From assembly GCA_963643165.1 (NCBI GenBank), contig CAVIJD010000009.1, positions 940-64,939 on the forward strand: a stretch of 64,000 bases of DNA, in the 5' to 3' direction. Position numbers and translations under genes: made by a program. Positions 1-64,000 of this stretch are shown here, piece after piece; position 1 is the stretch's first letter; each line of letters opens with the position of its first letter. Under the pieces are notes generated by a model. It was not told the DNA's origin. It did no database searches and worked only from the letters and a program-made list of their open reading frames with translations. The stretch is from a bacterium (GTDB lineage Bacteria; Bacteroidota; Bacteroidia; Bacteroidales; WCHB1-69).

Positions 1-1
1 C

Positions 2-1072
2 GTTGAAGCCCTCGAAGACGATGGCCAAAAGCGTCTTATCCTGGTCTATGGCGAATCGCCCAAATACTCACCGGAATACATTGCCCACACGGTAGCGTTG
101 ACCTACGCCACCAAGAAAGGCAACGGTTCCATCCGCCGCGTCAACATCAACGCCGCACCACTGGATGTGGAAGGTTTCCGCACCGTGAAGGGAGCCGGCA
201 TCGGCACCTACCAGATCTTCCAGGAGACCTATCATCCTGAAGCCTACAAACTTTACCACCCCGCCAACACCCGGAAGGGCAACTACGAGTGGCGGCTCAC
301 CTCAATGGACCGCGCCCAGGAAGCCGGCATCGACGACAACGGCCTTGGCGTGCTGTTCGGACTCTACGACTGGCGTTTTGAAGTGATGGCCATGATCCGC
401 CACACCAACCACCTGGAAGCCTGCTTCAACGTAGGCCCGCACACCATCTCTTTCCCGCGCATCAAGGACGCTTCCGGACTCGACATCGACCGCAGATACA
501 TGGTTGACGATGACACCTTCGAGAAAGTCATCGCCATTTTCCGCCTGGCCGTCCCCTACACGGGCATGATCCTCACCGCACGCGAAACCGCCGAGTTCCG
601 TTCCAAAGCCATCCAATACGGCATCTCACAAATCGACGGCGGCACTAATTTGCAAATCGGTGACTATAAATACCACAACCAAGAGACGGAGAAAAACACC
701 GACAAGGTTGAAGACCAGAACCTCAACCGCGAACAGTTCAAGGTGGGCGACGACCGCACGTTAGGCGACATCATCGACAAGTTGCTCGACGACAACTACA
801 TACCGAGTTTCTGCACCGCCTGCTATCGCCTGGGACGTACCGGTGAACACTTTATGGAGTTCAGCGTGCCCGGCTTCATCAAACGCTATTGCACGCCTAA
901 TGCCATCCTGACTCTCAGCGAGTATCTGGTGGACTACGCCAAACCGGAAGTGGCAAAAAAAGGCTGGCAGGTCATCGAAAACAATATGGAAAATGTGGAC
1001 GAGAAGTTCCGCGAGGAGCTGAAAAGCCGCATCAGCCGCATCAAAAACGGCGAGCGCGACCTTTATTTCTAA
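2..1072 (+). CDS. hydG: [FeFe]-hydrogenase maturase HydG (radical SAM tyrosine lyase), 5'-truncated by the window edge
   Basis: The frame is open from base 2, with no stop before the listed TTG at 98. ThiH/HydG-like body plus the C-terminal CX2CX22C motif (SFCTACYRLGRTGEHFMEFSVPGFIKRYC), which distinguishes HydG from ThiH. Confidence 0.85.
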   Translation, partial: VEALEDDGQKRLILVYGESPKYSPEYIAHTVALTYATKKGNGSIRRVNINAAPLDVEGFRTVKGAGIGTYQIFQETYHPEAYKLYHPANTRKGNYEWRLTSMDRAQEAGIDDNGLGVLFGLYDWRFEVMAMIRHTNHLEACFNVGPHTISFPRIKDASGLDIDRRYMVDDDTFEKVIAIFRLAVPYTGMILTARETAEFRSKAIQYGISQIDGGTNLQIGDYKYHNQETEKNTDKVEDQNLNREQFKVGDDRTLGDIIDKLLDDNYIPSFCTACYRLGRTGEHFMEFSVPGFIKRYCTPNAILTLSEYLVDYAKPEVAKKGWQVIENNMENVDEKFREELKSRISRIKNGERDLYF

Positions 1073-1132
1073 TTGGTCGCCGGCAACGGCACACTGCTGA
1101 ATTTTAGTATTATATTGGAGAGATGGTTCTGG

Positions 1133-2128
1133 CTATCGCAAGATTTTCAGAACCATCTCTTTTAGCAGTTCCCCCTCTGTGCAGTTGGTGTCCACGCCCT
1201 TCGACTTGACATCATACTCGCGGAGCACCGACATAATGTACGCGAGGCGAGGCAGCGTGTGACTCTGGGCATATCCTACATTCCGGCTCATGATGGAGGG
1301 CGGAAGATTGCCGTAAATCTCGCGAAGCGCCGTTTGGCTCTTGTCGGGCGACAAATGATACGAAACCATTTTCTGATAGAAATTATACAACATCAGAATC
1401 GTCTTGATATTCGGGTTTTCTTTGAGATGTTGCGTAAAATTCAAGGCTATCTTGTAGGCTCGTTGCGCATCATGTCGGCCCAAGGCCTCCTGCAACTCAA
1501 AGATGTTGTACTCTTTGCTGATTCCGACATACTTTTCCACGACATCCGGGGTTATGGTCTGGCCTTTGGGCAACACCACCCTCAATTTTTCAAATTCATT
1601 GTAAATGCGGGAGAGGTTATTGCCAATATGCTCCGTAAAAATGGAGGACGTTTGCGGTTCAATGCCGAAGCCAAATTGTTGGGCCGTTTTCTGCACCCAA
1701 CCCGACAGTTCCCAATCCTTAACCCCAACAGACTCAAACACGACCCCGTGTTTTTCGTACGGTTTGTATTGGGCCGCTTTAAGTTTGCCATACTTGTAAC
1801 AGACCACCAGCACAGCGGTGCTGACCGGATTCTCTACGTATGTTTTCAGTTTGTCAATGTCCTTAAGGTCTTTGGCTTCTTTCACGATGACCAGCCTGAG
1901 AGGGCTTCCGAACGGATACTCCTTGGCGGTGGCAATGATGTCAGCGGCAGATGTGTCTTTCCCATAAACGACCACCTGGTTGAAGTCGCGCGCCTCGGGG
2001 TCGATGACCTTGTTCTCTAAAAAATTGCATATACGGTCAATGTAGAACGGTTCTTCGCCCATCAGCAGATAGACGGGGGCGAACTGTCCCTTTTTGAGTT
2101 GACTTTTTAATTCCTCGTATTTAATCAT
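1133..2128 (-). CDS. holA: DNA polymerase III delta subunit
   Basis: MIKYEELKSQLKKGQFAPVYLLMGEEPFYID... is a typical HolA N-terminus. I chose the ATG at 2128; the ORF-track start at 2239 adds 37 implausible residues. Confidence 0.8.
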   Translation of the reverse strand: MIKYEELKSQLKKGQFAPVYLLMGEEPFYIDRICNFLENKVIDPEARDFNQVVVYGKDTSAADIIATAKEYPFGSPLRLVIVKEAKDLKDIDKLKTYVENPVSTAVLVVCYKYGKLKAAQYKPYEKHGVVFESVGVKDWELSGWVQKTAQQFGFGIEPQTSSIFTEHIGNNLSRIYNEFEKLRVVLPKGQTITPDVVEKYVGISKEYNIFELQEALGRHDAQRAYKIALNFTQHLKENPNIKTILMLYNFYQKMVSYHLSPDKSQTALREIYGNLPPSIMSRNVGYAQSHTLPRLAYIMSVLREYDVKSKGVDTNCTEGELLKEMVLKILR

Positions 2129-2278
2129 AACCAGACCTTGAATAAAGGCGACAAAGATACAAAAATGGGAAAACGAAAAAACTCTATTTTCCCATCTTCC
2201 ATTTTCAGTTTTCCATTCGACAGCCTCTTTCCAAGACAACGGAGGGGACTTGCTGCCGGATTCGGAACTTATACGTCG

Positions 2279-3952
2279 CTATTTGCAGTTGTGTTTTCCG
2301 ACAAGCCGATAGGTTTTCATGCCACCGACAAGATTATAGACAGGCTCGAAGCCGGACTGCATCATAATGCGGGCGGCAATGTATCCGCGCAAACCAACCT
2401 CACAGAATATTACCGTCTTTTTTCCCTGCGGGATGTCATCCAAGAACTCGCGGAGCTCGTTTACGGGATAATTCGTGGCACCCTCTATCGTTCCGCCTTT
2501 GAACTCCTGAATGTCACGGACATCGATAAGGTTTATATCCTCTTTGGCCTCCAGTATCTTGTCCAGTTCATCGTACTGTATCGGGTTCATCAAATGCGCA
2601 AAGATGTTCTCGGCCACCATGCCGGCAAATTGTACAGGACTCTTTGCCGAAGCAAAAGGCGGTGCATATACATGCTCGCTGTTAACCATATCAAAGATGG
2701 TGCCGTGGTGCTTGAGCAACAGCGACAACGCGTCAATCTGCTTGTCCACATTCTCCTTGCCTACCGCCTGCGCGCCGAGCAGAAGACCTGTCTCGGGGTC
2801 GAAATTGACTTTCAAGTGGATAGGACTGCTTCCGGGATAATAGGTGGCATGGGAGGCCGGATGGATGATGACAGTCTGGAATTTGATACCCTGTTTGCGC
2901 AAAATATGCTCCGACAGTCCGGCAGCGGCAGCCGTAAGGTCAAACACCTTGGCGATGGCAGCCGTCACAGAGCCGTTGTATTTCACAGAACGCGGATAGA
3001 CCATATTCATAGCCGCAATGCGCGCCTGCAGGTTGGCAGGGCCCGCCAGGAAGTTGCAATAGGGCTTTCCCGTAATAGGATGCGGAAACTCGATGGCATC
3101 ACCCACCGCAAAAACGGTCTCGTCAGAGGTCTGCATATATTCGTCCACCTGAATGCCCCCCGTTGTGCCAAGTTGCAGCCCGCACGCTTCTGCCAAGCGC
3201 GCATTAGGACGCACGCCGATGCTGAGAATGGCAAGGTCGCAGTCAAGGGCTTCGCCATCTTCGAGAGAGACTGTCAATTTTTCCTTTTCTTCTTTAATGG
3301 AAGCCAGACCATTGCTGACAGTCACCCGGATTCCCTTATCGGCAAGGTGCTGCTGTACTATGGCGGCCATAGGCAAATCAAGCGGCGTCAATATGTGGTC
3401 TGCTTTTTCTACTACCGTCACGCCGTAGCCTATCTTGTGCAAGTTTTCCGCCATCTCAAGACCAATGAAACCTCCGCCCACAATTACGGCAGCAGAGCCC
3501 TCGTGCAGCTTGTCGGCAGCCGAAGCCTTGATGCGGTCACAGTCCATCACATTCCTGAGGGTAAAAACTCCCGGAAGGGTTGCGCCAGGCACGTCGGGCA
3601 CCACAGGGTCAGCCCCCGGGGAAAGCAACAGTATGTCGTAGTCCTCTTCGTATTGTTTGCCGTTGCGGTGGTTAAGAACCGTAACGGTCTTGTTTTTGCG
3701 GTCAATCGACAGTGCTTCGTTAAAGGTTCGCACATCGACATTGTAGCGGTTTCCGAACGAAACAGGAGTCTGCAAAAAGAGTTTCTTGCGTTCCTCAATG
3801 GTCTCGCCAATGTAATACGGAAGTCCACAATTTGCATACGAGATATGCTCGCCTTTTTCAAGCAGGATGATTTCAGCATCTTCGTTCAGCCGTCTGAGCC
3901 TTGCGGCAGCAGATGCACCTCCTGCCACACCACCGACAATTAAATATTTCAT
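2279..3952 (-). CDS. CoA-disulfide/persulfide reductase-type FAD oxidoreductase with C-terminal rhodanese domain
   Basis: GGVAGGASAA dinucleotide fold, redox Cys motif SYANCGLPYY and a C-terminal rhodanese loop FCEVGLRG. Start taken at MKYLIVGG (ATG 3952). Confidence 0.8.
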   Translation of the reverse strand: MKYLIVGGVAGGASAAARLRRLNEDAEIILLEKGEHISYANCGLPYYIGETIEERKKLFLQTPVSFGNRYNVDVRTFNEALSIDRKNKTVTVLNHRNGKQYEEDYDILLLSPGADPVVPDVPGATLPGVFTLRNVMDCDRIKASAADKLHEGSAAVIVGGGFIGLEMAENLHKIGYGVTVVEKADHILTPLDLPMAAIVQQHLADKGIRVTVSNGLASIKEEKEKLTVSLEDGEALDCDLAILSIGVRPNARLAEACGLQLGTTGGIQVDEYMQTSDETVFAVGDAIEFPHPITGKPYCNFLAGPANLQARIAAMNMVYPRSVKYNGSVTAAIAKVFDLTAAAAGLSEHILRKQGIKFQTVIIHPASHATYYPGSSPIHLKVNFDPETGLLLGAQAVGKENVDKQIDALSLLLKHHGTIFDMVNSEHVYAPPFASAKSPVQFAGMVAENIFAHLMNPIQYDELDKILEAKEDINLIDVRDIQEFKGGTIEGATNYPVNELREFLDDIPQGKKTVIFCEVGLRGYIAARIMMQSGFEPVYNLVGGMKTYRLVGKHNCK

Positions 3953-5055
3953 AGGTATATTTTTTTTAGGGTTTCCTCTTCGTTTTGCCAAGTCAGTTCC
4001 TTGGCGGCCGTTTTGCAGTTTTCGCAGCATTGCGCATAAAGTCCCGGGGTCTCTGTCAGTTTTCTCACCGTCCCGGCAATGTCCTCGGGCGAGAGACTCT
4101 TGGTCACAAGTCCCACACCATAATGGCTGACAATGGCGGCACGTTCTGTCAGGTTAGACACCACTTGCGGCGTGCCGGCGTGTATGTACTCGAATATCTT
4201 GTTGGGCAAACTGAAACGCAAATTGGCGCTTATGTCCCGGTCGAGTGCCATGCCTATGTCTGCTAACGCCGTATAGTTGAACAAGTTCTGTTGGTTCTGC
4301 CGTCCCACAAAAGTGATTCTGTCTTCTATTTTAAGTTCTGCCGCCATCTCCTTGAGGCGTGGCAGCACGTGGCCGTTTCCCACAATGAAAAGATGCGCCT
4401 GTGGCAGCAGCGCCATGGCCTGCACCAACTCTTCGCCTCCGCGACCCTCGTCAATGGCATTGCCTTGCAAAATCAAGACGGTCTTGTCGGCGGGCATGCC
4501 CAACGACGCTTTCGTGGCCGTCACCTGCTGATGGCGGGCCGGCGGAATGTTGCGCACCAGATATGGGCGTATGCCGTACTCTTTTTCGTATTGCTCTACA
4601 ATAGACTGACTTACTGTGATAACCTTTTTGAGTTTCGGGAAACAGAAACGCTCTATCGAACTCCATACTTTCAAGGCGGCGGGATTGCTGACCACAGAAA
4701 GCTCGCCACAGAAGTACTCATGGCTGTCATAGACCAACTCTTTGTGGCGGATTCTGCTGACAAGGAAATTGGGCAGCAGCGTATCCAAATCATTGGCTAT
4801 CAAGATGTCGCATCGTTTAAAGAGAAGATAGAAAAACAGGCGCACATTGTATTCTGCATAAAAGAGACAACCTTTACGGAAGAGCAACCTCAGCCGTTTG
4901 GTTTCGTAGTTTCGGGGGGACAATGCCGGCGAGTTCCCGTAGCAGCGTCCCACCAATGTTACCGTAAAACCGTTTCGCACAAGAAACTGCGCCACCTTGT
5001 CCACACGCGGATCCGTGTAGAGGTCGTTTGTGACAGACAATATGGCCCGTTTCAT
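3949..5055 (-). CDS. Glycosyltransferase (GT4/GT1-fold, family-level call)
   Basis: GT-B style sequence with a C-terminal E-x7-E-like region (FSLPNKIFEYIHAGTP). 4-nt overlap with the downstream reductase and 1-nt TAATG overlap with the secA stop. Confidence 0.65.
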   Translation of the reverse strand: MKRAILSVTNDLYTDPRVDKVAQFLVRNGFTVTLVGRCYGNSPALSPRNYETKRLRLLFRKGCLFYAEYNVRLFFYLLFKRCDILIANDLDTLLPNFLVSRIRHKELVYDSHEYFCGELSVVSNPAALKVWSSIERFCFPKLKKVITVSQSIVEQYEKEYGIRPYLVRNIPPARHQQVTATKASLGMPADKTVLILQGNAIDEGRGGEELVQAMALLPQAHLFIVGNGHVLPRLKEMAAELKIEDRITFVGRQNQQNLFNYTALADIGMALDRDISANLRFSLPNKIFEYIHAGTPQVVSNLTERAAIVSHYGVGLVTKSLSPEDIAGTVRKLTETPGLYAQCCENCKTAAKELTWQNEEETLKKIYL

Positions 5056-8000
5056 TACTCGGTAACGTTGCGGCCGTGGCAGTTTTTGTACTTCTTTCCA
5101 CTTCCGCAGGGGCAGGGGTCGTTGCGTCCCACCTTCTTCTCCACGCGGATGGGCTGGCTGCCCTTGCCGCCCTGTGCCACTTGCTTGCCTCCGCCCGGCA
5201 CCTCATCGCGCCCTGTTGTCAGTTTTTTTGCTTCTGACTGCGGCAATTGAGCCTCTCTCATCTGTGCCGGCTCCTCGGCCATAGGAATGAAGCCCTTGTT
5301 CAAGAAACTGACGATTTCCTGACTGATGCGGACAAGCAATTGGTCAAAAAGGTTGAAAGATTCGAGTTTATAGATCAACAACGGGTCTTTCTGCTCGTAG
5401 GAGGCATTCTGCACGCTGTCTTTAAGATCGTCCATGGCGCGCAGATGTTCTTTCCAGGCGTTGTCGATGACCGCCAACGTGATGCCTTTCTCAAACGAGA
5501 GCCCTACCTCGCGGCCTTTCGTCTCATAGCACTTCTTGAGCGGCGCAACGATGCTGATGTTCTTGTTGCCGTCCGTAAATGGAATGGCTATATTCTGAAA
5601 GCGGTCGCCATGTTCCAGATATACTTTCTCGATGACAGGATAGGCCTGCTCGCTTACATGTTTGATCTTCTCTTTGTAATGCTCATAAACGACAGGATAG
5701 AGTTTTCTCACCAAATTTTGCGGACGTTCCTGCAAGAAAAAGGACTCCTCAAAAGGTGTTTCGACTCCGAAAACCTTAATCATGTCCATACTGAACGCCT
5801 CAAAATCTTTGTCTTCCCAGTTTCTGTTGACAATCGTTTCGCACACATCTTCAAACATCTGGGAGATGTCGATGGCGAGGCGGTCGCCGAAGAGGGCATT
5901 GCGTCTTTTGCGATAGACTGTAGAACGCTGTTTGTTCATCACATCGTCATATTCCAGCAGCCGTTTACGGATTCCGAAGTTGTTCTCCTCCACTTTCTTT
6001 TGGGCGCGCTCTATAGATTTAGAAATCATCCTGTGCTGGATGACATCGCCGTCCTGGTGTCCCATCTGGTCCATAACCTTGGCGATACGGTCGGAGCCGA
6101 ACAACCGCATCAAGTTATCTTCGAGAGAGACGAAGAACTGCGAGCTGCCGGGGTCACCTTGACGGCCCGAGCGGCCTCGCAGCTGGCGGTCCACACGGCG
6201 GGAGTCGTGGCGCTCGGTGCCGATGATGGCAAGGCCGCCCTTTTCCCTGACCGTCGGGGTAAGTTTGATATCGGTACCACGGCCTGCCATATTGGTGGCA
6301 ATGGTAATCGTGCCCTCGTGGCCGGCTTCTGCCACAATGTCGGCCTCCTTCTTGTGCAATTTGGCGTTCAACACATTATGCGGCATCTTGCGCCGGGTCA
6401 GGATATTGGAGAGCAGTTCGGAAGTTTCCACCGAAGTGGTGCCCACCAGTACAGGTCTCCCCTCCTCGTGCAAACGGATAATCTCATCCACTACCGCCTT
6501 GTATTTTTCCCGTTTCGTCTTATAGACCAAATCATTGGCATCTTCGCGGATGACAGGTTTGTTGGTAGGAATAACCACCACGTCAAGTTTGTAGATATTC
6601 CAAAACTCGCCGGCTTCTGTCTCTGCCGTACCGGTCATGCCAGCCAGTTTCTTGTACATTCGGAAATAATTCTGCAAAGTAATCGTGGCGTAGGTCTGCG
6701 TGGCAGCCTCCACTTTCACGTTCTCCTTAGCCTCGATTGCCTGATGGAGACCATCGGAATAACGGCGGCCTTCCATAATACGTCCCGTCTGTTCGTCCAC
6801 GATCTTAACCTTATTGTCAATAATGACATATTCCACATCCCTGGCAAACATCGTATAGGCTTTCAGCAGCTGGTGGATGGTGTGGATACGGTCGGAGGCG
6901 GCGGCGAAGTTGGTATAAATCTCATTTTTGCGAAGCGCTTTCTCCTGAGGGGTGAGCTGTTCCTTTTCCAGTTCAGCAATCTCTGCTCCCACGTCAGGCA
7001 TGATGAACATCTTGGCCTCGTCGGCATCCTTGCTGACCAGGTCAATGCCCTTTTCCATAATATCTACCGTGTTCTGCTTCTCCTCGATAACAAAATAGAG
7101 TTCGTCGTCGATGAGCGGCATATTGCGGTTCTGGTCTTGCATAAAGAAAGACTCCGTGCGTTGGAGCACCTGCTTCATGCCGGGCTCGCTAAGGAACTTG
7201 ATGAGTGCCGTATTCTTAGGCAGGCCACGATGAGCGCGGAGCAGCAGCATTGCGCTCTCATCTTGCGGTTTAGGGTCTGGATTTTCAGCCAGCATCTTCT
7301 TGGCCTTTGCCAGGATTTCGGTCACGTAAGCACGCTGTGCGTCATAGAGTTTCTGCACTATGGGCTTGTATTTGTCAAAATCCTGCTGGTCGCCTTTCGG
7401 GGTAGGGCCGGAGATGATGAGCGGGGTACGGGCGTCGTCAATCAACACAGAGTCCACCTCATCCACAATGGCATAGTTGTGCGGGCGTTGCACCAGTTCG
7501 CCAATGTTGCGTGCCATATTGTCACGCAGGTAGTCGAAGCCGAACTCATTGTTGGTGCCGTAGGTGATGTCGGCGTTATAGGCGCGGCGGCGCTCGTCGG
7601 AGTTGGGCTCGTGTTTGTCGATGCAGTCCACCGTCAGACCGAGGAACTCATAAAGGCGTCCCATCCATTCGGAGTCACGTTTGGCAAGGTAGTCGTTGAC
7701 CGTAACCACGTGGACGCCCTTGCCCGGCAGCGCGTTGAGGTAAACCGGCAGCGTAGCCACGAGGGTCTTGCCCTCGCCCGTTGCCATCTCGGCGATTTTG
7801 CCTTCGTGCAGCACAATGCCGCCGATGATCTGCACATCGTAGTGGCACATGTCCCATGTAATCATATTGCCGCCGGCAGACCATCTGTTGTGGTAGCGCA
7901 CCTTGTCGCCGTCAATCTCTATGCCGTCGTGCGTGGCGGCAAGGTCACGGTCCAACTGCGTGGCCGTAGCCTCGATGAACTCATTGTCCTTGAAGCGGCG

Positions 8001-8357
8001 GGCGGCCTCTTTCATCACCGAGAATGCCTCTGGCAGAATCTCGTCAAGCACCTCTTGCGTGGTCTTGTAAACCTTGTCCTCCAACTTTTCAACCTCCTTA
8101 TAGAGGCTCTGCTTCTCCTCAACGGGGAGATCATAGTTCTCATCGAGGTATGTTTGGATCTCTTTCAAGCGGACTTCCTCTTTCTCAGTCGCCTTTCTTA
8201 TCTGCTCTCTGAACTCTACAGTCTTGTGCCGCAGGTCGTCCGTCGAGAGGTCTTTGATGGTTTCGTAAGCCTGCAGCGTTCTGTTCAGTTTGGGCTGCAG
8301 TTCTTTCATATCTCTGTCGGCCTTGGTGCCGAAAATTTTAGTCAGGAAATTTGCCAT
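5055..8357 (-). CDS. secA: Preprotein translocase ATPase SecA
   Basis: Full-length SecA with DEAD-like motor motifs ([45 protein letters not shown]) and the C-terminal zinc motif [14 protein letters not shown]. The ATG at 8357 is preferred over the TTG at 8363. Confidence 0.97.
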
Positions 8358-8379
8358 ATACAAACGGGTTTAAAGTCGG

Positions 8380-8387
8380 CAAAAATA
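8380..8387 (-). promoter_or_regulatory. Bacteroidota-type -7 box (TATTTTTG) upstream of secA
   Basis: The plus strand reads caaaaata, so the minus strand reads TAttTTTG. It lies ~23 nt upstream of the secA ATG. Confidence 0.45.
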
Positions 8388-8547
8388 CAAAAATTGTGCC
8401 ATAAGGATAAAACTGCCGAAATGACTGGCGGCAAGGAATCCGCCTGCATTTTTTTCATGCCCTTACAATAATAATTTGCGCCCGTTGCCGTTGAACGCTT
8501 ACCTGCTTTTTTCACCAACAGGCATATTTTACAACATATCTTTTAAG

Positions 8548-9570
8548 ATGAAGCGAAAATCAATCATTTTCTTGAGCATCATAGGCCTTGTTCTCCTGCT
8601 GTTGTGCGGTGCGGCAGGCCTTGTCATATTCGGGCCCAACACGCGGAACCATACAGCCGTCTCTGTCACCATTCCGCGCAACGCCGACTACGAGCAATTG
8701 CTCGACACGTTAGAGAGCCACGGCATCTTGCGGAGCGAGACCACTTTCTTTACGGTTTCCAAAGCCATGAAGTTCAAAACCGTCCGGGTCGGGCACTATA
8801 CCATCACGCCCAACATGAGCAACTACAAGTTAGTACGACTGCTGCGTGCCGGCCAGCACTATCCCGTCCGGTTTTCATTCAACAACATCAGAACCCTCGA
8901 CCAGTTTGCAGAAAAAGCTTCCAACACATTCTTTTTCAGCAAAGAAGAGTTACTGAATTTACTGCATGACCCTGCCTTCCTGAAAAAATACAACATGGAC
9001 GTCTTCACCTGTCCGGCGATGTTCATCCCCAACAGTTACGAGTTTTACTACGATGTCACAGCCGAAGACTTTGTTAACCGCATGTTCCGGTACTATCAGT
9101 TATTCTGGGACAAAAACCGGCTTGAGCGGGCCGAAGCCATCGGACTCACCCCCGTAGAGGTTGTGACCTTGGCCTCGATTGTTGAAGAAGAAAACAGCCG
9201 TGCCAAAGAAAAGGCCGTCATTGCCGGGCTCTATATGAACCGCCTGAAAAAAAACATGCTTTTGCAGTCGGACCCCACCGTCAAGTTTGCCCTTCGCGAC
9301 TTCTCGCGCCAGCGGATCCTGAACGCCGACTTGCAGATAGACTCTCCGTACAACACCTACAAATTCAAGGGATTGCCGCCCGGGCCCATACGCTTCCCCG
9401 AGGCTTCCACGGTTGACTCCGTGCTTCATTATGCACACCATAATTATCTGTATATGTGTGCCAAGGAAGACTTTTCGGGATACCACAACTTTACGCCAAG
9501 CGCAAGCCAACATGCCCGGAATGCCATGCGGTACCGGGCTGCATTGAACAGACGCAACATCAAACGCTGA
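8548..9570 (+). CDS. mltG: Endolytic murein transglycosylase MltG (YceG-like)
   Basis: N-terminal TM segment and YceG-family body (ASIVEEE..., LQSDPTV, YNTYKFKGLPPGPI). ATG at 8548. Confidence 0.85.
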   Translation: MKRKSIIFLSIIGLVLLLLCGAAGLVIFGPNTRNHTAVSVTIPRNADYEQLLDTLESHGILRSETTFFTVSKAMKFKTVRVGHYTITPNMSNYKLVRLLRAGQHYPVRFSFNNIRTLDQFAEKASNTFFFSKEELLNLLHDPAFLKKYNMDVFTCPAMFIPNSYEFYYDVTAEDFVNRMFRYYQLFWDKNRLERAEAIGLTPVEVVTLASIVEEENSRAKEKAVIAGLYMNRLKKNMLLQSDPTVKFALRDFSRQRILNADLQIDSPYNTYKFKGLPPGPIRFPEASTVDSVLHYAHHNYLYMCAKEDFSGYHNFTPSASQHARNAMRYRAALNRRNIKR

Positions 9571-9582
9571 ACAATTTTTATT

Positions 9583-10524
9583 ATGAAAGACAAAAACAGC
9601 ATCGGCATAGACATCGGCGGCACCAACACCGTCTTCGGACTTGTAGAAGGCGACGGCAACATTGTGGCGAGGAGTGCCATCAAGACCCAAGAGTACCGCA
9701 CCATAGCGCAGTACATCGGGGCGATAGAGGAAAACATAGTCCGGCTGACGGCCACCTGCGGCACTGGCAGCGTGTGCGGCATCGGCATTGGGGCGCCAAG
9801 CGGCAACTTCTACAAAGGCTGCATCGAGGCACAGGCCGCCAACCTGCCCATCAAAGAGCACATCCCGCTGAAGCAGTTATTGGAACACGACCTGCATTTG
9901 CCCGTCACGGTGGACAATGACGCCAATGCTGCCGCATACGGCGAACTGATGTTCGGCGGGGCTGTGGGCATGCGCGACATCATTATGATCACCCTCGGCA
10001 CCGGCGTGGGCAGTGGCATCGTGGTTGACGGGAAACTCGTACACGGCCATTCGGGGCTTGCCGGCGAACTCGGTCACAGCACCGTGTTTCCCGACGGCAG
10101 AACCTGCCACTGCGGACGAAAAGGCTGCCTCGAAGCATACGCCTCGGCTGACGGCATTTGCAACAATTACAAAGAACTGCTTGAGCATCAAGGAAATCCG
10201 CTCACACCAGCACAGGCAGAGACGCTAACTTGCAAGCAAATCGGCGAACTTGCCGCGAGTGGCGACTCCACGGCAGCGGCGGCTTACGACCGGACCGCTT
10301 ACGCCTTAGGCATCGCGCTCGCCAATGCAGTGAACTTCTCCTCGCCGCAAGCCATATTCCTGACCGGCGGACCTACGCGCGTAGGTGACATACTCTTGAA
10401 ACCGCTGCGCAAGCATTTCAGCGAACATCTGCTCTTTCTGTATCAGGGCACTGTAACCTTGCAACGCTCTGCCCTCCCCGACAGCGATGCCGCCTTGCTG
10501 GGTGCCGCTGCCCTGTGCTTGTAA
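9583..10524 (+). CDS. ROK-family sugar kinase (glucokinase-like)
   Basis: IGIDIGGTN ATP-binding start and ROK zinc motif CHCGRKGCLEAY. Confidence 0.8.
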   Translation: MKDKNSIGIDIGGTNTVFGLVEGDGNIVARSAIKTQEYRTIAQYIGAIEENIVRLTATCGTGSVCGIGIGAPSGNFYKGCIEAQAANLPIKEHIPLKQLLEHDLHLPVTVDNDANAAAYGELMFGGAVGMRDIIMITLGTGVGSGIVVDGKLVHGHSGLAGELGHSTVFPDGRTCHCGRKGCLEAYASADGICNNYKELLEHQGNPLTPAQAETLTCKQIGELAASGDSTAAAAYDRTAYALGIALANAVNFSSPQAIFLTGGPTRVGDILLKPLRKHFSEHLLFLYQGTVTLQRSALPDSDAALLGAAALCL

Positions 10525-10933
10525 CAGCGTTTTAAAAACAAAGCGACGAAAGACTGCGAAGTGTTTGCGGTGAGGATGGAATCATACAGAACCCAATATT
10601 CCATAGTTCCACATTCTCAAACCTAATCAGGCTTAAGAAACAAGACTACAAATACATAAAGAGCCAAATATGCCTGAAGAAACACGTTTAGTGTGATGTA
10701 AGAAGAAAAATATCAACACAAAATTGTTTGTAACATATCCGTCCTGATTCCTTTCAGTTTGCACCTTTTTTTGCTATTTTAGCCGCCTCATAATGCTACG
10801 CCGAAAAAACAGACAACTGTTTTTAGCATAAACCATTACGAGTGCTCTTCAGACAACAGAGTCCGAATTTCGCGCAGCATTCATTATGAGAAGAAAAAAA
10901 GAAGCACGAACATAAAAACGCTGACCTTTGCCT

Positions 10934-13609
10934 ATGAGTGATTTATCCCTTTTTGGATCAAACAATAACACCGCCCCGGACGAGAACACACCTGAAAGCC
11001 AAACCACGCCTGACAACACGGGGCAAACCATGCCACAAGCATCAGGAAACGCCGCATCGCAGCCAGAGAACCGCAAAACTTACAGCAAGACAGAAATCTT
11101 TGCCGATGTGGTGAACTATTTCGGCGGCGATGAACTGGCGGCCGGCGTGTGGATTGACAAGTACGCGCTCAAAGACAAGGACGGCAACCTTGTGGAACGG
11201 ACGCCCGAAGAGATGCACCACCGTCTGGCACGCGAGTTTGCCCGCATCGAGGGCCGCTATGTGAACCCGATGGGCGAGGAGTTCATCTTCTCGCTGTTCG
11301 ACCGTTTCAAATACGTCATCCCACAAGGCAGCCCGATGGCCGGCCTCGGCAACAACGACCAGATTGTCTCCCTCTCCAACTGCTTTGTCATCGGCAATGC
11401 CAGCAACTCAGACTCTTACGGCGGCATCATGAAGATGGACGAAGAACAGGTGCAGTTGATGAAACGGCGCGGCGGCGTGGGTCACGACCTTTCCGACATC
11501 CGCCCGGCAGGCAGCCGCGTGCAGAACTGCGCCCTGAGCTCCACCGGCGTGGTGCCCTTTATGGAACGCTACTCCAACTCCACGCGCGAGGTGGCGCAAG
11601 ACGGCAGACGCGGAGCCCTTATGCTCTCTATTGCCATCCGGCACCCGGATTCCGAACAGTTCATCGATGCCAAAATGACCGAGGGCAAGGTCACCGGCGC
11701 CAATGTCTCCGTCAAAATCGACGACGACTTTATGGAGTGCGTGCGCAACAACACCCCTTACGTTCTGCGGTATCCCGTAGATTCTGCCAACCCCGTCTTC
11801 ACAAAGGAGATTGATGCCACAAAACTTTGGAAGAAAATCATACACAATGCCTGGAAGTCGGCTGAACCCGGCATCCTCTATTGGGACACCATCCTGCGCG
11901 AGTCGGTGCCCGACTGCTACAAGGACGAGGGCTTCGGCACCGTATCTACGAACCCCTGCGGAGAAATCCCGCTCTGCCCGTACGACAGCTGCCGCCTGAT
12001 AGCCATGAATCTCTACAGTTATGTGGAGAACCCCTTTACAGACAAAGCCTATTTCAACATGTCGCTCTTCAAAGAACACGTCCAGTACGCCCAAAGGCTG
12101 ATGGACGACCTCATCGACCTTGAGATGGAGAAGATTGACAGAATTTTGGAAAAGATTGAAAGCGACCCCGAAAGCGACGACATCAAGCGGGTGGAGAAAG
12201 AACTCTGGCTCAAGATCCGGCTACAGTCTTCAAAAGGACGACGCACCGGCCTTGGCATCACGGGCGAGGGCGACATGCTTGCCGCGTTGAACATCCGCTA
12301 CGGCTCCGACGAGGGCAATGCCTTCTCAACGGAGGTCCACAAGCAACTGGCACTCGCGGCTTACCGTTCCTCGGTGACCATGGCCAAAGAGCGCGGGGCT
12401 TTCCCCATCTACAGTTGCATAAAAGAGGGACACAACCCCTTCATCCAACGGTTGCGCCAAGCCGACCCGAAACTTTATGAGGACATGATCCGCTACGGAC
12501 GCCGCAACATCGCCCTGCTGACCATCGCGCCCACAGGCAGCGTGAGCATCTGCACCCAAACCACCTCCGGACTCGAACCGGCATTCAACGTCATCTACAA
12601 ACGCCGCCGGAAAGTCAACCCGAACGACATGTCTATCAAGAAGACTACCGTAAAAGACGTGATGGGCGACAGTTTTGAAGAGTATCTCGTCTTTCACCAG
12701 AAGTTCCTCAAATGGGCCGAAGTCAACGGCTACACTTACGAGCAAATGACCCAAATGGATGAAAAAGAGCTCCAACAACTGGTGGAAAAGTCGCCGTACT
12801 ATAAATCTACTGCCGCCGACACCGACTATCTCAAAAAGGTAGAGTTACAAGGTTCTGTGCAGAAATGGGTTGACCACTCCATCTCCGTCACCGTGAATTT
12901 GCCCGCCGACATCTCGGAGCAGACCGTAGCCGACCTCTACATGAAGGCTTGGCAAGTAGGCTGCAAAGGGCTCACCGTATATCGGGAGGGCTCGCGCGAC
13001 GGCGTGCTCATCACCCAGACAAGCGAGAAAAAAACCGAAAAAGCCGCTGCCCAGTCCAAGAATTTCAAACGCCCCAAAGAACTGCAAGCCGACATTATCC
13101 ACTTCAAGAACAACAACGAGGACTGGGTCGCCTATATCGGACTTTACAACGACAAACCTTACGAAATCTTCACAGGAAAAACCGGCGAGGAGAATTTCCA
13201 ACTGCCCAAATGGGTGGAACACGGGTTCATCATCAAAAACAGGCACGAGGACGGCACTAAGTCGTACGACTTCAGATACTACGACAAGGCCGGATATGAA
13301 GTCATCTTGCGCGGACTTGACCGCTGTTTCAACCAGGAGTTCTGGAATTATGCCAAGATGACCTCCGCATTGCTGCGCAACGGCATACCGGTCAACAACA
13401 TCGTCAACATCATCTCCGGACTCAACTTCAGACAAGAGAGCATCAACTCGTGGCGCAACGGCGTATGCCGGGCACTCAAGAAGTTCATTCAGGACGGCAC
13501 CAAACAGAAAGGCGTGGAATGTCCAAACTGCCACCGCCTTGACTCTATGGAGTTCAAAGAGGGCTGCCTTGTTTGCTCCAATTGCGGATACTCTAAATGC
13601 GGTTCATAA
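10934..13609 (+). CDS. nrdJ: Class II (adenosylcobalamin-dependent) ribonucleotide reductase
   Basis: RNR catalytic core (SNCFV, TNPCGEIPL, LLTIAPTGS). No ATP-cone; ~50 aa low-complexity N-terminus; C-terminal Cys-rich zinc-finger tail CPNCHRLDSMEFKEGCLVCSNCGYSKCGS. ATG at 10934 (the ORF track uses the TTG at 10928). Confidence 0.9.
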   Translation: MSDLSLFGSNNNTAPDENTPESQTTPDNTGQTMPQASGNAASQPENRKTYSKTEIFADVVNYFGGDELAAGVWIDKYALKDKDGNLVERTPEEMHHRLAREFARIEGRYVNPMGEEFIFSLFDRFKYVIPQGSPMAGLGNNDQIVSLSNCFVIGNASNSDSYGGIMKMDEEQVQLMKRRGGVGHDLSDIRPAGSRVQNCALSSTGVVPFMERYSNSTREVAQDGRRGALMLSIAIRHPDSEQFIDAKMTEGKVTGANVSVKIDDDFMECVRNNTPYVLRYPVDSANPVFTKEIDATKLWKKIIHNAWKSAEPGILYWDTILRESVPDCYKDEGFGTVSTNPCGEIPLCPYDSCRLIAMNLYSYVENPFTDKAYFNMSLFKEHVQYAQRLMDDLIDLEMEKIDRILEKIESDPESDDIKRVEKELWLKIRLQSSKGRRTGLGITGEGDMLAALNIRYGSDEGNAFSTEVHKQLALAAYRSSVTMAKERGAFPIYSCIKEGHNPFIQRLRQADPKLYEDMIRYGRRNIALLTIAPTGSVSICTQTTSGLEPAFNVIYKRRRKVNPNDMSIKKTTVKDVMGDSFEEYLVFHQKFLKWAEVNGYTYEQMTQMDEKELQQLVEKSPYYKSTAADTDYLKKVELQGSVQKWVDHSISVTVNLPADISEQTVADLYMKAWQVGCKGLTVYREGSRDGVLITQTSEKKTEKAAAQSKNFKRPKELQADIIHFKNNNEDWVAYIGLYNDKPYEIFTGKTGEENFQLPKWVEHGFIIKNRHEDGTKSYDFRYYDKAGYEVILRGLDRCFNQEFWNYAKMTSALLRNGIPVNNIVNIISGLNFRQESINSWRNGVCRALKKFIQDGTKQKGVECPNCHRLDSMEFKEGCLVCSNCGYSKCGS

Positions 13610-13627
13610 TCAAGTAAATGCAGAATA

Positions 13628-14380
13628 ATGGATAGCAACAGCAACATCGTCAATTTATTCATCCCTTGCCAGATGGACATGTTCCAGCCGAACACGGCAT
13701 TCAGCGTCATCACCATACTGGAACGCATCGGCATCAGAGGCCAGTACATTGAAGAGCAAACCTGCTGCGGACGGCGCTTCTTTTTGGAGGGCGAATTGGA
13801 ATATGCCCAAGATTTGAGCAGTCAGATAATGCAGAATTATAACGGTTACAACGGTAAAGTAAAACTACCGCTTGTGATTCCCGACTGCAGTTGTGCAGGA
13901 TATATGAAAAAAGAGTACCGGAATGTTTTAAAAAATGTGGTTCTGCCGCAAGAACTCGACCAATTTGTTTCAAACGTCTGGGAACTGTGCGACTACATTG
14001 TCAACGTCAAACACATTGAGTGTCTTGAGAACTCCTTTGAGGGCGATGTCTTCTATTTCAAGTCTTGCGCCGCTCGCAACCTCTACCCCTCGAATGATGC
14101 ACCTGAAACCTTGCTGCGCAACACAAAAGGGCTCAACTTGATGCTAAACGAAGAGATAAACACCTGTTGCGGTGCAAACGGACGTTTTGCCTTGTCAAAT
14201 CCCAACGACATGGAGTGCCTCACGGGAGAGATTGTCAGAAAAATCACAGAAACTTCGCACATCGACTACATCACCTCCACCGACATCCATTGCCTTCAAC
14301 ATATAGACGCCTACAAGGAAGCGCACAACCTGGACTTTGAAGTCATCCACATTGCCGACATTCTAAAAGGGGAACAATAA
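13628..14380 (+). CDS. CCG-domain (Fe-S)-binding protein, LutA/HdrB/GlcF-like
   Basis: Two CCG motifs (EEQTCCGRRF, INTCCGANG) and a LutA-like N-terminus (VNLFIPCQMDMFQPNTAF). No lutB or lutC nearby. Confidence 0.7.
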   Translation: MDSNSNIVNLFIPCQMDMFQPNTAFSVITILERIGIRGQYIEEQTCCGRRFFLEGELEYAQDLSSQIMQNYNGYNGKVKLPLVIPDCSCAGYMKKEYRNVLKNVVLPQELDQFVSNVWELCDYIVNVKHIECLENSFEGDVFYFKSCAARNLYPSNDAPETLLRNTKGLNLMLNEEINTCCGANGRFALSNPNDMECLTGEIVRKITETSHIDYITSTDIHCLQHIDAYKEAHNLDFEVIHIADILKGEQ

Positions 14381-14432
14381 GTTTCTTTCTTCAGAGAATT
14401 TTTTCAGAAAAGATTCAGAAAACCACATAAAT

Positions 14433-14464
14433 AAAAAAGGCCCTCTTGGGAAGGACCTTTTTTA
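14433..14464. terminator. Imperfect A-run/hairpin/T-run between convergent genes (CCG protein and rpmA)
   Basis: aaaaaaggccctcttgggaaggacctttttt. The stem is imperfect and could act in both directions. Confidence 0.4.
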
Positions 14465-14491
14465 AAATCAAACATTATGAACAAAATATCA

Positions 14492-14761
14492 TTAGTTCCG
14501 CGTCTCCTGAGCAGGAATCACAGAAACATATGATCTATCCTTGTGGGTTTTCTTGAAAGAGACGGTTCCATCGATAAGAGCATACAACGTATGATCTCTT
14601 CCCATACCTACATTCTGTCCCGGATTGTGAACCGTACCTCTTTGGCGAACGATGATGTTGCCAGCTTTGGCGAATTGACCGCCAAATATTTTAAGACCCA
14701 ATCTTTTGCTTGCTGATTCGCGGCCGTTCTGTGAACTGCCGACGCCTTTTTTATGTGCCAT
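14492..14761 (-). CDS. rpmA: 50S ribosomal protein L27
   Basis: [24 protein letters not shown]... is the canonical L27 sequence. Confidence 0.97.
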
Positions 14762-14790
14762 ATTCTATTTTCTTTTTTAATTAATGATAA

Positions 14791-15102
14791 CTATAAGGTA
14801 ATGTCATCAATTTTAATGGAGGTCAGATACTGACGATGACCATTCAATTTCTGAAAACCTTTTCTTCTTCTTTTCTTGAAAACGAGGACTTTGTCGCCTT
14901 TGAGGTGTTTGAGCACCGTTGCGGTAACAGAAGCACCGGAAACGGTAGGCGTACCAACTTTGACGTTGCCGTCATTTTCAACCAACAGTACGCTGTCAAA
15001 CTTCACTTGCGTACCCTCTTCAGCCTGAAGGCGCTGAACATAGACCTTGCGGTCTTTTTCAATCTTGAATTGCTGCCCGGCTATCTCTACAATTGCATAC
15101 AT
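14791..15102 (-). CDS. rplU: 50S ribosomal protein L21
   Basis: [25 protein letters not shown]... is the canonical L21 start. The ATG at 15102 is used rather than the long ORF-track extension. Confidence 0.95.
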
Positions 15103-15140
15103 TATTTTATCTGTTTTTTTGTTTGTTCTTAAAACGGCTG

Positions 15141-15148
15141 CAAAAATA
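15141..15148 (-). promoter_or_regulatory. -7 box (TATTTTTG) upstream of rplU-rpmA
   Basis: Plus-strand caaaaata, ~39 nt upstream of the rplU ATG. Confidence 0.45.
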
Positions 15149-15213
15149 GAAAAATTATCATTACGTGCAAATAGTCTGCAATTTTTTTTGACGATTTTCG
15201 TTATTTTCTCTGT

Positions 15214-16347
15214 ATGGCATTGAAAATATATATGAAAATGAACAAGACAAACATCATTAAGCATTTGATTATCAGTCTTATAGTGTTTTTATCATATTCC
15301 GTGACAACTTTGGCACAAACATCCGGCGGGCGATACGAAATGGTAGATTTGACCCGTGCGGCCGAAGAGTCCGTGAATGCAGTAGTATATATAAAGACGG
15401 AATTTATGCAGAAAAATTCTGCTTGGGACGACTTTTTCGGGGGCACGATATGGGAGAATCTGTTCGGTTCCGCACCGAGTCTCTATCCGGTTCAGGCTGC
15501 GGGTTCAGGCGTGATTGTCTCCGCCGACGGCTACATCATCACGAACAACCATGTAGTAGAAGATGCGGTCCGCGCCACCATCACGCTGAATGACAAACGC
15601 GAATACCAGGGCACCATCGTGGGAACCGATCCCGTCTCCGACCTTGCCCTTATCAAAATAGAAGAAAAAGGGCTTCCCTATCTTGAATTTGCCAATTCCG
15701 ACTCCGTCAAGATCGGGCAATGGGTGCTGGCCGTCGGCAATCCGATGAACCTCACCTCAACCGTCACCGCGGGCATCATCAGTGCCAAGTCGCGCCTGCT
15801 CAACACCACCACGGGGCGCGTCAAAACGGAAGAGACCTACTTGCAGACAGACGCCGCCGTCAACTCGGGCAACAGCGGCGGTGCGTTGGTCAATGCTTCA
15901 GGCAAACTCATCGGCGTCAACACGGCCATTGCCTCCGGCAACGGATACTATACAGGCTACTCGTTCGCCATCCCCTCCAATATTGTCAAGAAAGTCTATG
16001 ATGACCTGAAAAAATACGGCAAGGTGCAGTCTGCCTTTTTGGGTGTCTCCATAGCCGAACTGAATGCGTCCTTGGCCAAAGAATACGGTCTCGACGACGT
16101 GCGCGGCGTCTATATCGCCGAAATTGCCACCGACGGCGCCGCCGCCAACAACGACTTTCAGGAAGGCGACGTAATCGTTGAGATCTGCGGACTGCCCACC
16201 AACAGCCTCGCTGAAGTGCGCAACGTGCTCAAAACAAAATCTCCCGGCGATGTCGTATCCGTCACCATCATCCGAAATCACGAAAAAAAACACCGGCATG
16301 TAACTTTATTGAACAGCGAGGGTACAACGGAGATTATCGGAGAATAA
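15214..16347 (+). CDS. S1C (HtrA/DegP-like) serine protease with one PDZ domain
   Basis: Catalytic triad contexts TNNHVV, DLALIKI and GNSGGALV, with a PDZ-like C-terminus. The start is ambiguous (ATGs at 15214, 15232, 15238); the signal peptide fits [18 protein letters not shown]. Confidence 0.8.
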
Positions 16348-16425
16348 AAAGCACCGGCATTTGATGACATCAACAAAATCATTCCTATAGGTTAAAATTT
16401 TATATCTTTTTATTATATATATTGT

Positions 16426-17286
16426 ATGAGACAATTAAAAATTTCAAAATCCATCACCAACCGCGATTCTGCTTCATTAGACCGTTATCTTGCCGACATC
16501 GGCAAGGAGAGCATGATCAGCGCAGAGGAGGAAGTAGAATTGGCGCGCAAAATCAAAGCGGGCGACGAGGAGGCCTTGAATAAACTGACCACCACAAACC
16601 TGCGGTTTGTGGTTTCTGTGGCAAAACAGTACCAAAACCAGGGCATCAGTTTGCAAGACCTCATCAACGAGGGGAACGTTGGCCTGATAAAGGCCGCCAA
16701 GCGTTTTGACGAGACCCGCGGCTTCAAGTTCATCTCATACGCAGTTTGGTGGATCCGCCAGTCTATCCTGCAAGCTATTGCAGACCAGTCACGCATCGTA
16801 CGTCTTCCGCTCAACCAAGTCGGCGTAATCAACAAAATAAAGAAAGAGACTGCCCGTCTGGAGCAGACCCTCAAACGTCTGCCCACCACCGAGGAGATTG
16901 CCGAGGCCATTGACATGCCCGTGTATAAGGTTTCCGAAATCATGAAGATGAACAACCACCCGCAGTCTATCGACTCGCCCATCTCCCCGAACGAGGAGAC
17001 CCGCTTTGTGGACATCTTCGTACACGACAACGACGAAGACACGGACAACATCCTGATTAAGGAGTCCCTCTCCTCCGAGATCCACGACCTTTTGAAGACC
17101 CTGCCCGACAAAGAGCAGGAGGTGCTGAAACTCTTCTATGGCATTGACACCTCGCACGAACACACTCTTGACGAGATCGGCGACCGTATGGAACTGTCGA
17201 GAGAGCGGGTCAGACAAATCAAAGAGCGCGCCCTGAAACGTCTGCGCCAAAACAGCAAGAACAAGAACCTAAAAAGTTACCTATAG
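16426..17286 (+). CDS. rpoD: Primary RNA polymerase sigma factor (Bacteroidota sigma-A, lacks region 1.1)
   Basis: Regions 2-4 present (NLRFVVSVAKQY, YAVWWIRQSI, LSRERVRQIKERAL). The 286-aa length is typical of Bacteroidota sigma-A. Confidence 0.95.
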   Translation: MRQLKISKSITNRDSASLDRYLADIGKESMISAEEEVELARKIKAGDEEALNKLTTTNLRFVVSVAKQYQNQGISLQDLINEGNVGLIKAAKRFDETRGFKFISYAVWWIRQSILQAIADQSRIVRLPLNQVGVINKIKKETARLEQTLKRLPTTEEIAEAIDMPVYKVSEIMKMNNHPQSIDSPISPNEETRFVDIFVHDNDEDTDNILIKESLSSEIHDLLKTLPDKEQEVLKLFYGIDTSHEHTLDEIGDRMELSRERVRQIKERALKRLRQNSKNKNLKSYL

Positions 17287-17306
17287 CCGATTCTCTACCT
17301 CAGCCG

Positions 17307-17909
17307 ATGCTTCGATTACAAAGACTGGTCTTTCTGTGCTGTCTGCTGTTCTGCCTGACCGTCATGCTGTGGGCGTGCGGCCGCAAGGCGGGCAACGAGA
17401 CCCCGAAACCCGTGGCCTATTTCCGCATCGACATCCCGGATCACCGCTATGTTCACACAGACACGACCCTGCCGTTTCAGTTTGAACGCTCCGCCGAAAC
17501 AGACGTGGCCATCGTTCCGAAAGAGAAAGGCTCTTGCTGGATTGACTTAGAATACCCCGCCCTGAACGCGACCCTGAAACTCACCTATCTTCCAATACGG
17601 AACGCCGACAGTCTGCGCGACCTCATCGTCCGTGAAGACAAGATGGTGAAATTCCATTATCAGAAAGCCGAAGATGTCGAGTACTCCATCGTCAAAGATG
17701 CCGAAGACCGGCTTTGGGGTCAGATTTATGACATCGAGGGACGGGAAGTCGCCACGCCTTTCATTTTCTGGCTGACCGACAGTTCGCGCCATTTCCTGCG
17801 CGGGTCGCTGTATTTCAATTTCACACCCAACAACGACTCCCTGGAGCCCGTAATCAAATACTTACGAGAAGATGCCCTGCATTTTGTCAACACTTTTCAA
17901 TGGAAATAA
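17307..17909 (+). CDS. gldD: Gliding-motility/T9SS-associated lipoprotein GldD
   Basis: Lipobox LWAC, and GldD-like blocks PKPVAYFRIDIPDHRY, LPFQFE, LEYPALNATLKLTY and HFLRGSLYFNFTPNNDSLEPV. Confidence 0.7.
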   Translation: MLRLQRLVFLCCLLFCLTVMLWACGRKAGNETPKPVAYFRIDIPDHRYVHTDTTLPFQFERSAETDVAIVPKEKGSCWIDLEYPALNATLKLTYLPIRNADSLRDLIVREDKMVKFHYQKAEDVEYSIVKDAEDRLWGQIYDIEGREVATPFIFWLTDSSRHFLRGSLYFNFTPNNDSLEPVIKYLREDALHFVNTFQWK

Positions 17910-17928
17910 ACCTGTAACGTCCAGCACT

Positions 17929-19236
17929 ATGACAACTTCCCATAAACGGCCGCGCCTCAGCACCGCAATGCTTCCTTTTCTGCTGACCTTTCTCATTTGC
18001 TGGTCGGCGGCGGCTCAGACAAACCTTAAGATGATGCAGTACAACTTGATGTACTACACCAACACTTCCGGCGTCTCCGGCTGCACCCCCTCCACCAACA
18101 ACCTCAACACCAAAGACAGCTGCCTGCGCACCATCTTCCATCACGTCGCCCCTGACGTGTTCTGCGTTTGCGAGATAGGAACCAGCGAAACGTACGCGGA
18201 AAGGATCCTCAACAATGTCATCAACATCAACGGCATTAACCGTTACAAACGGGGACCACTCACCCACTATTCCGGCGGAACCATCGCCAACATGATCTAC
18301 TACGACACGACGAAACTTACCCTGTGTGACTCCTATTACATCACAACCCAATACCGCGACATCAACGGATACAAAATGCACGTCAACGGCAGCATGTACA
18401 ACGGCGACAGCACTTTCATCACATTCTGGATCATGCACCTCAAAGCCGGCCAGTACGAGTCGGCGCAGACCGCTCGACACACGCAAGCACAGCGGTTGAT
18501 GGAACGCATCTCATCGTCGGGGATTCCGGGGAACTACGTTGTTTCCGGCGACTTCAACATCTACCGCGACTCCGAACCGGCTTATCAGGAGATGGTGAAC
18601 TACTCCAACAGCCTCTTTCGCCTGTACGACCCCATAGACCGGGCGGGCGAATGGAACAACAACGGCCAATTTGCAGACATCCACACCCAGTCAACCCACG
18701 CTTACGACTCGGAAGGCTGCTTCTCCACCGGAGGAATGGACGACCGTTTCGACTTCATTCTGGTTTCTCCGTACATCTACTACGGCAGCAACGGCGTGCA
18801 AGTAGTGCCCGAAACCTATCACGCGTTAGGGCAAGACGGCGAGCATTTCAACAAATCGCTCGTCCAGCCGCAAAACAACTCCCTGCCCCAAGAGGTCATC
18901 AATGCCCTTTACCGGCAGTCTGACCACCTGCCCGTCATCACCGAGTTTGCCATCGACGGGAGCTCCGGGATCGACGAACAGGCGACATTATGCTTCATGA
19001 AAGCGGTGAACCCCGTGAACGACAAACTCACCTTGCATGTTCAAAGCCTTGTGGCCGACGACTGCACATTCGAGTTGTTCTCCGTTGACGGCAAAAAACT
19101 CTGCACCTACACGGAACATCTTACCACACAACCTTGCAGGTTAGACTATCCTTTCAATTTCCCCAAAGGCATATACATCCTCAAGGCAACCGGGAAGCAA
19201 CTGCCTCGGCAGGTTTTCAAACTCATAAAACAATAA
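17929..19236 (+). CDS. Secreted endonuclease/exonuclease/phosphatase (EEP)-family protein with T9SS C-terminal sorting domain
   Basis: Signal peptide; EEP-like blocks (DVFCVCEIG, VVSGDFN, SDHLPV); the last 77 aa resemble a type A CTD. Confidence 0.7.
   Translation: MTTSHKRPRLSTAMLPFLLTFLICWSAAAQTNLKMMQYNLMYYTNTSGVSGCTPSTNNLNTKDSCLRTIFHHVAPDVFCVCEIGTSETYAERILNNVININGINRYKRGPLTHYSGGTIANMIYYDTTKLTLCDSYYITTQYRDINGYKMHVNGSMYNGDSTFITFWIMHLKAGQYESAQTARHTQAQRLMERISSSGIPGNYVVSGDFNIYRDSEPAYQEMVNYSNSLFRLYDPIDRAGEWNNNGQFADIHTQSTHAYDSEGCFSTGGMDDRFDFILVSPYIYYGSNGVQVVPETYHALGQDGEHFNKSLVQPQNNSLPQEVINALYRQSDHLPVITEFAIDGSSGIDEQATLCFMKAVNPVNDKLTLHVQSLVADDCTFELFSVDGKKLCTYTEHLTTQPCRLDYPFNFPKGIYILKATGKQLPRQVFKLIKQ
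19003..19233 (+). other. T9SS type-A-like C-terminal sorting domain of the EEP protein
   Basis: AVNPVNDKLTLHV...FELFSVDGKKL...KGIYILKATGKQLPRQVFKLIKQ. Confidence 0.6.
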
Positions 19237-19252
19237 TCTGCGAAAAAAAGTA

Positions 19253-19260
19253 TATCTTTG
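19253..19260 (+). promoter_or_regulatory. -7 box (TATCTTTG) upstream of the DksA-like gene and lspA
   Basis: tatctttg lies 32 nt upstream of the ATG at 19292. Confidence 0.45.
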
Positions 19261-19291
19261 CGCCTTTTATTAACCCAACAAAAACCATATT

Positions 19292-19678
19292 ATGGCAGAA
19301 CTAGTAGCAAACAGATACTCGGACGAAGACCTTGAAGAATTCAGGGCACTCATCCTGAAGAAGATTGAGGAGGCAAAAAAATCGATGGAAGTCTATCAGG
19401 AAGCCTACTCCGGCAGCGGCAATGACACGATGGACACGGCGCCCACTTTCAAGAATCTGGAAGACGGGAACCAAGTGCTCTCCAAAGAGGAAAACAGCCG
19501 TCTGGCGAACCGTCTGAACAGATACATCGCCAATCTTGAGTCGGCTTTGGTCCGCATCGAGAACAAAACCTACGGAATCGACCGCATAACGGGCAAACTC
19601 ATCCCCAAAGAGCGTCTTAGGATTGTGCCTCACGCCACCCTTGACATCGACACCAAACTCAACGAAAAAAAGAAATAG
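19292..19678 (+). CDS. DksA/TraR-family protein lacking all four zinc-finger cysteines
   Basis: DxxDxA coiled-coil tip (DTMDTA). The C-terminal YGIDRITGKLIPKERLRIVPHATLDIDTK aligns with FGYCESCG...LCIDCK of DksA, with Cys replaced by D, T, D and T. The protein contains no Cys at all. Confidence 0.55.
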   Translation: MAELVANRYSDEDLEEFRALILKKIEEAKKSMEVYQEAYSGSGNDTMDTAPTFKNLEDGNQVLSKEENSRLANRLNRYIANLESALVRIENKTYGIDRITGKLIPKERLRIVPHATLDIDTKLNEKKK

Positions 19679-19681
19679 GCT

Positions 19682-20356
19682 TTGAGCAAGCAAAAGAAAT
19701 ACCTTCTGGTTTCGGGCATCGTCATCGTTGTGATCTTGTTTTTTGACCAGTTGCTGAAGATTCTGGTCAAAACAAACATGACCTTGGGGGAAACCATTCC
19801 TGTGTTGGGCAATTGGTTCAACCTCTGCTTCATAGAAAACGAAGGTATGGCTTTCGGATTGAGTTTCGGGCAGAACATCGGCAAACTGTTATTGTCGCTG
19901 CTGCGTATCGCACTGGTAGCCTTTATGGTGTGGTACATCTTGCGCCTCATCAAGCAGAACAAAATGGACTGGGGGCTGCTGATCACGTTCAGTCTGATTG
20001 TAGCCGGCGCTGTCGGCAACATCCTCGACTGCCTGTTTTACGGGCCGGTATTCAGTGAAAGCACCGTCACAACTGTCGCAACCATGTTCCCTGACGGGGG
20101 CGGTTATGCGCCGGTCTTCTACGGGAAAGTGGTGGACATGTTCTATTTCCGGCTTTTCCCGATACCCGAAGGCTTCCCGTTGTGGGGAGGTTCCTACTTT
20201 TTCCCTGCCGTCTTCAACCTTGCCGACTGTTGTGTGACGGTTGGCATCGTGCTGCTGTTGATTTTCAGCAACCGCATATTCGGCGAAAAAGAGAAAAACG
20301 GGAAAAAAGAGAGCGGGAACGCCGCCGAAGTCTCTATTCCGCAACAACATCATTGA
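19682..20356 (+). CDS. lspA: Lipoprotein signal peptidase II
   Basis: LGNWFNLCFIENEGMAFGL and FNLADCCVTVG are LspA signature blocks. TTG start 4 nt after the upstream stop. Confidence 0.9.
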   Translation: MSKQKKYLLVSGIVIVVILFFDQLLKILVKTNMTLGETIPVLGNWFNLCFIENEGMAFGLSFGQNIGKLLLSLLRIALVAFMVWYILRLIKQNKMDWGLLITFSLIVAGAVGNILDCLFYGPVFSESTVTTVATMFPDGGGYAPVFYGKVVDMFYFRLFPIPEGFPLWGGSYFFPAVFNLADCCVTVGIVLLLIFSNRIFGEKEKNGKKESGNAAEVSIPQQHH

Positions 20357-20396
20357 CATAATCAACATCAAAATAAACTTCATTAAAACCAAAGCA

Positions 20397-22559
20397 ATGA
20401 AAGTATTATCCTCACTGAAAAAATTCGTATTGCTGGCCGTGCTGGCCGTGTTCGGTACCTCTGCATTTGCCATCAACCCGCCCGACGAGGGCATGTGGTT
20501 GCCCATGTTCATCAAGGACTACAACTATGCCACTATGTCGAAAATGGGACTGCACCTCACGCCCGAGCAGCTTTACAGCATCAACAACTCCTCGCTCAAG
20601 GACGCCATCGTCCAATTGGGTGACGGGTTCTGCACCGGCGAGATGGTCTCGCGCAACGGCCTGATGTTCACCAACCACCATTGCGGCTACTCTTCCGTTG
20701 TGGAGCTCTCTTCTGTTGACCACAACTATCTGAAAGACGGATTCTTCGCTATGAGTTTAGAAGAGGAACTTCCCGCCAACTTCCACGTCAACTTTCTCGA
20801 AAGAATGGAAGATGTCACCGCTGTCGTCTTGAAAGACGTCACCAAAAACATGGGCGAAGAGGCTCGCGGCAAAGCCATTGCCACTGCCATCAAAACGCTG
20901 CAGAAAGAGAACTCCGCTGACGGCCGTTATAAAGTCGTGGTGAAACCTTTCTATGAGGGCAACGAGTACTACATGTTCATCTACACCACCTACGAAGATG
21001 TTCGTCTGGTATGCGCTCCTCCCAGCTCCATCGGCAAGTTCGGCGGTGACACCGACAACTGGATGTGGCCGCGTCACACGGGCGACTTCACCGTCTTCCG
21101 CATCTACACGGCACCCGACGGATCGCCGGCAAAGTACTCTAAAGACAACGTGCCCTTCCATCCGAAACATTTCCTCCCGGTCAGCTTGAAAGGCTACCAG
21201 CCTGGCGACTACACGATGATTTGGGGTTATCCCGGCACCACAGAGCGTTTCAAGACCTCTTTTGAAGTGGAGAACGCCATCAACATTGATGGTCCCGCCA
21301 TCTATGAACCGCTCGACATCATCCTGCCCGTCATCAGCGACGCCATGAATGCCGACGCCGCCGTAAGACTGAAATATGCCGACGGATATGCCGGACTCGC
21401 CAACTACTGGAAAAACCAGAAAGGTATGGTTTCAAGCCTCAAGGCTCTCAATGTAGTAGGAACAAAACAACTGCAAGAGAAAAACCTCACCCAATGGATC
21501 AACGCTGACAACAACCGCAAAAGCAACTACGGCACTTGCCTGCAAGAGATTGAAAAGGTCTGCAAGAACATCGACGGCAATGCTTACAAGGCTATGATGA
21601 ATGCCAATATGATGCTTTCCGCTTCTTCGACGCTGCTCGCCGCTTGGCGCACCCACAACAGCCTTTCCCTCGAAAAGGGCGAAAAGAGCTTCTCCGACGC
21701 TAAAGTCAAAAAGCTCCTCGAAGTTTACGACAATGTCAACAGCGACAAGGACATCGCCACAGAAATCAAGATCATCATGGCTACGATGAAAATCTGGAAC
21801 AACATTCCGGAATCCTACCGTCCTGACCTCAACGGCATGCTGGCTCAATATTTCAAAGGTAATGTTGACAACTTCGAGAAAGCCCTTTCCTCCTCCATCT
21901 TCATCTCCAAAGAGAACCTGGAGAACTTCTTGAAGAAACCCTCCAACAAAGTGCTCGACAAAGACCCCATCCACCTCTATCTGCAGACGCTCACCAATGT
22001 GGTGCTCGTGAACCAGCACATTTATGACGATATGAGCAATTTGGACGTTCCTCGCCGCACTTACCTCGCCGCATTGAAAGAAATGAACAAGGAAACACCG
22101 ATGTACCCGGATGCCAACAGCACAATGCGTACCACCTTCGGCACCGTTTGCGACTATTATCCGGCTGACGGCGTACACTACAATTATTTCACGACTACAA
22201 AAGGCATCCTTGAAAAAGAAAAACCGGGCGACCCTGAGTTTGACGTGCCCGCTCAGTTGAAGAAACTCATCCTCAACAGAGACTTCGGCCAATATGCTGA
22301 CAAAGACGGCGACCTGCACGTCTGCTTCCTCTCCAACAATGACATCACCGGCGGCAACTCCGGAAGCCCGATTATGAACGGCAACGGCGAACTCATCGGA
22401 CTGGCATTCGACGGCAACTGGGAAGCACTGAGCAGCGACATCGTGTTCAACACCAATCTCCAACGCTGCATCAACGTGGATGTCCGCTATGTCTTGTTCG
22501 TCATCGACAAATTCGGCGGAGCCGGCTATCTGCTCAACGAAATGGACATCAGAAAATAA
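20397..22559 (+). CDS. S46-family dipeptidyl-peptidase (DPP7/DPP11-like)
   Basis: Signal peptide, DEGMWLP, FTNHHCGY (His), and GGNSGSPIMNGNGELIGLAFDGNWE (Ser). ~720 aa is typical of S46. Confidence 0.9.
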   Translation: MKVLSSLKKFVLLAVLAVFGTSAFAINPPDEGMWLPMFIKDYNYATMSKMGLHLTPEQLYSINNSSLKDAIVQLGDGFCTGEMVSRNGLMFTNHHCGYSSVVELSSVDHNYLKDGFFAMSLEEELPANFHVNFLERMEDVTAVVLKDVTKNMGEEARGKAIATAIKTLQKENSADGRYKVVVKPFYEGNEYYMFIYTTYEDVRLVCAPPSSIGKFGGDTDNWMWPRHTGDFTVFRIYTAPDGSPAKYSKDNVPFHPKHFLPVSLKGYQPGDYTMIWGYPGTTERFKTSFEVENAINIDGPAIYEPLDIILPVISDAMNADAAVRLKYADGYAGLANYWKNQKGMVSSLKALNVVGTKQLQEKNLTQWINADNNRKSNYGTCLQEIEKVCKNIDGNAYKAMMNANMMLSASSTLLAAWRTHNSLSLEKGEKSFSDAKVKKLLEVYDNVNSDKDIATEIKIIMATMKIWNNIPESYRPDLNGMLAQYFKGNVDNFEKALSSSIFISKENLENFLKKPSNKVLDKDPIHLYLQTLTNVVLVNQHIYDDMSNLDVPRRTYLAALKEMNKETPMYPDANSTMRTTFGTVCDYYPADGVHYNYFTTTKGILEKEKPGDPEFDVPAQLKKLILNRDFGQYADKDGDLHVCFLSNNDITGGNSGSPIMNGNGELIGLAFDGNWEALSSDIVFNTNLQRCINVDVRYVLFVIDKFGGAGYLLNEMDIRK

Positions 22560-22582
22560 GGACTTGTTCTTAAGAAAAGTGA

Positions 22583-22620
22583 AGCCTGAACGGAGATTAT
22601 CCTGTCAGGCTTTTCTTTTC
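22583..22620 (+). terminator. Rho-independent terminator after the S46 peptidase gene
   Basis: Stem agcctga...tcaggct followed by ttttctttt. Confidence 0.6.
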
Positions 22621-22668
22621 CTTGAAAAACTAATCTTTTCAACACATAACACACAAAATTCAAGCAAT

Positions 22669-23238
22669 ATGAAACGTACCGCACAAACATTCATCGTAAT
22701 TGCATTGCTGTTCAGCACTTTGACGGCATGTGCGCAAAAGAAAGGAACCCAGATTATGGAACAGAAAAGCAAAATCCTTGTGGCCTATTTTTCCGCAACC
22801 GGAACTACTGAAAGCGTGGCCAAGATGATTGCCACAGCCACCGGCGGAGAACTTTACACTATCCAGCCCGAAAAGAAGTACTCCTCGGCCGACTTGGACT
22901 GGACGGTCAAGTCGTCGCGCTGCTGCCAAGAGAACGACAACCCTAAGTCACGTCCCGCTTTCATAAAAGAGAAAGAGAACCTCAACGACTACGATGTCAT
23001 CTATTTGGGCTACCCGAATTGGTGGAACATGGCGCCGCGCATCATCAACACGTTCATTGAGGCCTACGGGCTGCAAGGCAAAACGGTCATCCCGTTCATG
23101 ACCTCCGGCGGAAGCAGAATCGAAAACTCCGTCAAGATTCTCCGGAACGACTATCCTGAGATAAAATGGCAAAATGGCAAACTGCTCAACAACGTCACGC
23201 AAGATGATGTGAACGAGTGGGTGAAAAGCGTGAAATAG
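22669..23238 (+). CDS. Flavodoxin-like protein with lipoprotein signal peptide
   Basis: MKRTAQTFIVIALLFSTLTAC lipobox, then the flavodoxin FMN loop LVAYFSATGTTE. ATG at 22669. Confidence 0.8.
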   Translation: MKRTAQTFIVIALLFSTLTACAQKKGTQIMEQKSKILVAYFSATGTTESVAKMIATATGGELYTIQPEKKYSSADLDWTVKSSRCCQENDNPKSRPAFIKEKENLNDYDVIYLGYPNWWNMAPRIINTFIEAYGLQGKTVIPFMTSGGSRIENSVKILRNDYPEIKWQNGKLLNNVTQDDVNEWVKSVK

Positions 23239-23267
23239 AGACCCCGACTCTGATTTATTCGGGCAAC

Positions 23268-23299
23268 AAAAAAGGCAGACTTTTCAGTCTGCCTTTTTT
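23268..23299. terminator. Bidirectional terminator between convergent genes
   Basis: aaaaaa-ggcagact-tttc-agtctgcc-tttttt. The stop codon of the minus-strand gene lies inside the hairpin. Confidence 0.7.
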
Positions 23300-23982
23300 G
23301 TTAGGGTAGCGTTTACCGGAACGAGGCTTTTTTCCTTATACATATCCTGCGGATTTGTGCCTTGAATGCCTTGCGGAATAGGCTGGCCTATCATCTCAAA
23401 AAAATGCGTCCAAAAAGGAGGGAAAGTCCCGTCTGGCGACTTGAAATTCATGGGTGCGGCCTTGAAAATATGTTTGCCAGAAGCCGTAATGTAAGAATCC
23501 CGAACCAATTCGCTGCAATATAACTCTTCATTGTCAGGGAGGAAAGCCATATCGTAAGCCCTGCCGAGAAATTGTTTAGACTGCTCCACATATCGGGCGG
23601 CGTCCTTGCTGTTGCGCAAACGTTTCACAACAAACAGCGGCAGACTGCCATCCTCCAAAGTAAAGTCGGCGAAAAGCGTGTCAACAGGATGCCGGTCAAT
23701 CCCGTGCTTGATAGTAGCATCAATAATCCAGAGAGAATCTCCCTGTCTTTCAAGGATTGCCACGTGAATAAAGCGCAGCAGGTCATCGTGTCCGGTAGCG
23801 GCGGCAATGGCGCCTGCCATATCGGAGGTGTCGCCAATATCATAATCGACAGGGATACCCACAAACACAAGGTCGCCGTTCTGCAGCGCATTTTTGTCAG
23901 AAAACTGTTTCGGAGTTGAACAGGCGGCCGTGAAAAGTGCGAAAGCCGCAAGCATCCAGAATAAGAATTTAGAGCCTTCCAT
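23284..23982 (-). CDS. YiiX-family permuted papain-like (NlpC/P60 superfamily) lipoprotein
   Basis: Lipobox FTAAC, a His block (FIHVAIL) preceding the Cys block (LYCSELV), i.e. permuted order. 14-nt overlap with the upstream dehydrogenase stop; an alternative ATG lies at 23955. Confidence 0.6.
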   Translation of the reverse strand: MEGSKFLFWMLAAFALFTAACSTPKQFSDKNALQNGDLVFVGIPVDYDIGDTSDMAGAIAAATGHDDLLRFIHVAILERQGDSLWIIDATIKHGIDRHPVDTLFADFTLEDGSLPLFVVKRLRNSKDAARYVEQSKQFLGRAYDMAFLPDNEELYCSELVRDSYITASGKHIFKAAPMNFKSPDGTFPPFWTHFFEMIGQPIPQGIQGTNPQDMYKEKSLVPVNATLTKKAD

Positions 23983-25264
23983 CGATCAAATCTCTTTTAA
24001 GAACACCTTTAACATCATAAACCACACCATTCTCCTTGACGAGCGAACGGATATCGAGGTCCAAGAACTCCTTGTGGGACACTGCCAGGATCACAGCGTC
24101 AAACTGTTCGCCCTGTTGGAGTTGGCCACAAACGGCGATGCCATACTCATCAAAAACCTTGTCAGGATTTGCCCAAGGGTCATATACGGTAATATCATGG
24201 GTGTATTCTGTCAAAGTGTGGTAAATATCGACCACTTTCGTGTTGCGGATGTCCGGGCAGTTCTCCTTGAAAGTAATGCCGAGAATCAGCATTTTAGCAT
24301 CTTTGACAAGAATACCTTTTTTGTTCATGCACTTGATGGCTTGGTTAGCCACGTATGCGCCCATGCCGTCGTTGAGGCGGCGGGCGTTGCTCATCACGCG
24401 GGGCAACACACCATAAACTTGCGCCTTCTGTATCAGGTAATAGGGGTCCACCGAAATGCAGTGACCGCCTACAAGTCCAGGGCTCAACTTGATGAAATTC
24501 CATTTGCTGGAGGCGGCTTCAATCACATCGTGCGTGTCGATACCCATCGCGTTGAAAATCTTGGCCAGTTCGTTCATGAAGGCAATGTTCACATCACGCT
24601 GCGAATTTTCAATGATTTTGGAGGCTTCCGCCACTTTTATGCTTGGGGCTTTGTGGGTGCCGTTCACCAAAACGCTGTTATAGACATCATCCACCAGTTG
24701 GGCGACCTCAGGTGTGGAACCGGACGTCACTTTCCGGATTTTCTCCACCGTATGCTCTTTGTCGCCCGGATTGATGCGTTCCGGGGAGTAGCCAGCATAG
24801 AAGTCCACATTGAAGCGAAGTCCAGACACCTTTTCAACCACAGGCAGACACTCCTCTTCGGTAACGCCGGGATAGACGGTTGACTCATAAACCACTACAG
24901 GCTTGTCGTGGATGCCTTTCTCCCGCTGTTTCTTGAAAATCGAGCCCACCGTTTCGGAGGCGCTCCACAGGGGTTTCAGGTCTGGGCGGTTGTTCTCATC
25001 TACCGGTGTAGGCACCGCCACCACAAAAAAGTTGCAGTCGAGCAAGTCGTCCGTTGAAGTTGTGCAGAAGAATCCGTGGTTGTCGAGCGCGTCCTGGAGC
25101 AGGGTGTCAGCGACCTCGAGGGTGGCGTCATGTCCTGACATCAAAGCATCTACGCGCTTTTGGTTCATATCGTAGCCTATGGTTGGGTATTTGGTGGAGA
25201 AAAGTCGCGCCAAAGGCAACCCCACATATCCAAGACCGACGACAGCAATTTTGATGTTTTTCAT
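23969..25264 (-). CDS. UDP-sugar (nucleotide-sugar) 6-dehydrogenase, TviB/WbpO/Cap5O-like
   Basis: IAVVGLGYVGLPLA Rossmann start and catalytic Cys context GLVGGHCISVDPYY. Confidence 0.85.
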   Translation of the reverse strand: MKNIKIAVVGLGYVGLPLARLFSTKYPTIGYDMNQKRVDALMSGHDATLEVADTLLQDALDNHGFFCTTSTDDLLDCNFFVVAVPTPVDENNRPDLKPLWSASETVGSIFKKQREKGIHDKPVVVYESTVYPGVTEEECLPVVEKVSGLRFNVDFYAGYSPERINPGDKEHTVEKIRKVTSGSTPEVAQLVDDVYNSVLVNGTHKAPSIKVAEASKIIENSQRDVNIAFMNELAKIFNAMGIDTHDVIEAASSKWNFIKLSPGLVGGHCISVDPYYLIQKAQVYGVLPRVMSNARRLNDGMGAYVANQAIKCMNKKGILVKDAKMLILGITFKENCPDIRNTKVVDIYHTLTEYTHDITVYDPWANPDKVFDEYGIAVCGQLQQGEQFDAVILAVSHKEFLDLDIRSLVKENGVVYDVKGVLKRDLIDGRL

Positions 25265-25293
25265 TATCTGTAATCTATCAAATTAAAAGCGGG

Positions 25294-25301
25294 CAAAAAT
25301 A
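25294..25301 (-). promoter_or_regulatory. -7 box (TATTTTTG) upstream of the nucleotide-sugar dehydrogenase
   Basis: Plus-strand caaaaata, 30 nt upstream of the ATG at 25264. Confidence 0.45.
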
Positions 25302-25357
25302 ACATAAAATCGCCTATCAAGCAAAGGTTTTTTCAGAACAATCGGCAAATGAAGAGA

Positions 25358-25388
25358 ACAAAAAAGGAGCACATCCTTGATGTGCTCC
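25358..25388 (-). terminator. Terminator downstream of tRNA-Cys
   Basis: Stem ggagcacat / atgtgctcc with loop ccttg, followed on the minus strand by a T-run. Confidence 0.6.
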
Positions 25389-25398
25389 TTTTGGTGAG

Positions 25399-25469
25399 AG
25401 GTCTCTTCCAGATTCGAACTGGAGTCAACGGTTTTGCAGACCGGTACCTAACCACTCGGCCAAGAGACC
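25399..25469 (-). tRNA. tRNA-Cys (GCA)
   Basis: Hand-folded cloverleaf: acceptor GGTCTCT/AGAGACC, anticodon loop CTGCAAA, T-arm TCCAG-TTCGAAT-CTGGA. 71 nt; CCA is not encoded. Confidence 0.9.
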
Positions 25470-25520
25470 TGCTGTTTGAGGCTGCAAAAATACGATTATT
25501 TTTTTAATAACCAAATTTTT

Positions 25521-25955
25521 TTATTTGTTCGGATACGGAATAACTATATCGTCGCAATACTCACAACGATACGAACGTTTTTCCTTGTTCACGAGATGAA
25601 AAACATGGTCAAAATAACGCTCCACAGAGGTGACGCATCTCGGATTTTTGCATTGAATGATGTTCGTGATCGTCTCCGGCACTTCCAGTTTCACCTTATT
25701 GATGATTTTGCCGTTCTCGATGATATTGACGGTGGCATTCGGGTCGATAAGGCCGAGAAAGTCATAGTTGATATCGATGACATTATTGATTTTGATGATA
25801 TCTTTCTTTCCCATCTTCTCGCTGTAGGCATTGATAATCAAAGCCACATTATAGTCGGCCTTGTCCAAATGCAGGTAGTTGAAAACCGTGATGCCATAGC
25901 CTGCCTTGATGTGGTCAATGACAATTCCTTTTTCTATACTGGTAACTTCCAACAT
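25521..25955 (-). CDS. pyrI: Aspartate carbamoyltransferase regulatory subunit
   Basis: IEKGIVIDHI start and the C-terminal zinc site CKNPRC...CEYC. Confidence 0.93.
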   Translation of the reverse strand: MLEVTSIEKGIVIDHIKAGYGITVFNYLHLDKADYNVALIINAYSEKMGKKDIIKINNVIDINYDFLGLIDPNATVNIIENGKIINKVKLEVPETITNIIQCKNPRCVTSVERYFDHVFHLVNKEKRSYRCEYCDDIVIPYPNK

Positions 25956-25966
25956 GATTGCTTGTT

Positions 25967-26890
25967 TTAATAAATTCCTAAAAGTTTTAGTATCAGAGCC
26001 ATACGGACGAACATACCATTTTTGGCCTGGTTGAAGTACTGTGCTCGCGGGTCATCGTCAACCTCGGGGCTGATTTCATTCACGCGTGGCAGCGGGTGCA
26101 GGATATAGGTGTCAGGGCGTGCATACGACATTTTCTCTTTGTCGAGGATGAAGCGGTCTTTCAGGCGGATATAATCCTCCTCGTTGAAAAAGCGTTCGCG
26201 CTGCACGCGGGTCATGTACAAGAAGTCGAGTTGTCCCATGTATGGTTCCATTTGGTCCACTTCTTGGAAAGGAATGCCTTTTTTGCGGACGATTTCCTCC
26301 CGGATATACTCGGGCACGCGCAGTTCCTCTGGGGAGATGAAGATAAACTTGACACCTTCATAGTTGCTGAGGAATTTCACCAAAGAGTGGACGGTTCTGC
26401 CGAACTTGAGGTCGCCGCAAAAACCGTAAGTTTTGTTTTCCACGCCGCCGCGCAGCCGTTCAATCGTGAGGATGTCCGTCAGCGTCTGGGTGGGGTGTTG
26501 GTGGCCGCCGTCGCCGGCATTGATGAGCGGCATCTTGATGAAGTGACTGGCCATACGCGGCGCACCCTCTTTAGGATGACGCATGGCGGCAATGTCCGCA
26601 TAGCACTCAATAGTGCGCAACGTGTCGGCAATGCTCTCGCCTTTGGCCACGGAACTGGAATTCGGCTCCGAAAAGCCGATCACCTTGCCGCCCAATCGCA
26701 GCATGGCAGCCTCAAAACTGAAGCGCGTACGGGTGCTGGGTTCATAAAAAAGAGTTGCCAGGATTTTTCCTTCGCAACTCTTACTGTATTTTTCCGGATC
26801 TGCAATAATTTGATGAGCCAAATCAAATATTTCGCGAAACTCTTCGCGCGTGAAATCCGACGGGTCAATTAAGCTCCTGTTCTTTAACAA
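25967..26890 (-). CDS. pyrB: Aspartate carbamoyltransferase catalytic subunit
   Basis: [17 protein letters not shown] and HPLPR motifs. TTG start; there is no ATG until codon 63. Confidence 0.95.
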
Positions 26891-26896
26891 AATAAA

Positions 26897-26904
26897 ACCT
26901 CCTT
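26897..26904 (-). promoter_or_regulatory. Shine-Dalgarno-like AAGGAGGT 6 nt upstream of the pyrB TTG start
   Basis: The minus strand reads cataAGGAGGTtttattTTG. Confidence 0.5.
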
Positions 26905-26959
26905 ATGTTTGATTATCACTATTTTACAACTTGCAGTTTTCACAACACATTAAATTGCG

Positions 26960-26967
26960 CAAAAGTA
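26960..26967 (-). promoter_or_regulatory. -7 box (TACTTTTG) upstream of pyrBI
   Basis: Plus-strand caaaagta, ~70 nt upstream of the pyrB start. Confidence 0.4.
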
Positions 26968-27031
26968 GGCAAATATTTTTATCCCCGCCTCATTTTTATT
27001 GACTTTTTATGAACATTTTTCAGATTGCCCG

Positions 27032-30000
27032 CTACCGGATTCTCAAATTGCTGAAAAGCACACACTTAGGAACAAGCATCGAAACAGGGAATCCAGCCAA
27101 CGGCATTTCGGGTGTTCCACTGCATTTAGACTGTCCTCGCGACATCATATTGGCCACCGCGGTTTCATTCGATGCCGTCACCACCCTGTTGAAAAGATGC
27201 AGGTCTATTTTTTCGGTGTGAGAAAGGCGCACGAGTGTCTTCTTGCCGTCTTTCAGATTTACTTTATAAGCATGTACTGGACTATTCTCCGACATTCCGG
27301 CATCCTTAAATTCGGGCATTTTTACGATTTCATATATATAATGCCAGCCGGCTTGGCGTGCCAACTTTCGCGCTTTCTGCAACATTTCGGCATCGTTGCT
27401 TCGGCTGTGGCACCTGAATTCGAGCACGCCCGCACCGCATGTTGCCACCAACCGCCCATCCGACAACGCAAGCCGCTGATGACCGTTTGAGAACTTGACG
27501 GCGGCCGTGGGGATCCGATTTGACAATAATGTATATAGACGCCCCTTTTCTATCACCTCCATCCGTTCCTCGGCTGGAACCCCGTCCGCGTCAATCGTAT
27601 AGCGTCCGATGAGTGGTTCCGCACACCGCTCCCCACAGCCAGGTCCAGAATAGACATCGAGCAACGGACTGACTACCCTTTGGTCAATCTTATCTTCCAG
27701 ATAATTGAAACTTGTGCCATCTGACTGTATCAACGGCCTTACGGCAATCAACGAGGGCGTACTTTCCAAGAATGCCTGTTTGAACAGAACCGCCGCCGCC
27801 TGCCCAAACACGATGACGGGGCCGTCGTAGAAGTCGTTCACCAATGGTGCCTCGCGCAATGCCGACAACATCCTCATCATAGCAAGTGCAGTATCGGCCA
27901 AATAGGAAACTTCCGGCAAGTCGGAGATGCCGTGATAGAAGAAATGGCTGTAGTCGCGCAGCGGCATGCCGTCAGCATCTTCGGTTTCGGCATAAATCTG
28001 CACGCAAACTATTTGGAACGGCTGCTCATAGCGGGTGCCTTGTGCCGACAGATAGTAGGCGTTGGCATTGTACGCATACACATTCACCCCACAGTCACGA
28101 ATCGTTTTCAACGCCACCGTGTCGTGAACGAAAGCAGCAGATATGCCATTCGCCAAGTCTTGCAGCAGTTCAATCGACCAATGTCCGGTAGCGGTGCTGT
28201 CAAAAAATTCGTTCTTGAATACACGGGAGCGGTCGGGCGGCAGCGATGAGGCCCGTTCGTAGGGCCATTGCGCCAAAGCCAGCTGCTTTTCGGCATAGTC
28301 TGCAAGTGCCCGCCGGTAAGCGCGGTCGGCCGACAGGTGCAACGCCCGTCGCAAATTGTTGCCGTTTTCGGCAAGGGGCAGGTTGAAGGCCGTTTCTGAC
28401 CAATTCTTTTCGGCAAAATTCTCATTGTTCAACTTGTCGTCGCCCACCCTGACTTGCGTTTCAACGCTTCTCATCGGCATCTCAGAAAGCAGTACCGTGC
28501 TGCCCATTATGCTTTTCACTTGATACATGCTTGCATCTGTGACCAGAAAGTCGAGGTCATACGCCGGAGGATACGCGCGCAGGGCAGTATCCTCAAAAAA
28601 GGCCGTCATCTCCTCTTGCATGATAGACGAGCAGACTTCCGAAAACTGTCCGGGAACCTCATGTTCATCGTCCTTTACGGGGAGCGGCGACAGCAGAGCC
28701 GGCATCTCAACGCTGGGCGCAACCTCCGTTGCCACAGCCGCGAGCAACACTGCGGGTGCCGTGCTTCGTTTCGGGAGACCACCCGTAAGCGACGGGGGCA
28801 CAACCGACGTCACGGGCTCATTTCCGCCCGAGAGCACGGCGGGACAGACCGTCGTCAGGTCCGCAAACCGCAAGCCGCGCACCAGTTTGCCCGTGCCATT
28901 CTCATCATCGGCATAAACCCGGTAAACCTCTTGCGGGACAATCTCGCCAGAGGGCGTGAACATCACATTGCGGACCCAATAGCCGTAGGGCTTGCCTTGA
29001 CGGGTGGCCTCAGCTTTCAACGCCTCAAGAAGTTCTGCCTCAGTTTTCGGAGAACGGGCGGTCGCCACAAATCCACGCTCGTCGGAAGAGAACGACATTG
29101 CGGAAGACACGGCACAATGCGATTTTAAGACTCCGGCATAAAGCACGGCCGAGGCCGCCTCGCCCGACAGCATCACAGGGCAGACGGACGCTTCCGCAGC
29201 GGGTGCTTCAGCCGTGCGGCAAAGCCGGGCATACAATTCGTGCATTTCGGAAAGCACCTCTGACGCTTGGGGAAGGTCGTTCGGATATTCCGCCGACAGC
29301 GTCTTCGCACAGTCAATCGGCGCGCCATCCTCGGCAAGTGCCGACATTGAGAGCGTAAGCACCGAAACATTGCTGTTAGTCACAGCACATAGGTCGCCAT
29401 TGCTCAGACTGTAGGTCCTGACGTATGAATAATGCAGCCGTGCGGAGCCGTTGCGGCAGTTCTCGAAAGCGTTGCAAAGGGCAGAGCAGTCGTTCAGCCG
29501 TTCAACCCAGCCCTCCACACAGGCAGAAGCCGAGCTGTCGCGCGGCGGCTCAAAAACAGCGTCCTGAATTGGCGGCTCAAAAACCGTTCTGCGTTTCGGT
29601 TTCCCGAGCGACTCTTGAAGATGCCTTTTCTGATGCTCTCTCACAGTCTGCTCATACACAAGGCTCACCTCCCGGTTCAATGCGGCAACGATAGCCTGCT
29701 CGTTGAGTTCGGACGGAAAAAACGGCAAAGTGTCAGACGAGCGTCCTTCGGTATAGTCACCGGAATCGATGTCGCCAACTATCAGTCTGACGGAAAAACG
29801 GGAGCCGAAGCGGTACCGTTGTTCCATGACACTGCCCATTTTGGAATCGAGAATATAGTCTTCTTGTTTGTCAATGCGGCAATAGAGCGAACAGAGGGGC
29901 GCATCGCCGTGGCGGTAACGTTCAACCTGTTGCCGGAGTTGGGTCTGCACGAAATCCACAAACAGCTTTTCGTCCGTCAAGGACTGCGCCTTCCCGCAGA

Positions 30001-30058
30001 TTGCAGCGAGCGCGAAAGCCAACCAAAGGATTGTCGCACGAAAACGCCGGGGCATCAT
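27032..30058 (-). CDS. Secreted 1008-aa protein made of two TldD/PmbA-like halves (apparently non-catalytic)
   Basis: Signal peptide MMPRRFRATILWLAFALAAICGKAQS. The two halves share blocks: PVMLSGEAASAVLYAGVLKS vs PVIVFGQAAAVLFKQAFLES, and YRVYADDENGTGKLVRGLRF...LSGGNE vs YKVNLKDGKKTLVRLSH...VTASNE. The C-half also has TIDADGVPAEERMEVIEKGRLYTLL, resembling the TldD/PmbA 'DdEGvp...lIe.G.L' block. The ORF itself is certain; the family call is moderate. Confidence 0.5.
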   Translation of the reverse strand: MMPRRFRATILWLAFALAAICGKAQSLTDEKLFVDFVQTQLRQQVERYRHGDAPLCSLYCRIDKQEDYILDSKMGSVMEQRYRFGSRFSVRLIVGDIDSGDYTEGRSSDTLPFFPSELNEQAIVAALNREVSLVYEQTVREHQKRHLQESLGKPKRRTVFEPPIQDAVFEPPRDSSASACVEGWVERLNDCSALCNAFENCRNGSARLHYSYVRTYSLSNGDLCAVTNSNVSVLTLSMSALAEDGAPIDCAKTLSAEYPNDLPQASEVLSEMHELYARLCRTAEAPAAEASVCPVMLSGEAASAVLYAGVLKSHCAVSSAMSFSSDERGFVATARSPKTEAELLEALKAEATRQGKPYGYWVRNVMFTPSGEIVPQEVYRVYADDENGTGKLVRGLRFADLTTVCPAVLSGGNEPVTSVVPPSLTGGLPKRSTAPAVLLAAVATEVAPSVEMPALLSPLPVKDDEHEVPGQFSEVCSSIMQEEMTAFFEDTALRAYPPAYDLDFLVTDASMYQVKSIMGSTVLLSEMPMRSVETQVRVGDDKLNNENFAEKNWSETAFNLPLAENGNNLRRALHLSADRAYRRALADYAEKQLALAQWPYERASSLPPDRSRVFKNEFFDSTATGHWSIELLQDLANGISAAFVHDTVALKTIRDCGVNVYAYNANAYYLSAQGTRYEQPFQIVCVQIYAETEDADGMPLRDYSHFFYHGISDLPEVSYLADTALAMMRMLSALREAPLVNDFYDGPVIVFGQAAAVLFKQAFLESTPSLIAVRPLIQSDGTSFNYLEDKIDQRVVSPLLDVYSGPGCGERCAEPLIGRYTIDADGVPAEERMEVIEKGRLYTLLSNRIPTAAVKFSNGHQRLALSDGRLVATCGAGVLEFRCHSRSNDAEMLQKARKLARQAGWHYIYEIVKMPEFKDAGMSENSPVHAYKVNLKDGKKTLVRLSHTEKIDLHLFNRVVTASNETAVANMMSRGQSKCSGTPEMPLAGFPVSMLVPKCVLFSNLRIR

Positions 30059-30066
30059 ATTGGAAA

Positions 30067-31350
30067 CTACTCCCGGAACATCGTTGCCTCCCTGTCGGGA
30101 CCAACGGAAACGATAGAAACCTTTGTCTGGACTTGTTCTTCTATAAACCTCACATAATCCCTGAACGGCTGCGGCATTGACTCATAATTGCGGATAATGC
30201 TGATGTCCTGTTTCCAGCCGGGGAGTGTCGTATAGACCGGCTCAATGTCCGCGAAAGAGTCGGCGGGCATCCTGTCGGTCAGTTTCCCGTTCACCTTATA
30301 GGCGGTGCAGACGTTAATGGTATCGAAGTCTGACAGCACGTCGGCCTTTGTGAGGGCGATGTCGGTGACGCCATTGACCATAATAGCGTACTTGAGTGCC
30401 ACCAGGTCGAGCCAGCCGCAGCGGCGCGGCCGTCCGGTCGTTGCGCCGAACTCATTGCCTTGTTTGCGCAGTTTTTCTCCTGTCTCGTCAAACAGTTCCG
30501 TCGGGAAGGGGCCGCTGCCCACGCGGGTGCAGTAAGCCTTGACGATACCGATGACCTTGCCGGCATAATGTGGAGCGAGGCCGAGTCCTGTAAAGGCGCC
30601 GGCGGCAATCGTATTGGAAGATGTCACAAACGGGTAGGCACCGAACTCAAGGTCCAGCAACGTGCCCTGCGCGCCCTCTGCCAACACCGTCTTTCCCTGC
30701 TGCATATAAGAGAGCATCTCATACTCGCTGTCGATGACCTTGAACTGCTTCAACGTTGCAAGAGAAGAGAGCCACTCCTTTTCCATCTCCTCCAGACGTT
30801 GGTGAAGATTCTCTACGGGGTAGTGTTCGAGAATTTCCAGATGGCGAGACACGGCGGCGTGGTATTTTTCCAGAAAATCGGGGGAAAGCAAGTCGCAGAC
30901 GCGCAGACCCGTGCGGGCCGTCTTGTCTGTATAGGCCGGACCGATGCCACGGAGCGTAGAGCCGATCTTCATCTTGCCCTTTTTAGACTCCTGCGCGGCA
31001 TCCAGCAGCCGGTGTGTCGGAAGGATCAGGTGTGCCTTGGCGGAGATGAACAAATTGTCGGTGGGGGTCAGTCCGAGAGCCTCCAGCGAGCGTATCTCCT
31101 GTTCAAAAACCACGGGGTCAATCACCACCCCGTTTCCAATCACATTGACCTTGTCTTTATGGAAAATCCCTGAAGGGATAATATGGAGCACGTGGCGTAT
31201 CCCGTTGAATTCCAAAGAGTGTCCCGCATTGGGGCCGCCCTGAAAGCGGGCCACCACGTCATAATTCGGAGTCACTACATCTACAATCTTTCCTTTTCCC
31301 TCGTCTCCCCACTGCAATCCCAACAAAATATCGATTTTCATATTCTTCAT
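30067..31350 (-). CDS. purA: Adenylosuccinate synthetase
   Basis: LGLQWGDEGKGKIVD P-loop, GPNAGH and TTGRPRRCGW motifs. Confidence 0.97.
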   Translation of the reverse strand: MKNMKIDILLGLQWGDEGKGKIVDVVTPNYDVVARFQGGPNAGHSLEFNGIRHVLHIIPSGIFHKDKVNVIGNGVVIDPVVFEQEIRSLEALGLTPTDNLFISAKAHLILPTHRLLDAAQESKKGKMKIGSTLRGIGPAYTDKTARTGLRVCDLLSPDFLEKYHAAVSRHLEILEHYPVENLHQRLEEMEKEWLSSLATLKQFKVIDSEYEMLSYMQQGKTVLAEGAQGTLLDLEFGAYPFVTSSNTIAAGAFTGLGLAPHYAGKVIGIVKAYCTRVGSGPFPTELFDETGEKLRKQGNEFGATTGRPRRCGWLDLVALKYAIMVNGVTDIALTKADVLSDFDTINVCTAYKVNGKLTDRMPADSFADIEPVYTTLPGWKQDISIIRNYESMPQPFRDYVRFIEEQVQTKVSIVSVGPDREATMFRE

Positions 31351-31379
31351 TTTGCGACTTTGTTTACTTTGAGCAGGTG

Positions 31380-31387
31380 CAAAAATA
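31380..31387 (-). promoter_or_regulatory. -7 box (TATTTTTG) upstream of purA
   Basis: Plus-strand caaaaata, 30 nt upstream of the purA ATG. It is divergent from the trxA box. Confidence 0.45.
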
Positions 31388-31436
31388 CACTTTTTTTATG
31401 CTGCACCAAATTAAACGTGCCTTATCCTATTTTTTG

Positions 31437-31444
31437 TATTTTTG
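31437..31444 (+). promoter_or_regulatory. -7 box (TATTTTTG) upstream of trxA
   Basis: tatttttg lies 41 nt upstream of the ATG at 31485. Confidence 0.45.
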
Positions 31445-31484
31445 CCACCTTGAATAAAATTTTAACGCATTAAATAACATTATT

Positions 31485-31799
31485 ATGGCATTAGCAATCG
31501 ACTCCAGTAATTTTGAAACATTGGCCAATGGAGACAAATTGGTCATCATTGATTTTTGGGCACAATGGTGCGGGCCCTGCAAAGCATTAAGTCCCGTTGT
31601 TGAAGAATTGGCTCAAGAATATGAAAACGAAGTCATTATCGGAAAATGTGACGTTGACGAGAACAGCGATTTGGCTGCACAGTTCGGCGTCATGAACATC
31701 CCGATGCTGGTTTTCTTGAAGAACGGCGAGATGGCAGACGCCCTGGTCGGGCTGGTTTCCAAAGACAAAATCGTAAAGAAAATCGAAGAGCTCAAATAG
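31485..31799 (+). CDS. trxA: Thioredoxin
   Basis: DFWAQWCGPCK active site; 104 aa. Confidence 0.93.
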   Translation: MALAIDSSNFETLANGDKLVIIDFWAQWCGPCKALSPVVEELAQEYENEVIIGKCDVDENSDLAAQFGVMNIPMLVFLKNGEMADALVGLVSKDKIVKKIEELK

Positions 31800-31839
31800 T
31801 TTCTGAAATTCATTAAATTATTCACCAATAAAAATTATT

Positions 31840-33525
31840 ATGATTGATTTTTTCACAAACCATCGTATGGTGGCCCTGTTGATTGCAATTCTCATTGTTG
31901 TAATCCCGTTCATCATCTATTATGTAACCATTGCCAAGCGTGAGCATCCGAAAGGGCTCATCGCCGCTGCGTTGAGCAACATGGGCGAGCGGTTTGGCTA
32001 TTACATCATGAATGCCATCTTGCTGCTCTTCCTGGTCTCCAAGTTCGGCCTTCCTGACGGCACTGCCGGCACCATCTATTCGGTGTTCTATTTCGGCATT
32101 TACGTGCTCAGCCTTGTCGGCGGTATCATTGCCGACCGCACGCAAAACTACAACAAGACCATCCAATGGGGTCTGATTATCATGTCCATCGGCTATGTGG
32201 CATTGGCTATTCCGTTGTTCAGCAAGGATGCCAACGGCTTCATCGTTGACGGCAATCCTCAATGGTGGTCCATTCTCATCTTCACCTGCATCGCGCTGCT
32301 CTGCATCTCTTTTGGCAACGGCTTGTTCAAAGGCAACCTTCAGGCCATCGTCGGCAAGATGTACGACGAGTTTGAGGCAGAAGCCGCCAAAAAAGGCGAG
32401 GACGCCCTGAAAATCGCCAAAGAAAAACGCGACTCCGGATTCCAGATTTTCTACGTGTTCATCAACATCGGCGGTGTCGTCGCCCCGTTTGTGGCCCCGC
32501 TGCTCCGCGAGTGGTGGCTCAAAGCCCACAACTTCGTTTACAACTCCGACATGCCCGGCCTCTGCCACCAGTTCCTCAGCAACCAAGGCGCTGACATCTC
32601 CACCAAGTTTGAAGAGACCAAGGCCCTTGTGATGAACGGGTACAACTTTGTGGACAATGCCACATTCTGCTCTGACTATATTCAGGTCTTCAACCAGGGC
32701 ATCCATTTTGCATTCATCGCCTCCGTGGTGGCTATGCTCGTCTCGCTGACTATCTTTATGTGTACAAAAAAGAACTTCCCACAACCCGCCAAGAAAGAGA
32801 AACAGGAAGTTGTTGAATACACCGCTGAAGAGAAACAGGCTATGGCCAAAGAGATCAAACAACGTCTTTACGCTCTCTTTGCCGTGCTGGGCATTGCTAT
32901 TTTCTTCTGGCTATCGTTCCATCAGAACGGACAGTCCTTGTCTGTTTTCGCCCGCGACTTCGTCAAGACGGAGTCCATCGCCCCTGAGATTTGGCAGGCT
33001 TTGAACCCCTTCTTTGTCATCTTCCTGACACCTATCGTCATGGTTTCTTTTGCCGCGCTTGCCAGAAAAGGCAAGGGTATCTCTACACCGCGAAAAATCG
33101 CCATCGGTATGGCCATTGCCGGTTGCGCCTATCTGTTCCTGGCTATCGTTTCGATTGTCAACCACTATCCTTCCGGCACCGACTTCCGCGCTATGGACGC
33201 CCAAACTATGTTAGCAGAAGGCCTGTCAAAAGCCGGCCCGTGGGTGCTGATCGTAACTTACCTCTTCCTGACCATCGCCGAACTGTTCATCTCCCCGCTG
33301 GGACTCTCCTTTGTTTCTAAGGTTGCCCCGAGAAACATGGTCGGACTTTGCCAAGGACTTTGGCTTGGTGCCACCGCCATCGGTAACCTGATGATCTGGA
33401 TCGGACCTGTCATGTACAACGCATGGCCGATCTGGAAATGCTGGGGCGTGTTCTTCATCATCTGCCTCGTCTCCATGAGCGTGATGCTGGGCATGGTGAA
33501 ATGGCTTGAACGCGTGGCTAAATAG
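31840..33525 (+). CDS. POT/PTR2-family proton-dependent oligopeptide transporter
   Basis: SNMGERFGYYIMNAILLLFL (ExxERFxYY-type motif) in a multi-TM MFS architecture; 561 aa. Confidence 0.9.
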   Translation: MIDFFTNHRMVALLIAILIVVIPFIIYYVTIAKREHPKGLIAAALSNMGERFGYYIMNAILLLFLVSKFGLPDGTAGTIYSVFYFGIYVLSLVGGIIADRTQNYNKTIQWGLIIMSIGYVALAIPLFSKDANGFIVDGNPQWWSILIFTCIALLCISFGNGLFKGNLQAIVGKMYDEFEAEAAKKGEDALKIAKEKRDSGFQIFYVFINIGGVVAPFVAPLLREWWLKAHNFVYNSDMPGLCHQFLSNQGADISTKFEETKALVMNGYNFVDNATFCSDYIQVFNQGIHFAFIASVVAMLVSLTIFMCTKKNFPQPAKKEKQEVVEYTAEEKQAMAKEIKQRLYALFAVLGIAIFFWLSFHQNGQSLSVFARDFVKTESIAPEIWQALNPFFVIFLTPIVMVSFAALARKGKGISTPRKIAIGMAIAGCAYLFLAIVSIVNHYPSGTDFRAMDAQTMLAEGLSKAGPWVLIVTYLFLTIAELFISPLGLSFVSKVAPRNMVGLCQGLWLGATAIGNLMIWIGPVMYNAWPIWKCWGVFFIICLVSMSVMLGMVKWLERVAK

Positions 33526-33550
33526 TCTTATACAGACAATCATACAACGC

Positions 33551-33591
33551 AAAAAGAAAGCGGCTCTCGAAAGGAGAGCCGCTTTCTTTTT
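33551..33591. terminator. Strong A-run/hairpin/T-run terminator after the POT transporter gene
   Basis: aaaaagaaagcggctctc-gaaag-gagagccgctttcttttt. Confidence 0.7.
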
Positions 33592-33617
33592 CACTTCATC
33601 TATAACGAATGGCAGAC

Positions 33618-33653
33618 AAAAAAAAGGCTGGTTTGCTTTTTCGCAAACCAGCC
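33618..33653 (-). terminator. Terminator downstream of tRNA-Glu
   Basis: ggctggtttgc-tttttc-gcaaaccagcc, followed on the minus strand by T8. Confidence 0.65.
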
Positions 33654-33661
33654 CTGTCTTG

Positions 33662-33733
33662 TAGCGTGTAGGAGAATCGAACTCCTATTGCAAGATTGAG
33701 AATCTTGATTCCTAACCATTAGAAGAACACGCC
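33662..33733 (-). tRNA. tRNA-Glu (CUC)
   Basis: Hand fold: acceptor GGCGTGT/ACACGCT (G1-U72 wobble), D-stem TTCT/GGAA (U11-A24, U13-G22), anticodon stem CAAGA/TCTTG with loop TTCTCAA, 4-nt variable loop, T-arm AGGAG-TTCGATT-CTCCT. 72 nt. Confidence 0.85.
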
Positions 33734-33757
33734 ATCTCATTCTGCCGAAAGGCGGTG

Positions 33758-33765
33758 CAAAAATA
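33758..33765 (-). promoter_or_regulatory. -7 box (TATTTTTG) upstream of tRNA-Glu
   Basis: Plus-strand caaaaata, ~25 nt upstream of the tRNA 5' end. Confidence 0.5.
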
Positions 33766-33905
33766 CATTTTTTTTATTAACCTGCAACTGCTCCGCAATC
33801 ATTTTTTAATCTTTGCGTAAAATATTGTAAATCAACGATAAAATCTAAAAAAAACACCGGCAGCATACAGCATTTATAAATGAAAATGCTGACAATATGG
33901 ACAGC

Positions 33906-34748
33906 CTACCGCGTCAAATTCTGCAACATCCGGATTTCGTCCTGCCAGAGGCTTTCGTCGGGCGTTTCAAGGATGAGCGGCATCCCGTCAAAGCGAAGGT
34001 CTTTCATAAAACGGCTGAAAAAGTCGAGGCCGAGTAGTCCTTTCCCGATGCTGTCGTGGCGGTCAACTCTTGAGGCCAATTCCTTTTTGGTGTCGTTGAG
34101 ATGTATGGCCTTGAGGTAAGCGGCGCCAATGGTGTTGTCGAACTCGCCAAATGTGTTGTTGTAGCCCTCTGCCGTCTTGATGTCATAGCCGGCAGAATAG
34201 GTGTGGCAGGTGTCGAGGCACACGCCGACACGACTTTTATCTTCAACTTTATCAATAATATAGGCAATATGCTGGAAACTGAACCCCACGTTAGAGCCTT
34301 GTCCGGCGGTATTCTCGATGACCGCCGTCACGCCTTGCGTGCGGTCGAGCGCGATATTGATGCTCTCGGCAATGCGGTTGAGGCACTCCTCAAGCGGTAT
34401 TTTCTTCAGATGGCTTCCCGGATGGAAGTTCAGCATCTTGAGGCCCAACTGCTCACAACGCTGCATCTCGTCAAGAAAAGCACTCCTCGACTTCTCCAGA
34501 GCCTCCTTTTCGGGCTGGCCAAGGTTGATGAGGTAACTGTCATGCGGCAGAATTTGTTCAGGCTTGAAGCCGTGCAACGCACAGTTTTCTTTGAACTTGT
34601 CTATCGACTTGTCCGTAAGCGGCGGCGACACCCATTGACGTTGATTTTTGGTGAACAGGGCAAAAGCGGTGGCACCAACAGCCGCCGCATTCAACGGGGC
34701 ATTTTCAACCCCTCCGGTTGTGCTGACGTGCGGTCCGATGTATTTCAT
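33906..34748 (-). CDS. nfo: Endonuclease IV (AP endonuclease)
   Basis: [13 protein letters not shown] start, plus NFHPGSH, CLDTCH and IHLND metal-site blocks. Confidence 0.93.
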
Positions 34749-34749
34749 C

Positions 34750-35538
34750 TCAATTGATCTGATAACCCAGCATGATCTGCAAATTGAAATTACGGCGGGC
34801 TAATCCCGTCAATTCCGTTATCTCAGGCGCAACGTTATTCAGCAACCCAAAGTTGGCCGCCGCACCGATATAGAATCTGGAAACCTTGTAGTCGAGTTCC
34901 AAAGAGAGGCCGACATCAACCCTGCGGGCAATCTGTCCTTTATACAAAAGTTCTTCTTGTACAAAGTCGTCGGACAGCATCTGCCTGTAAATGCTCTTTT
35001 TGTCATTTTTCCAGGGGTCAAACTGCATCTTTTCCGTATAGTTGACGCCAGTGGAGTAGGCATATGTGCCCTTACCGGTCAACTTGCCGCCGGCAGTCAC
35101 GCTGAGATAAGGTCCTGCCGCCACCTCGAAACGACTGTTCTCACGCACGGGAATTGCATATTTCACCATCACGGGGAGGCAGAAATTGTGAGCGGTGGTC
35201 TTCTCCGAATAGTCAACACTGCAAGTAGAGTCGCCGGTTTGTCGAACCGTCTGTTCGGCAGCGCCAACCGTCTGTCTTGCATAGAAAAGTCCGGTCCGCA
35301 ATGAAAGCCGTTCTTTCAGCGGCACTTCGACTCCAACCCCGACAGAGCAGCCCGACTTGAGTCCATAGTACCGGTCGGGAAGCCCAAACGTGACATCTGC
35401 CGACTGATTTTGGCTTGCAAAAAAAGTAGAGAGCACATATCCGGCGCGGAGGTCCACCTTAACCTTAGGGGTCTCATTCTGTGCCAAGGCAACAGTGGAC
35501 AGCAGCAATGCCAACATCAGGAGCGGGAGTCGTTTCAT
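34750..35538 (-). CDS. Outer-membrane beta-barrel protein (porin-family/OMP_b-brl-like), function unknown
   Basis: Signal peptide ending ALAQ, alternating hydrophobic strands, and a C-terminal [10 protein letters not shown]. Confidence 0.55.
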
Positions 35539-35549
35539 GCTTGTCGTAA

Positions 35550-36581
35550 TTAAGCCAGTTTAATGTCAACTTTCCCGGTGTCGGTAACCTTACCAATCAC
35601 GGAGGCCTTTTCGCCCAGTGTTTCAAGCATATCCAACACTTGGTTCTTGTCTTCCGGGGCGACAAGCAGCACCATGCCGATACCCATATTGAAAATATTG
35701 AACATCTCGCGGTGTTCCACCTTGCCGTATTTTTCGAGGAACGGGAAGATGGCGGGCATATCCCAGCTGCCCTCTTCGATGAAAATTCCTTGTCCCTCCT
35801 GAAGAGCGCGAGGGATATTCTCGTCGAATCCGCCGCCTGTAATGTGTGAAATGGCATGGATATCCACTTTTTCGAGCACTTTCAGCACCGAACGGACATA
35901 TATGCGCGTGGGGGTCAGCAGCACATTGCCCAAAGAGTCGGGCAGTTCGTCATATTGTTTGGAAAGGTCCATCTTGTTGTCCTTAAGCACGATTTTGCGC
36001 ACCAGCGAAAAGCCGTTGGAATGGACACCGGAAGAGGCGAGGCCGACAATCAAGTCGCCAGGTCTTACGCGGCTGCCGTCAATGAGGCGTGACTTTTCGA
36101 CGGCGCCGACCGTAAAGCCGGCGATGTCGTATTCGTCCTCGGAGTACATGTCGGGCATCTCAGCCGTTTCGCCTCCGATGAGGGCGCAATTTGAAAGCAC
36201 GCAGCCGTCGGCAACGCCCTTGACAATGGCTTCAATCTTGGCCGGGTCGTTCTTGCCCACAGCGATATAGTCGAGGAAGAACAGTGGAGCGGCGCCTTGT
36301 GCCAGCACATCATTCACGCACATAGCCACGGCGTCCTGGCCTATAGTGTCGTGTTTGTCCATCATAAAAGCAATCTTGAGCTTTGTGCCCACGCCGTCGG
36401 TGCCACTGACCAACACCGGCTCCTTGTAGTTCAGGGAGGCGAGGTCAAACATGCCGCCGAAGCTGCCTATGTTGCCCATCATGCCCGGACGGTTGGTTCG
36501 GGCTATATGTTTTTTTATCAGGCGCACAGACTCATATCCTGCTTCCAAACGGACGCCTGCTTCTTCATAAGATTTTGCCAT
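35550..36581 (-). CDS. purM: Phosphoribosylformylglycinamidine cyclo-ligase (AIR synthetase)
   Basis: YEEAGV start, with DGVGTKLK and HSNGFSL blocks. Confidence 0.95.
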
Positions 36582-36607
36582 AAGAAAAATAAGTTATGTG
36601 AAAAAAT

Positions 36608-37681
36608 TCAAATTATCAACATTGCATCGCCGTAAGTGAGGAATCTGTATTTCTCTGCCACAGCCTCCTTGTAGGCGCGCATCACAAATTCATATCCACC
36701 GAAAGCGGCCACCATCATCAGCATAGAGCTTTGGGAGGCATGGAAGTTCGTAATCATCGCATCGCCCACCATGAAGCGGTAGGGAGGATAGATGAACTTG
36801 TTGGTCCAGGCATCCATCTTTCCGTTCATTTCGGTGGTTTTGACGTGTCCGTTGGCATAGACAGACGACTCGATAGCCTTTGTCGTTGTCGTGCCGACCA
36901 TCACCACCTTATGTTTTTCCTCTTTCGTCTTGTTAATCAAGTCAGCCACGTCGGCTTTGATGATCATCCTTTCGGAGTCGGGCTTGTGCTTTGACAAGTC
37001 TTCGACATCGATATCGTTGAAATTGCTCAATCCGGCATGAAGGGTAATATAGGTACGTTCAATGCCTTTGAGTTCCATTCTTTTCAGCAATTCGCGGCTG
37101 AAGTGGAAGCCGGCGGCGGGAGCCACCACAGCGCCCTCTTCCGTAGCATAAAGTGTCTGGTAGTATTCCTCGTCTTCGGGCACAATCTCACGCATACGCT
37201 GTATGTCTTCGGGAAGCGGGGTCGTGCCGAGTTCCATCAGCTTTTTCTTGAAAGCATCATGGTCGCCGTCAAACAGGAAACGGAGCGTTCTTCCGCGCGA
37301 CGTTGTGTTGTCAATCACCTCAGCCAGCAGGCTTTCGTCTTCGCAGAAGCAGAGCTTGTTGCCGATGCGGATCTTGCGTGCCGGATCCACCAGCACGTCC
37401 CAAAGACGACTTTCCGCATCCAGTTCGCGCAGCAGAAAGACGCGGATCTTGGCGCGGGTCTGCTCTTTCTCGCCGTATAACAAGGCGGGAAACACCCGGG
37501 TGTTGTTCATGACAAACAGGTCGCCCTCGTCAAAATAGTCAAGAATATCTTTAAAAATCTTATGCTCAATAGTTTTTGTCTTGCGATTTAAGACCATTAA
37601 GCGAGCCTCGTCACGCTCCTTGGCAGGATACAGAGCAATCAAATCCTGAGGCAAGTAGTACTTAAATTCTGATAATTTCAT
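36608..37681 (-). CDS. queA: S-adenosylmethionine:tRNA ribosyltransferase-isomerase
   Basis: MKLSEFKYYLPQDLIALYPAKERDEARLMVL is the canonical QueA start; also LHAGLSNF. ATG at 37681. Confidence 0.93.
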   Translation of the reverse strand: MKLSEFKYYLPQDLIALYPAKERDEARLMVLNRKTKTIEHKIFKDILDYFDEGDLFVMNNTRVFPALLYGEKEQTRAKIRVFLLRELDAESRLWDVLVDPARKIRIGNKLCFCEDESLLAEVIDNTTSRGRTLRFLFDGDHDAFKKKLMELGTTPLPEDIQRMREIVPEDEEYYQTLYATEEGAVVAPAAGFHFSRELLKRMELKGIERTYITLHAGLSNFNDIDVEDLSKHKPDSERMIIKADVADLINKTKEEKHKVVMVGTTTTKAIESSVYANGHVKTTEMNGKMDAWTNKFIYPPYRFMVGDAMITNFHASQSSMLMMVAAFGGYEFVMRAYKEAVAEKYRFLTYGDAMLII

Positions 37682-37700
37682 TGTAAAATAATTCAGCGCG

Positions 37701-37708
37701 CAAAGATA
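37701..37708 (-). promoter_or_regulatory. -7 box (TATCTTTG) upstream of queA
   Basis: Plus-strand caaagata, 20 nt upstream of the queA ATG. Confidence 0.45.
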
Positions 37709-37785
37709 CAACAAAAAACAACGTTTGTCAAGTGCCTTTTTTGCGCCTTGAAAATCAAGAAAAAGCCTTGAAGACAGGGATTTTT

Positions 37786-38652
37786 TCAGGTTCTACGAAA
37801 CCGCTGATGATTCAAAAAACGGTTTTCCTTTTCAATGATCCGCAACTGTTCACGCATCTCGGGTGTAAAAAAGGACTCTGCCACTTTCTCTTCTATGTAC
37901 TCCACCGCCAGTTCGTTGGGATGGCTGAGGTCTTTGGCATAGAACCTGTAGTCGCGGAGGTCGTCCATCAGAAACTCGTAGGCCGGGAAATAGAATGTCG
38001 TTTCATTATCCACAAGCCGGTCAACCGCCAACATCAGCGTTGCCTTGCTCAAGGAGTTCTCGTGAACATTGTCGCCGGCATGGCGCACGGGGCTGACCGT
38101 GAATATGATTTTCAATTCCGGATAACGCTCTTTCAGCATCGCCAGCGTGTCGTTCCATTGCGAAACTATCTTCTTGACATCCAGCCGGAAACGTTCAAAC
38201 CAGTTGTTCGGGATTTTGTGGCAGTTGGATACAATGAGGTCGCGGGGTATGAATTTATAGCAGAATGCGGTGCCGAACGTGATGAAAAGGTAGTCGGCAC
38301 GCTCCAAAAACCGGGCGGTCTGCTCCAGTTGCTCGTCAATATTCTTCTCAAAGTCGTCATAATTCTCCCTCGAGAACCGGCCGTGGTGGGCAAAACTGAC
38401 CCAAAGGTCGGAGGTTCTGTAGAAGTAACGGTTCTTGTCGAAGCTGGCGGGTTCCATCAGCATCCTGAGTGCGCGGTCTATGGAGACGGGATTGAAAAGC
38501 ACGCCGAACGGATTGGAGCACACGTCAAAACGATGCCGTTTGAAGTAACTGCCGATGTGGTCTGAGAAACAGGACCCTAACAGCAGGAGCGAGTCGTCGC
38601 CGTTGATATTGAAAGGATATTTCGGGGCCGGTATGTTTGCGCGGAAAATCAT
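37786..38652 (-). CDS. GSCFA-domain family protein
   Basis: Contains the eponymous LLLLGSCFSDHIG motif near the N-terminus. Confidence 0.8.
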   Translation of the reverse strand: MIFRANIPAPKYPFNINGDDSLLLLGSCFSDHIGSYFKRHRFDVCSNPFGVLFNPVSIDRALRMLMEPASFDKNRYFYRTSDLWVSFAHHGRFSRENYDDFEKNIDEQLEQTARFLERADYLFITFGTAFCYKFIPRDLIVSNCHKIPNNWFERFRLDVKKIVSQWNDTLAMLKERYPELKIIFTVSPVRHAGDNVHENSLSKATLMLAVDRLVDNETTFYFPAYEFLMDDLRDYRFYAKDLSHPNELAVEYIEEKVAESFFTPEMREQLRIIEKENRFLNHQRFRRT

Positions 38653-38661
38653 AGTGGAGGG

Positions 38662-41010
38662 TTATTTGGGGATGATCAGTTTTGCGAACTTGAGCATCAA
38701 GGTTTTGGTGCCGACGGTGTCGAACCTGACTTGTGCTTTTTTGTCCTGGTCGCTGCCCTCGACGGTGAGCACATTGCCATAGCCGAATTTGCTGTGATAG
38801 ACCCTGACGCCGGGCTGTATATCGCTGTTGCCGGCCGGCGTTCCCATCTGTTCCTGCCGCACTTCGGCCTTGCTTTTGACCACGGGGCGGGCGTCAACCT
38901 TCCCCGACGGACGGCTGTCTTGCAGCGGACGGAACCGCGACTCCTTCGGCTTTGAGAACAAACTGTTGCTCGGCTTCCAAGCAAAAGACCCTGCTCCGCC
39001 GGAGGCCTTTTTTGTGATATTCAAAAATTCATCAGGGATCTCGCTCACAAAGCGGCTTTCCTCGCAGAACTGCAGCGACCCGAAACGATAGCGCCGTTGC
39101 GCTTCGGTAAGTGTCACAGACTTTCTGGCACGCGTGAGCGCCACATAGAAAAGCCTGCGCTCCTCTTCCATCTCCTGCCGGGAATTGGCACACATCGAGG
39201 AGGGGAACAGATTCTCCTCCATGCCCGTGATGAAGACATAGTCGAACTCAAGACCTTTTGCCGAATGGATTGTCATCATCTTCACCCGGTCTTCCTCATC
39301 CTCCGCCTTGTCGTCTTCCTCGTCGCTCAAAAGGGCGATGGACTCCATAAAGTGGTCGAGGGATGGGAAATAGGTCTCCATAATCTCCCCCGTCGCCTCT
39401 ATGAAACTGTCGTCGGGCGTTTTTTCGGTAAAGCTTTTCATCGAGTCAAGCAGCTCTTCCACATTCTCGCCGCGCTCTTTCTCTTCCGTGTTCTCGTGCA
39501 GCAACTTGGCGATGCCTGTTTTCTGGACAATCTGCTTGCCCAACTCGTAGGCATCTTCCGTCGGCAAGACCGCGGAGAAGCCGCGTATCATGTTGGCAAA
39601 CTCGGTCAACTTGTTGGCGATGGCTGTGCTGACCTCCAGATTGTACTGCTGCGGATTCGCGATCACGTCCCAAACTTGAGTGCCTTGTTGGGCTGCGGCG
39701 GCTGAGACCTTCGACATTGTCGTGTCGCCAATGCCCCGCATCGGGTAGTTGATGACGCGACGCAACGACTCTTCATCGTAATGGTTGATGACCAGCCTGA
39801 AATAGGCCAAAACATCTTTGATTTCCTTGCGTTTGTAGAACGAAAGCCCGCCATATATTTTATAGGGAATGTGACGTTTGACCATCGCCTCTTCGAGCGT
39901 ACGCGACTGCACGTTGGTTCTGTAAAGGATGGCGAACTGCTTGTTGGCGGCATGTTCATTCATCTGGGTTTCAAAAATGGCGTCTGCCACCGCATGCGCC
40001 TCGTCGTTGTCACTGTCAGCACATATCAGGTTTATTTTGGCCCCCGACTCGTTGTCCGTCCATACATCTTTCGGCATCTGGTCGCGGTTGTTTTTGATGA
40101 TGGCATTGGCCGCATTGACGATTGTCTGGGTGGAGCGGTAATTCTGCTCGAGTTTGTAGATCTTGGCATCCGGATAATCGCGCCTGAAGTTGAGAATGTT
40201 CTGAATGTCCGCGCCTCTGAAACCATAAATGCTCTGGGCATCGTCACCCACTACGCAGATGTTCTGGTTTTGGGCTGCCAACTTTCTGACAATCAAATAC
40301 TGGGCGAAGTTGGTATCCTGGTACTCGTCAACTAAAATGTAAGAAAAACGGCTCTGATACTTATAGAGCATGTCCGGAAAGTCACGGAGCAGCACGTTCA
40401 TATAGTAGAGCAAGTCGTCAAAATCCATGGCGTCCGCCAGTTTGAGGCGTTTGTTGTACGCGGAAAAAATCTCGGCCACCATCGGCTTCCCCGCCGCCCT
40501 GTCCGCTGCCATAATCTCGCTGTTGTTGGCGTACTCCTGTTCTGAAAGCAGGTTCGACTTGGCCATGGAGATGCGGTTGAGCACATAGTTGGGCGTATAT
40601 TGCTTGGGGTCAAGGTTCATGTCCTTCACAATGTTGCGTATCAGCGACTTAGAGTCATCGGTGTCATACACGGTCAGTCTTGCCGTATAGCCCAACTTTT
40701 CGGCTTCCACACGCAGAATCCGGTAAAACACGGAATGGAAAGTACCCATTGTGACGGCTCTTGCCACATTGCCACCCACAAGGTTGGTGATACGCCCGCG
40801 CATCTCGGCCGAGGCCTTGTTTGTAAACGTGAGCGCGAGAATGTTGTACGGGCTGATGCCCGAGGCTAACATATAGGCAATGCGGTAAGTCAAGACCCTG
40901 GTCTTTCCAGACCCTGCCCCGGCAATCACCATCACCGGACCATCTACCTGTTTTACTGCACATTGCTGTTGGCTGTTCAATGCTGAAAGTATCGATTCTG
41001 TATTTGTCAT
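38662..41010 (-). CDS. UvrD/PcrA/Rep-family ATP-dependent DNA helicase
   Basis: VIAGAGSGKTRVLT (Walker A), LVDEYQDTN and VGDDAQSIYGFRGA motifs. ATG at 41010 (the ORF track uses the TTG at 41034). Confidence 0.9.
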   Translation of the reverse strand: MTNTESILSALNSQQQCAVKQVDGPVMVIAGAGSGKTRVLTYRIAYMLASGISPYNILALTFTNKASAEMRGRITNLVGGNVARAVTMGTFHSVFYRILRVEAEKLGYTARLTVYDTDDSKSLIRNIVKDMNLDPKQYTPNYVLNRISMAKSNLLSEQEYANNSEIMAADRAAGKPMVAEIFSAYNKRLKLADAMDFDDLLYYMNVLLRDFPDMLYKYQSRFSYILVDEYQDTNFAQYLIVRKLAAQNQNICVVGDDAQSIYGFRGADIQNILNFRRDYPDAKIYKLEQNYRSTQTIVNAANAIIKNNRDQMPKDVWTDNESGAKINLICADSDNDEAHAVADAIFETQMNEHAANKQFAILYRTNVQSRTLEEAMVKRHIPYKIYGGLSFYKRKEIKDVLAYFRLVINHYDEESLRRVINYPMRGIGDTTMSKVSAAAAQQGTQVWDVIANPQQYNLEVSTAIANKLTEFANMIRGFSAVLPTEDAYELGKQIVQKTGIAKLLHENTEEKERGENVEELLDSMKSFTEKTPDDSFIEATGEIMETYFPSLDHFMESIALLSDEEDDKAEDEEDRVKMMTIHSAKGLEFDYVFITGMEENLFPSSMCANSRQEMEEERRLFYVALTRARKSVTLTEAQRRYRFGSLQFCEESRFVSEIPDEFLNITKKASGGAGSFAWKPSNSLFSKPKESRFRPLQDSRPSGKVDARPVVKSKAEVRQEQMGTPAGNSDIQPGVRVYHSKFGYGNVLTVEGSDQDKKAQVRFDTVGTKTLMLKFAKLIIPK

Positions 41011-41031
41011 CCTTGCTTGTTTCAATGGCAG

Positions 41032-41039
41032 CAAAGGTA
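41032..41039 (-). promoter_or_regulatory. -7 box (TACCTTTG) upstream of the helicase gene
   Basis: Plus-strand caaaggta, 22 nt upstream of the ATG at 41010. Confidence 0.35.
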
Positions 41040-41145
41040 CTGTTTTTCGCCGTATCCCCTACCCTATCCCGAGTGTCACTTCCGCTGCGTTTTGATAAAA
41101 TTTTAGTTTTTTATTAACTTTTGTATTTTGGTTTAAATATTTTAT

Positions 41146-41153
41146 TATTTTTG
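41146..41153 (+). promoter_or_regulatory. Orphan plus-strand -7 box (TATTTTTG) with no downstream plus-strand CDS
   Basis: tatttttg faces the structured region 41160-41282 and then the antisense of the dxs 3' end. Confidence 0.3.
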
Positions 41154-41282
41154 CAGTGTCATTCATGTTCAGGTAACCGACCCGTCCCACCTTTTTTCCC
41201 ATGAATACATTTCCCTCCTTTTATTTGGCAATTACTCATTAAAAACCGGTTACCTGTGTCTGGCGGTTTCTGTTTTCGTCTT

Positions 41283-43178
41283 TCACACTTGCATTATTTG
41301 CTTGATTTTCAAGATTATGTCTTCCACCCCGAAGCCCACTTCGTGGTAAAGGCTCGGTATGTCGCCCTGGGCTATGAAGCGGTCAGGTATAGCGATATGG
41401 GCAAGCCGGTTGTTCAGGCCGGCGTTTTCAAGATATTCAGCCAAGGCTGAAAACAGGCCTCCTTTTTCGGTGCCGTCCTCCACGGCAAGCCAGCAAGGAT
41501 ATTGTTCAGCCAAACTCGTCAGCAAGGTTTCGTCAAGCGGTTTCAGGAACCGCACGTCAACCCAAGCCGGTTTCAGGTTGTCGGACGATAGGGCTTGCAG
41601 CGCCTTTTCCACCTGGTTACCAAGCGGCCCTAACGACAGCACCAACAGCTTCTCGCCATGCCGCATCATTTCCGCCTTCCCGATTGCTATCTCTTCAGGT
41701 TCATTGTGCCAATTTGCCAGCACCCCGCGGCCCCGCGGGTACCGGATGGCAAACGGCAGTCCGCCGTTTTGGGCATTATGGTATGCCGTAACCATCAGGT
41801 TCCTGAGTTCATGCTCGTTGCGCGGCGAAGCTATGATTAAGTCGGGGACAGATCGCAGGAAAGCCAAGTCAAATGCACCTTGGTGCGTGGCGCCGTCCTC
41901 GCCGACAAGTCCCGCCCGGTCGATGCAAAATATTACAGGCAGCCGCTGCAAGGCCACATCGTGAATCACCTGGTCGTACCCGCGCTGCAAAAAAGAAGAA
42001 TAGATGTTGCAGAACGGGATGTACCCCTCGGCCGCCAGTCCGGCAGAAAATGTGACCGCGTGTTGTTCGGCAATGCCCACGTCGAAGACGCGTTCGGGGA
42101 ACTCTTTGTCCATGATGTTCAGCGAGCAGCCCGTAGCCATTGCCGGCGTTATCCCGACGATTTTCTCATCCTGCCGTGCCAACTCCAGGATGGTGTGTCC
42201 GAACACATCCTGGTACTTCGGAGGCAGATTGTCCGTGTTCTTTTGGATGATCTTTCCCGTTTCAGGGTCAAATTGCCCGGGCGCATGATAGGCGGTCTGA
42301 TGCTGCTCCGCCATCTCCAATCCCTTGCCTTTTACCGTCAGCACATGCAGCAATTTGAGTCCGGGCAGTTTTTTGAGCGCTTGCAAAGTCTTGACGAGAT
42401 AAACGACATCGTGACCATTAGCCGGTCCGAAATAACGATACCCGAGGCTCTGAAACCAGTTGCTTCCGCCCAACAGATACCCCTTGACGCCGTTGCCGAT
42501 GCTGCTGAGCAGGTTCGTTGCCCGGTTCGACTGTTTAGTCTTGATGGTGAAGAGGTTCCAAAGTCTGTTTTTGAAACGGTTATAGGCAGGCGACGCCGTG
42601 ATGGAGAGCAGATATTTGCTCATAGCCCCGGTGCTCTTGTCAATCGATATTTTATTGTCGTTGAGCACCACCAGCATGTTGACATCGCGGCAGGCGGCTT
42701 GGTTCATGGCCTCGAACGCCATACCGCCGCCAATAGCCCCGTCGCCAATCACGGCAATGTGATTTCTTTTCAAGTTGCCGTTCATCTTGGCGGCCATGGC
42801 CATGCCGAGCACGGCGGATATGGATGTGGAGGAGTGCCCCGTGCCAAAAGCATCGTAAGCGCTTTCCTCCCGCCTGGGAAATCCGCTGATGCCGCCGTAG
42901 CAGCGATTCGTGGAAAAACGTTCGCGCCGTCCGGTCAGGATCTTGTGCGCGTATGCCTGGTGCCCCACATCCCAAACCAACTTGTCGTCGGGCGTGTCAA
43001 AGACATAGTGCAAGGCTACGGTCAACTCTACCACGCCGAGGCTGGATCCCAGATGCCCGGGATGGCGCGCCGTCTCTTTGATGATGAACTGCCTGAGCTC
43101 ATCGCACACCTCGGGCAATTCATTGACCGGAATCTTTCGCAAGTCTTCCGGAGAGTCTATATGTTCCAAATAAGACAT
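41283..43178 (-). CDS. dxs: 1-deoxy-D-xylulose-5-phosphate synthase
   Basis: GHLGSSLGVVELTVALHYVF, DVGHQAYAHKILTGR and GDGAIGGGMAFEA (ThDP motif). Confidence 0.95.
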   Translation of the reverse strand: MSYLEHIDSPEDLRKIPVNELPEVCDELRQFIIKETARHPGHLGSSLGVVELTVALHYVFDTPDDKLVWDVGHQAYAHKILTGRRERFSTNRCYGGISGFPRREESAYDAFGTGHSSTSISAVLGMAMAAKMNGNLKRNHIAVIGDGAIGGGMAFEAMNQAACRDVNMLVVLNDNKISIDKSTGAMSKYLLSITASPAYNRFKNRLWNLFTIKTKQSNRATNLLSSIGNGVKGYLLGGSNWFQSLGYRYFGPANGHDVVYLVKTLQALKKLPGLKLLHVLTVKGKGLEMAEQHQTAYHAPGQFDPETGKIIQKNTDNLPPKYQDVFGHTILELARQDEKIVGITPAMATGCSLNIMDKEFPERVFDVGIAEQHAVTFSAGLAAEGYIPFCNIYSSFLQRGYDQVIHDVALQRLPVIFCIDRAGLVGEDGATHQGAFDLAFLRSVPDLIIASPRNEHELRNLMVTAYHNAQNGGLPFAIRYPRGRGVLANWHNEPEEIAIGKAEMMRHGEKLLVLSLGPLGNQVEKALQALSSDNLKPAWVDVRFLKPLDETLLTSLAEQYPCWLAVEDGTEKGGLFSALAEYLENAGLNNRLAHIAIPDRFIAQGDIPSLYHEVGFGVEDIILKIKQIMQV

Positions 43179-43183
43179 TGCAG

Positions 43184-44392
43184 TTATTTTGACAACACCT
43201 GCCGGTAAAAACTCAGCAGTTTTTCCGTTATTAATTCGTTGTTATGATTGACCGATATGAAATCACGGGCATTTTCTGATATGATGGTGCAAATGTCAGG
43301 GGTGGCAATACATTTGTCGATGACCGCAAGGAACTGTTCCGGCGTGTCCGCTATGAAAAGATGCTTGCCGTCTTCCACATCCAAGCCCTCAGCGCCTACC
43401 GAGGTTGTTATCACGACCCTGCCAAGCGCCATTGCTTCTACGATTTTGATGCGCACGCCACTGCCCGACAGCAACGGCACAATCATCAAGTCGTGACCCA
43501 GCATAAACTCGTTGGCGTCCGGCACGGAACCGACAAAGGTCACATTCTGCTCTTTTCGACTCAACAGGGCTTCGGGCATGCCATGCCCCGCCACGGTGAA
43601 CCGCAAGCCGGGATGCGCTTCGTGTATCAAAGGCCACACCTCACTCAAAAACCAGTCCATACCCTCCAAGTTGGGCGACCAATTCATACTTCCGATATGG
43701 CAAAGTGAGGGCTGGTCGGAGGGAATGTAGTCATCTTCTATAGGATAATTGTCAAGATTGAGCCCGAAAGGAATTACGGTGCCCGCAACCTCCGGGGCCG
43801 TCTGTCTGAAGTATTCATAATCGGGCGTTGAGATGGTCATGTATCCATCTACCTTGCGGAGCACGCTGTCTTCCATCTTTTTCAACTGGTTCCGATTCAA
43901 TCTGAAAAGCATTTTCTTCACAGGATTGCTTTCGTTGTCTGCAAGCCGGTTCCAAATCTGATGCTCTATGTTGTGCATCCTCATTACGATACGGGCGTCA
44001 GAACAACGGCGGAACAGGTCGATATAAGGCGCCACATAGATCGACTCCAGATGGATGATGTCAAAGGTCTCTTGTTTCAAGATGTATTCCAGTTTTGAGA
44101 CCATACTCTTGGACCGGAACCTTTCAATGTGGTACGACTTTCCGTTAAAAAGTGTGCGGAATCCCTCCAGAGGGCTCAGCGCAGTGTCAACAAATACCGA
44201 CTCAAAGCAAGTCTTCTTCAAGTAGTCAACAGGAAATGCGTCAATCCGGACAGGATGTTTCGGCGTTTCAATAGCCACCACTTTCACCTGTTGACCGCCG
44301 TCGAGCAGCCCTTGGGTGATGTTGTGGATGGCAATACAGCCTCCGTCAATCGGTGGGAGAGGCGGTTTATGACAAAGTTGAAGGATTTTCAT
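43184..44392 (-). CDS. Glycosyltransferase (GT4/GT1-fold)
   Basis: N-terminal KPPLPPIDGGCIA and a GT-B C-terminal half (SGSGVRIKIVEAMALGRVVITT). The stop lies 5 nt before the dxs start, and there is a 4-nt ATGA overlap with the upstream gene. Confidence 0.7.
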   Translation of the reverse strand: MKILQLCHKPPLPPIDGGCIAIHNITQGLLDGGQQVKVVAIETPKHPVRIDAFPVDYLKKTCFESVFVDTALSPLEGFRTLFNGKSYHIERFRSKSMVSKLEYILKQETFDIIHLESIYVAPYIDLFRRCSDARIVMRMHNIEHQIWNRLADNESNPVKKMLFRLNRNQLKKMEDSVLRKVDGYMTISTPDYEYFRQTAPEVAGTVIPFGLNLDNYPIEDDYIPSDQPSLCHIGSMNWSPNLEGMDWFLSEVWPLIHEAHPGLRFTVAGHGMPEALLSRKEQNVTFVGSVPDANEFMLGHDLMIVPLLSGSGVRIKIVEAMALGRVVITTSVGAEGLDVEDGKHLFIADTPEQFLAVIDKCIATPDICTIISENARDFISVNHNNELITEKLLSFYRQVLSK

Positions 44393-45840
44393 TGCGCTTT
44401 TTTTCGGAACAATTTAAAGTTTTTAAGTTTTTCGGTGAAGCGTGCGTAGGTGTCCGGAGACAGCACAACAGAGTCGGTTGTGGCGTGGTAAGTCAAGAAG
44501 ACACATATCGGCAACAGGATAAACGACGAGAGAAACATGCCGAACCATACAGGCATCGGACTGCTTTTGGCGATTTTTTCGCCTATGATGGAGATTGCAA
44601 AATAGAGGGTGAAGAAGAGCACGGTGATGACCAATGGGATTCCGATGCCTCCTTTCCGGATAATGGAGCCCAAGGGCGCACCAATGAAGAAGAAGAGGAT
44701 GCAAGCCAACGCGAGCGTTATTTTCCGCAGAAATTCAATTTGGTAGGACCACAAGGAGGAGGTTCGGAAAGAGATGTCTTGATAGGAAAAACGCAGGGAG
44801 AATGTGAACTGACGCGCCGAATTTTCGGCGAACTGCATAATGCGCGGCAATTTTTCCTGGTCCACCTTTTCAAGGTCCAATGTCTTGGCAACCGAGAGCG
44901 TATCGAATGTGCTGTCATTGCGCACGATGGCGTTGTAAAAATAGAGGTTGTTGAAGAACACGTCTGACGCGCCGTGCGAGAGTCCTTTTATCTCCTCTTT
45001 GAGTGTGTCAATCTTGCCTTTCAGTTGCTTCGACGACATGGTCGAGGAGTTGGTCTGAAAGAGGCTGGCGTCGTTATTGCCCACGGTCACGAAGTCAGAC
45101 ATGTCGAAACGTTTGTACTGCTTGCTGAACGAGGCGCGCGAAAGCGGATAACGGACTCTGTTGGAGCGGGAACGGCCAACTTGCGGCGACTCGTCCCAAA
45201 AATAGCCGTCATGGAGCGTGAACATAAGATAGTGCTTGTCGGGGGTCATCTGCATCTTTCCCTCCTTGGCGTAAGTCACGGTGGTATTTCCACGGTGCTT
45301 GGAGTGGTCGTAGATGATGATGTCTTTGATGGTTTCGCCATCGGGCATTTTTTTGCCTATGCGGATGGCATAATCGTCAAATCCCGTGTAGAAAACGCCT
45401 TCATCGATGTTGAAGGCGGGTTTTTGTTGCTGTATGTCGAAAAGCATCATGCGCAACTTGAGCGATGCCCGCGGTATCACTTCATTGGAGAACTCGTAGG
45501 CCACAATTGCGATGACGAATGAGAGCATGGCCAGCGGCATCATCATTTGGCGGATGGAGATGCCGGCAGACTTGAGCGCGACAATCTCGTAACGTTCTCC
45601 CAAGTTGCCGAATGTCATGAGCGACGCTAACAGCACCGCCAACGGAAAGGCCATCGAGGAGAGCGTCAACGAGGCATAGAACAGCAATTTCAGAAGCAGT
45701 CCCATTTCAAGCCCTTTGCCAACCAACTCGTCAACCCATTTCCAAAGAAACTGCATCAGCAGCACAAAGAGGGCAACAAAGAAAGTGAGGACAAAGGGCC
45801 CGAAAAAGTTTTTGCAAAGGTATCGGTTTATTATCTTCAC
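44389..45840 (-). CDS. LptF/LptG (YjgP/YjgQ)-family permease
   Basis: MKIINRYLCKNFFGPFVLTFF... and YEIVALKSAGISI blocks. Six-TM architecture with a large periplasmic insert. Confidence 0.8.
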   Translation of the reverse strand: MKIINRYLCKNFFGPFVLTFFVALFVLLMQFLWKWVDELVGKGLEMGLLLKLLFYASLTLSSMAFPLAVLLASLMTFGNLGERYEIVALKSAGISIRQMMMPLAMLSFVIAIVAYEFSNEVIPRASLKLRMMLFDIQQQKPAFNIDEGVFYTGFDDYAIRIGKKMPDGETIKDIIIYDHSKHRGNTTVTYAKEGKMQMTPDKHYLMFTLHDGYFWDESPQVGRSRSNRVRYPLSRASFSKQYKRFDMSDFVTVGNNDASLFQTNSSTMSSKQLKGKIDTLKEEIKGLSHGASDVFFNNLYFYNAIVRNDSTFDTLSVAKTLDLEKVDQEKLPRIMQFAENSARQFTFSLRFSYQDISFRTSSLWSYQIEFLRKITLALACILFFFIGAPLGSIIRKGGIGIPLVITVLFFTLYFAISIIGEKIAKSSPMPVWFGMFLSSFILLPICVFLTYHATTDSVVLSPDTYARFTEKLKNFKLFRKKAQ

Positions 45841-45864
45841 AAAAGAACGCTTCCTTTATGAATA

Positions 45865-46707
45865 TTAGTAATCGCCGAGGGTTTGCGGCAACTGCGCCAA
45901 GGCAGCGGCGGCCTGCTCGTCATTAGGGGCAGATCCATGCCACTTGTGCGTGCCTTCCATGAAGTCAACGCCTTTGCCCATCTCGGTATTCATCACAATG
46001 GCCACGGGCTTGCCGTTATGGGCCAGTGACTTGGCCAAGGTTAAGGTCTGCACGCACTTTTTCATGTCGTTGCCGTCAACTTTGAGCACCATCCAGTCGG
46101 AGTCCTCGAGTTTGCTGCGTAGTCTGCCGAGACTGCAAACCTGGTCAGTATTTCCGTCAATCTGCTTGCCGTTCAGGTCGATAGTCATGATGAGGTTATC
46201 GACATGTTTTGCGCCGGCAAACATGACTGCCTCCCAGATTTGACCCTCTTGCAACTCACCGTCACCCGTGAGGACAAATACGAGATGGTTGTCGTTGTTG
46301 GCTTTTTTGGCCAGTGCAGCGCCAATGGCTACGGATACGCCTTGTCCTAACGATCCCGACGCGATGCGTATTCCGGGGAGTCCCTCTACTGGGGAGGGAT
46401 GTCCTTGCAGACGGGAATGTAATTTGCGGAACGTAGCCAACTCCTCGACGGGGAAATAACCGCGGCGGGCCATCACACTGTACAGCACCGGTGAGATGTG
46501 ACCGTTAGAGAGGAAGAACATGTCTTCGCCATTCCCGTTTTGGGTGAAATTTTCCGGCTTTATGTCCATAATCTGAAAATAAAGAGCCGTCAGAAAGTCG
46601 GCACAGCCGAGAGAACCGCCGGGATGTCCAGATTTGGCGCCGTGAACCATTCTTATGATATCACGCCTTACTTGCGTGGCAATGTCTTGTAATTGTTTGG
46701 TGTCCAT
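45865..46707 (-). CDS. Transketolase, N-terminal (ThDP-binding) subunit of a split enzyme
   Basis: SGHPGGSLGCADFLTALYF and GDGELQEGQIWEA motifs. At 280 aa it is only the N-terminal module. Confidence 0.9.
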   Translation of the reverse strand: MDTKQLQDIATQVRRDIIRMVHGAKSGHPGGSLGCADFLTALYFQIMDIKPENFTQNGNGEDMFFLSNGHISPVLYSVMARRGYFPVEELATFRKLHSRLQGHPSPVEGLPGIRIASGSLGQGVSVAIGAALAKKANNDNHLVFVLTGDGELQEGQIWEAVMFAGAKHVDNLIMTIDLNGKQIDGNTDQVCSLGRLRSKLEDSDWMVLKVDGNDMKKCVQTLTLAKSLAHNGKPVAIVMNTEMGKGVDFMEGTHKWHGSAPNDEQAAAALAQLPQTLGDY

Positions 46708-46718
46708 AATTGGTGATA

Positions 46719-47126
46719 TTATTTGTTTAATGCTACTTCTTTTGCGATAGAGTCGGCAATTTGCTGAAACTCGTCAGGGGTCAACTGCACTCTCTCGGCC
46801 TTGAAGTTCAAGTCGCCGACACCGTTGATGGGGACGAGGTGAATGTGGTTGTGCGGAACATCAATGCCGATGACAGCGACGCCGATACGTTTGCAAGGCA
46901 TAGCCTTCTTGATGCCGGCTGCAACTTTCTTGGCAAATATCATCATCTTGCCGAGCAAATCGTCGGGAAGGTCGAAGATATAATCGTTCTGTAATTTGGT
47001 AATCACTAACGTATGCCCTTTGGCGATAGGGGAGATATCGAGGAAGGCAAAGAAGTTTTCGTCTTCGGCAATTTTGTAACAAGGTATCTCGCCTTTTATG
47101 ATTTTGGTAAACAGGGTATCTTCCAT
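46719..47126 (-). CDS. HIT-family (histidine triad) protein
   Basis: LFTKIIKGEIP start and the HNHIHLVP histidine triad. Confidence 0.85.
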   Translation of the reverse strand: MEDTLFTKIIKGEIPCYKIAEDENFFAFLDISPIAKGHTLVITKLQNDYIFDLPDDLLGKMMIFAKKVAAGIKKAMPCKRIGVAVIGIDVPHNHIHLVPINGVGDLNFKAERVQLTPDEFQQIADSIAKEVALNK

Positions 47127-47141
47127 AATCGTTTGATAATA

Positions 47142-47615
47142 TTAACGTGAAATATTCAAAATTTCGAACTGCATCTCACCGGCGGGAGCCTGCATTGTGA
47201 CGGTGTCGCCTTTGGAGTTGCCGATCAGCGCTTTAGCCAAGGGACTGGAAACGGAGATCTTTCCGGCTTTGAAGTCAGATTCCGACTCGGGCACAATCGT
47301 GTAAGTCATCTCAGCACCCGTCTTGATGTTCTTGACGGTTACGATGGAATAGATGAGCACTTTGGATACGTCAATTTTGGACTCGTCAAGAACCCTTGCT
47401 TTGGCAATAAGGTTACGGAGATTGGCAATCTTAAGTTCGAGCAAACCCTGTGCCTCCTTGGCTGCGTCATACTCTGCATTTTCAGACAAGTCGCCTTTGT
47501 CACGGGCCTCGGCTATCGCTTGCGATATCTTAGGTCTTTCAACAGATTCGAGTTCGTTGAGTTCATTTTTCAGGGCATCAAGGCCTTCTTGGGTGTAGTA
47601 TTTAATATCTTCCAT
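47142..47615 (-). CDS. greA: Transcription elongation factor GreA
   Basis: EARDKGDLSENAEYDAAKEAQ coiled-coil tip; 157 aa. Confidence 0.95.
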   Translation of the reverse strand: MEDIKYYTQEGLDALKNELNELESVERPKISQAIAEARDKGDLSENAEYDAAKEAQGLLELKIANLRNLIAKARVLDESKIDVSKVLIYSIVTVKNIKTGAEMTYTIVPESESDFKAGKISVSSPLAKALIGNSKGDTVTMQAPAGEMQFEILNISR

Positions 47616-47637
47616 AATTGATTGTTTTATTACACAA

Positions 47638-47667
47638 ATAGAAGAGACTCTTTCAAGCCTCTTCTAT
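47638..47667 (-). terminator. Hairpin between the PorV-like gene and greA
   Basis: 9-bp stem atagaagag / ctcttctat with a 12-nt loop. The minus-strand T-run is weak (tttgtgt). Confidence 0.4.
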
Positions 47668-47693
47668 TATGCTGTAAAATGGTTAAATAAATC

Positions 47694-48881
47694 CTATAAC
47701 GTAAATTTGAGGCCGATATAGTGGTTACCTTTCCATTTGTGGGTAAATCTGTAAGCGTAGTCAATATAGATGCGGCTGCCATTGTTTCCTTTAGCCAAAG
47801 GAATGACGGCGGTAGCGCCTACAGAAGGTCCAATGAAGAAGGAGTCGCTGTTAAGCAACACCGTTGTGACTGTCTGTGTAGCATCGTTGGCGTTTGTTTC
47901 TTTCTGTGAGCTGATGTTCTCCAAAGAGTAGCCGGCGCGGACCATAAAATAGTTCATGAAGCCATACTCGACACCGACGGCGAAAATGTCGCGGGTGTAA
48001 GAGTTAGCCGTGAAAGAACCGGCGAGCGTGATTCTGTGTTGAGCGTCATCACGGGTAAGGCCTTCAGCTTCGAGGTCTTCTTTAGACATAGAAGCGTACT
48101 CCTTGCCGAAGAAGAGGAAGTCGTAAGACACGCCGATGGCAAGCAAAGCGGGCATCTCATATTCAGCGGAACGGACAGCAAGTGTCTGCTCGTGCGTAGA
48201 ACCGGTGATGATGCTTCTGAAAGTCATACCGTCACCTTTGTAACTCATCGGGAGACCGATATTGCGCAAGGAGACACCGATTTTGAAGTTTTCGAATTTG
48301 CCTGCGATGTATTGCACACCAGCATCAATGGCGAATCCCGTAGCGTGGAGGTCGGCAATGCTCTCGTTGATGATCTTCAGGGAGAGACCACCCTTGATGA
48401 AGTTGTTGAAAGACTTAGCGTAATGAAGGCCGATGTACATCAGGTTCGGGCTGAATGTACCAAGACCACCCTCAGGCTGTGCGACGGTAGTGATGGGCAC
48501 ATCGCCGAAGCCCATAGACATGAAAGATACACCAAGCACACCGAAATCCTTTCCTTTGCGCCCGAGTTTCTGCGCAAAGGAAAGTGAATTGATGTTAATG
48601 CCAGCGTTAGAACCGACGAGGTATTGCGTGCGGTTGAAGCAGAGTTCAGTTTTCTTGACGTACGTAAGACCTGCCACGTTGGAATAGACAGACTCCAAAC
48701 CACGGATTTCTGCAATGCCGGCGTTTGCCATACCATTGGAACGGGCCCACGGGTCAATCAGCAGATGAGATGCACCGGCTTGGCCTGAACGGTCTCTATT
48801 ACCTGCCCATGCGTTTTTTGGCATGCCGGCGACCAAAAGGGCAACTCCTGCGAAAATTATTAATGATTTTATGTTTTTCAT
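47694..48881 (-). CDS. PorV/PorQ-family (FadL-like) outer-membrane beta-barrel protein
   Basis: Signal peptide, then GQAGASHLLIDPWARSNGMANAGIAEIRGLESVYSNVAGL. This matches the family N-terminal pattern G-x-AGA-x-x-L-x-I-x-x-x-AR-x-x-GM-x-x-AG-x-A...N-x-AGL. Ends in ...IGLKFTL. Confidence 0.6.
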   Translation of the reverse strand: MKNIKSLIIFAGVALLVAGMPKNAWAGNRDRSGQAGASHLLIDPWARSNGMANAGIAEIRGLESVYSNVAGLTYVKKTELCFNRTQYLVGSNAGININSLSFAQKLGRKGKDFGVLGVSFMSMGFGDVPITTVAQPEGGLGTFSPNLMYIGLHYAKSFNNFIKGGLSLKIINESIADLHATGFAIDAGVQYIAGKFENFKIGVSLRNIGLPMSYKGDGMTFRSIITGSTHEQTLAVRSAEYEMPALLAIGVSYDFLFFGKEYASMSKEDLEAEGLTRDDAQHRITLAGSFTANSYTRDIFAVGVEYGFMNYFMVRAGYSLENISSQKETNANDATQTVTTVLLNSDSFFIGPSVGATAVIPLAKGNNGSRIYIDYAYRFTHKWKGNHYIGLKFTL

Positions 48882-48911
48882 ATTCTTATCGTTTTTTCTG
48901 GATTAGTAATT

Positions 48912-51900
48912 TTAGAAACCATTCAAGTCGGTAGGACGCATTGCACAGAAGAATTTGAGCGTACGTTCGCCGAGACCAGGAGCTTTGACATGGATGATGT
49001 AAACGCCGCCTGCAATCGGAATGTTGGCATGGTTCTTCAAATCCCATTGTACGTAAGTTGTGTTGGCATCACCCTTGGTGATTGTCCTGATCAATGTTCC
49101 GCTAACGGTATAGATGGAAATCGTACAGTTTGCAGGAAGGTTGACGATGCGGACATAGTTCTCAAGAGCGGTGGACTCGTATTGTGAGAATCCATAGTAC
49201 GGATTAGGAACAATGTTGATCTCATCAAGCACGTTCTGGACAGCCTCCTTAGATTCGGTCACAGCCGTAGGAACAAGGTTCTTCGTGGTGAACTGGTACA
49301 TCGGATAACCGCTGTTCTGAGAAGCATTTGCAGACTGTGCAGGATCACTGTACCAACGTGAGGAGTATCTCAAGTAAGGACGTGTGACACGCAGTTTGAA
49401 AGTGACGTCAGAAGAGAGCCAGTTGTCTTCCTGCAACGTTGCAGGCATCGGGATGCTGGTCCACATTACGTTGTTGAAGAGCTGCATCTTGGCACGTTTA
49501 CGGTCGTTGCTGCCGTAATTTTCGTTGCTGGTGAATGTTTTGAACTTCTCAACAAGCCATTTGCCCTCGTCGTAAGCACCACACTCAAAGTATGGATAAC
49601 TTACGCCATCGGTGCCAACGAATGTGCCGCCTTGACCGCTGGTGATGATGTCATTGTCGTTGTAGTTACGCTGTCTGCTTGAGTTACGGTAGTACATACT
49701 ACAGGTGTTACCTGCACTGTTCATCACATAGATGTAATGACGACCACCATTGAGCGGCTCACCGAAGGTTACACCGTATGAATCTCTGAAGGAGTTGTAA
49801 GTGGTGATAGACATCGGGATCGGTTTGCCCGTCTCTTCATCCAGGATGAGTTCGCCCGTCTGAAGGTTGCGGTAGTAAGCATAGACGTTCGTCGGGTTGA
49901 AAATCATATCGTTACCATTGTTCAGGGTGTCTTCGGAGTTTTCAGCGAACATGATGTTCAGACGCTCACCCGTCTCGACGTTGATGGCATAGCCTGGGAA
50001 CCAACCAAGACCGGTGGTGCCGCTGTTGTCCGGTTTGCCGTCTTTGCCGACAGAAGGAGCATTCTTAGGCTCATGTCTCACGTTGCGGTAAGTCTGGCCG
50101 TTGAACTGCTGCTCAACTTTATAGTCGTTAGCCTGTGTAGCAGAACCAGCCTCAAGCACGACGGCTCTGGTCCATTTGCTCTGGTCGGGCGTGATGACCA
50201 CATCAACAGAGTAAAGGTTGGTGAGCGTTTGGTTGTAACCCGGGTTGTAAGGTTGTGCTGCAATAGCTGTGAAGTCGAAGTAAGCCGGTTGAGGAGAGCC
50301 TTCGTCCTGACCATAGTAAACATTGTCAGGTACAAGGTATTTGGCTTGAGGACCGCCATCATACGGGGAAGAAAGCACGTAAGGAGCCCAAGTTCCATTG
50401 AGAACGCCTTCGAATTGCTGCTCAGGATCTTTGAAACCACGAGTCTTTTCGTCTTTGTTCAATGTCTTGGCTGCCATAATGGTACACATATCTTCGGTAC
50501 GCCACTGATAGTACTTGTCTTCAGCACCTTCCTGTACGGAGTTGGTTTCCCATTTACCGGAAGACTGTTGACCTGCGTGGATCCAGTTGGCGGGATAGTC
50601 ACCCTCCTGATCAGCCACAAAGTCAAGCCACTGAATGTCGCCGGAGTATTCAACCGTAGCGTCGATGAAGTCAACCTGACCATATTTAGCAAGGTTAGCG
50701 TAGGTGTAACCACCAGCGGTATTGACGACGTATTCATCGAGGTCATTCTGGTGGATTGCGAAGTTGTAATTCTTGATAGAGATGGAAATACCTAAATCGA
50801 GGAAGAGCTCTTCATTTGTCATGGAGATAGGCATGCCAGCGGTGGTGACGCGGTCGAGTCCAAGGTCAGCAAGTTCTTCGTCGGTAACATCGTCAGAGAT
50901 GATGAGCTGCCATTCAGTGCTGTCGTTCACATCTTCAGAAACGCTGTTGGGCAAGAATTTCACAACATAGTCGTAAGGTTTCACCTGCAGCGGGTCGATG
51001 ACCTTAATGCTCAAAGGACCGTAGTTTTCTTTGTATTGAACATTATTGTAGGTGTTGTTGGCAAGGATGAGGTCGCGGGACTCGTCTGTGAGATCGAGGA
51101 AGAAACCGCCGTTGCCCTGACCCTCAATACGGGTAATCATAGGCTGGTCGCCGTAAACACTGTTGGTGAGGTTATCGATGGGTTTGTGAGGAACGCCGGT
51201 GTAAACTTTGATGTTACGACGTCCTGCAAGGTACGGGGTCGTCTGGCCGTCAAGGTTCGTAGCGTCCAAGGTGAATTTCTTGAACTCATTGTAACCGTAT
51301 GCGATAACCATGAAGTAATACTCCTTGTGGTTTACAAGGTTCTTGTTAGAACCCGTTGCAAATTTGTCTTCGGTTACGATAAAGGAGTGGGAGATGCCCT
51401 TGTTGCTACCGTTGACCATTTCAGTGGCCACAGAAGTTCCGACTGCATCGTTGTAGATCCAGTTGACAATCTGAGAAGCATTGTTCTCAACGTCACATTG
51501 TGCAATCAGCATAGCTTTGCTGACATCGTTGAGGTCGGTTGCACTTACAGAAGCGTTGGCAAGCTGATAAATCTGATAACCTTCAAATTTGTACTGACGG
51601 TCTTCTGTAGAAAGTGTGTCCGTAGTCGTGACGGGCATAATGGAAGAAGTTACGATAGTGTCAGGATTACCCTCTGCATCGTAAGCATAGACGGTATCAA
51701 TCTGGTTGACATATTCCGTAGAAGTGAGCGTTTTGGTAATCTGCGGGTCAAGTTCAACGTAAGACTCGTGGTAGTTGTTGCTGTTAGGATCGTCGTTGGA
51801 CAGGTAAATCACAAGTTGATTTTCGAGTTCGCGGATAGTCATGTCAGGAGCGTCAGGGCCATCGAGGGTCTTGAAGCAGTTCTCGAACAGAGACTGGCAC

Positions 51901-53612
51901 TTATCGTCAGCGATTTTCAGAAGGTCAACAGAAGCCTGTGCGCCACCCTGTGATGCACGTGCCCAGGGAATACCAACGGTGATGTAGTTTACAGAACCCG
52001 GTTTCAGCGTGAACGGACCAGCGGACTGCATGAAACGACGGTCGTAAGGAGCGTTGCCTTCGTTAGCCTCTGTCCAGCCGCCATCCTTAGAGTAGTTCGG
52101 CTCGATGCCTTGCGTACCCCAGTTACAAACGTCAGAAGTTCCAGGGAACATGAAGTCGCAATCAGGACCGTTGCTGTCGTGGGCGTTGCCGCCGAATTTC
52201 ATCTTGGTATTGTCTTTCCAAATACCCTGAAGCATGTTATAATATTCGTAAGCCTCGCTCGGGTCACCAACTACGGTGTTGTCGTTGTTATGATACACGA
52301 ATCTTCTCATACCATAACGCTCGTTATCAACGATACCGTCGCCGAAGTTCACACCATTGATGGCCATCTGGTCGTTAGCGTAGCTGCTCTTGAGGAACTT
52401 GTCGCAATATCCGGAGAAAGAAGCGCTGTCAGCGTAGAATTTCGGGTTGTCTCTGTTGTCGGCATCCATATAAGGTCCTTGGAAGAAGTCAACACCGATT
52501 GCGGGCGGTTGGTCTCCATAAGCCCAAGTTTGGCCGGAACCGTCAACGTTAGTACCGTTGTAGCAGTATCCAAGACCACGACCCACGTCGCAACCTACAT
52601 AGTCATCGTAAGCGTAACCAAGGTCCGGGTCAACCCACTGGGAGAAGAAAGTGTTGGTAAGGGTATAGGTTGAACGGTTGATAATCTCGTAGGAGTAGAA
52701 TGTCATGTTGTTGAGGTCGTCATTCGTAGAGAAGCCGAAAGCCTGTCCACGGATTTCAAGGCCGATAGGGCTACCGCCGGACTCCGTGTGGGGACCGCCG
52801 TTATCGTTGAAGATCCAGAACATGGTTGCGTCGCCTTTCAAGACGTGGTCGGCATAGATCATACCGTTAGAACGGTTGTAGTCGGGTTCGGAACCCGGGT
52901 AGTTTCTTTGTTCAAGCCAAAGGTCCTCAGGAGTTCTGGGGAGTTCGTGAGCAGCTGCGGCAGCAATGTTGTCCTCTGTCCAAGGGCAGAGCTCATTATT
53001 GATGTCGTAGTACGGGTAGTCACCATTTTCAGGGTCATAGACACCGTTGCCGTTCACATCCTTGAAGGGGGCAAGGTAGTAAGAATAACCCTCGTCGCCG
53101 TGGGCTGGCCAGTTGGCGATTGAAGAAGGCATCACATAACCGGAAGTGTTGTAGCCGGCAATGTGCTGGTCAACTTCGGAACGTGTGATTTTGAAATGTT
53201 TGTCGAATTTGATACACATGGACTGCGTTGTACCGGCACCAGAGATTTTCAGAGGGCCTGTCCAGTAGTCGTTACCGACTTGTCTGAAACGTACAGCAGC
53301 GAGTTTGAGCTGACCGTTAGCGTCGCGGCCGCCAATCCACAGAGCAGCGCAGAACATAGAGGTCTTGCCTGAACCGAGCGGAATCTCGTATTCAGCCAAT
53401 TCTTTGAACCACATGGTACCGCCTGTCTCGAGGTATGCACGAACATTGTTAATAGTAAGTTCGTTAGAACCGCTGGCGGGAAGACAAGTAGCAGATTCTG
53501 CCTTCGGTGTGGATACTCTTTGCGCTCCTTTTGACTTCTCGGCGTGCACAGAACTGAAAGCCATGCACACGAGCAGGAGCATCAAGCAGAAAATTTTACC
53601 GTTATTTTTCAT
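48912..53612 (-). CDS. 1566-aa secreted protein of unknown function with T9SS-like C-terminal domain
   Basis: Signal peptide MKNNGKIFCLMLLLVCMAFSSVHA and one long uninterrupted ORF. I recognise no catalytic motif. Conspicuous blocks: ANWPAHGDEGYSYYLAPFKDVNGNGVYDPENGDYPYY and WVDPDLGYAYDDYVGCDVGRGLGYCYNG. Confidence 0.85.
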   Translation of the reverse strand: MKNNGKIFCLMLLLVCMAFSSVHAEKSKGAQRVSTPKAESATCLPASGSNELTINNVRAYLETGGTMWFKELAEYEIPLGSGKTSMFCAALWIGGRDANGQLKLAAVRFRQVGNDYWTGPLKISGAGTTQSMCIKFDKHFKITRSEVDQHIAGYNTSGYVMPSSIANWPAHGDEGYSYYLAPFKDVNGNGVYDPENGDYPYYDINNELCPWTEDNIAAAAAHELPRTPEDLWLEQRNYPGSEPDYNRSNGMIYADHVLKGDATMFWIFNDNGGPHTESGGSPIGLEIRGQAFGFSTNDDLNNMTFYSYEIINRSTYTLTNTFFSQWVDPDLGYAYDDYVGCDVGRGLGYCYNGTNVDGSGQTWAYGDQPPAIGVDFFQGPYMDADNRDNPKFYADSASFSGYCDKFLKSSYANDQMAINGVNFGDGIVDNERYGMRRFVYHNNDNTVVGDPSEAYEYYNMLQGIWKDNTKMKFGGNAHDSNGPDCDFMFPGTSDVCNWGTQGIEPNYSKDGGWTEANEGNAPYDRRFMQSAGPFTLKPGSVNYITVGIPWARASQGGAQASVDLLKIADDKCQSLFENCFKTLDGPDAPDMTIRELENQLVIYLSNDDPNSNNYHESYVELDPQITKTLTSTEYVNQIDTVYAYDAEGNPDTIVTSSIMPVTTTDTLSTEDRQYKFEGYQIYQLANASVSATDLNDVSKAMLIAQCDVENNASQIVNWIYNDAVGTSVATEMVNGSNKGISHSFIVTEDKFATGSNKNLVNHKEYYFMVIAYGYNEFKKFTLDATNLDGQTTPYLAGRRNIKVYTGVPHKPIDNLTNSVYGDQPMITRIEGQGNGGFFLDLTDESRDLILANNTYNNVQYKENYGPLSIKVIDPLQVKPYDYVVKFLPNSVSEDVNDSTEWQLIISDDVTDEELADLGLDRVTTAGMPISMTNEELFLDLGISISIKNYNFAIHQNDLDEYVVNTAGGYTYANLAKYGQVDFIDATVEYSGDIQWLDFVADQEGDYPANWIHAGQQSSGKWETNSVQEGAEDKYYQWRTEDMCTIMAAKTLNKDEKTRGFKDPEQQFEGVLNGTWAPYVLSSPYDGGPQAKYLVPDNVYYGQDEGSPQPAYFDFTAIAAQPYNPGYNQTLTNLYSVDVVITPDQSKWTRAVVLEAGSATQANDYKVEQQFNGQTYRNVRHEPKNAPSVGKDGKPDNSGTTGLGWFPGYAINVETGERLNIMFAENSEDTLNNGNDMIFNPTNVYAYYRNLQTGELILDEETGKPIPMSITTYNSFRDSYGVTFGEPLNGGRHYIYVMNSAGNTCSMYYRNSSRQRNYNDNDIITSGQGGTFVGTDGVSYPYFECGAYDEGKWLVEKFKTFTSNENYGSNDRKRAKMQLFNNVMWTSIPMPATLQEDNWLSSDVTFKLRVTRPYLRYSSRWYSDPAQSANASQNSGYPMYQFTTKNLVPTAVTESKEAVQNVLDEINIVPNPYYGFSQYESTALENYVRIVNLPANCTISIYTVSGTLIRTITKGDANTTYVQWDLKNHANIPIAGGVYIIHVKAPGLGERTLKFFCAMRPTDLNGF
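48915..49217 (-). other. T9SS-CTD-like terminal domain (101 aa) of the 1566-aa protein
   Basis: NIVPNPYYG...ISIYTVSGTLIRTI...WDLKN...AGGVYIIHVKAPGLGERTLKFF, followed by an extra tail CAMRPTDLNGF. Confidence 0.55.
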
Positions 53613-53640
53613 ATATGTACTTTATTTTTATTTCTAACTA

Positions 53641-56600
53641 TTAAAAACCGAATTGGATACCCAAACTTGCGCGGATCGGGCGACTGTAGTTATACGGGTT
53701 CTGAACTCTCATCTGGTAGTATGCGATGTAAGAAGGCACATAGATCTGAGAGTTGATTGCCTGCTGGTACTCAGAAGCGGAAAGGTAACCATCATCATCG
53801 GCATTGCCCGTGTAGTCATACACAGAAACGATGTTCTTGAAGTTGAACAGGTTCTGGATGTCAACATAAATGGTCAGGTAACCCGGTTTTGCTGATTTTG
53901 CATTTCCGTCTTTGTCTTTGGCATTTTTGTTCAAGTTGAACACGAAAGTCTTGTCAATACGAAGGTCACACTGATACTGCCACGGCATGTTAGAACCATA
54001 GAGGGAACCGGAGATGGTGGAAGTGGTACCGGAGACGATGGTAGAGTTAGGTGTGCTTGAACGGGTGTACGGTGTACCGGAAGCGGCAGAGAACAACAAT
54101 GAAACGCCTGTGTTGGCCAACCATTGAATGGTCTTCGTCGTCGGCTTGCCGTCAACCATGACAGTCTTCTCACTTGTAGGTCCGTCGTAGTCAACACCAC
54201 CGTCGAAACGATAGTCGAGGTTGATACCGATTCTGTGTCTTTGGTCGAATGACAGGTTGGTCAGCGTTCTCAAGTTCGGCTGGTTGGCAGCCAAAATTGA
54301 AAGCTGTGAAGTTGTGCTGGAACCAGTACCTTTAGCATACTGAAGCGTGTAGTTTGCAGAAAGCGTGAGGTTGTGGGTTCTGTTCATCTTGTAAGCGAAC
54401 GTGAAACCTTGTACTGTACCGAAGTCGATGTTCTGGTAAGAATAATAGGTGTTCGGATATGCGCCCGTGAAGCGGTAAGCTTGGATCTGGTTACGTTTTT
54501 CAGAATAGTAAGCGCTGATGCTGATAGAAGATCTGGCACCGATTTTCTGACGGAAACCGATTTCATAGTCAATACTCTGCTGAGGTTTCAGGTTGGGGTT
54601 GTTCACGATGTCGCTGGTGGATTTACGTTGCGAAATGAACAGATAGTCAATCGGTGAAATCTGCAGGTTGGTCGGACGGGATGTGATGATGTTGTAGTGA
54701 GCGTAGAACAAAGAGTTGTCAGACACCGGGAAAGAGAAAGAGACGCGAGGCATCACAGACCACTGTGCAACGTAGTCGGTGAATGCGTTAGATTCAACTT
54801 TCGTGATGCCGCCAATGAGGTTGTTGTTCTCGTCATAGAGCGGGTTCTTCAAGACAGGACCGTTAACGTTAAGTGAAAGAGCCGTCTCAGGGTTCGTAAC
54901 CTCATTACCTTGTGCATCGTACCAGGTGTCACCACTACGGTAACCGACGATAGAGCTGGAGGTGAAGCCGTCACCGCCGATTTCGCTTTCGCTCATATAA
55001 GTGTCAGAGCCGGAATAATAAACGACCCAGTCAGATTCAGCATTGCCTGCGAATACGTCTCCCATTGCCTTGTTGGAGTAGGCAGGGTTCTTGCTGAGGA
55101 TGCTCCACATGTCGCCGACTGTGTAGGCTTCGCGGAACAGGTACGGGTCTTTCAACACTTCCTGGTTGGCGTCAAAACGGTCAACACGCAGACCGATGTT
55201 GAAGAGGAGGGAGTTGATGGAGAACTTGTCTTGCAGATAGAATGCCATGTAGATAGGTTCGTAAGCGCCGATGTTGTAAGAACGCTGGCCGCCGGCAATC
55301 GTATCGTTGAAGAAGTTGGAAATCGTGGTTTTGTGTTTGTTGATTCTTCCCGTGTAGTCATAACCATAGTAGCTGACCATCGGGCTGACACCGCCGGAGG
55401 TTCCTTGGAGAAGTTCCTCGGCTGAGAACATGTTCAGGTTGTAGGTGGAAGGATCGAGGTTGTCGATGTCAATCCAATCGTTACCGTTGGGGTCAAGACC
55501 AAGGGATGTACGCAGGTTGCGGTCGAAGTTGGTCTGCTCGTTCAGGTTGATGGCTCTGTTGTAGTCAACGGTGAAGACGCTGCCGTCATCCGTGATGATG
55601 GGGTTGTCCTTGTCAAGCTCCGAGATGTGAGAGTTGGTCTCATTTCTCATCAACGTCCACAAAGAGACGGGAGCAATGCTGTATCCTCTGTAGGTAAGTT
55701 TTTCAAAGTCGAAACCGAACTTCAACTCGTGGTTCTTGAGGTTCATCGAGATGCTGGCTTTCACGCCCAACTGTTCGGTTTGACCTTTGCTGTATCCGTT
55801 ATAGACGGTACCGGGAGAATAGTACATAGAATAGATAAGGCTCGGGGAGTCACCGTTGCGCAGTGCACCGTACTGCTGGTAAACGTCAAGGTCTATCGGC
55901 AGGCTGGTTGAGCCGTAATAGTCATAATAAGCATTGTTAGTGATGAAATTGTCAACAAAGTTGAGCGTATATTGGGAAAGGATCGGGTTTACGTTAAAGT
56001 TGGGGTTGATTTTGAAAGAGACGATGGAGTCGTACCAGCCCTGGAACTCTACGGCGTTGTAAAGCGTGATGGGCACGCTGTCAACGGTGACGGTCAGTTC
56101 GTCTTGCGCTGAGGAGTAGCCTCTAGCCTTGGTTGTGGTGAACTGGCCCACATAGCCGTACTCGAAGAAACGGTCTTTGTGATTTGCGGCATACGAGTGG
56201 GAGTTGAAGCGTGTATAGTTGACGTTCACGTCATACATCACATTCTTCAGCACGCCGTTGCCGGTGGTATCCGTATAGACACGGTGGTTCAAACGGGCAT
56301 TGAGACGCATGGTGGAGTTGGTCACGATAGGGTTGTTGTCGCCGTTGAGAAGAGCGTAGGTGGTGCTCCAGGATTTACCGTTCACATATTCGTAAGATCC
56401 GCTGAGAGAGAGTCTCATGTTGTTTCTCTTGCCGAGGGTGAAGTCGAGCTTGAGCTGTCCCAGGTAGTCCCAGCTGCCGGCATTTTTTCTGACACGCTCT
56501 TTATGGAAAGCGTCGCTGGTCAGGTAACAACCGGCCTGCTGCCAAGAGCCGAACTCTGAAGAGCTGTAACGCAACGGGTTGGCGATCAGGGCTTCTCTAG

Positions 56601-57486
56601 TTTCGTCGTTTGCAACATAGACACCGCCACGTGCGGGAGATGCGTCATGGTCGTATGAAACCTCACCGCTGAACATGAAACCGATACGGGTGGGGTCGTT
56701 TTTCTTTTTGCCTTTCAAGAGCGGTCCAGAAACGGAAGCTGCGCCCAAGAAATTGTTGTATCCGTCAATGGAACCTCTCAACTCGATGGAGCCGTGGAAG
56801 TCTTTCGGGGCCGACTTGGTCGTAATGACGGTGAAAGATGTTCCGTCGCCGTATTCTGCCGGGATACCACCCTGAATCAACTGGGCTTCCTCGATGGACG
56901 ACATGGAGATACCACCGTTACCACGCACACGCACACCGTCGATGATCGTCTGTTGACCGTCTGAACGGTTACCACGCACAGAGGTCATGGAACCATCGAC
57001 ACTGGAGACACCCTCGAGGTTGGCCAATGCGCTGGTTACAGAACGCCCCGGCGTTGTACGCACGTTGTCACCGCTGATTCGGCTGGTTGAACTGGTGTTG
57101 TCCGGGTCAAAGACAGGCGGTTCATACTTGATGACAACCTCTTCCAAGTCGCTGGAACAGTCAATTGCAAAGTCAATGAAGAGAACCTGACTGGTTCCCA
57201 CCTTAATGCCTGTCTTTTTGAGTGATTTCTTGCAGGTCATCTGGGCGTCAGCCTCGAGGTCGTACGTTCCAAGCTCTACGCCGAACATTGAATACTCACC
57301 CTTGTCATCAGCCATAGCCATGTTCACAACCTTGTCGCTGAGCTTCAGGAAGATCTTTGTGTACTGCAAAGGCTCTCCGGTCTGATCCACGACCTTACCT
57401 TTAATGGTACTGGTCTGCGCAAATGCCATGCCTGAGAAAAGAATAACTACTCCTAGAATTGAGAGTACTTTTTTAATCATAGCCAT
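53641..57486 (-). CDS. Oversized (1281 aa) TonB-dependent-receptor-like outer-membrane protein: CarboxypepD_reg domain + plug + beta-barrel
   Basis: Signal peptide. IKGKVVDQTGEPLQYTKIFL...DDKGEYSMFGVELGTYDL is the CarboxypepD_reg-like part. LEGVSSVDGSMTSVRGNRSDGQQTIIDGVRV...EEAQLIQGGIPAEYGDGTSFTVITTK is the plug. The C-terminus is ...RASLGIQFGF. An alternative ATG lies at 57480. Confidence 0.75.
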   Translation of the reverse strand: MAMIKKVLSILGVVILFSGMAFAQTSTIKGKVVDQTGEPLQYTKIFLKLSDKVVNMAMADDKGEYSMFGVELGTYDLEADAQMTCKKSLKKTGIKVGTSQVLFIDFAIDCSSDLEEVVIKYEPPVFDPDNTSSTSRISGDNVRTTPGRSVTSALANLEGVSSVDGSMTSVRGNRSDGQQTIIDGVRVRGNGGISMSSIEEAQLIQGGIPAEYGDGTSFTVITTKSAPKDFHGSIELRGSIDGYNNFLGAASVSGPLLKGKKKNDPTRIGFMFSGEVSYDHDASPARGGVYVANDETREALIANPLRYSSSEFGSWQQAGCYLTSDAFHKERVRKNAGSWDYLGQLKLDFTLGKRNNMRLSLSGSYEYVNGKSWSTTYALLNGDNNPIVTNSTMRLNARLNHRVYTDTTGNGVLKNVMYDVNVNYTRFNSHSYAANHKDRFFEYGYVGQFTTTKARGYSSAQDELTVTVDSVPITLYNAVEFQGWYDSIVSFKINPNFNVNPILSQYTLNFVDNFITNNAYYDYYGSTSLPIDLDVYQQYGALRNGDSPSLIYSMYYSPGTVYNGYSKGQTEQLGVKASISMNLKNHELKFGFDFEKLTYRGYSIAPVSLWTLMRNETNSHISELDKDNPIITDDGSVFTVDYNRAINLNEQTNFDRNLRTSLGLDPNGNDWIDIDNLDPSTYNLNMFSAEELLQGTSGGVSPMVSYYGYDYTGRINKHKTTISNFFNDTIAGGQRSYNIGAYEPIYMAFYLQDKFSINSLLFNIGLRVDRFDANQEVLKDPYLFREAYTVGDMWSILSKNPAYSNKAMGDVFAGNAESDWVVYYSGSDTYMSESEIGGDGFTSSSIVGYRSGDTWYDAQGNEVTNPETALSLNVNGPVLKNPLYDENNNLIGGITKVESNAFTDYVAQWSVMPRVSFSFPVSDNSLFYAHYNIITSRPTNLQISPIDYLFISQRKSTSDIVNNPNLKPQQSIDYEIGFRQKIGARSSISISAYYSEKRNQIQAYRFTGAYPNTYYSYQNIDFGTVQGFTFAYKMNRTHNLTLSANYTLQYAKGTGSSTTSQLSILAANQPNLRTLTNLSFDQRHRIGINLDYRFDGGVDYDGPTSEKTVMVDGKPTTKTIQWLANTGVSLLFSAASGTPYTRSSTPNSTIVSGTTSTISGSLYGSNMPWQYQCDLRIDKTFVFNLNKNAKDKDGNAKSAKPGYLTIYVDIQNLFNFKNIVSVYDYTGNADDDGYLSASEYQQAINSQIYVPSYIAYYQMRVQNPYNYSRPIRASLGIQFGF

Positions 57487-57533
57487 TAATTTATATTAAA
57501 CTTTAAAATTTATACTATTTTGAATTTGAGCGC

Positions 57534-57541
57534 CAAAAATA
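57534..57541 (-). promoter_or_regulatory. -7 box (TATTTTTG) upstream of the three-gene OM unit
   Basis: Plus-strand caaaaata, 48 nt upstream of the ATG at 57486. Confidence 0.45.
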
Positions 57542-57605
57542 CAAAAATTCCGTTTCGTTTGGATTGCGAAATTTCAATATCTTCAAAATACTTTTTCACG
57601 GTGCC

Positions 57606-58001
57606 CTAAAACTTTCTCTTGAGAATTTCCGAATAGATTACCCCCTTTAACAACTCCTCATCACTAAAGTCAAGCAATGAACCCTCATTGCTTTTATCTT
57701 CAACTACTTGCACAGTCGGTTTCGCTTTAGTACCCTTCGGTTTCTTCTCATTAACGCCCGCCTCCGGCATACGCTCGTAGGTGAAATATTCACTCCCTTT
57801 CTGGGACTGCTGTTGAGGTTGCTGCCATGTCTCCTCCAGCTCCTCGTCGATTATCTCTTCCTCAAATTCTTCCATCTCAACGTCTTCCTCCGGCATTACA
57901 TCCGGGACTGCTTTCTTGTCCTTTTTCTTCTTCAACAACGAAGGCAATGAAAACAAGGCCACTAACGCTATCGTGACTATAAACTCTAAAAATGATTCCA
58001 T
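57606..58001 (-). CDS. Small membrane-anchored acidic protein, function unknown
   Basis: N-terminal TM (FLEFIVTIALVALFSLPSLL), a KKKKDKK stop-transfer, an acidic run (PEEDVEMEEFEEEIIDEELEE), a Q-rich stretch and a C-terminal GVIYSEILKRKF. Confidence 0.5.
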   Translation of the reverse strand: MESFLEFIVTIALVALFSLPSLLKKKKDKKAVPDVMPEEDVEMEEFEEEIIDEELEETWQQPQQQSQKGSEYFTYERMPEAGVNEKKPKGTKAKPTVQVVEDKSNEGSLLDFSDEELLKGVIYSEILKRKF

Positions 58002-58045
58002 AATATTATTTATCTATTGTATATATAATATTGTTGTTTGTTCTT

Positions 58046-59083
58046 TTATTTTTGTTTCCCCGGATTATTGCTTGTGTGCTGAACCGCTGTTTTGTCCTCG
58101 TTCTGTTCAGCCGTCTTCGTCGATTTGGCTTTGGCTATGCTCACGTTCAATTCGTAGCCTATCAACAACACCAACGAACTCCAGTTGAGCCACAACAGAA
58201 TGGCAAACAAGGCCCCCAATGAACCGTATATCAGATTGTAATTAGAGAAATTGGAAAAATAGACATTCAGCCCCCACAACAACACGACCATCAACAGGGT
58301 ACAAGTGGTTGAGCCGGCAGAGAAGAACCGGTACCGGCTCTTCTTCTCCCCGGACGCTATGTGGTAGGTGACGCTGACCATAAAATAGATGGCCCCGAAG
58401 GTGAGCAGCCACTTGATGCCATGTATCGCATAATAATAGACGGCGTTCGGACTTTCGCCCATCAGCCGGTGGTGCAGCCGGTTGACAAGCGCGGCAGAGA
58501 AGATGAAAAGCAGCACTACCGTCACTATCGTGATGAAGAATATGAACATCAGCACGAAACTCATGCCGAGTTGTTTTATGAAATTCCGCCGCTTTTCTTG
58601 CAAAAACGAGGTGTTGAGCGCCACAAGGATGCCATTCATGCAAAGCACGGCAAAATAGATGCCGAAGAATAACATAAAGGACGACAGCGTTCCGTTTTGA
58701 CGGGTGATGACATCTGTGACCACATTCTCGATGGCCGGCCAGGCGTAGGTCGGGAACAGCGACTGCAGGAACTCAAGCAATACGGTCTGCACATTGCTGC
58801 CCAAAAATGCTATGGCAGAAAAGAGGGCGATGAGCATCGGTATCAGGGCTATGAACACTCTATAGGTGAGTGCCGCGGCGCGCTGGAAGATGATGCCTTT
58901 CCCTAACGACATCATATAGAACTGCATGACATCGTACAACGGCATCTGCTGCAGCCCGACAAATGATACGGTCTTTGACTTCCGGATTATCGGGCCCACA
59001 ACCGGCATCTCTTCCCACTCTTTGCCCATCCGCCGGAACCGTTGTCTCATCACTTTCAGTTTGCGCCTTGTCTTCTCACTCAT
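58046..59083 (-). CDS. YihY/BrkB-family inner-membrane protein
   Basis: FQRAAALTYRVFIALIPMLIALFS is typical of the family; six predicted TM segments. Confidence 0.8.
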   Translation of the reverse strand: MSEKTRRKLKVMRQRFRRMGKEWEEMPVVGPIIRKSKTVSFVGLQQMPLYDVMQFYMMSLGKGIIFQRAAALTYRVFIALIPMLIALFSAIAFLGSNVQTVLLEFLQSLFPTYAWPAIENVVTDVITRQNGTLSSFMLFFGIYFAVLCMNGILVALNTSFLQEKRRNFIKQLGMSFVLMFIFFITIVTVVLLFIFSAALVNRLHHRLMGESPNAVYYYAIHGIKWLLTFGAIYFMVSVTYHIASGEKKSRYRFFSAGSTTCTLLMVVLLWGLNVYFSNFSNYNLIYGSLGALFAILLWLNWSSLVLLIGYELNVSIAKAKSTKTAEQNEDKTAVQHTSNNPGKQK

Positions 59084-61103
59084 CGTAACGTAAATTAAAA
59101 GCGGCTTTCAATTCGTCCTTGGCAACCACATTCATCCTTTCTTCGTTCTTTCGAATGCGTTGTCCAGCAATACCCTGCCCTGTCAACTGGTTCTTTATCG
59201 CCTCATAACAACGATTCATCAGCATATTCTCACGCTGCTGCAAGTCGATCGTGTCTTCCGTCGCTATGTTAACGCCGGTCTGTATTTCCAGCACAAGTTC
59301 TTCTTTCTCCTTAAGGCAAGTGGCAATCTCCTGAATCTGATGCACTTGCTCCATATTCAGCATCACCGTGTCGCGAGGCGGGAAAGCCATAGCCTTGAAA
59401 GTTCCGTTCCCCGTGATGGCATCCCCAATGAAGTCAATCGGCGAAGCGGCAATCTTGACAATAAGGTTGGCCAACGTTTTCCAGAATATCTTCCGGAACG
59501 AGAACTCCGGCGACGCGATATTGCCTTTTACGGGCACCTCCATACGGGCGTGATGCTTCCGGTCGGTCAGAATATAAACCGCCGCCCTCACCGGTATCTT
59601 GGTCACGGCTGTCAGGCTCCGGTCTTTCTTGCCGAACACGGGCTTGTAAACGTCAAGGCCGTTGCGGCTGTCGAGCCAGTTGTTCTTAATGGCAGTTGTG
59701 CTCCTGAACGTGAACAGGCCGTCCTGCAGCGGACTGGCAAGATAATGCAGCGAATAGGGCGAAAAGTCCTTTAATGCCAGATTCTCTATCATCACCTCGA
59801 TGTCTGCGTTCTTGAGATCCATGATGTCTGCATTGCCGGAACACCGGAATGTGCCCATGCTCCCCAATCCGGCCGTTGCCGCAAACGTCGCGTTCTGCTC
59901 GTCGGAGATGTTCTCCGCCGACACCTCAATGTCCCTGACAACAAACTCCTGCTCCTGCGGCGACACAGACCGGTCGGCAAACAAGAATTGCCCGTTTGAA
60001 ATCGCCAACTTCTTGACAACAAAGTGCAATTTGTCCTGACGGACGGCGGCCGTGTCCTGCTTTTGAGGCTCGTCTTGAGCCTGATCTGCCCCGTCGTCTG
60101 TTTTGTGACTGTCCTTGGTGACGAAAAGCCGCGACAACGTGTTCCCGTCCTTGAAAATCTCATACCGGAACATGGGACGGTCAAGTTTGATGCTGCTGAT
60201 CCGGTATTCTTTGTTCTCGAGGTCTATCTTGTCAATAGCAACCTGCAGTGAAGACAACGAGGCCAACGGGCTCTTGTTCTCCGTAGTTGCTTCTACATCT
60301 TTGAGACAAAGGCTGCCAGAGGCATTCAAGTTCAGCAGGTGGCTCGTAGAACCCGTAGCCTTCAGGTCGCCGTCAAGTTTCCCTTTCAACGTCTCCACGT
60401 TCAAGAACTGCGTCAGATAGGGCATCACGGTGGCTATGTCGAACTTGCTCCACTTCAAGTTCAGTTCATACTTCTCTTTTTCAATGTTATATGCCATCTT
60501 CACGGCCAGTTTCCCCTCCTTCTCAAAATCGAGGTTCAGGTCAACTTGCGTGTCGTCCCCTGAAAAATAGATACAGGGCACGTTGAGCACTATGTTTTTG
60601 AGACCTATACTGCTCCCCACCGCCACGTCCTGATAGGTCAATGCACTGTTACAGATGCTTATATTATTAAGGGTGACGCTCCAGCCCGACGGTTCGTCGT
60701 CTTTGTCCTCCTTTTTGTTTTTTGAAAAAAAGTCAACAATGTCGCTGAAATTGAAGCGGCTGTTGTTTTGTATCACTTGTCCGTCCAGTCCGTCCAGTTC
60801 CACTTTGCGGAAATAGACTGATTTTCCGAGCAGGCGTGGCAGCGACAACCGCACCTTCAGTTTGGAGAAAGAGACAAAATCCTTTTGCGGATTTTCCTCT
60901 TTCATCGTAAAGCCGAGGATGGAGACTCCGCCGTTGAAGATATTGATGCGTATATGTTCGATGTCCACCTTGCGGTGGCAGAGCTCTTCGCTGTGTTTCA
61001 CCAGATAGGCTCTGGCAATGGGGCCTGCCGCCACGCTCACTACAATCAGCACGGCCAGCACAATCCCGACAGTCAGAAGCGCTATCTTACAGCCTCTTTT
61101 CAT
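59076..61103 (-). CDS. DUF748/AsmA-like membrane-anchored protein
   Basis: N-terminal TM anchor followed by long repetitive beta-rich sequence (VDIEHIRINIFNGGVSILGFTMKE..., VELDGLDGQVIQN...). ATG at 61103 (TTG at 61112 in the ORF track). 8-nt overlap with the yihY-like start. Confidence 0.55.
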   Translation of the reverse strand: MKRGCKIALLTVGIVLAVLIVVSVAAGPIARAYLVKHSEELCHRKVDIEHIRINIFNGGVSILGFTMKEENPQKDFVSFSKLKVRLSLPRLLGKSVYFRKVELDGLDGQVIQNNSRFNFSDIVDFFSKNKKEDKDDEPSGWSVTLNNISICNSALTYQDVAVGSSIGLKNIVLNVPCIYFSGDDTQVDLNLDFEKEGKLAVKMAYNIEKEKYELNLKWSKFDIATVMPYLTQFLNVETLKGKLDGDLKATGSTSHLLNLNASGSLCLKDVEATTENKSPLASLSSLQVAIDKIDLENKEYRISSIKLDRPMFRYEIFKDGNTLSRLFVTKDSHKTDDGADQAQDEPQKQDTAAVRQDKLHFVVKKLAISNGQFLFADRSVSPQEQEFVVRDIEVSAENISDEQNATFAATAGLGSMGTFRCSGNADIMDLKNADIEVMIENLALKDFSPYSLHYLASPLQDGLFTFRSTTAIKNNWLDSRNGLDVYKPVFGKKDRSLTAVTKIPVRAAVYILTDRKHHARMEVPVKGNIASPEFSFRKIFWKTLANLIVKIAASPIDFIGDAITGNGTFKAMAFPPRDTVMLNMEQVHQIQEIATCLKEKEELVLEIQTGVNIATEDTIDLQQRENMLMNRCYEAIKNQLTGQGIAGQRIRKNEERMNVVAKDELKAAFNLRYDE

Positions 61104-61108
61104 GATTT

Positions 61109-61960
61109 TCAAAACAAAACAGTTTTCAAACTCAGGTCAAGGCTGGAGATATGGTGGGTAAATGCGCCGATGGATATAAAATCGACGCCGGTTGCGGCAT
61201 AATCGTGCAGCGTTTCGCGCACAATGCCGCCCGAGGCCTCGGTTTCGTAGCGGTGGTCCACGATGCGGACCGCCTCACGGATCTGGTCCGGCGTGAAGTT
61301 GTCGAACATAATGCGGTGAACGCCGCCGTGTTGCATGACCCTCTGCACATCGTCAAGGCTGCGGGTCTCGATTTCGATTTTGAGGTTCAGCCCGCGTTCC
61401 GCCTGATACGTCCTGGCGGCATCGATGGCTTTCTCAATTCCGCCGGCAAAGTCGATGTGGTTGTCTTTAAGCATCATCATATCGAAGAGCCCGAACCGGT
61501 GGTTTTGCGCGCCGCCAGTCTTGACGGCATATTTCTCGAAGATGCGCATATTCGGTGTCGTCTTCCTCGTGTCCAAAAGCGTCACGCCCGTATCTTTCAC
61601 CTCATCCACACAAATGCGCGTCGCCGTAGCGATGCCGCTCATCCTTTGCAGGAAATTAAGCAATGTTCTTTCGGCCGTTAGCATCTTTTGAGCCGAGCCT
61701 TTCAGTCTGAATGCGACATCGCCTTTGGCAATCTTGTCGCCGTCTTTCAGATACTGTTCCATCTCGATGGCGGGATCCACTTGCCGGAGCACTTCGCGTG
61801 CCACGTCTATGCCGCAGAGGATGCCGTCTTGTTTCACCAGCAGCCGCATCTCCCCTTGGGCTGTCTCGGGTATGCACGAAAGCGAGGAGTGGTCGCCGTC
61901 GCCGATGTCCTCCTGCAAGGCCATTCTGACCAATTGCTCTATCTGTTGTGTGATTGTCAT
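61109..61960 (-). CDS. nadC: Nicotinate-nucleotide diphosphorylase (quinolinate phosphoribosyltransferase)
   Basis: ALQEDIGDGDHSS, LDTRKTTP and MLKDNH blocks. The ATG at 61960 makes an ATGA overlap with the upstream gene. Confidence 0.9.
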   Translation of the reverse strand: MTITQQIEQLVRMALQEDIGDGDHSSLSCIPETAQGEMRLLVKQDGILCGIDVAREVLRQVDPAIEMEQYLKDGDKIAKGDVAFRLKGSAQKMLTAERTLLNFLQRMSGIATATRICVDEVKDTGVTLLDTRKTTPNMRIFEKYAVKTGGAQNHRFGLFDMMMLKDNHIDFAGGIEKAIDAARTYQAERGLNLKIEIETRSLDDVQRVMQHGGVHRIMFDNFTPDQIREAVRIVDHRYETEASGGIVRETLHDYAATGVDFISIGAFTHHISSLDLSLKTVLF

Positions 61961-62448
61961 TTTTTTACCGTTATTTCTGGGGTTTCTATTACATTGCTTT
62001 TGTTCAGGTCTCTGTCCACAAGGTAGCAAGACAATTTGACCGTATCATAAGATGAAAAAAGATTGTTGATATAGGTCAGCACCTTAATGTCGCCCTCAAT
62101 GGACTCGGGGACGTTTTGGCTCAGCACGGGCACGCGGACGTGCAAGGGTGTCGGCAGTTCTACCGGCACCCACTCGCCCTGCTGTTTCTCATAATATTCG
62201 ATGAAAAAATTGTAGTAGTACAACGAGTCTTGCGAAAAAACGCCCGTCGTGTCAGATTCGTCCAGTCCTATGTTCCCGTCACCGTCCTGAAAGTGGACGA
62301 CAAGTTCTGCCTGGCTGTCAACGCCTGTGCCATCGTCTATCTTCTCAATTGAGACAAATTCGATGTGCGGAATCTCCGAAAACTTATCGTGGGGATAGCA
62401 GCCGCACAGCAAGGCGGCGCACCAGACGAATATCCGCAATTTTCTCAT
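61957..62448 (-). CDS. Small lipoprotein, function unknown
   Basis: Lipobox ALLCGC; no recognisable domain. Confidence 0.5.
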   Translation of the reverse strand: MRKLRIFVWCAALLCGCYPHDKFSEIPHIEFVSIEKIDDGTGVDSQAELVVHFQDGDGNIGLDESDTTGVFSQDSLYYYNFFIEYYEKQQGEWVPVELPTPLHVRVPVLSQNVPESIEGDIKVLTYINNLFSSYDTVKLSCYLVDRDLNKSNVIETPEITVKK

Positions 62449-62456
62449 CCGTGTCT

Positions 62457-63953
62457 TTATTGCATGGTGACGTGTACGCTACGCACAAAGTCGATAGACT
62501 TCTGGATAAGTTCGTGCATATAGGTGTCGTTCTCCACAAACGGAACCTCTTCGCGATATGCCGCCACAAAATCCTCAATGAAATCGGACGACCGGAGCGG
62601 GCGGCGGAATTCGAGGGCCTGTGCCGCGTTGAACAACTCGATAGCCAAGATCTTCTCCACGTTGTTGATGACGAGATAGCATTTGGTTGCGGCATTGGCG
62701 CCCATGCTCACGTGGTCTTCCTGACCTTGTGACGATTCAATGGAGTCGGTAGAGCAAGGCATCGTGAACGCCTTGTTCTGGTTAACGATAGAGGCAGCCG
62801 CATACTGCGGTATCATAAAGCCGGAGTTGAGACCGGGGTTCTTGACCAAGAAAGAAGGAAGGCCGCGCTTGCCGGAGATGAGTTGGTAAATGCGGCGTTC
62901 GGAGATGTTGCCCAGTTCAGCCATTGCGATAGAGAGGAAATCGAGCACCAAGGCGAGCGGCTGACCGTGGAAGTTGCCGGCCGAGACAACGATGTCCTCA
63001 TCGGGGAACACCGTCGGATTGTCGGTGACGGAGTTGATTTCCGTTTCAACCACAGTCTGCACATGAAGGATAGAGTCTTTCGTGGCGCCATGCACCTGAG
63101 GCATACAACGGAACGAGTAAGGATCCTGCACATGCTCCTTGTGTTGTTGGATGATCTGGGAGCCTTCGAGAATGCGGGAGATAACAGAAGCCGTAGCAAT
63201 CTGTCCGGCGTGCGGACGAACCAGGTGGACCAGCATATTGAAAGGCTCAATGCGCCCGTCGAAAGCGTCAAGGGAAACGGCCCCGATCGTGTCGGCGAGG
63301 CAAGAAAGCTTCTTGGCTTTAATCAGCAACCACACGGCGTATGAACTCATAAACTGCGTGCCGTTCAGCAAAGCCAGACCCTCTTTCGACTGCAGCACGA
63401 TAGGCTGCCATCCGAACTTCTCATTGATGACGGCAGACGGGTATTTTTTGCCGTGGTAATAGACCTCGCCCATGCCAATCAGCGGCAAGGAGAGGTGCGC
63501 CAACGGGGCAAGGTCGCCGGATGCGCCCAAAGAGCCTTGCTGATATACCACAGGATAAACCCCCTTGTTGAAAAAATCGACCAGGCGCTGTATGGTGGCC
63601 ACCTGCACACCGGAGTGCCCATACGAAAGCGACTGTATTTTCAACAGAAGCATAATCCGCACAATCTCTTGGGGCACTTCATCGCCCACGCCGCAGGCAT
63701 GCGAAATGACCAAGTTACGCTGAAGCGTAGAAAGGTCATCTTTAGAAATGCTTTTGTTACAAAGCGAACCAAAACCGGTAGTGACCCCATAGATAGGTTC
63801 CTTTTCCTCATCGGTTTTTTTGTCCAGGTAATCGCGGCATTTTTTCACGGCTTCTATAGCCTCTTCAGAGAGTGCCAACTTGTGGTTGTTGTCGATGATT
63901 TTTTCAACCTTTTCGATGCTTAAGAATTTGGTAGAGATTTTATGCGTTGCCAT
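62457..63953 (-). CDS. hutH: Histidine ammonia-lyase
   Basis: MIO-forming motif GSLGASGDLAPLAHL; 498 aa. Confidence 0.95.
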   Translation of the reverse strand: MATHKISTKFLSIEKVEKIIDNNHKLALSEEAIEAVKKCRDYLDKKTDEEKEPIYGVTTGFGSLCNKSISKDDLSTLQRNLVISHACGVGDEVPQEIVRIMLLLKIQSLSYGHSGVQVATIQRLVDFFNKGVYPVVYQQGSLGASGDLAPLAHLSLPLIGMGEVYYHGKKYPSAVINEKFGWQPIVLQSKEGLALLNGTQFMSSYAVWLLIKAKKLSCLADTIGAVSLDAFDGRIEPFNMLVHLVRPHAGQIATASVISRILEGSQIIQQHKEHVQDPYSFRCMPQVHGATKDSILHVQTVVETEINSVTDNPTVFPDEDIVVSAGNFHGQPLALVLDFLSIAMAELGNISERRIYQLISGKRGLPSFLVKNPGLNSGFMIPQYAAASIVNQNKAFTMPCSTDSIESSQGQEDHVSMGANAATKCYLVINNVEKILAIELFNAAQALEFRRPLRSSDFIEDFVAAYREEVPFVENDTYMHELIQKSIDFVRSVHVTMQ

Positions 63954-64000
63954 TATTTTTTGTTTTTATTTGTACAATATTCTAATATGCTAAAAGCGGG

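Follow-up and report, generated by a model that had tools for sequence, protein, structure and literature searches.

What is the task of three adjoining genes that encode a TonB-type outer-membrane barrel, a giant secreted protein and a second barrel of the PorV/PorQ family? The question arises from a trio of ORFs in the window, by which we mean the whole 64,000-nucleotide stretch of bacterial DNA analysed (Table 1), and no function was assigned to this three-gene set in the sources and literature searched. The first-pass annotation had read the trio as a dedicated export, anchoring or surface-assembly module for its largest protein, an interpretation that is partly supported as a whole by the analysis presented here.

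Table 1. Location of the trio, its flanking signals and other relevant features in the window
Feature	Position	Strand	Description
GldD ORF	17307-17909		GldD
454-aa ORF	17872-19236		endonuclease/exonuclease/phosphatase-like
HIT-family gene	46719-47126	minus	HIT-family matches
greA	47142-47615	minus	GreA, 183 bits vs 167
Stem-loop then TTT(G/T)	47637-47668	minus	between gene 3 and greA
Gene 3	47694-48881	minus	395 aa, ATG start; PorV/PorQ-family (FadL-like) outer-membrane barrel
Gene 2	48912-53612	minus	1566 aa, ATG start; secreted protein, very large uncharacterised family
Gene 2 C-terminal domain, residues 1466-1566	48915-49217	minus	T9SS CTD fold (on model), conserved extra tail ...KFFCAMRPTDLNGF
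Gene 1	53641-57486	minus	1281 aa, ATG start; TonB-dependent-transporter-type outer-membrane protein
5'-leader element (A/T)A(A/T)GTTTAATATAAATTA	57487-57506	minus	immediately 5' of gene 1 start codon
Promoter-like box TATTTTTG (TAnnTTTG, Bacteroidota-type -7)	57534-57541	minus	48 nt upstream of gene 1 ATG

Layout of the trio and its candidate transcription signals

The three minus-strand ORFs were found where the first-pass annotation had placed them, separated by gaps of 28 and 30 nt in the window sequence, and the tight spacing was borne out in relatives, whose trios have median gaps of 26 and 29 nt. The TAnnTTTG box proposed as a promoter is present, but the window has 32 such sites where 29.9 would be expected, and the TATTTTTG box taken alone is at chance level. 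An exact copy of the motif lies 54-56 nt before the gene 1 start codon in about one third of the orthologous loci, and most of the remaining ones carry a one-mismatch version at that distance. Scanning the window sequence revealed no minus-strand TAnnTTTG inside the 9.8-kb unit. The leader element GTTTAATATAAATTA is nearly invariant among the 45 loci listed (L001-L052), whose gene 1 proteins are ~46-98% identical to that of the window. In many relatives the leader can be read as a five-codon uORF (MFNIN*) with a stop overlapping the gene 1 start (TAATG), and in the window AAG stands in place of the uORF ATG.

The hairpin annotated 3' of the trio was confirmed as well. Across 16 diverse loci, RNAalifold gave a consensus stem of 14 bp in which six pairs show compensatory double changes, and within the trio unit such a covarying hairpin is present after gene 3 only. 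A search of Rfam returned no match for this stem-loop, which lies between gene 3 and greA and is terminator- or attenuator-like. The short gaps, the lack of an internal coding-strand TAnnTTTG and the placement of the hairpin after gene 3 only point to an operon-like arrangement, and we infer from these sequence features that the trio is co-transcribed as one unit.

Conservation of gene order

With few exceptions, loci whose contigs allow the order to be followed show gene 1-gene 2-gene 3-greA-HIT. It was present in 72 of the 77 Bacteroidales/Lentimicrobiaceae loci (the other five are cut by contig ends), in 64 of the 79 Flavobacteriales and Chitinophagales loci, one of them from Nemorincola caseinilytica JCM 32105, that were retrieved with a relative of just 36% identity, in 21 of the 22 loci of Crocinitomicaceae type that have sufficient upstream sequence, and also in L160, L161 and L322. 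Gene order around the cluster otherwise differs in these last-named loci. Synteny of the trio thus reaches beyond close relatives into at least three Bacteroidota orders, namely Bacteroidales, Chitinophagales and Flavobacteriales, the last including Crocinitomicaceae. Over these, both order and spacing persist at 33-40% protein identity. The greA and HIT genes are conserved downstream neighbours and are not claimed as parts of the machine.

This pattern bears on the view that the trio comprises three independent proteins, namely an ordinary TonB-dependent receptor, a T9SS cargo adhesin or enzyme with a cleaved tail, and a spare PorV paralogue, whose order is a frozen accident by greA. Even though each part comes from a family able to act alone, the same order and spacing are retained at this depth of divergence while the surroundings vary, and we regard independence as highly improbable.

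As a point against the ligand-uptake reading proposed below, the housekeeping neighbourhood and the single conserved copy of the locus look more like envelope maintenance than niche nutrient uptake.

Gene 1 encodes a TonB-dependent-transporter-type barrel

Gene 1 proved to be built as first annotated, with a signal peptide, a CarboxypepD_reg domain, a plug and a large barrel, and the protein ends GIQFGF. All of the domains scored above their Pfam cut-offs: CarboxypepD_reg (PF13620, residues 27-97, 37.2 bits vs 32.3), Plug (PF07715, residues 130-216, 26.7 bits vs 23.9), TonB_dep_Rec barrel (PF00593, residues 635-1102, 56.4 bits vs 27) and OMP_b-brl_3 (PF14905, 47.1 bits vs 27). With both a plug and a 22-strand-type barrel above cut-off, the protein belongs with the TonB-dependent transporters. 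Intact orthologues measure 1220-1311 aa, and there is one call of 1042 aa (L181). A candidate TonB box (LEEVVIKY), so called by resemblance only, follows the N-terminal domain and precedes the plug; the family consensus is LxEVxVxxYKxPLID. A TonB-box-like LxEVxVxxY ahead of the plug is kept across orders, and so are the plug motifs. No match to SusC/RagA or other equivalog models was found in NCBIfam, where the sole match was a weak one to TOL_0244 (30.6 bits vs 645), and a sequence search of the PDB gave no match.

Gene 1 is flanked by gene 2 and by a 131-aa protein that matched neither NCBIfam nor Pfam. Neighbouring ORFs and model searches revealed no SusD-like lipoprotein or PUL-type regulator adjoining gene 1, and the absence of porU and susD beside the trio, noted in the first pass, was upheld by the same searches. 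The lack of an adjoining regulator or SusD-like gene, such as uptake loci typically have, and a TonB box that is a resemblance only are points counted against uptake.

Gene 3 belongs to a separate PorV/PorQ subfamily

The PorV/PorQ signature that had been noticed in gene 3 was substantiated by a match to the PorV/PorQ family model NF033709 at 128 bits (cut-off 90); the L094 orthologue scored 138.9 bits. A profile of 18 orthologues matched F. johnsoniae PorV (6h3i_F) at E 8.4e-15, followed by TodX and TbuX. Three canonical identities were tried and rejected, namely PorV (NF033710, 59.1 bits vs 250, with an upstream gene lacking a PorU match), PorQ (NF033711, 64.3 bits vs 220) and PorV2 (NF052325, 54.1 bits vs 325). 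By score, both the window protein and the L094 orthologue are slightly nearer PorQ than PorV. Judged on these model scores, gene 3 represents a subfamily of its own, apart from PorV, PorQ and PorV2. Low scores and deep synteny both contradict the possibility that it is a sole canonical PorV in an adjacency that is not conserved.

Gene 2 is a giant protein with a PorZ-like tail

Gene 2 has a signal-peptide-like N-terminus and belongs to a family in which 6992 clusters (50% identity) match at E<=1e-3. The names given to this family in the sources are all generic, and NCBI calls several relatives T9SS type A sorting domain proteins. The body of the protein is highly conserved and is without a known domain: there was no Pfam family above threshold, no PDB sequence match, no recognisable binding or catalytic domain in either of these searches, and no match to characterised enzyme or adhesin families, in keeping with the lack of a familiar catalytic motif remarked on in the first pass. 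An AF2 model of residues 780-1566 reached a pLDDT of 70.5, while the N-terminal model was unusable (pLDDT 53). Many genomes contain extra stand-alone copies of gene 2 without a gene 1 of their own, and concerted evolution of the paralogue tails was detected in only four of ten within-genome pairs.

The last 101 residues had been described as resembling a T9SS sorting domain, and this description held for the fold but not for the standard sequence model. On the AF2 model (pLDDT 70.5) a CTD beta-sandwich fold was found at the extreme C-terminus, and Foldseek returned PorZ (5m11) as the best match (E 5.7e-5), then the CTD of RemZ bound to the SprA translocon (8gl8_D), with PorU (6za2) third, all with probability 1.00. 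Against TIGR04183, on the other hand, the window tail scored 17.1 bits, under the cut-off of 23. Among 31 diverse relatives, 14 matched TIGR04183 at E<0.01 (best scores 22.6-23.0 bits), 12 matched the PorZ model NF052228 (best E 6.2e-12) and three gave weak matches to the PorU model. The window protein itself matched neither NF052228 nor the PorU model NF033707, and no peptidase domain was found in it. Closer inspection of four members placed the PorZ match in the last ~90 residues of all four (model positions ~658-747 of 757), with a best score of 32.7 bits vs a cut-off of 260. The tail extension RPTDLNxF is invariant (alignment A1). On the strength of the fold model and of the relatives' matches, the gene 2 tail is a predicted T9SS CTD that is closest to PorZ in both fold and sequence. 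Since the tail is specifically PorZ-like, PorZ and PorQ provide a concrete precedent for the idea of dedicated anchoring.

Conservation was also higher in the tail (0.68) than in the whole protein (0.49). A signal meant to be discarded would not be expected to show such an excess, which argues further against a trio of independent proteins that includes a cleaved-tail cargo.

Secretion context and the route of gene 2

The presence of gldD in the window was confirmed (175 bits vs a cut-off of 120). The classical CTD cargo annotated at 17307-19236 did not stand in that form: the region holds two ORFs, the gldD ORF and the 454-aa ORF, and the latter matched Por_Secre_tail at 23.1 bits, below the cut-off of 27. 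From its sequence, this 454-aa protein is a probable further CTD protein. Of the core T9SS genes, sprA and porK/L/M/N were not found within the 64-kb window.

For gene 2, the CTD fold and the PorV-family partner together indicate a T9SS route. A different route would be provided if gene 1, in the manner of Oar, used TonB energy to export or assemble gene 2, with gene 3 as the final anchor and no need for the T9SS translocon. Oar-type proteins share the CarboxypepD_reg, plug and barrel build of gene 1, and in the trio loci gene 1 is always directly upstream of gene 2. In Myxococcus, the Oar transporter, which is TonB-dependent, is needed for PopC secretion, according to work cited in a later article (Gomez-Santos 2019, cited in PMC9127263). 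However, a 22-strand plug-barrel is too narrow for a folded protein of ~170 kDa, the stand-alone gene 2 copies lack a gene 1 of their own, and the T9SS-type CTD fold with its PorV-family partner speaks for the other route. We therefore give export through gene 1 little credence.

A proposed outer-membrane surface complex

The reading we favour, tentatively and at somewhat less than an even chance, is that the products of the trio form a fixed outer-membrane complex at the surface, in which the gene 2 protein is secreted by the T9SS, held by gene 3 and works with gene 1. Sec would take gene 2 across the inner membrane, and the host T9SS, acting on the C-terminal domain, would take it across the outer one. 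Its PorZ-like tail would stay uncleaved and dock in the dedicated gene 3 barrel, which would keep the giant protein at the surface of the cell in the way that PorQ keeps PorZ and PorV keeps PorU. PorZ and PorU do not lose their CTDs, which bind PorQ and PorV, and cognate PorV-like barrels have been proposed to shield CTDs from cleavage (PMC10202324, PMC8754138). Gene 3 probably anchors gene 2, and the gene 1 plug-barrel would operate beside this pair. In Cytophaga hutchinsonii, PorV was co-immunoprecipitated with the TonB-receptor-like barrel CHU_1606 (PMC8564354). Most likely gene 2 would capture or process a ligand that gene 1 would import with TonB energy, a Sus-like logic with a T9SS-anchored protein in place of the SusD lipoprotein; for gene 1, uptake seems at least as likely as export. 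Weighing against this reading are the TIGR04183 score of the window tail, which is under the cut-off, the lack of a recognisable binding or catalytic domain in the gene 2 body, and the detection of concerted tail evolution in no more than four of ten paralogue pairs.

An alternative that we consider unlikely is that the trio serves as an accessory of the T9SS/attachment machinery, PorF/PorZ/PorQ-like, that delivers or processes the anchor glycolipid or otherwise aids cargo attachment, in which case gene 3 may even do the work of PorQ in these lineages and gene 2 that of PorZ. This alternative makes the first-pass view of the trio as distinct from the T9SS an uncertain one. Such a role would fit the PorZ-like tail of gene 2, the fact that PorQ gives gene 3 its best equivalog score, and the single-copy, housekeeping-like locus conserved across orders. 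PorF is a TonB-receptor-type T9SS component (PMC5445135), and in P. gingivalis W50 mutants of porF, porQ and porZ are alike in forming beige colonies and losing ~90% of gingipain activity (PMC12704123). Nevertheless, the gene 2 body is unlike the rest of PorZ, with only the last ~90 residues matching in the four members inspected, gene 3 is far under the PorQ cut-off (64 bits vs 220), and gene 1 is ~50% longer than the 92-kDa PorF (PMC5445135) when the two are compared by described size and architecture. The occurrence of additional stand-alone copies of gene 2 is easier to reconcile with variable heads than with a core part of a machine. Moreover, we know of no ~1400-aa member of the gene 2 family in the list of P. 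gingivalis CTD proteins, which suggests that the trio is not a universal T9SS part.

Returning to the surface complex, a bolder and rather doubtful form of this proposal would see in the trio a hitherto unrecognised machine of the outer membrane, shared by three or more orders, in which a TonB-energised barrel is permanently coupled to a T9SS-delivered ~170-kDa protein on a PorQ-like anchor and the extra gene 2 copies act as exchangeable heads. If true, the T9SS would be used here to assemble a transport complex, not to release cargo or anchor it to glycolipid, and a task for PorF alongside PorQ and PorZ would also be suggested.

Comparison with known systems

The trio resembles SusC/SusD (RagA/RagB) in having a TonB-dependent barrel with a CarboxypepD_reg-type N-terminus beside a presumed extracellular partner. 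It differs in that gene 1 lacks a SusC/RagA model match, there is neither a SusD lipoprotein nor an adjacent PUL-type regulator, and the place of the partner is taken by a PorV-like barrel together with a T9SS-tailed protein that is not a lipoprotein. In BamG-BamH, a FadL-like 14-strand barrel likewise holds a large surface protein via extracellular loops (PMC12578637), but BamH is a lipoprotein without a CTD and the gene 3 profile matches PorV and TodX/TbuX. None of the 13 PDB matches of that profile (E<=10) carries a BamG or BAM label, in a PDB copy that may lack a BamG chain. The PorP/SprF barrels with type B CTD cargo, such as SprF-SprB, offer another case of a dedicated barrel encoded beside its one cargo (PMC10202324), although there the barrel is of the PorP/SprF family and the CTDs are type B, whereas the trio combines a PorV/PorQ-family barrel with a type A/PorZ-like tail.

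PorF (PG0534) and CHU_1606 are similar to gene 1 as TonB-receptor-type barrels linked functionally or physically to PorV-family proteins (PMC5445135, PMC12704123, PMC8564354); PorF is ~92 kDa and gene 1 ~142 kDa, a distinction drawn from literature description and not from sequence. As in PorU-PorV, a large CTD-bearing protein is followed by a PorV-family barrel in gene order. The PorU CTD is retained on PorV (PMC10202324), and PorU was the third-best structural match of the gene 2 tail. In contrast to PorU, gene 2 has no PorU model match or peptidase domain, and gene 3 reaches 59 bits vs the PorV cut-off of 250.

Compared with PorZ-PorQ of P. gingivalis, the gene 2 body, which spans ~1440 residues once signal peptide and tail are set aside, shows no similarity to that of PorZ that could be detected, and gene 3 is far under the PorQ cut-off. 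Gene 2 and gene 3 adjoin, with a TonB-type barrel upstream, whereas porZ and porQ are, to our knowledge, unlinked in P. gingivalis. On the other hand, the gene 2 tail is nearest the PorZ tail in fold and sequence, gene 3 scores best with PorQ, and in both systems a surface protein would keep its T9SS CTD on a dedicated PorV-family barrel, as described for PorZ-PorQ (PMC10202324, PMC8754138) and as we infer for the trio.

Organization of the cluster and its surroundings

ORF calling returned the three genes and the two gaps exactly as the first-pass annotation had placed them. The gaps of 28 and 30 nt recur in orthologous loci with medians of 26 and 29 nt, indicating that the spacing is conserved. 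The promoter-like TAnnTTTG box reported upstream of gene 1 is present but on its own does not rise above chance, with 32 such sites in the window versus 29.9 expected. The coding strand within the 9.8-kb unit is free of the box, and orthologous loci carry an exact or one-mismatch copy at an equal distance from the gene 1 start codon. The hairpin noted after gene 3 was also recovered, and its 14-bp stem is kept across 16 diverse loci, with 6 pairs preserved by two-sided changes. A sigma-70 promoter and terminator scan, which is ill-suited to Bacteroidota promoters, remained at shuffle level (16 vs. 11.8; 13 vs. 11.3), and an Rfam search of positions 46500-58500 gave no match.

The leader directly preceding gene 1 is near-invariant among 45 loci of L001-L052 (homologous loci from other genomes or bins), whose gene 1 proteins are ~46-98% identical to that of the window. 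In many relatives it constitutes a five-codon uORF (MFNIN*) with a stop that overlaps the gene 1 start (TAATG), whereas the window has AAG in place of the uORF ATG. This leader may serve in translation initiation or in regulation. In many cases the promoter-like box is succeeded by a GC-rich one, GCCGCCCCAAA.

Features of the window, and of homologous loci carrying additional gene 2 copies
Feature	Coordinates	Strand	Details
Gene 1	53641-57486	minus	ORF, ATG start, 1281 aa
Gene 2	48912-53612	minus	ORF, ATG start, 1566 aa
Gene 3	47694-48881	minus	ORF, ATG start, 395 aa
TAnnTTTG promoter-like box	57534-57541	minus	from sequence
5'-leader element (A/T)A(A/T)GTTTAATATAAATTA-ATG	57487-57506	minus	~20 nt directly before gene 1 start codon
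Hairpin	47637-47668		downstream of gene 3; from sequence
YihY	58046-59083		upstream of the three genes
AsmA/DUF748 protein	59076-61112		upstream of the three genes; DUF748 307 bits
LptF/G	44389-45840		downstream of the three genes
GldD (gliding lipoprotein)	17307-17909		175 bits, cut-off 120
Endonuclease/exonuclease/phosphatase-like protein	17872-19236		454 aa; overlaps gldD; Por_Secre_tail 23.1 bits, below cut-off 27
SecA	5055-8363	minus	1765 bits
Loci with additional gene 2 copies	L158 8001-16403; L159 3668-12137; L160 1191-5324 and 8001-12110; L078-L157; L321 7001-11038		

The cluster is flanked by housekeeping and envelope genes, namely greA, a HIT-family gene, the N-terminal half of a transketolase, LptF/G, a glycosyltransferase and dxs downstream, as well as a 131-aa protein without family match, YihY and an AsmA/DUF748 protein upstream. 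The wider order of the envelope genes (YihY, AsmA/DUF748, LptF/G) is retained only in closer Bacteroidales relatives. Family searches of the flanking window genes found no porU, susD or regulator next to the three genes, in agreement with the earlier remark that porU and susD are not adjacent.

The first-pass annotation had also listed gldD, which was confirmed, and a "classical CTD cargo" at 17307-19236, which proved to be two merged ORFs, gldD itself and an overlapping one with a sub-threshold secretion tail. Based on these two ORFs, the host likely has a T9SS. Elsewhere in the window, a plus-strand ORF at 5247-8471 (1074 aa, no family match) overlaps SecA and is probably a shadow ORF, and an ORF at 27032-30058 (1008 aa) matched only the PmbA_TldD C-terminal domain, at 29.6 bits.

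Conservation of gene order

The adjacency of the three genes, in which the first-pass annotation saw a dedicated export, anchoring or surface-assembly module for gene 2, is kept across orders. With window gene 2 as query, the order gene 1-gene 2-gene 3-greA was present in 72 of 77 loci down to 45% identity from uncultured Bacteroidales, Lentimicrobiaceae and termite-gut Bacteroidota, the other five being cut by contig ends. A 36%-identical relative retrieved 79 loci from Flavobacteriales, Chitinophagales (Flavipsychrobacter, Taibaiella, Nemorincola caseinilytica JCM 32105) and one bin labelled Chlorobiota; all five genes including HIT were found in 64, and the remainder were mostly contig-limited or second copies. 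When gene 3 of the Crocinitomicaceae-type locus L094 served as query, 21 of the 22 loci whose upstream DNA extended to 4.5 kb or more showed the five-gene order. Single look-ups of L160, L161 and L322 (labelled candidate division KSB1) gave the same order. That the three genes act independently is hard to reconcile with synteny of this breadth, and we regard it as highly improbable.

The cluster occurs in rumen, gut, freshwater and soil Bacteroidota, and at least one cultured strain, N. caseinilytica JCM 32105 (L235), carries it. Several cluster-bearing public bins have unrelated taxon labels (L001 and L011, contigs CAVCMI010000009.1 and CAVEXN010000001.1, as well as L083, L095, L127, L192 and L220), among them Oscillospiraceae, Sphingomonadales, Henriciella, Akkermansia, Azovibrio and Bifidobacterium. 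Even the closest relatives of the window, at 96-98% identity, are in bins labelled Oscillospiraceae. Metagenome-bin taxon labels are unreliable, and these bins are probably mislabelled or contaminated.

The two barrel proteins

Gene 1 exceeded the Pfam cut-offs for CarboxypepD_reg (residues 27-97, 37.2 bits, cut-off 32.3), Plug (residues 130-216, 26.7 bits, cut-off 23.9) and the TonB_dep_Rec barrel (residues 635-1102, 56.4 bits, cut-off 27), which bears out the carboxypeptidase-regulatory-like and plug architecture assigned at first pass. Intact orthologues span 1220-1311 aa, with one shorter ORF call (L181), retain the plug motifs and contain, after the N-terminal domain and ahead of the plug, a TonB-box-like segment, LxEVxVxxYKxPLID. 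NCBIfam searches gave no match to SusC/RagA-type or other named equivalogs, and a single-sequence PDB search no useful match. Judged by these domain matches, gene 1 encodes a barrel of the TonB-dependent-transporter type.

The PorV/PorQ-like call for gene 3 held, as its product scored 128 bits against the PorV/PorQ family model of NCBIfam (cut-off 90). Scores against the equivalog models were far below their cut-offs (PorV 59 vs. 250, PorQ 64 vs. 220, PorV2 54 vs. 325). As a literature term, "PorV2" was discarded, since the 2 was a reference superscript and no protein was meant. A single-sequence PDB search of gene 3 yielded nothing useful and only the profile succeeded; built from 18 orthologues, it matched Flavobacterium johnsoniae PorV (6h3i_F, E 8.4e-15), followed by the FadL-family channels TodX and TbuX. 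Together with the conserved N-terminal motif AGN(K/E)DR.GQAGA.ELLINPWARS, these scores point to a PorV homologue that forms a separate subfamily.

Gene 2: a large protein family with a PorZ-like tail

The family of gene 2 is very large and strongly conserved, and carries only generic names in the sources examined. A word-indexed search yielded upwards of 5800 homologues. The 120 top-ranked ones were nearly all 1490-1605 aa long (two were truncated), had no precomputed Pfam domain, and bore no names other than "hypothetical" and "T9SS type A sorting domain-containing protein"; a profile search with the family again led to generic names. At E<=1e-3, exhaustive phmmer with residues 1-1200 detected 6992 clusters (50% identity), of which 2120 reached E<=1e-30. 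Different uncultured Bacteroidales share ~70-79% identity, and many Asp, Asn, Gly and aromatic positions are invariant in the alignments. No Pfam family scored above threshold for the window protein, 31 diverse members added only occasional Ig or cadherin domains, and the family profile found nothing among PDB sequences. Apart from the tail and these add-ons, Pfam, NCBIfam and PDB-profile searches identified no domain in the window protein or these members, consistent with the earlier statement that no catalytic motif is recognisable. The AF2 model of residues 25-800, built from 34 sequences at >=65% identity, reached a pLDDT of 53, and its Foldseek matches were dismissed as meaningless (best E 7.7e-3, TM 0.16).

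The model of residues 780-1566 (pLDDT 70.5, pTM 0.67) had structural neighbours in the PDB only for the last ~100 residues, and the top three Foldseek matches were all T9SS C-terminal domains: PorZ (5m11, E 5.7e-5), the tail of RemZ as trapped inside the SprA translocon (8gl8_D) and PorU (6za2). The T9SS-like tail proposed at first pass is thus upheld at the level of fold but not by the type A tail model TIGR04183, against which the window protein scored 17.1 bits (cut-off 23). Among the 31 diverse members, 14 matched TIGR04183, 12 the PorZ equivalog model (best E 6.2e-12) and three the PorU model. In four members inspected, the PorZ match was confined to the final ~90 residues and corresponded to positions ~658-747 of the 757 in the model, and in two of these PorZ outscored the generic tail model. 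Taken together, structure prediction and profile matches characterize the tail as a PorZ-like T9SS C-terminal domain. It is also the better conserved part, at 0.68 for residues 1466-1566 vs. 0.49 for the whole of gene 2 among 16 cluster orthologues from three orders, and ends in an extension, ...KFFCAMRPTDLNxF, that does not vary among close relatives and can be recognised throughout the family as KWFGxxRPxDLxxF.

Such a tail, a gene 3 score leaning slightly toward PorQ and the common phenotype of porF, porQ and porZ mutants (PMC12704123) would suit a T9SS accessory of the PorF/PorZ/PorQ kind, which we nevertheless consider unlikely given the unrelated gene 2 body and scores so far below the equivalog cut-offs. 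The gene order would also fit TonB-dependent, Oar-like export of gene 2 by gene 1; the T9SS tail and the size of gene 2 are hard to reconcile with this route, making it more doubtful still.

Additional copies of gene 2

Many genomes contain an extra, lineage-specific gene 2 copy that has no gene 1 or gene 3 of its own. Some of these copies are in tandem, and others lie at a distance of a few kb or of 20-250 kb. The Crocinitomicaceae loci L078-L157 were considered as cases of synteny loss, a reading rejected because these genomes have the full cluster at another site; their gene 2 is a second, stand-alone paralogue. For the cultured Crocinitomix catalasitica ATCC 23190, only a stand-alone copy was seen (L097). 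Tails were much more alike than bodies in four of ten within-genome pairs (e.g. 0.90 vs. 0.71 and 0.82 vs. 0.52 for the C-terminal 100 residues and the bodies) and not in the others, a mixed result that hints at concerted evolution of the tails; the tail-alike pairs suggest gene conversion or a shared anchor.

In Crocinitomicaceae-type MAG contigs (L242-L320), 54 of 80 gene 3 loci have less than 4.5 kb of upstream DNA, still holding part of gene 2, and most of these contigs stop within the 3' part of gene 2, a few hundred bases short of the gene 3 start. These ends look like assembly breaks caused by near-identical tails of two gene 2 copies. In the distant loci L321 (1601-6342) and L322 (1-2550), the gene 2 copy or the cluster has LytTR response regulators as neighbours, and L321 also encodes a 1016-aa Reg_prop/Y_Y_Y histidine kinase, a sensor type known for glycan sensing. 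These genes may hint at regulation in that lineage.

Proposed function and relation to known systems

The data fit a model in which the three genes form one operon and their products would assemble into a complex at the cell surface. The T9SS would export gene 2, whose PorZ-like tail would then stay lodged in gene 3 as its dedicated barrel, while gene 1 would contribute a TonB-type barrel that works with the two. Our preferred reading is that gene 2 would capture a ligand and gene 1 import it in a TonB-driven manner, as suggested by the conserved plug and TonB-box-like segment and by the resemblance of the extra gene 2 copies to alternative heads. The housekeeping location and lack of regulators would instead suggest a core envelope role.

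Each part of the trio belongs to a known kind, and no description of their combination was found in the searchable literature or the source annotations. If the model is right, the cluster offers a testable handle on how some C-terminal domains escape cleavage and on the role of the TonB-receptor-like component PorF. Cultured carriers make genetics and outer-membrane proteomics feasible.

Precedents exist for the individual contacts. Uncleaved tails are held by cognate PorV-like barrels (PMC10202324), a PorV-family protein of Cytophaga hutchinsonii co-immunoprecipitates with a TonB-receptor-like barrel (PMC8564354), and in the Bacteroidota BAM complex a large surface protein is held by a FadL-like barrel (PMC12578637). 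The two T9SS proteins known to retain their tails are PorZ and PorU, tail-bound to PorQ and PorV, respectively (PMC10202324, PMC8754138). Gene 2 and gene 3 are proposed to follow the same logic of retained tail and cognate barrel, and would then represent the third such pairing after PorU-PorV and PorZ-PorQ, genetically tied to a TonB-type barrel by a conserved operon.
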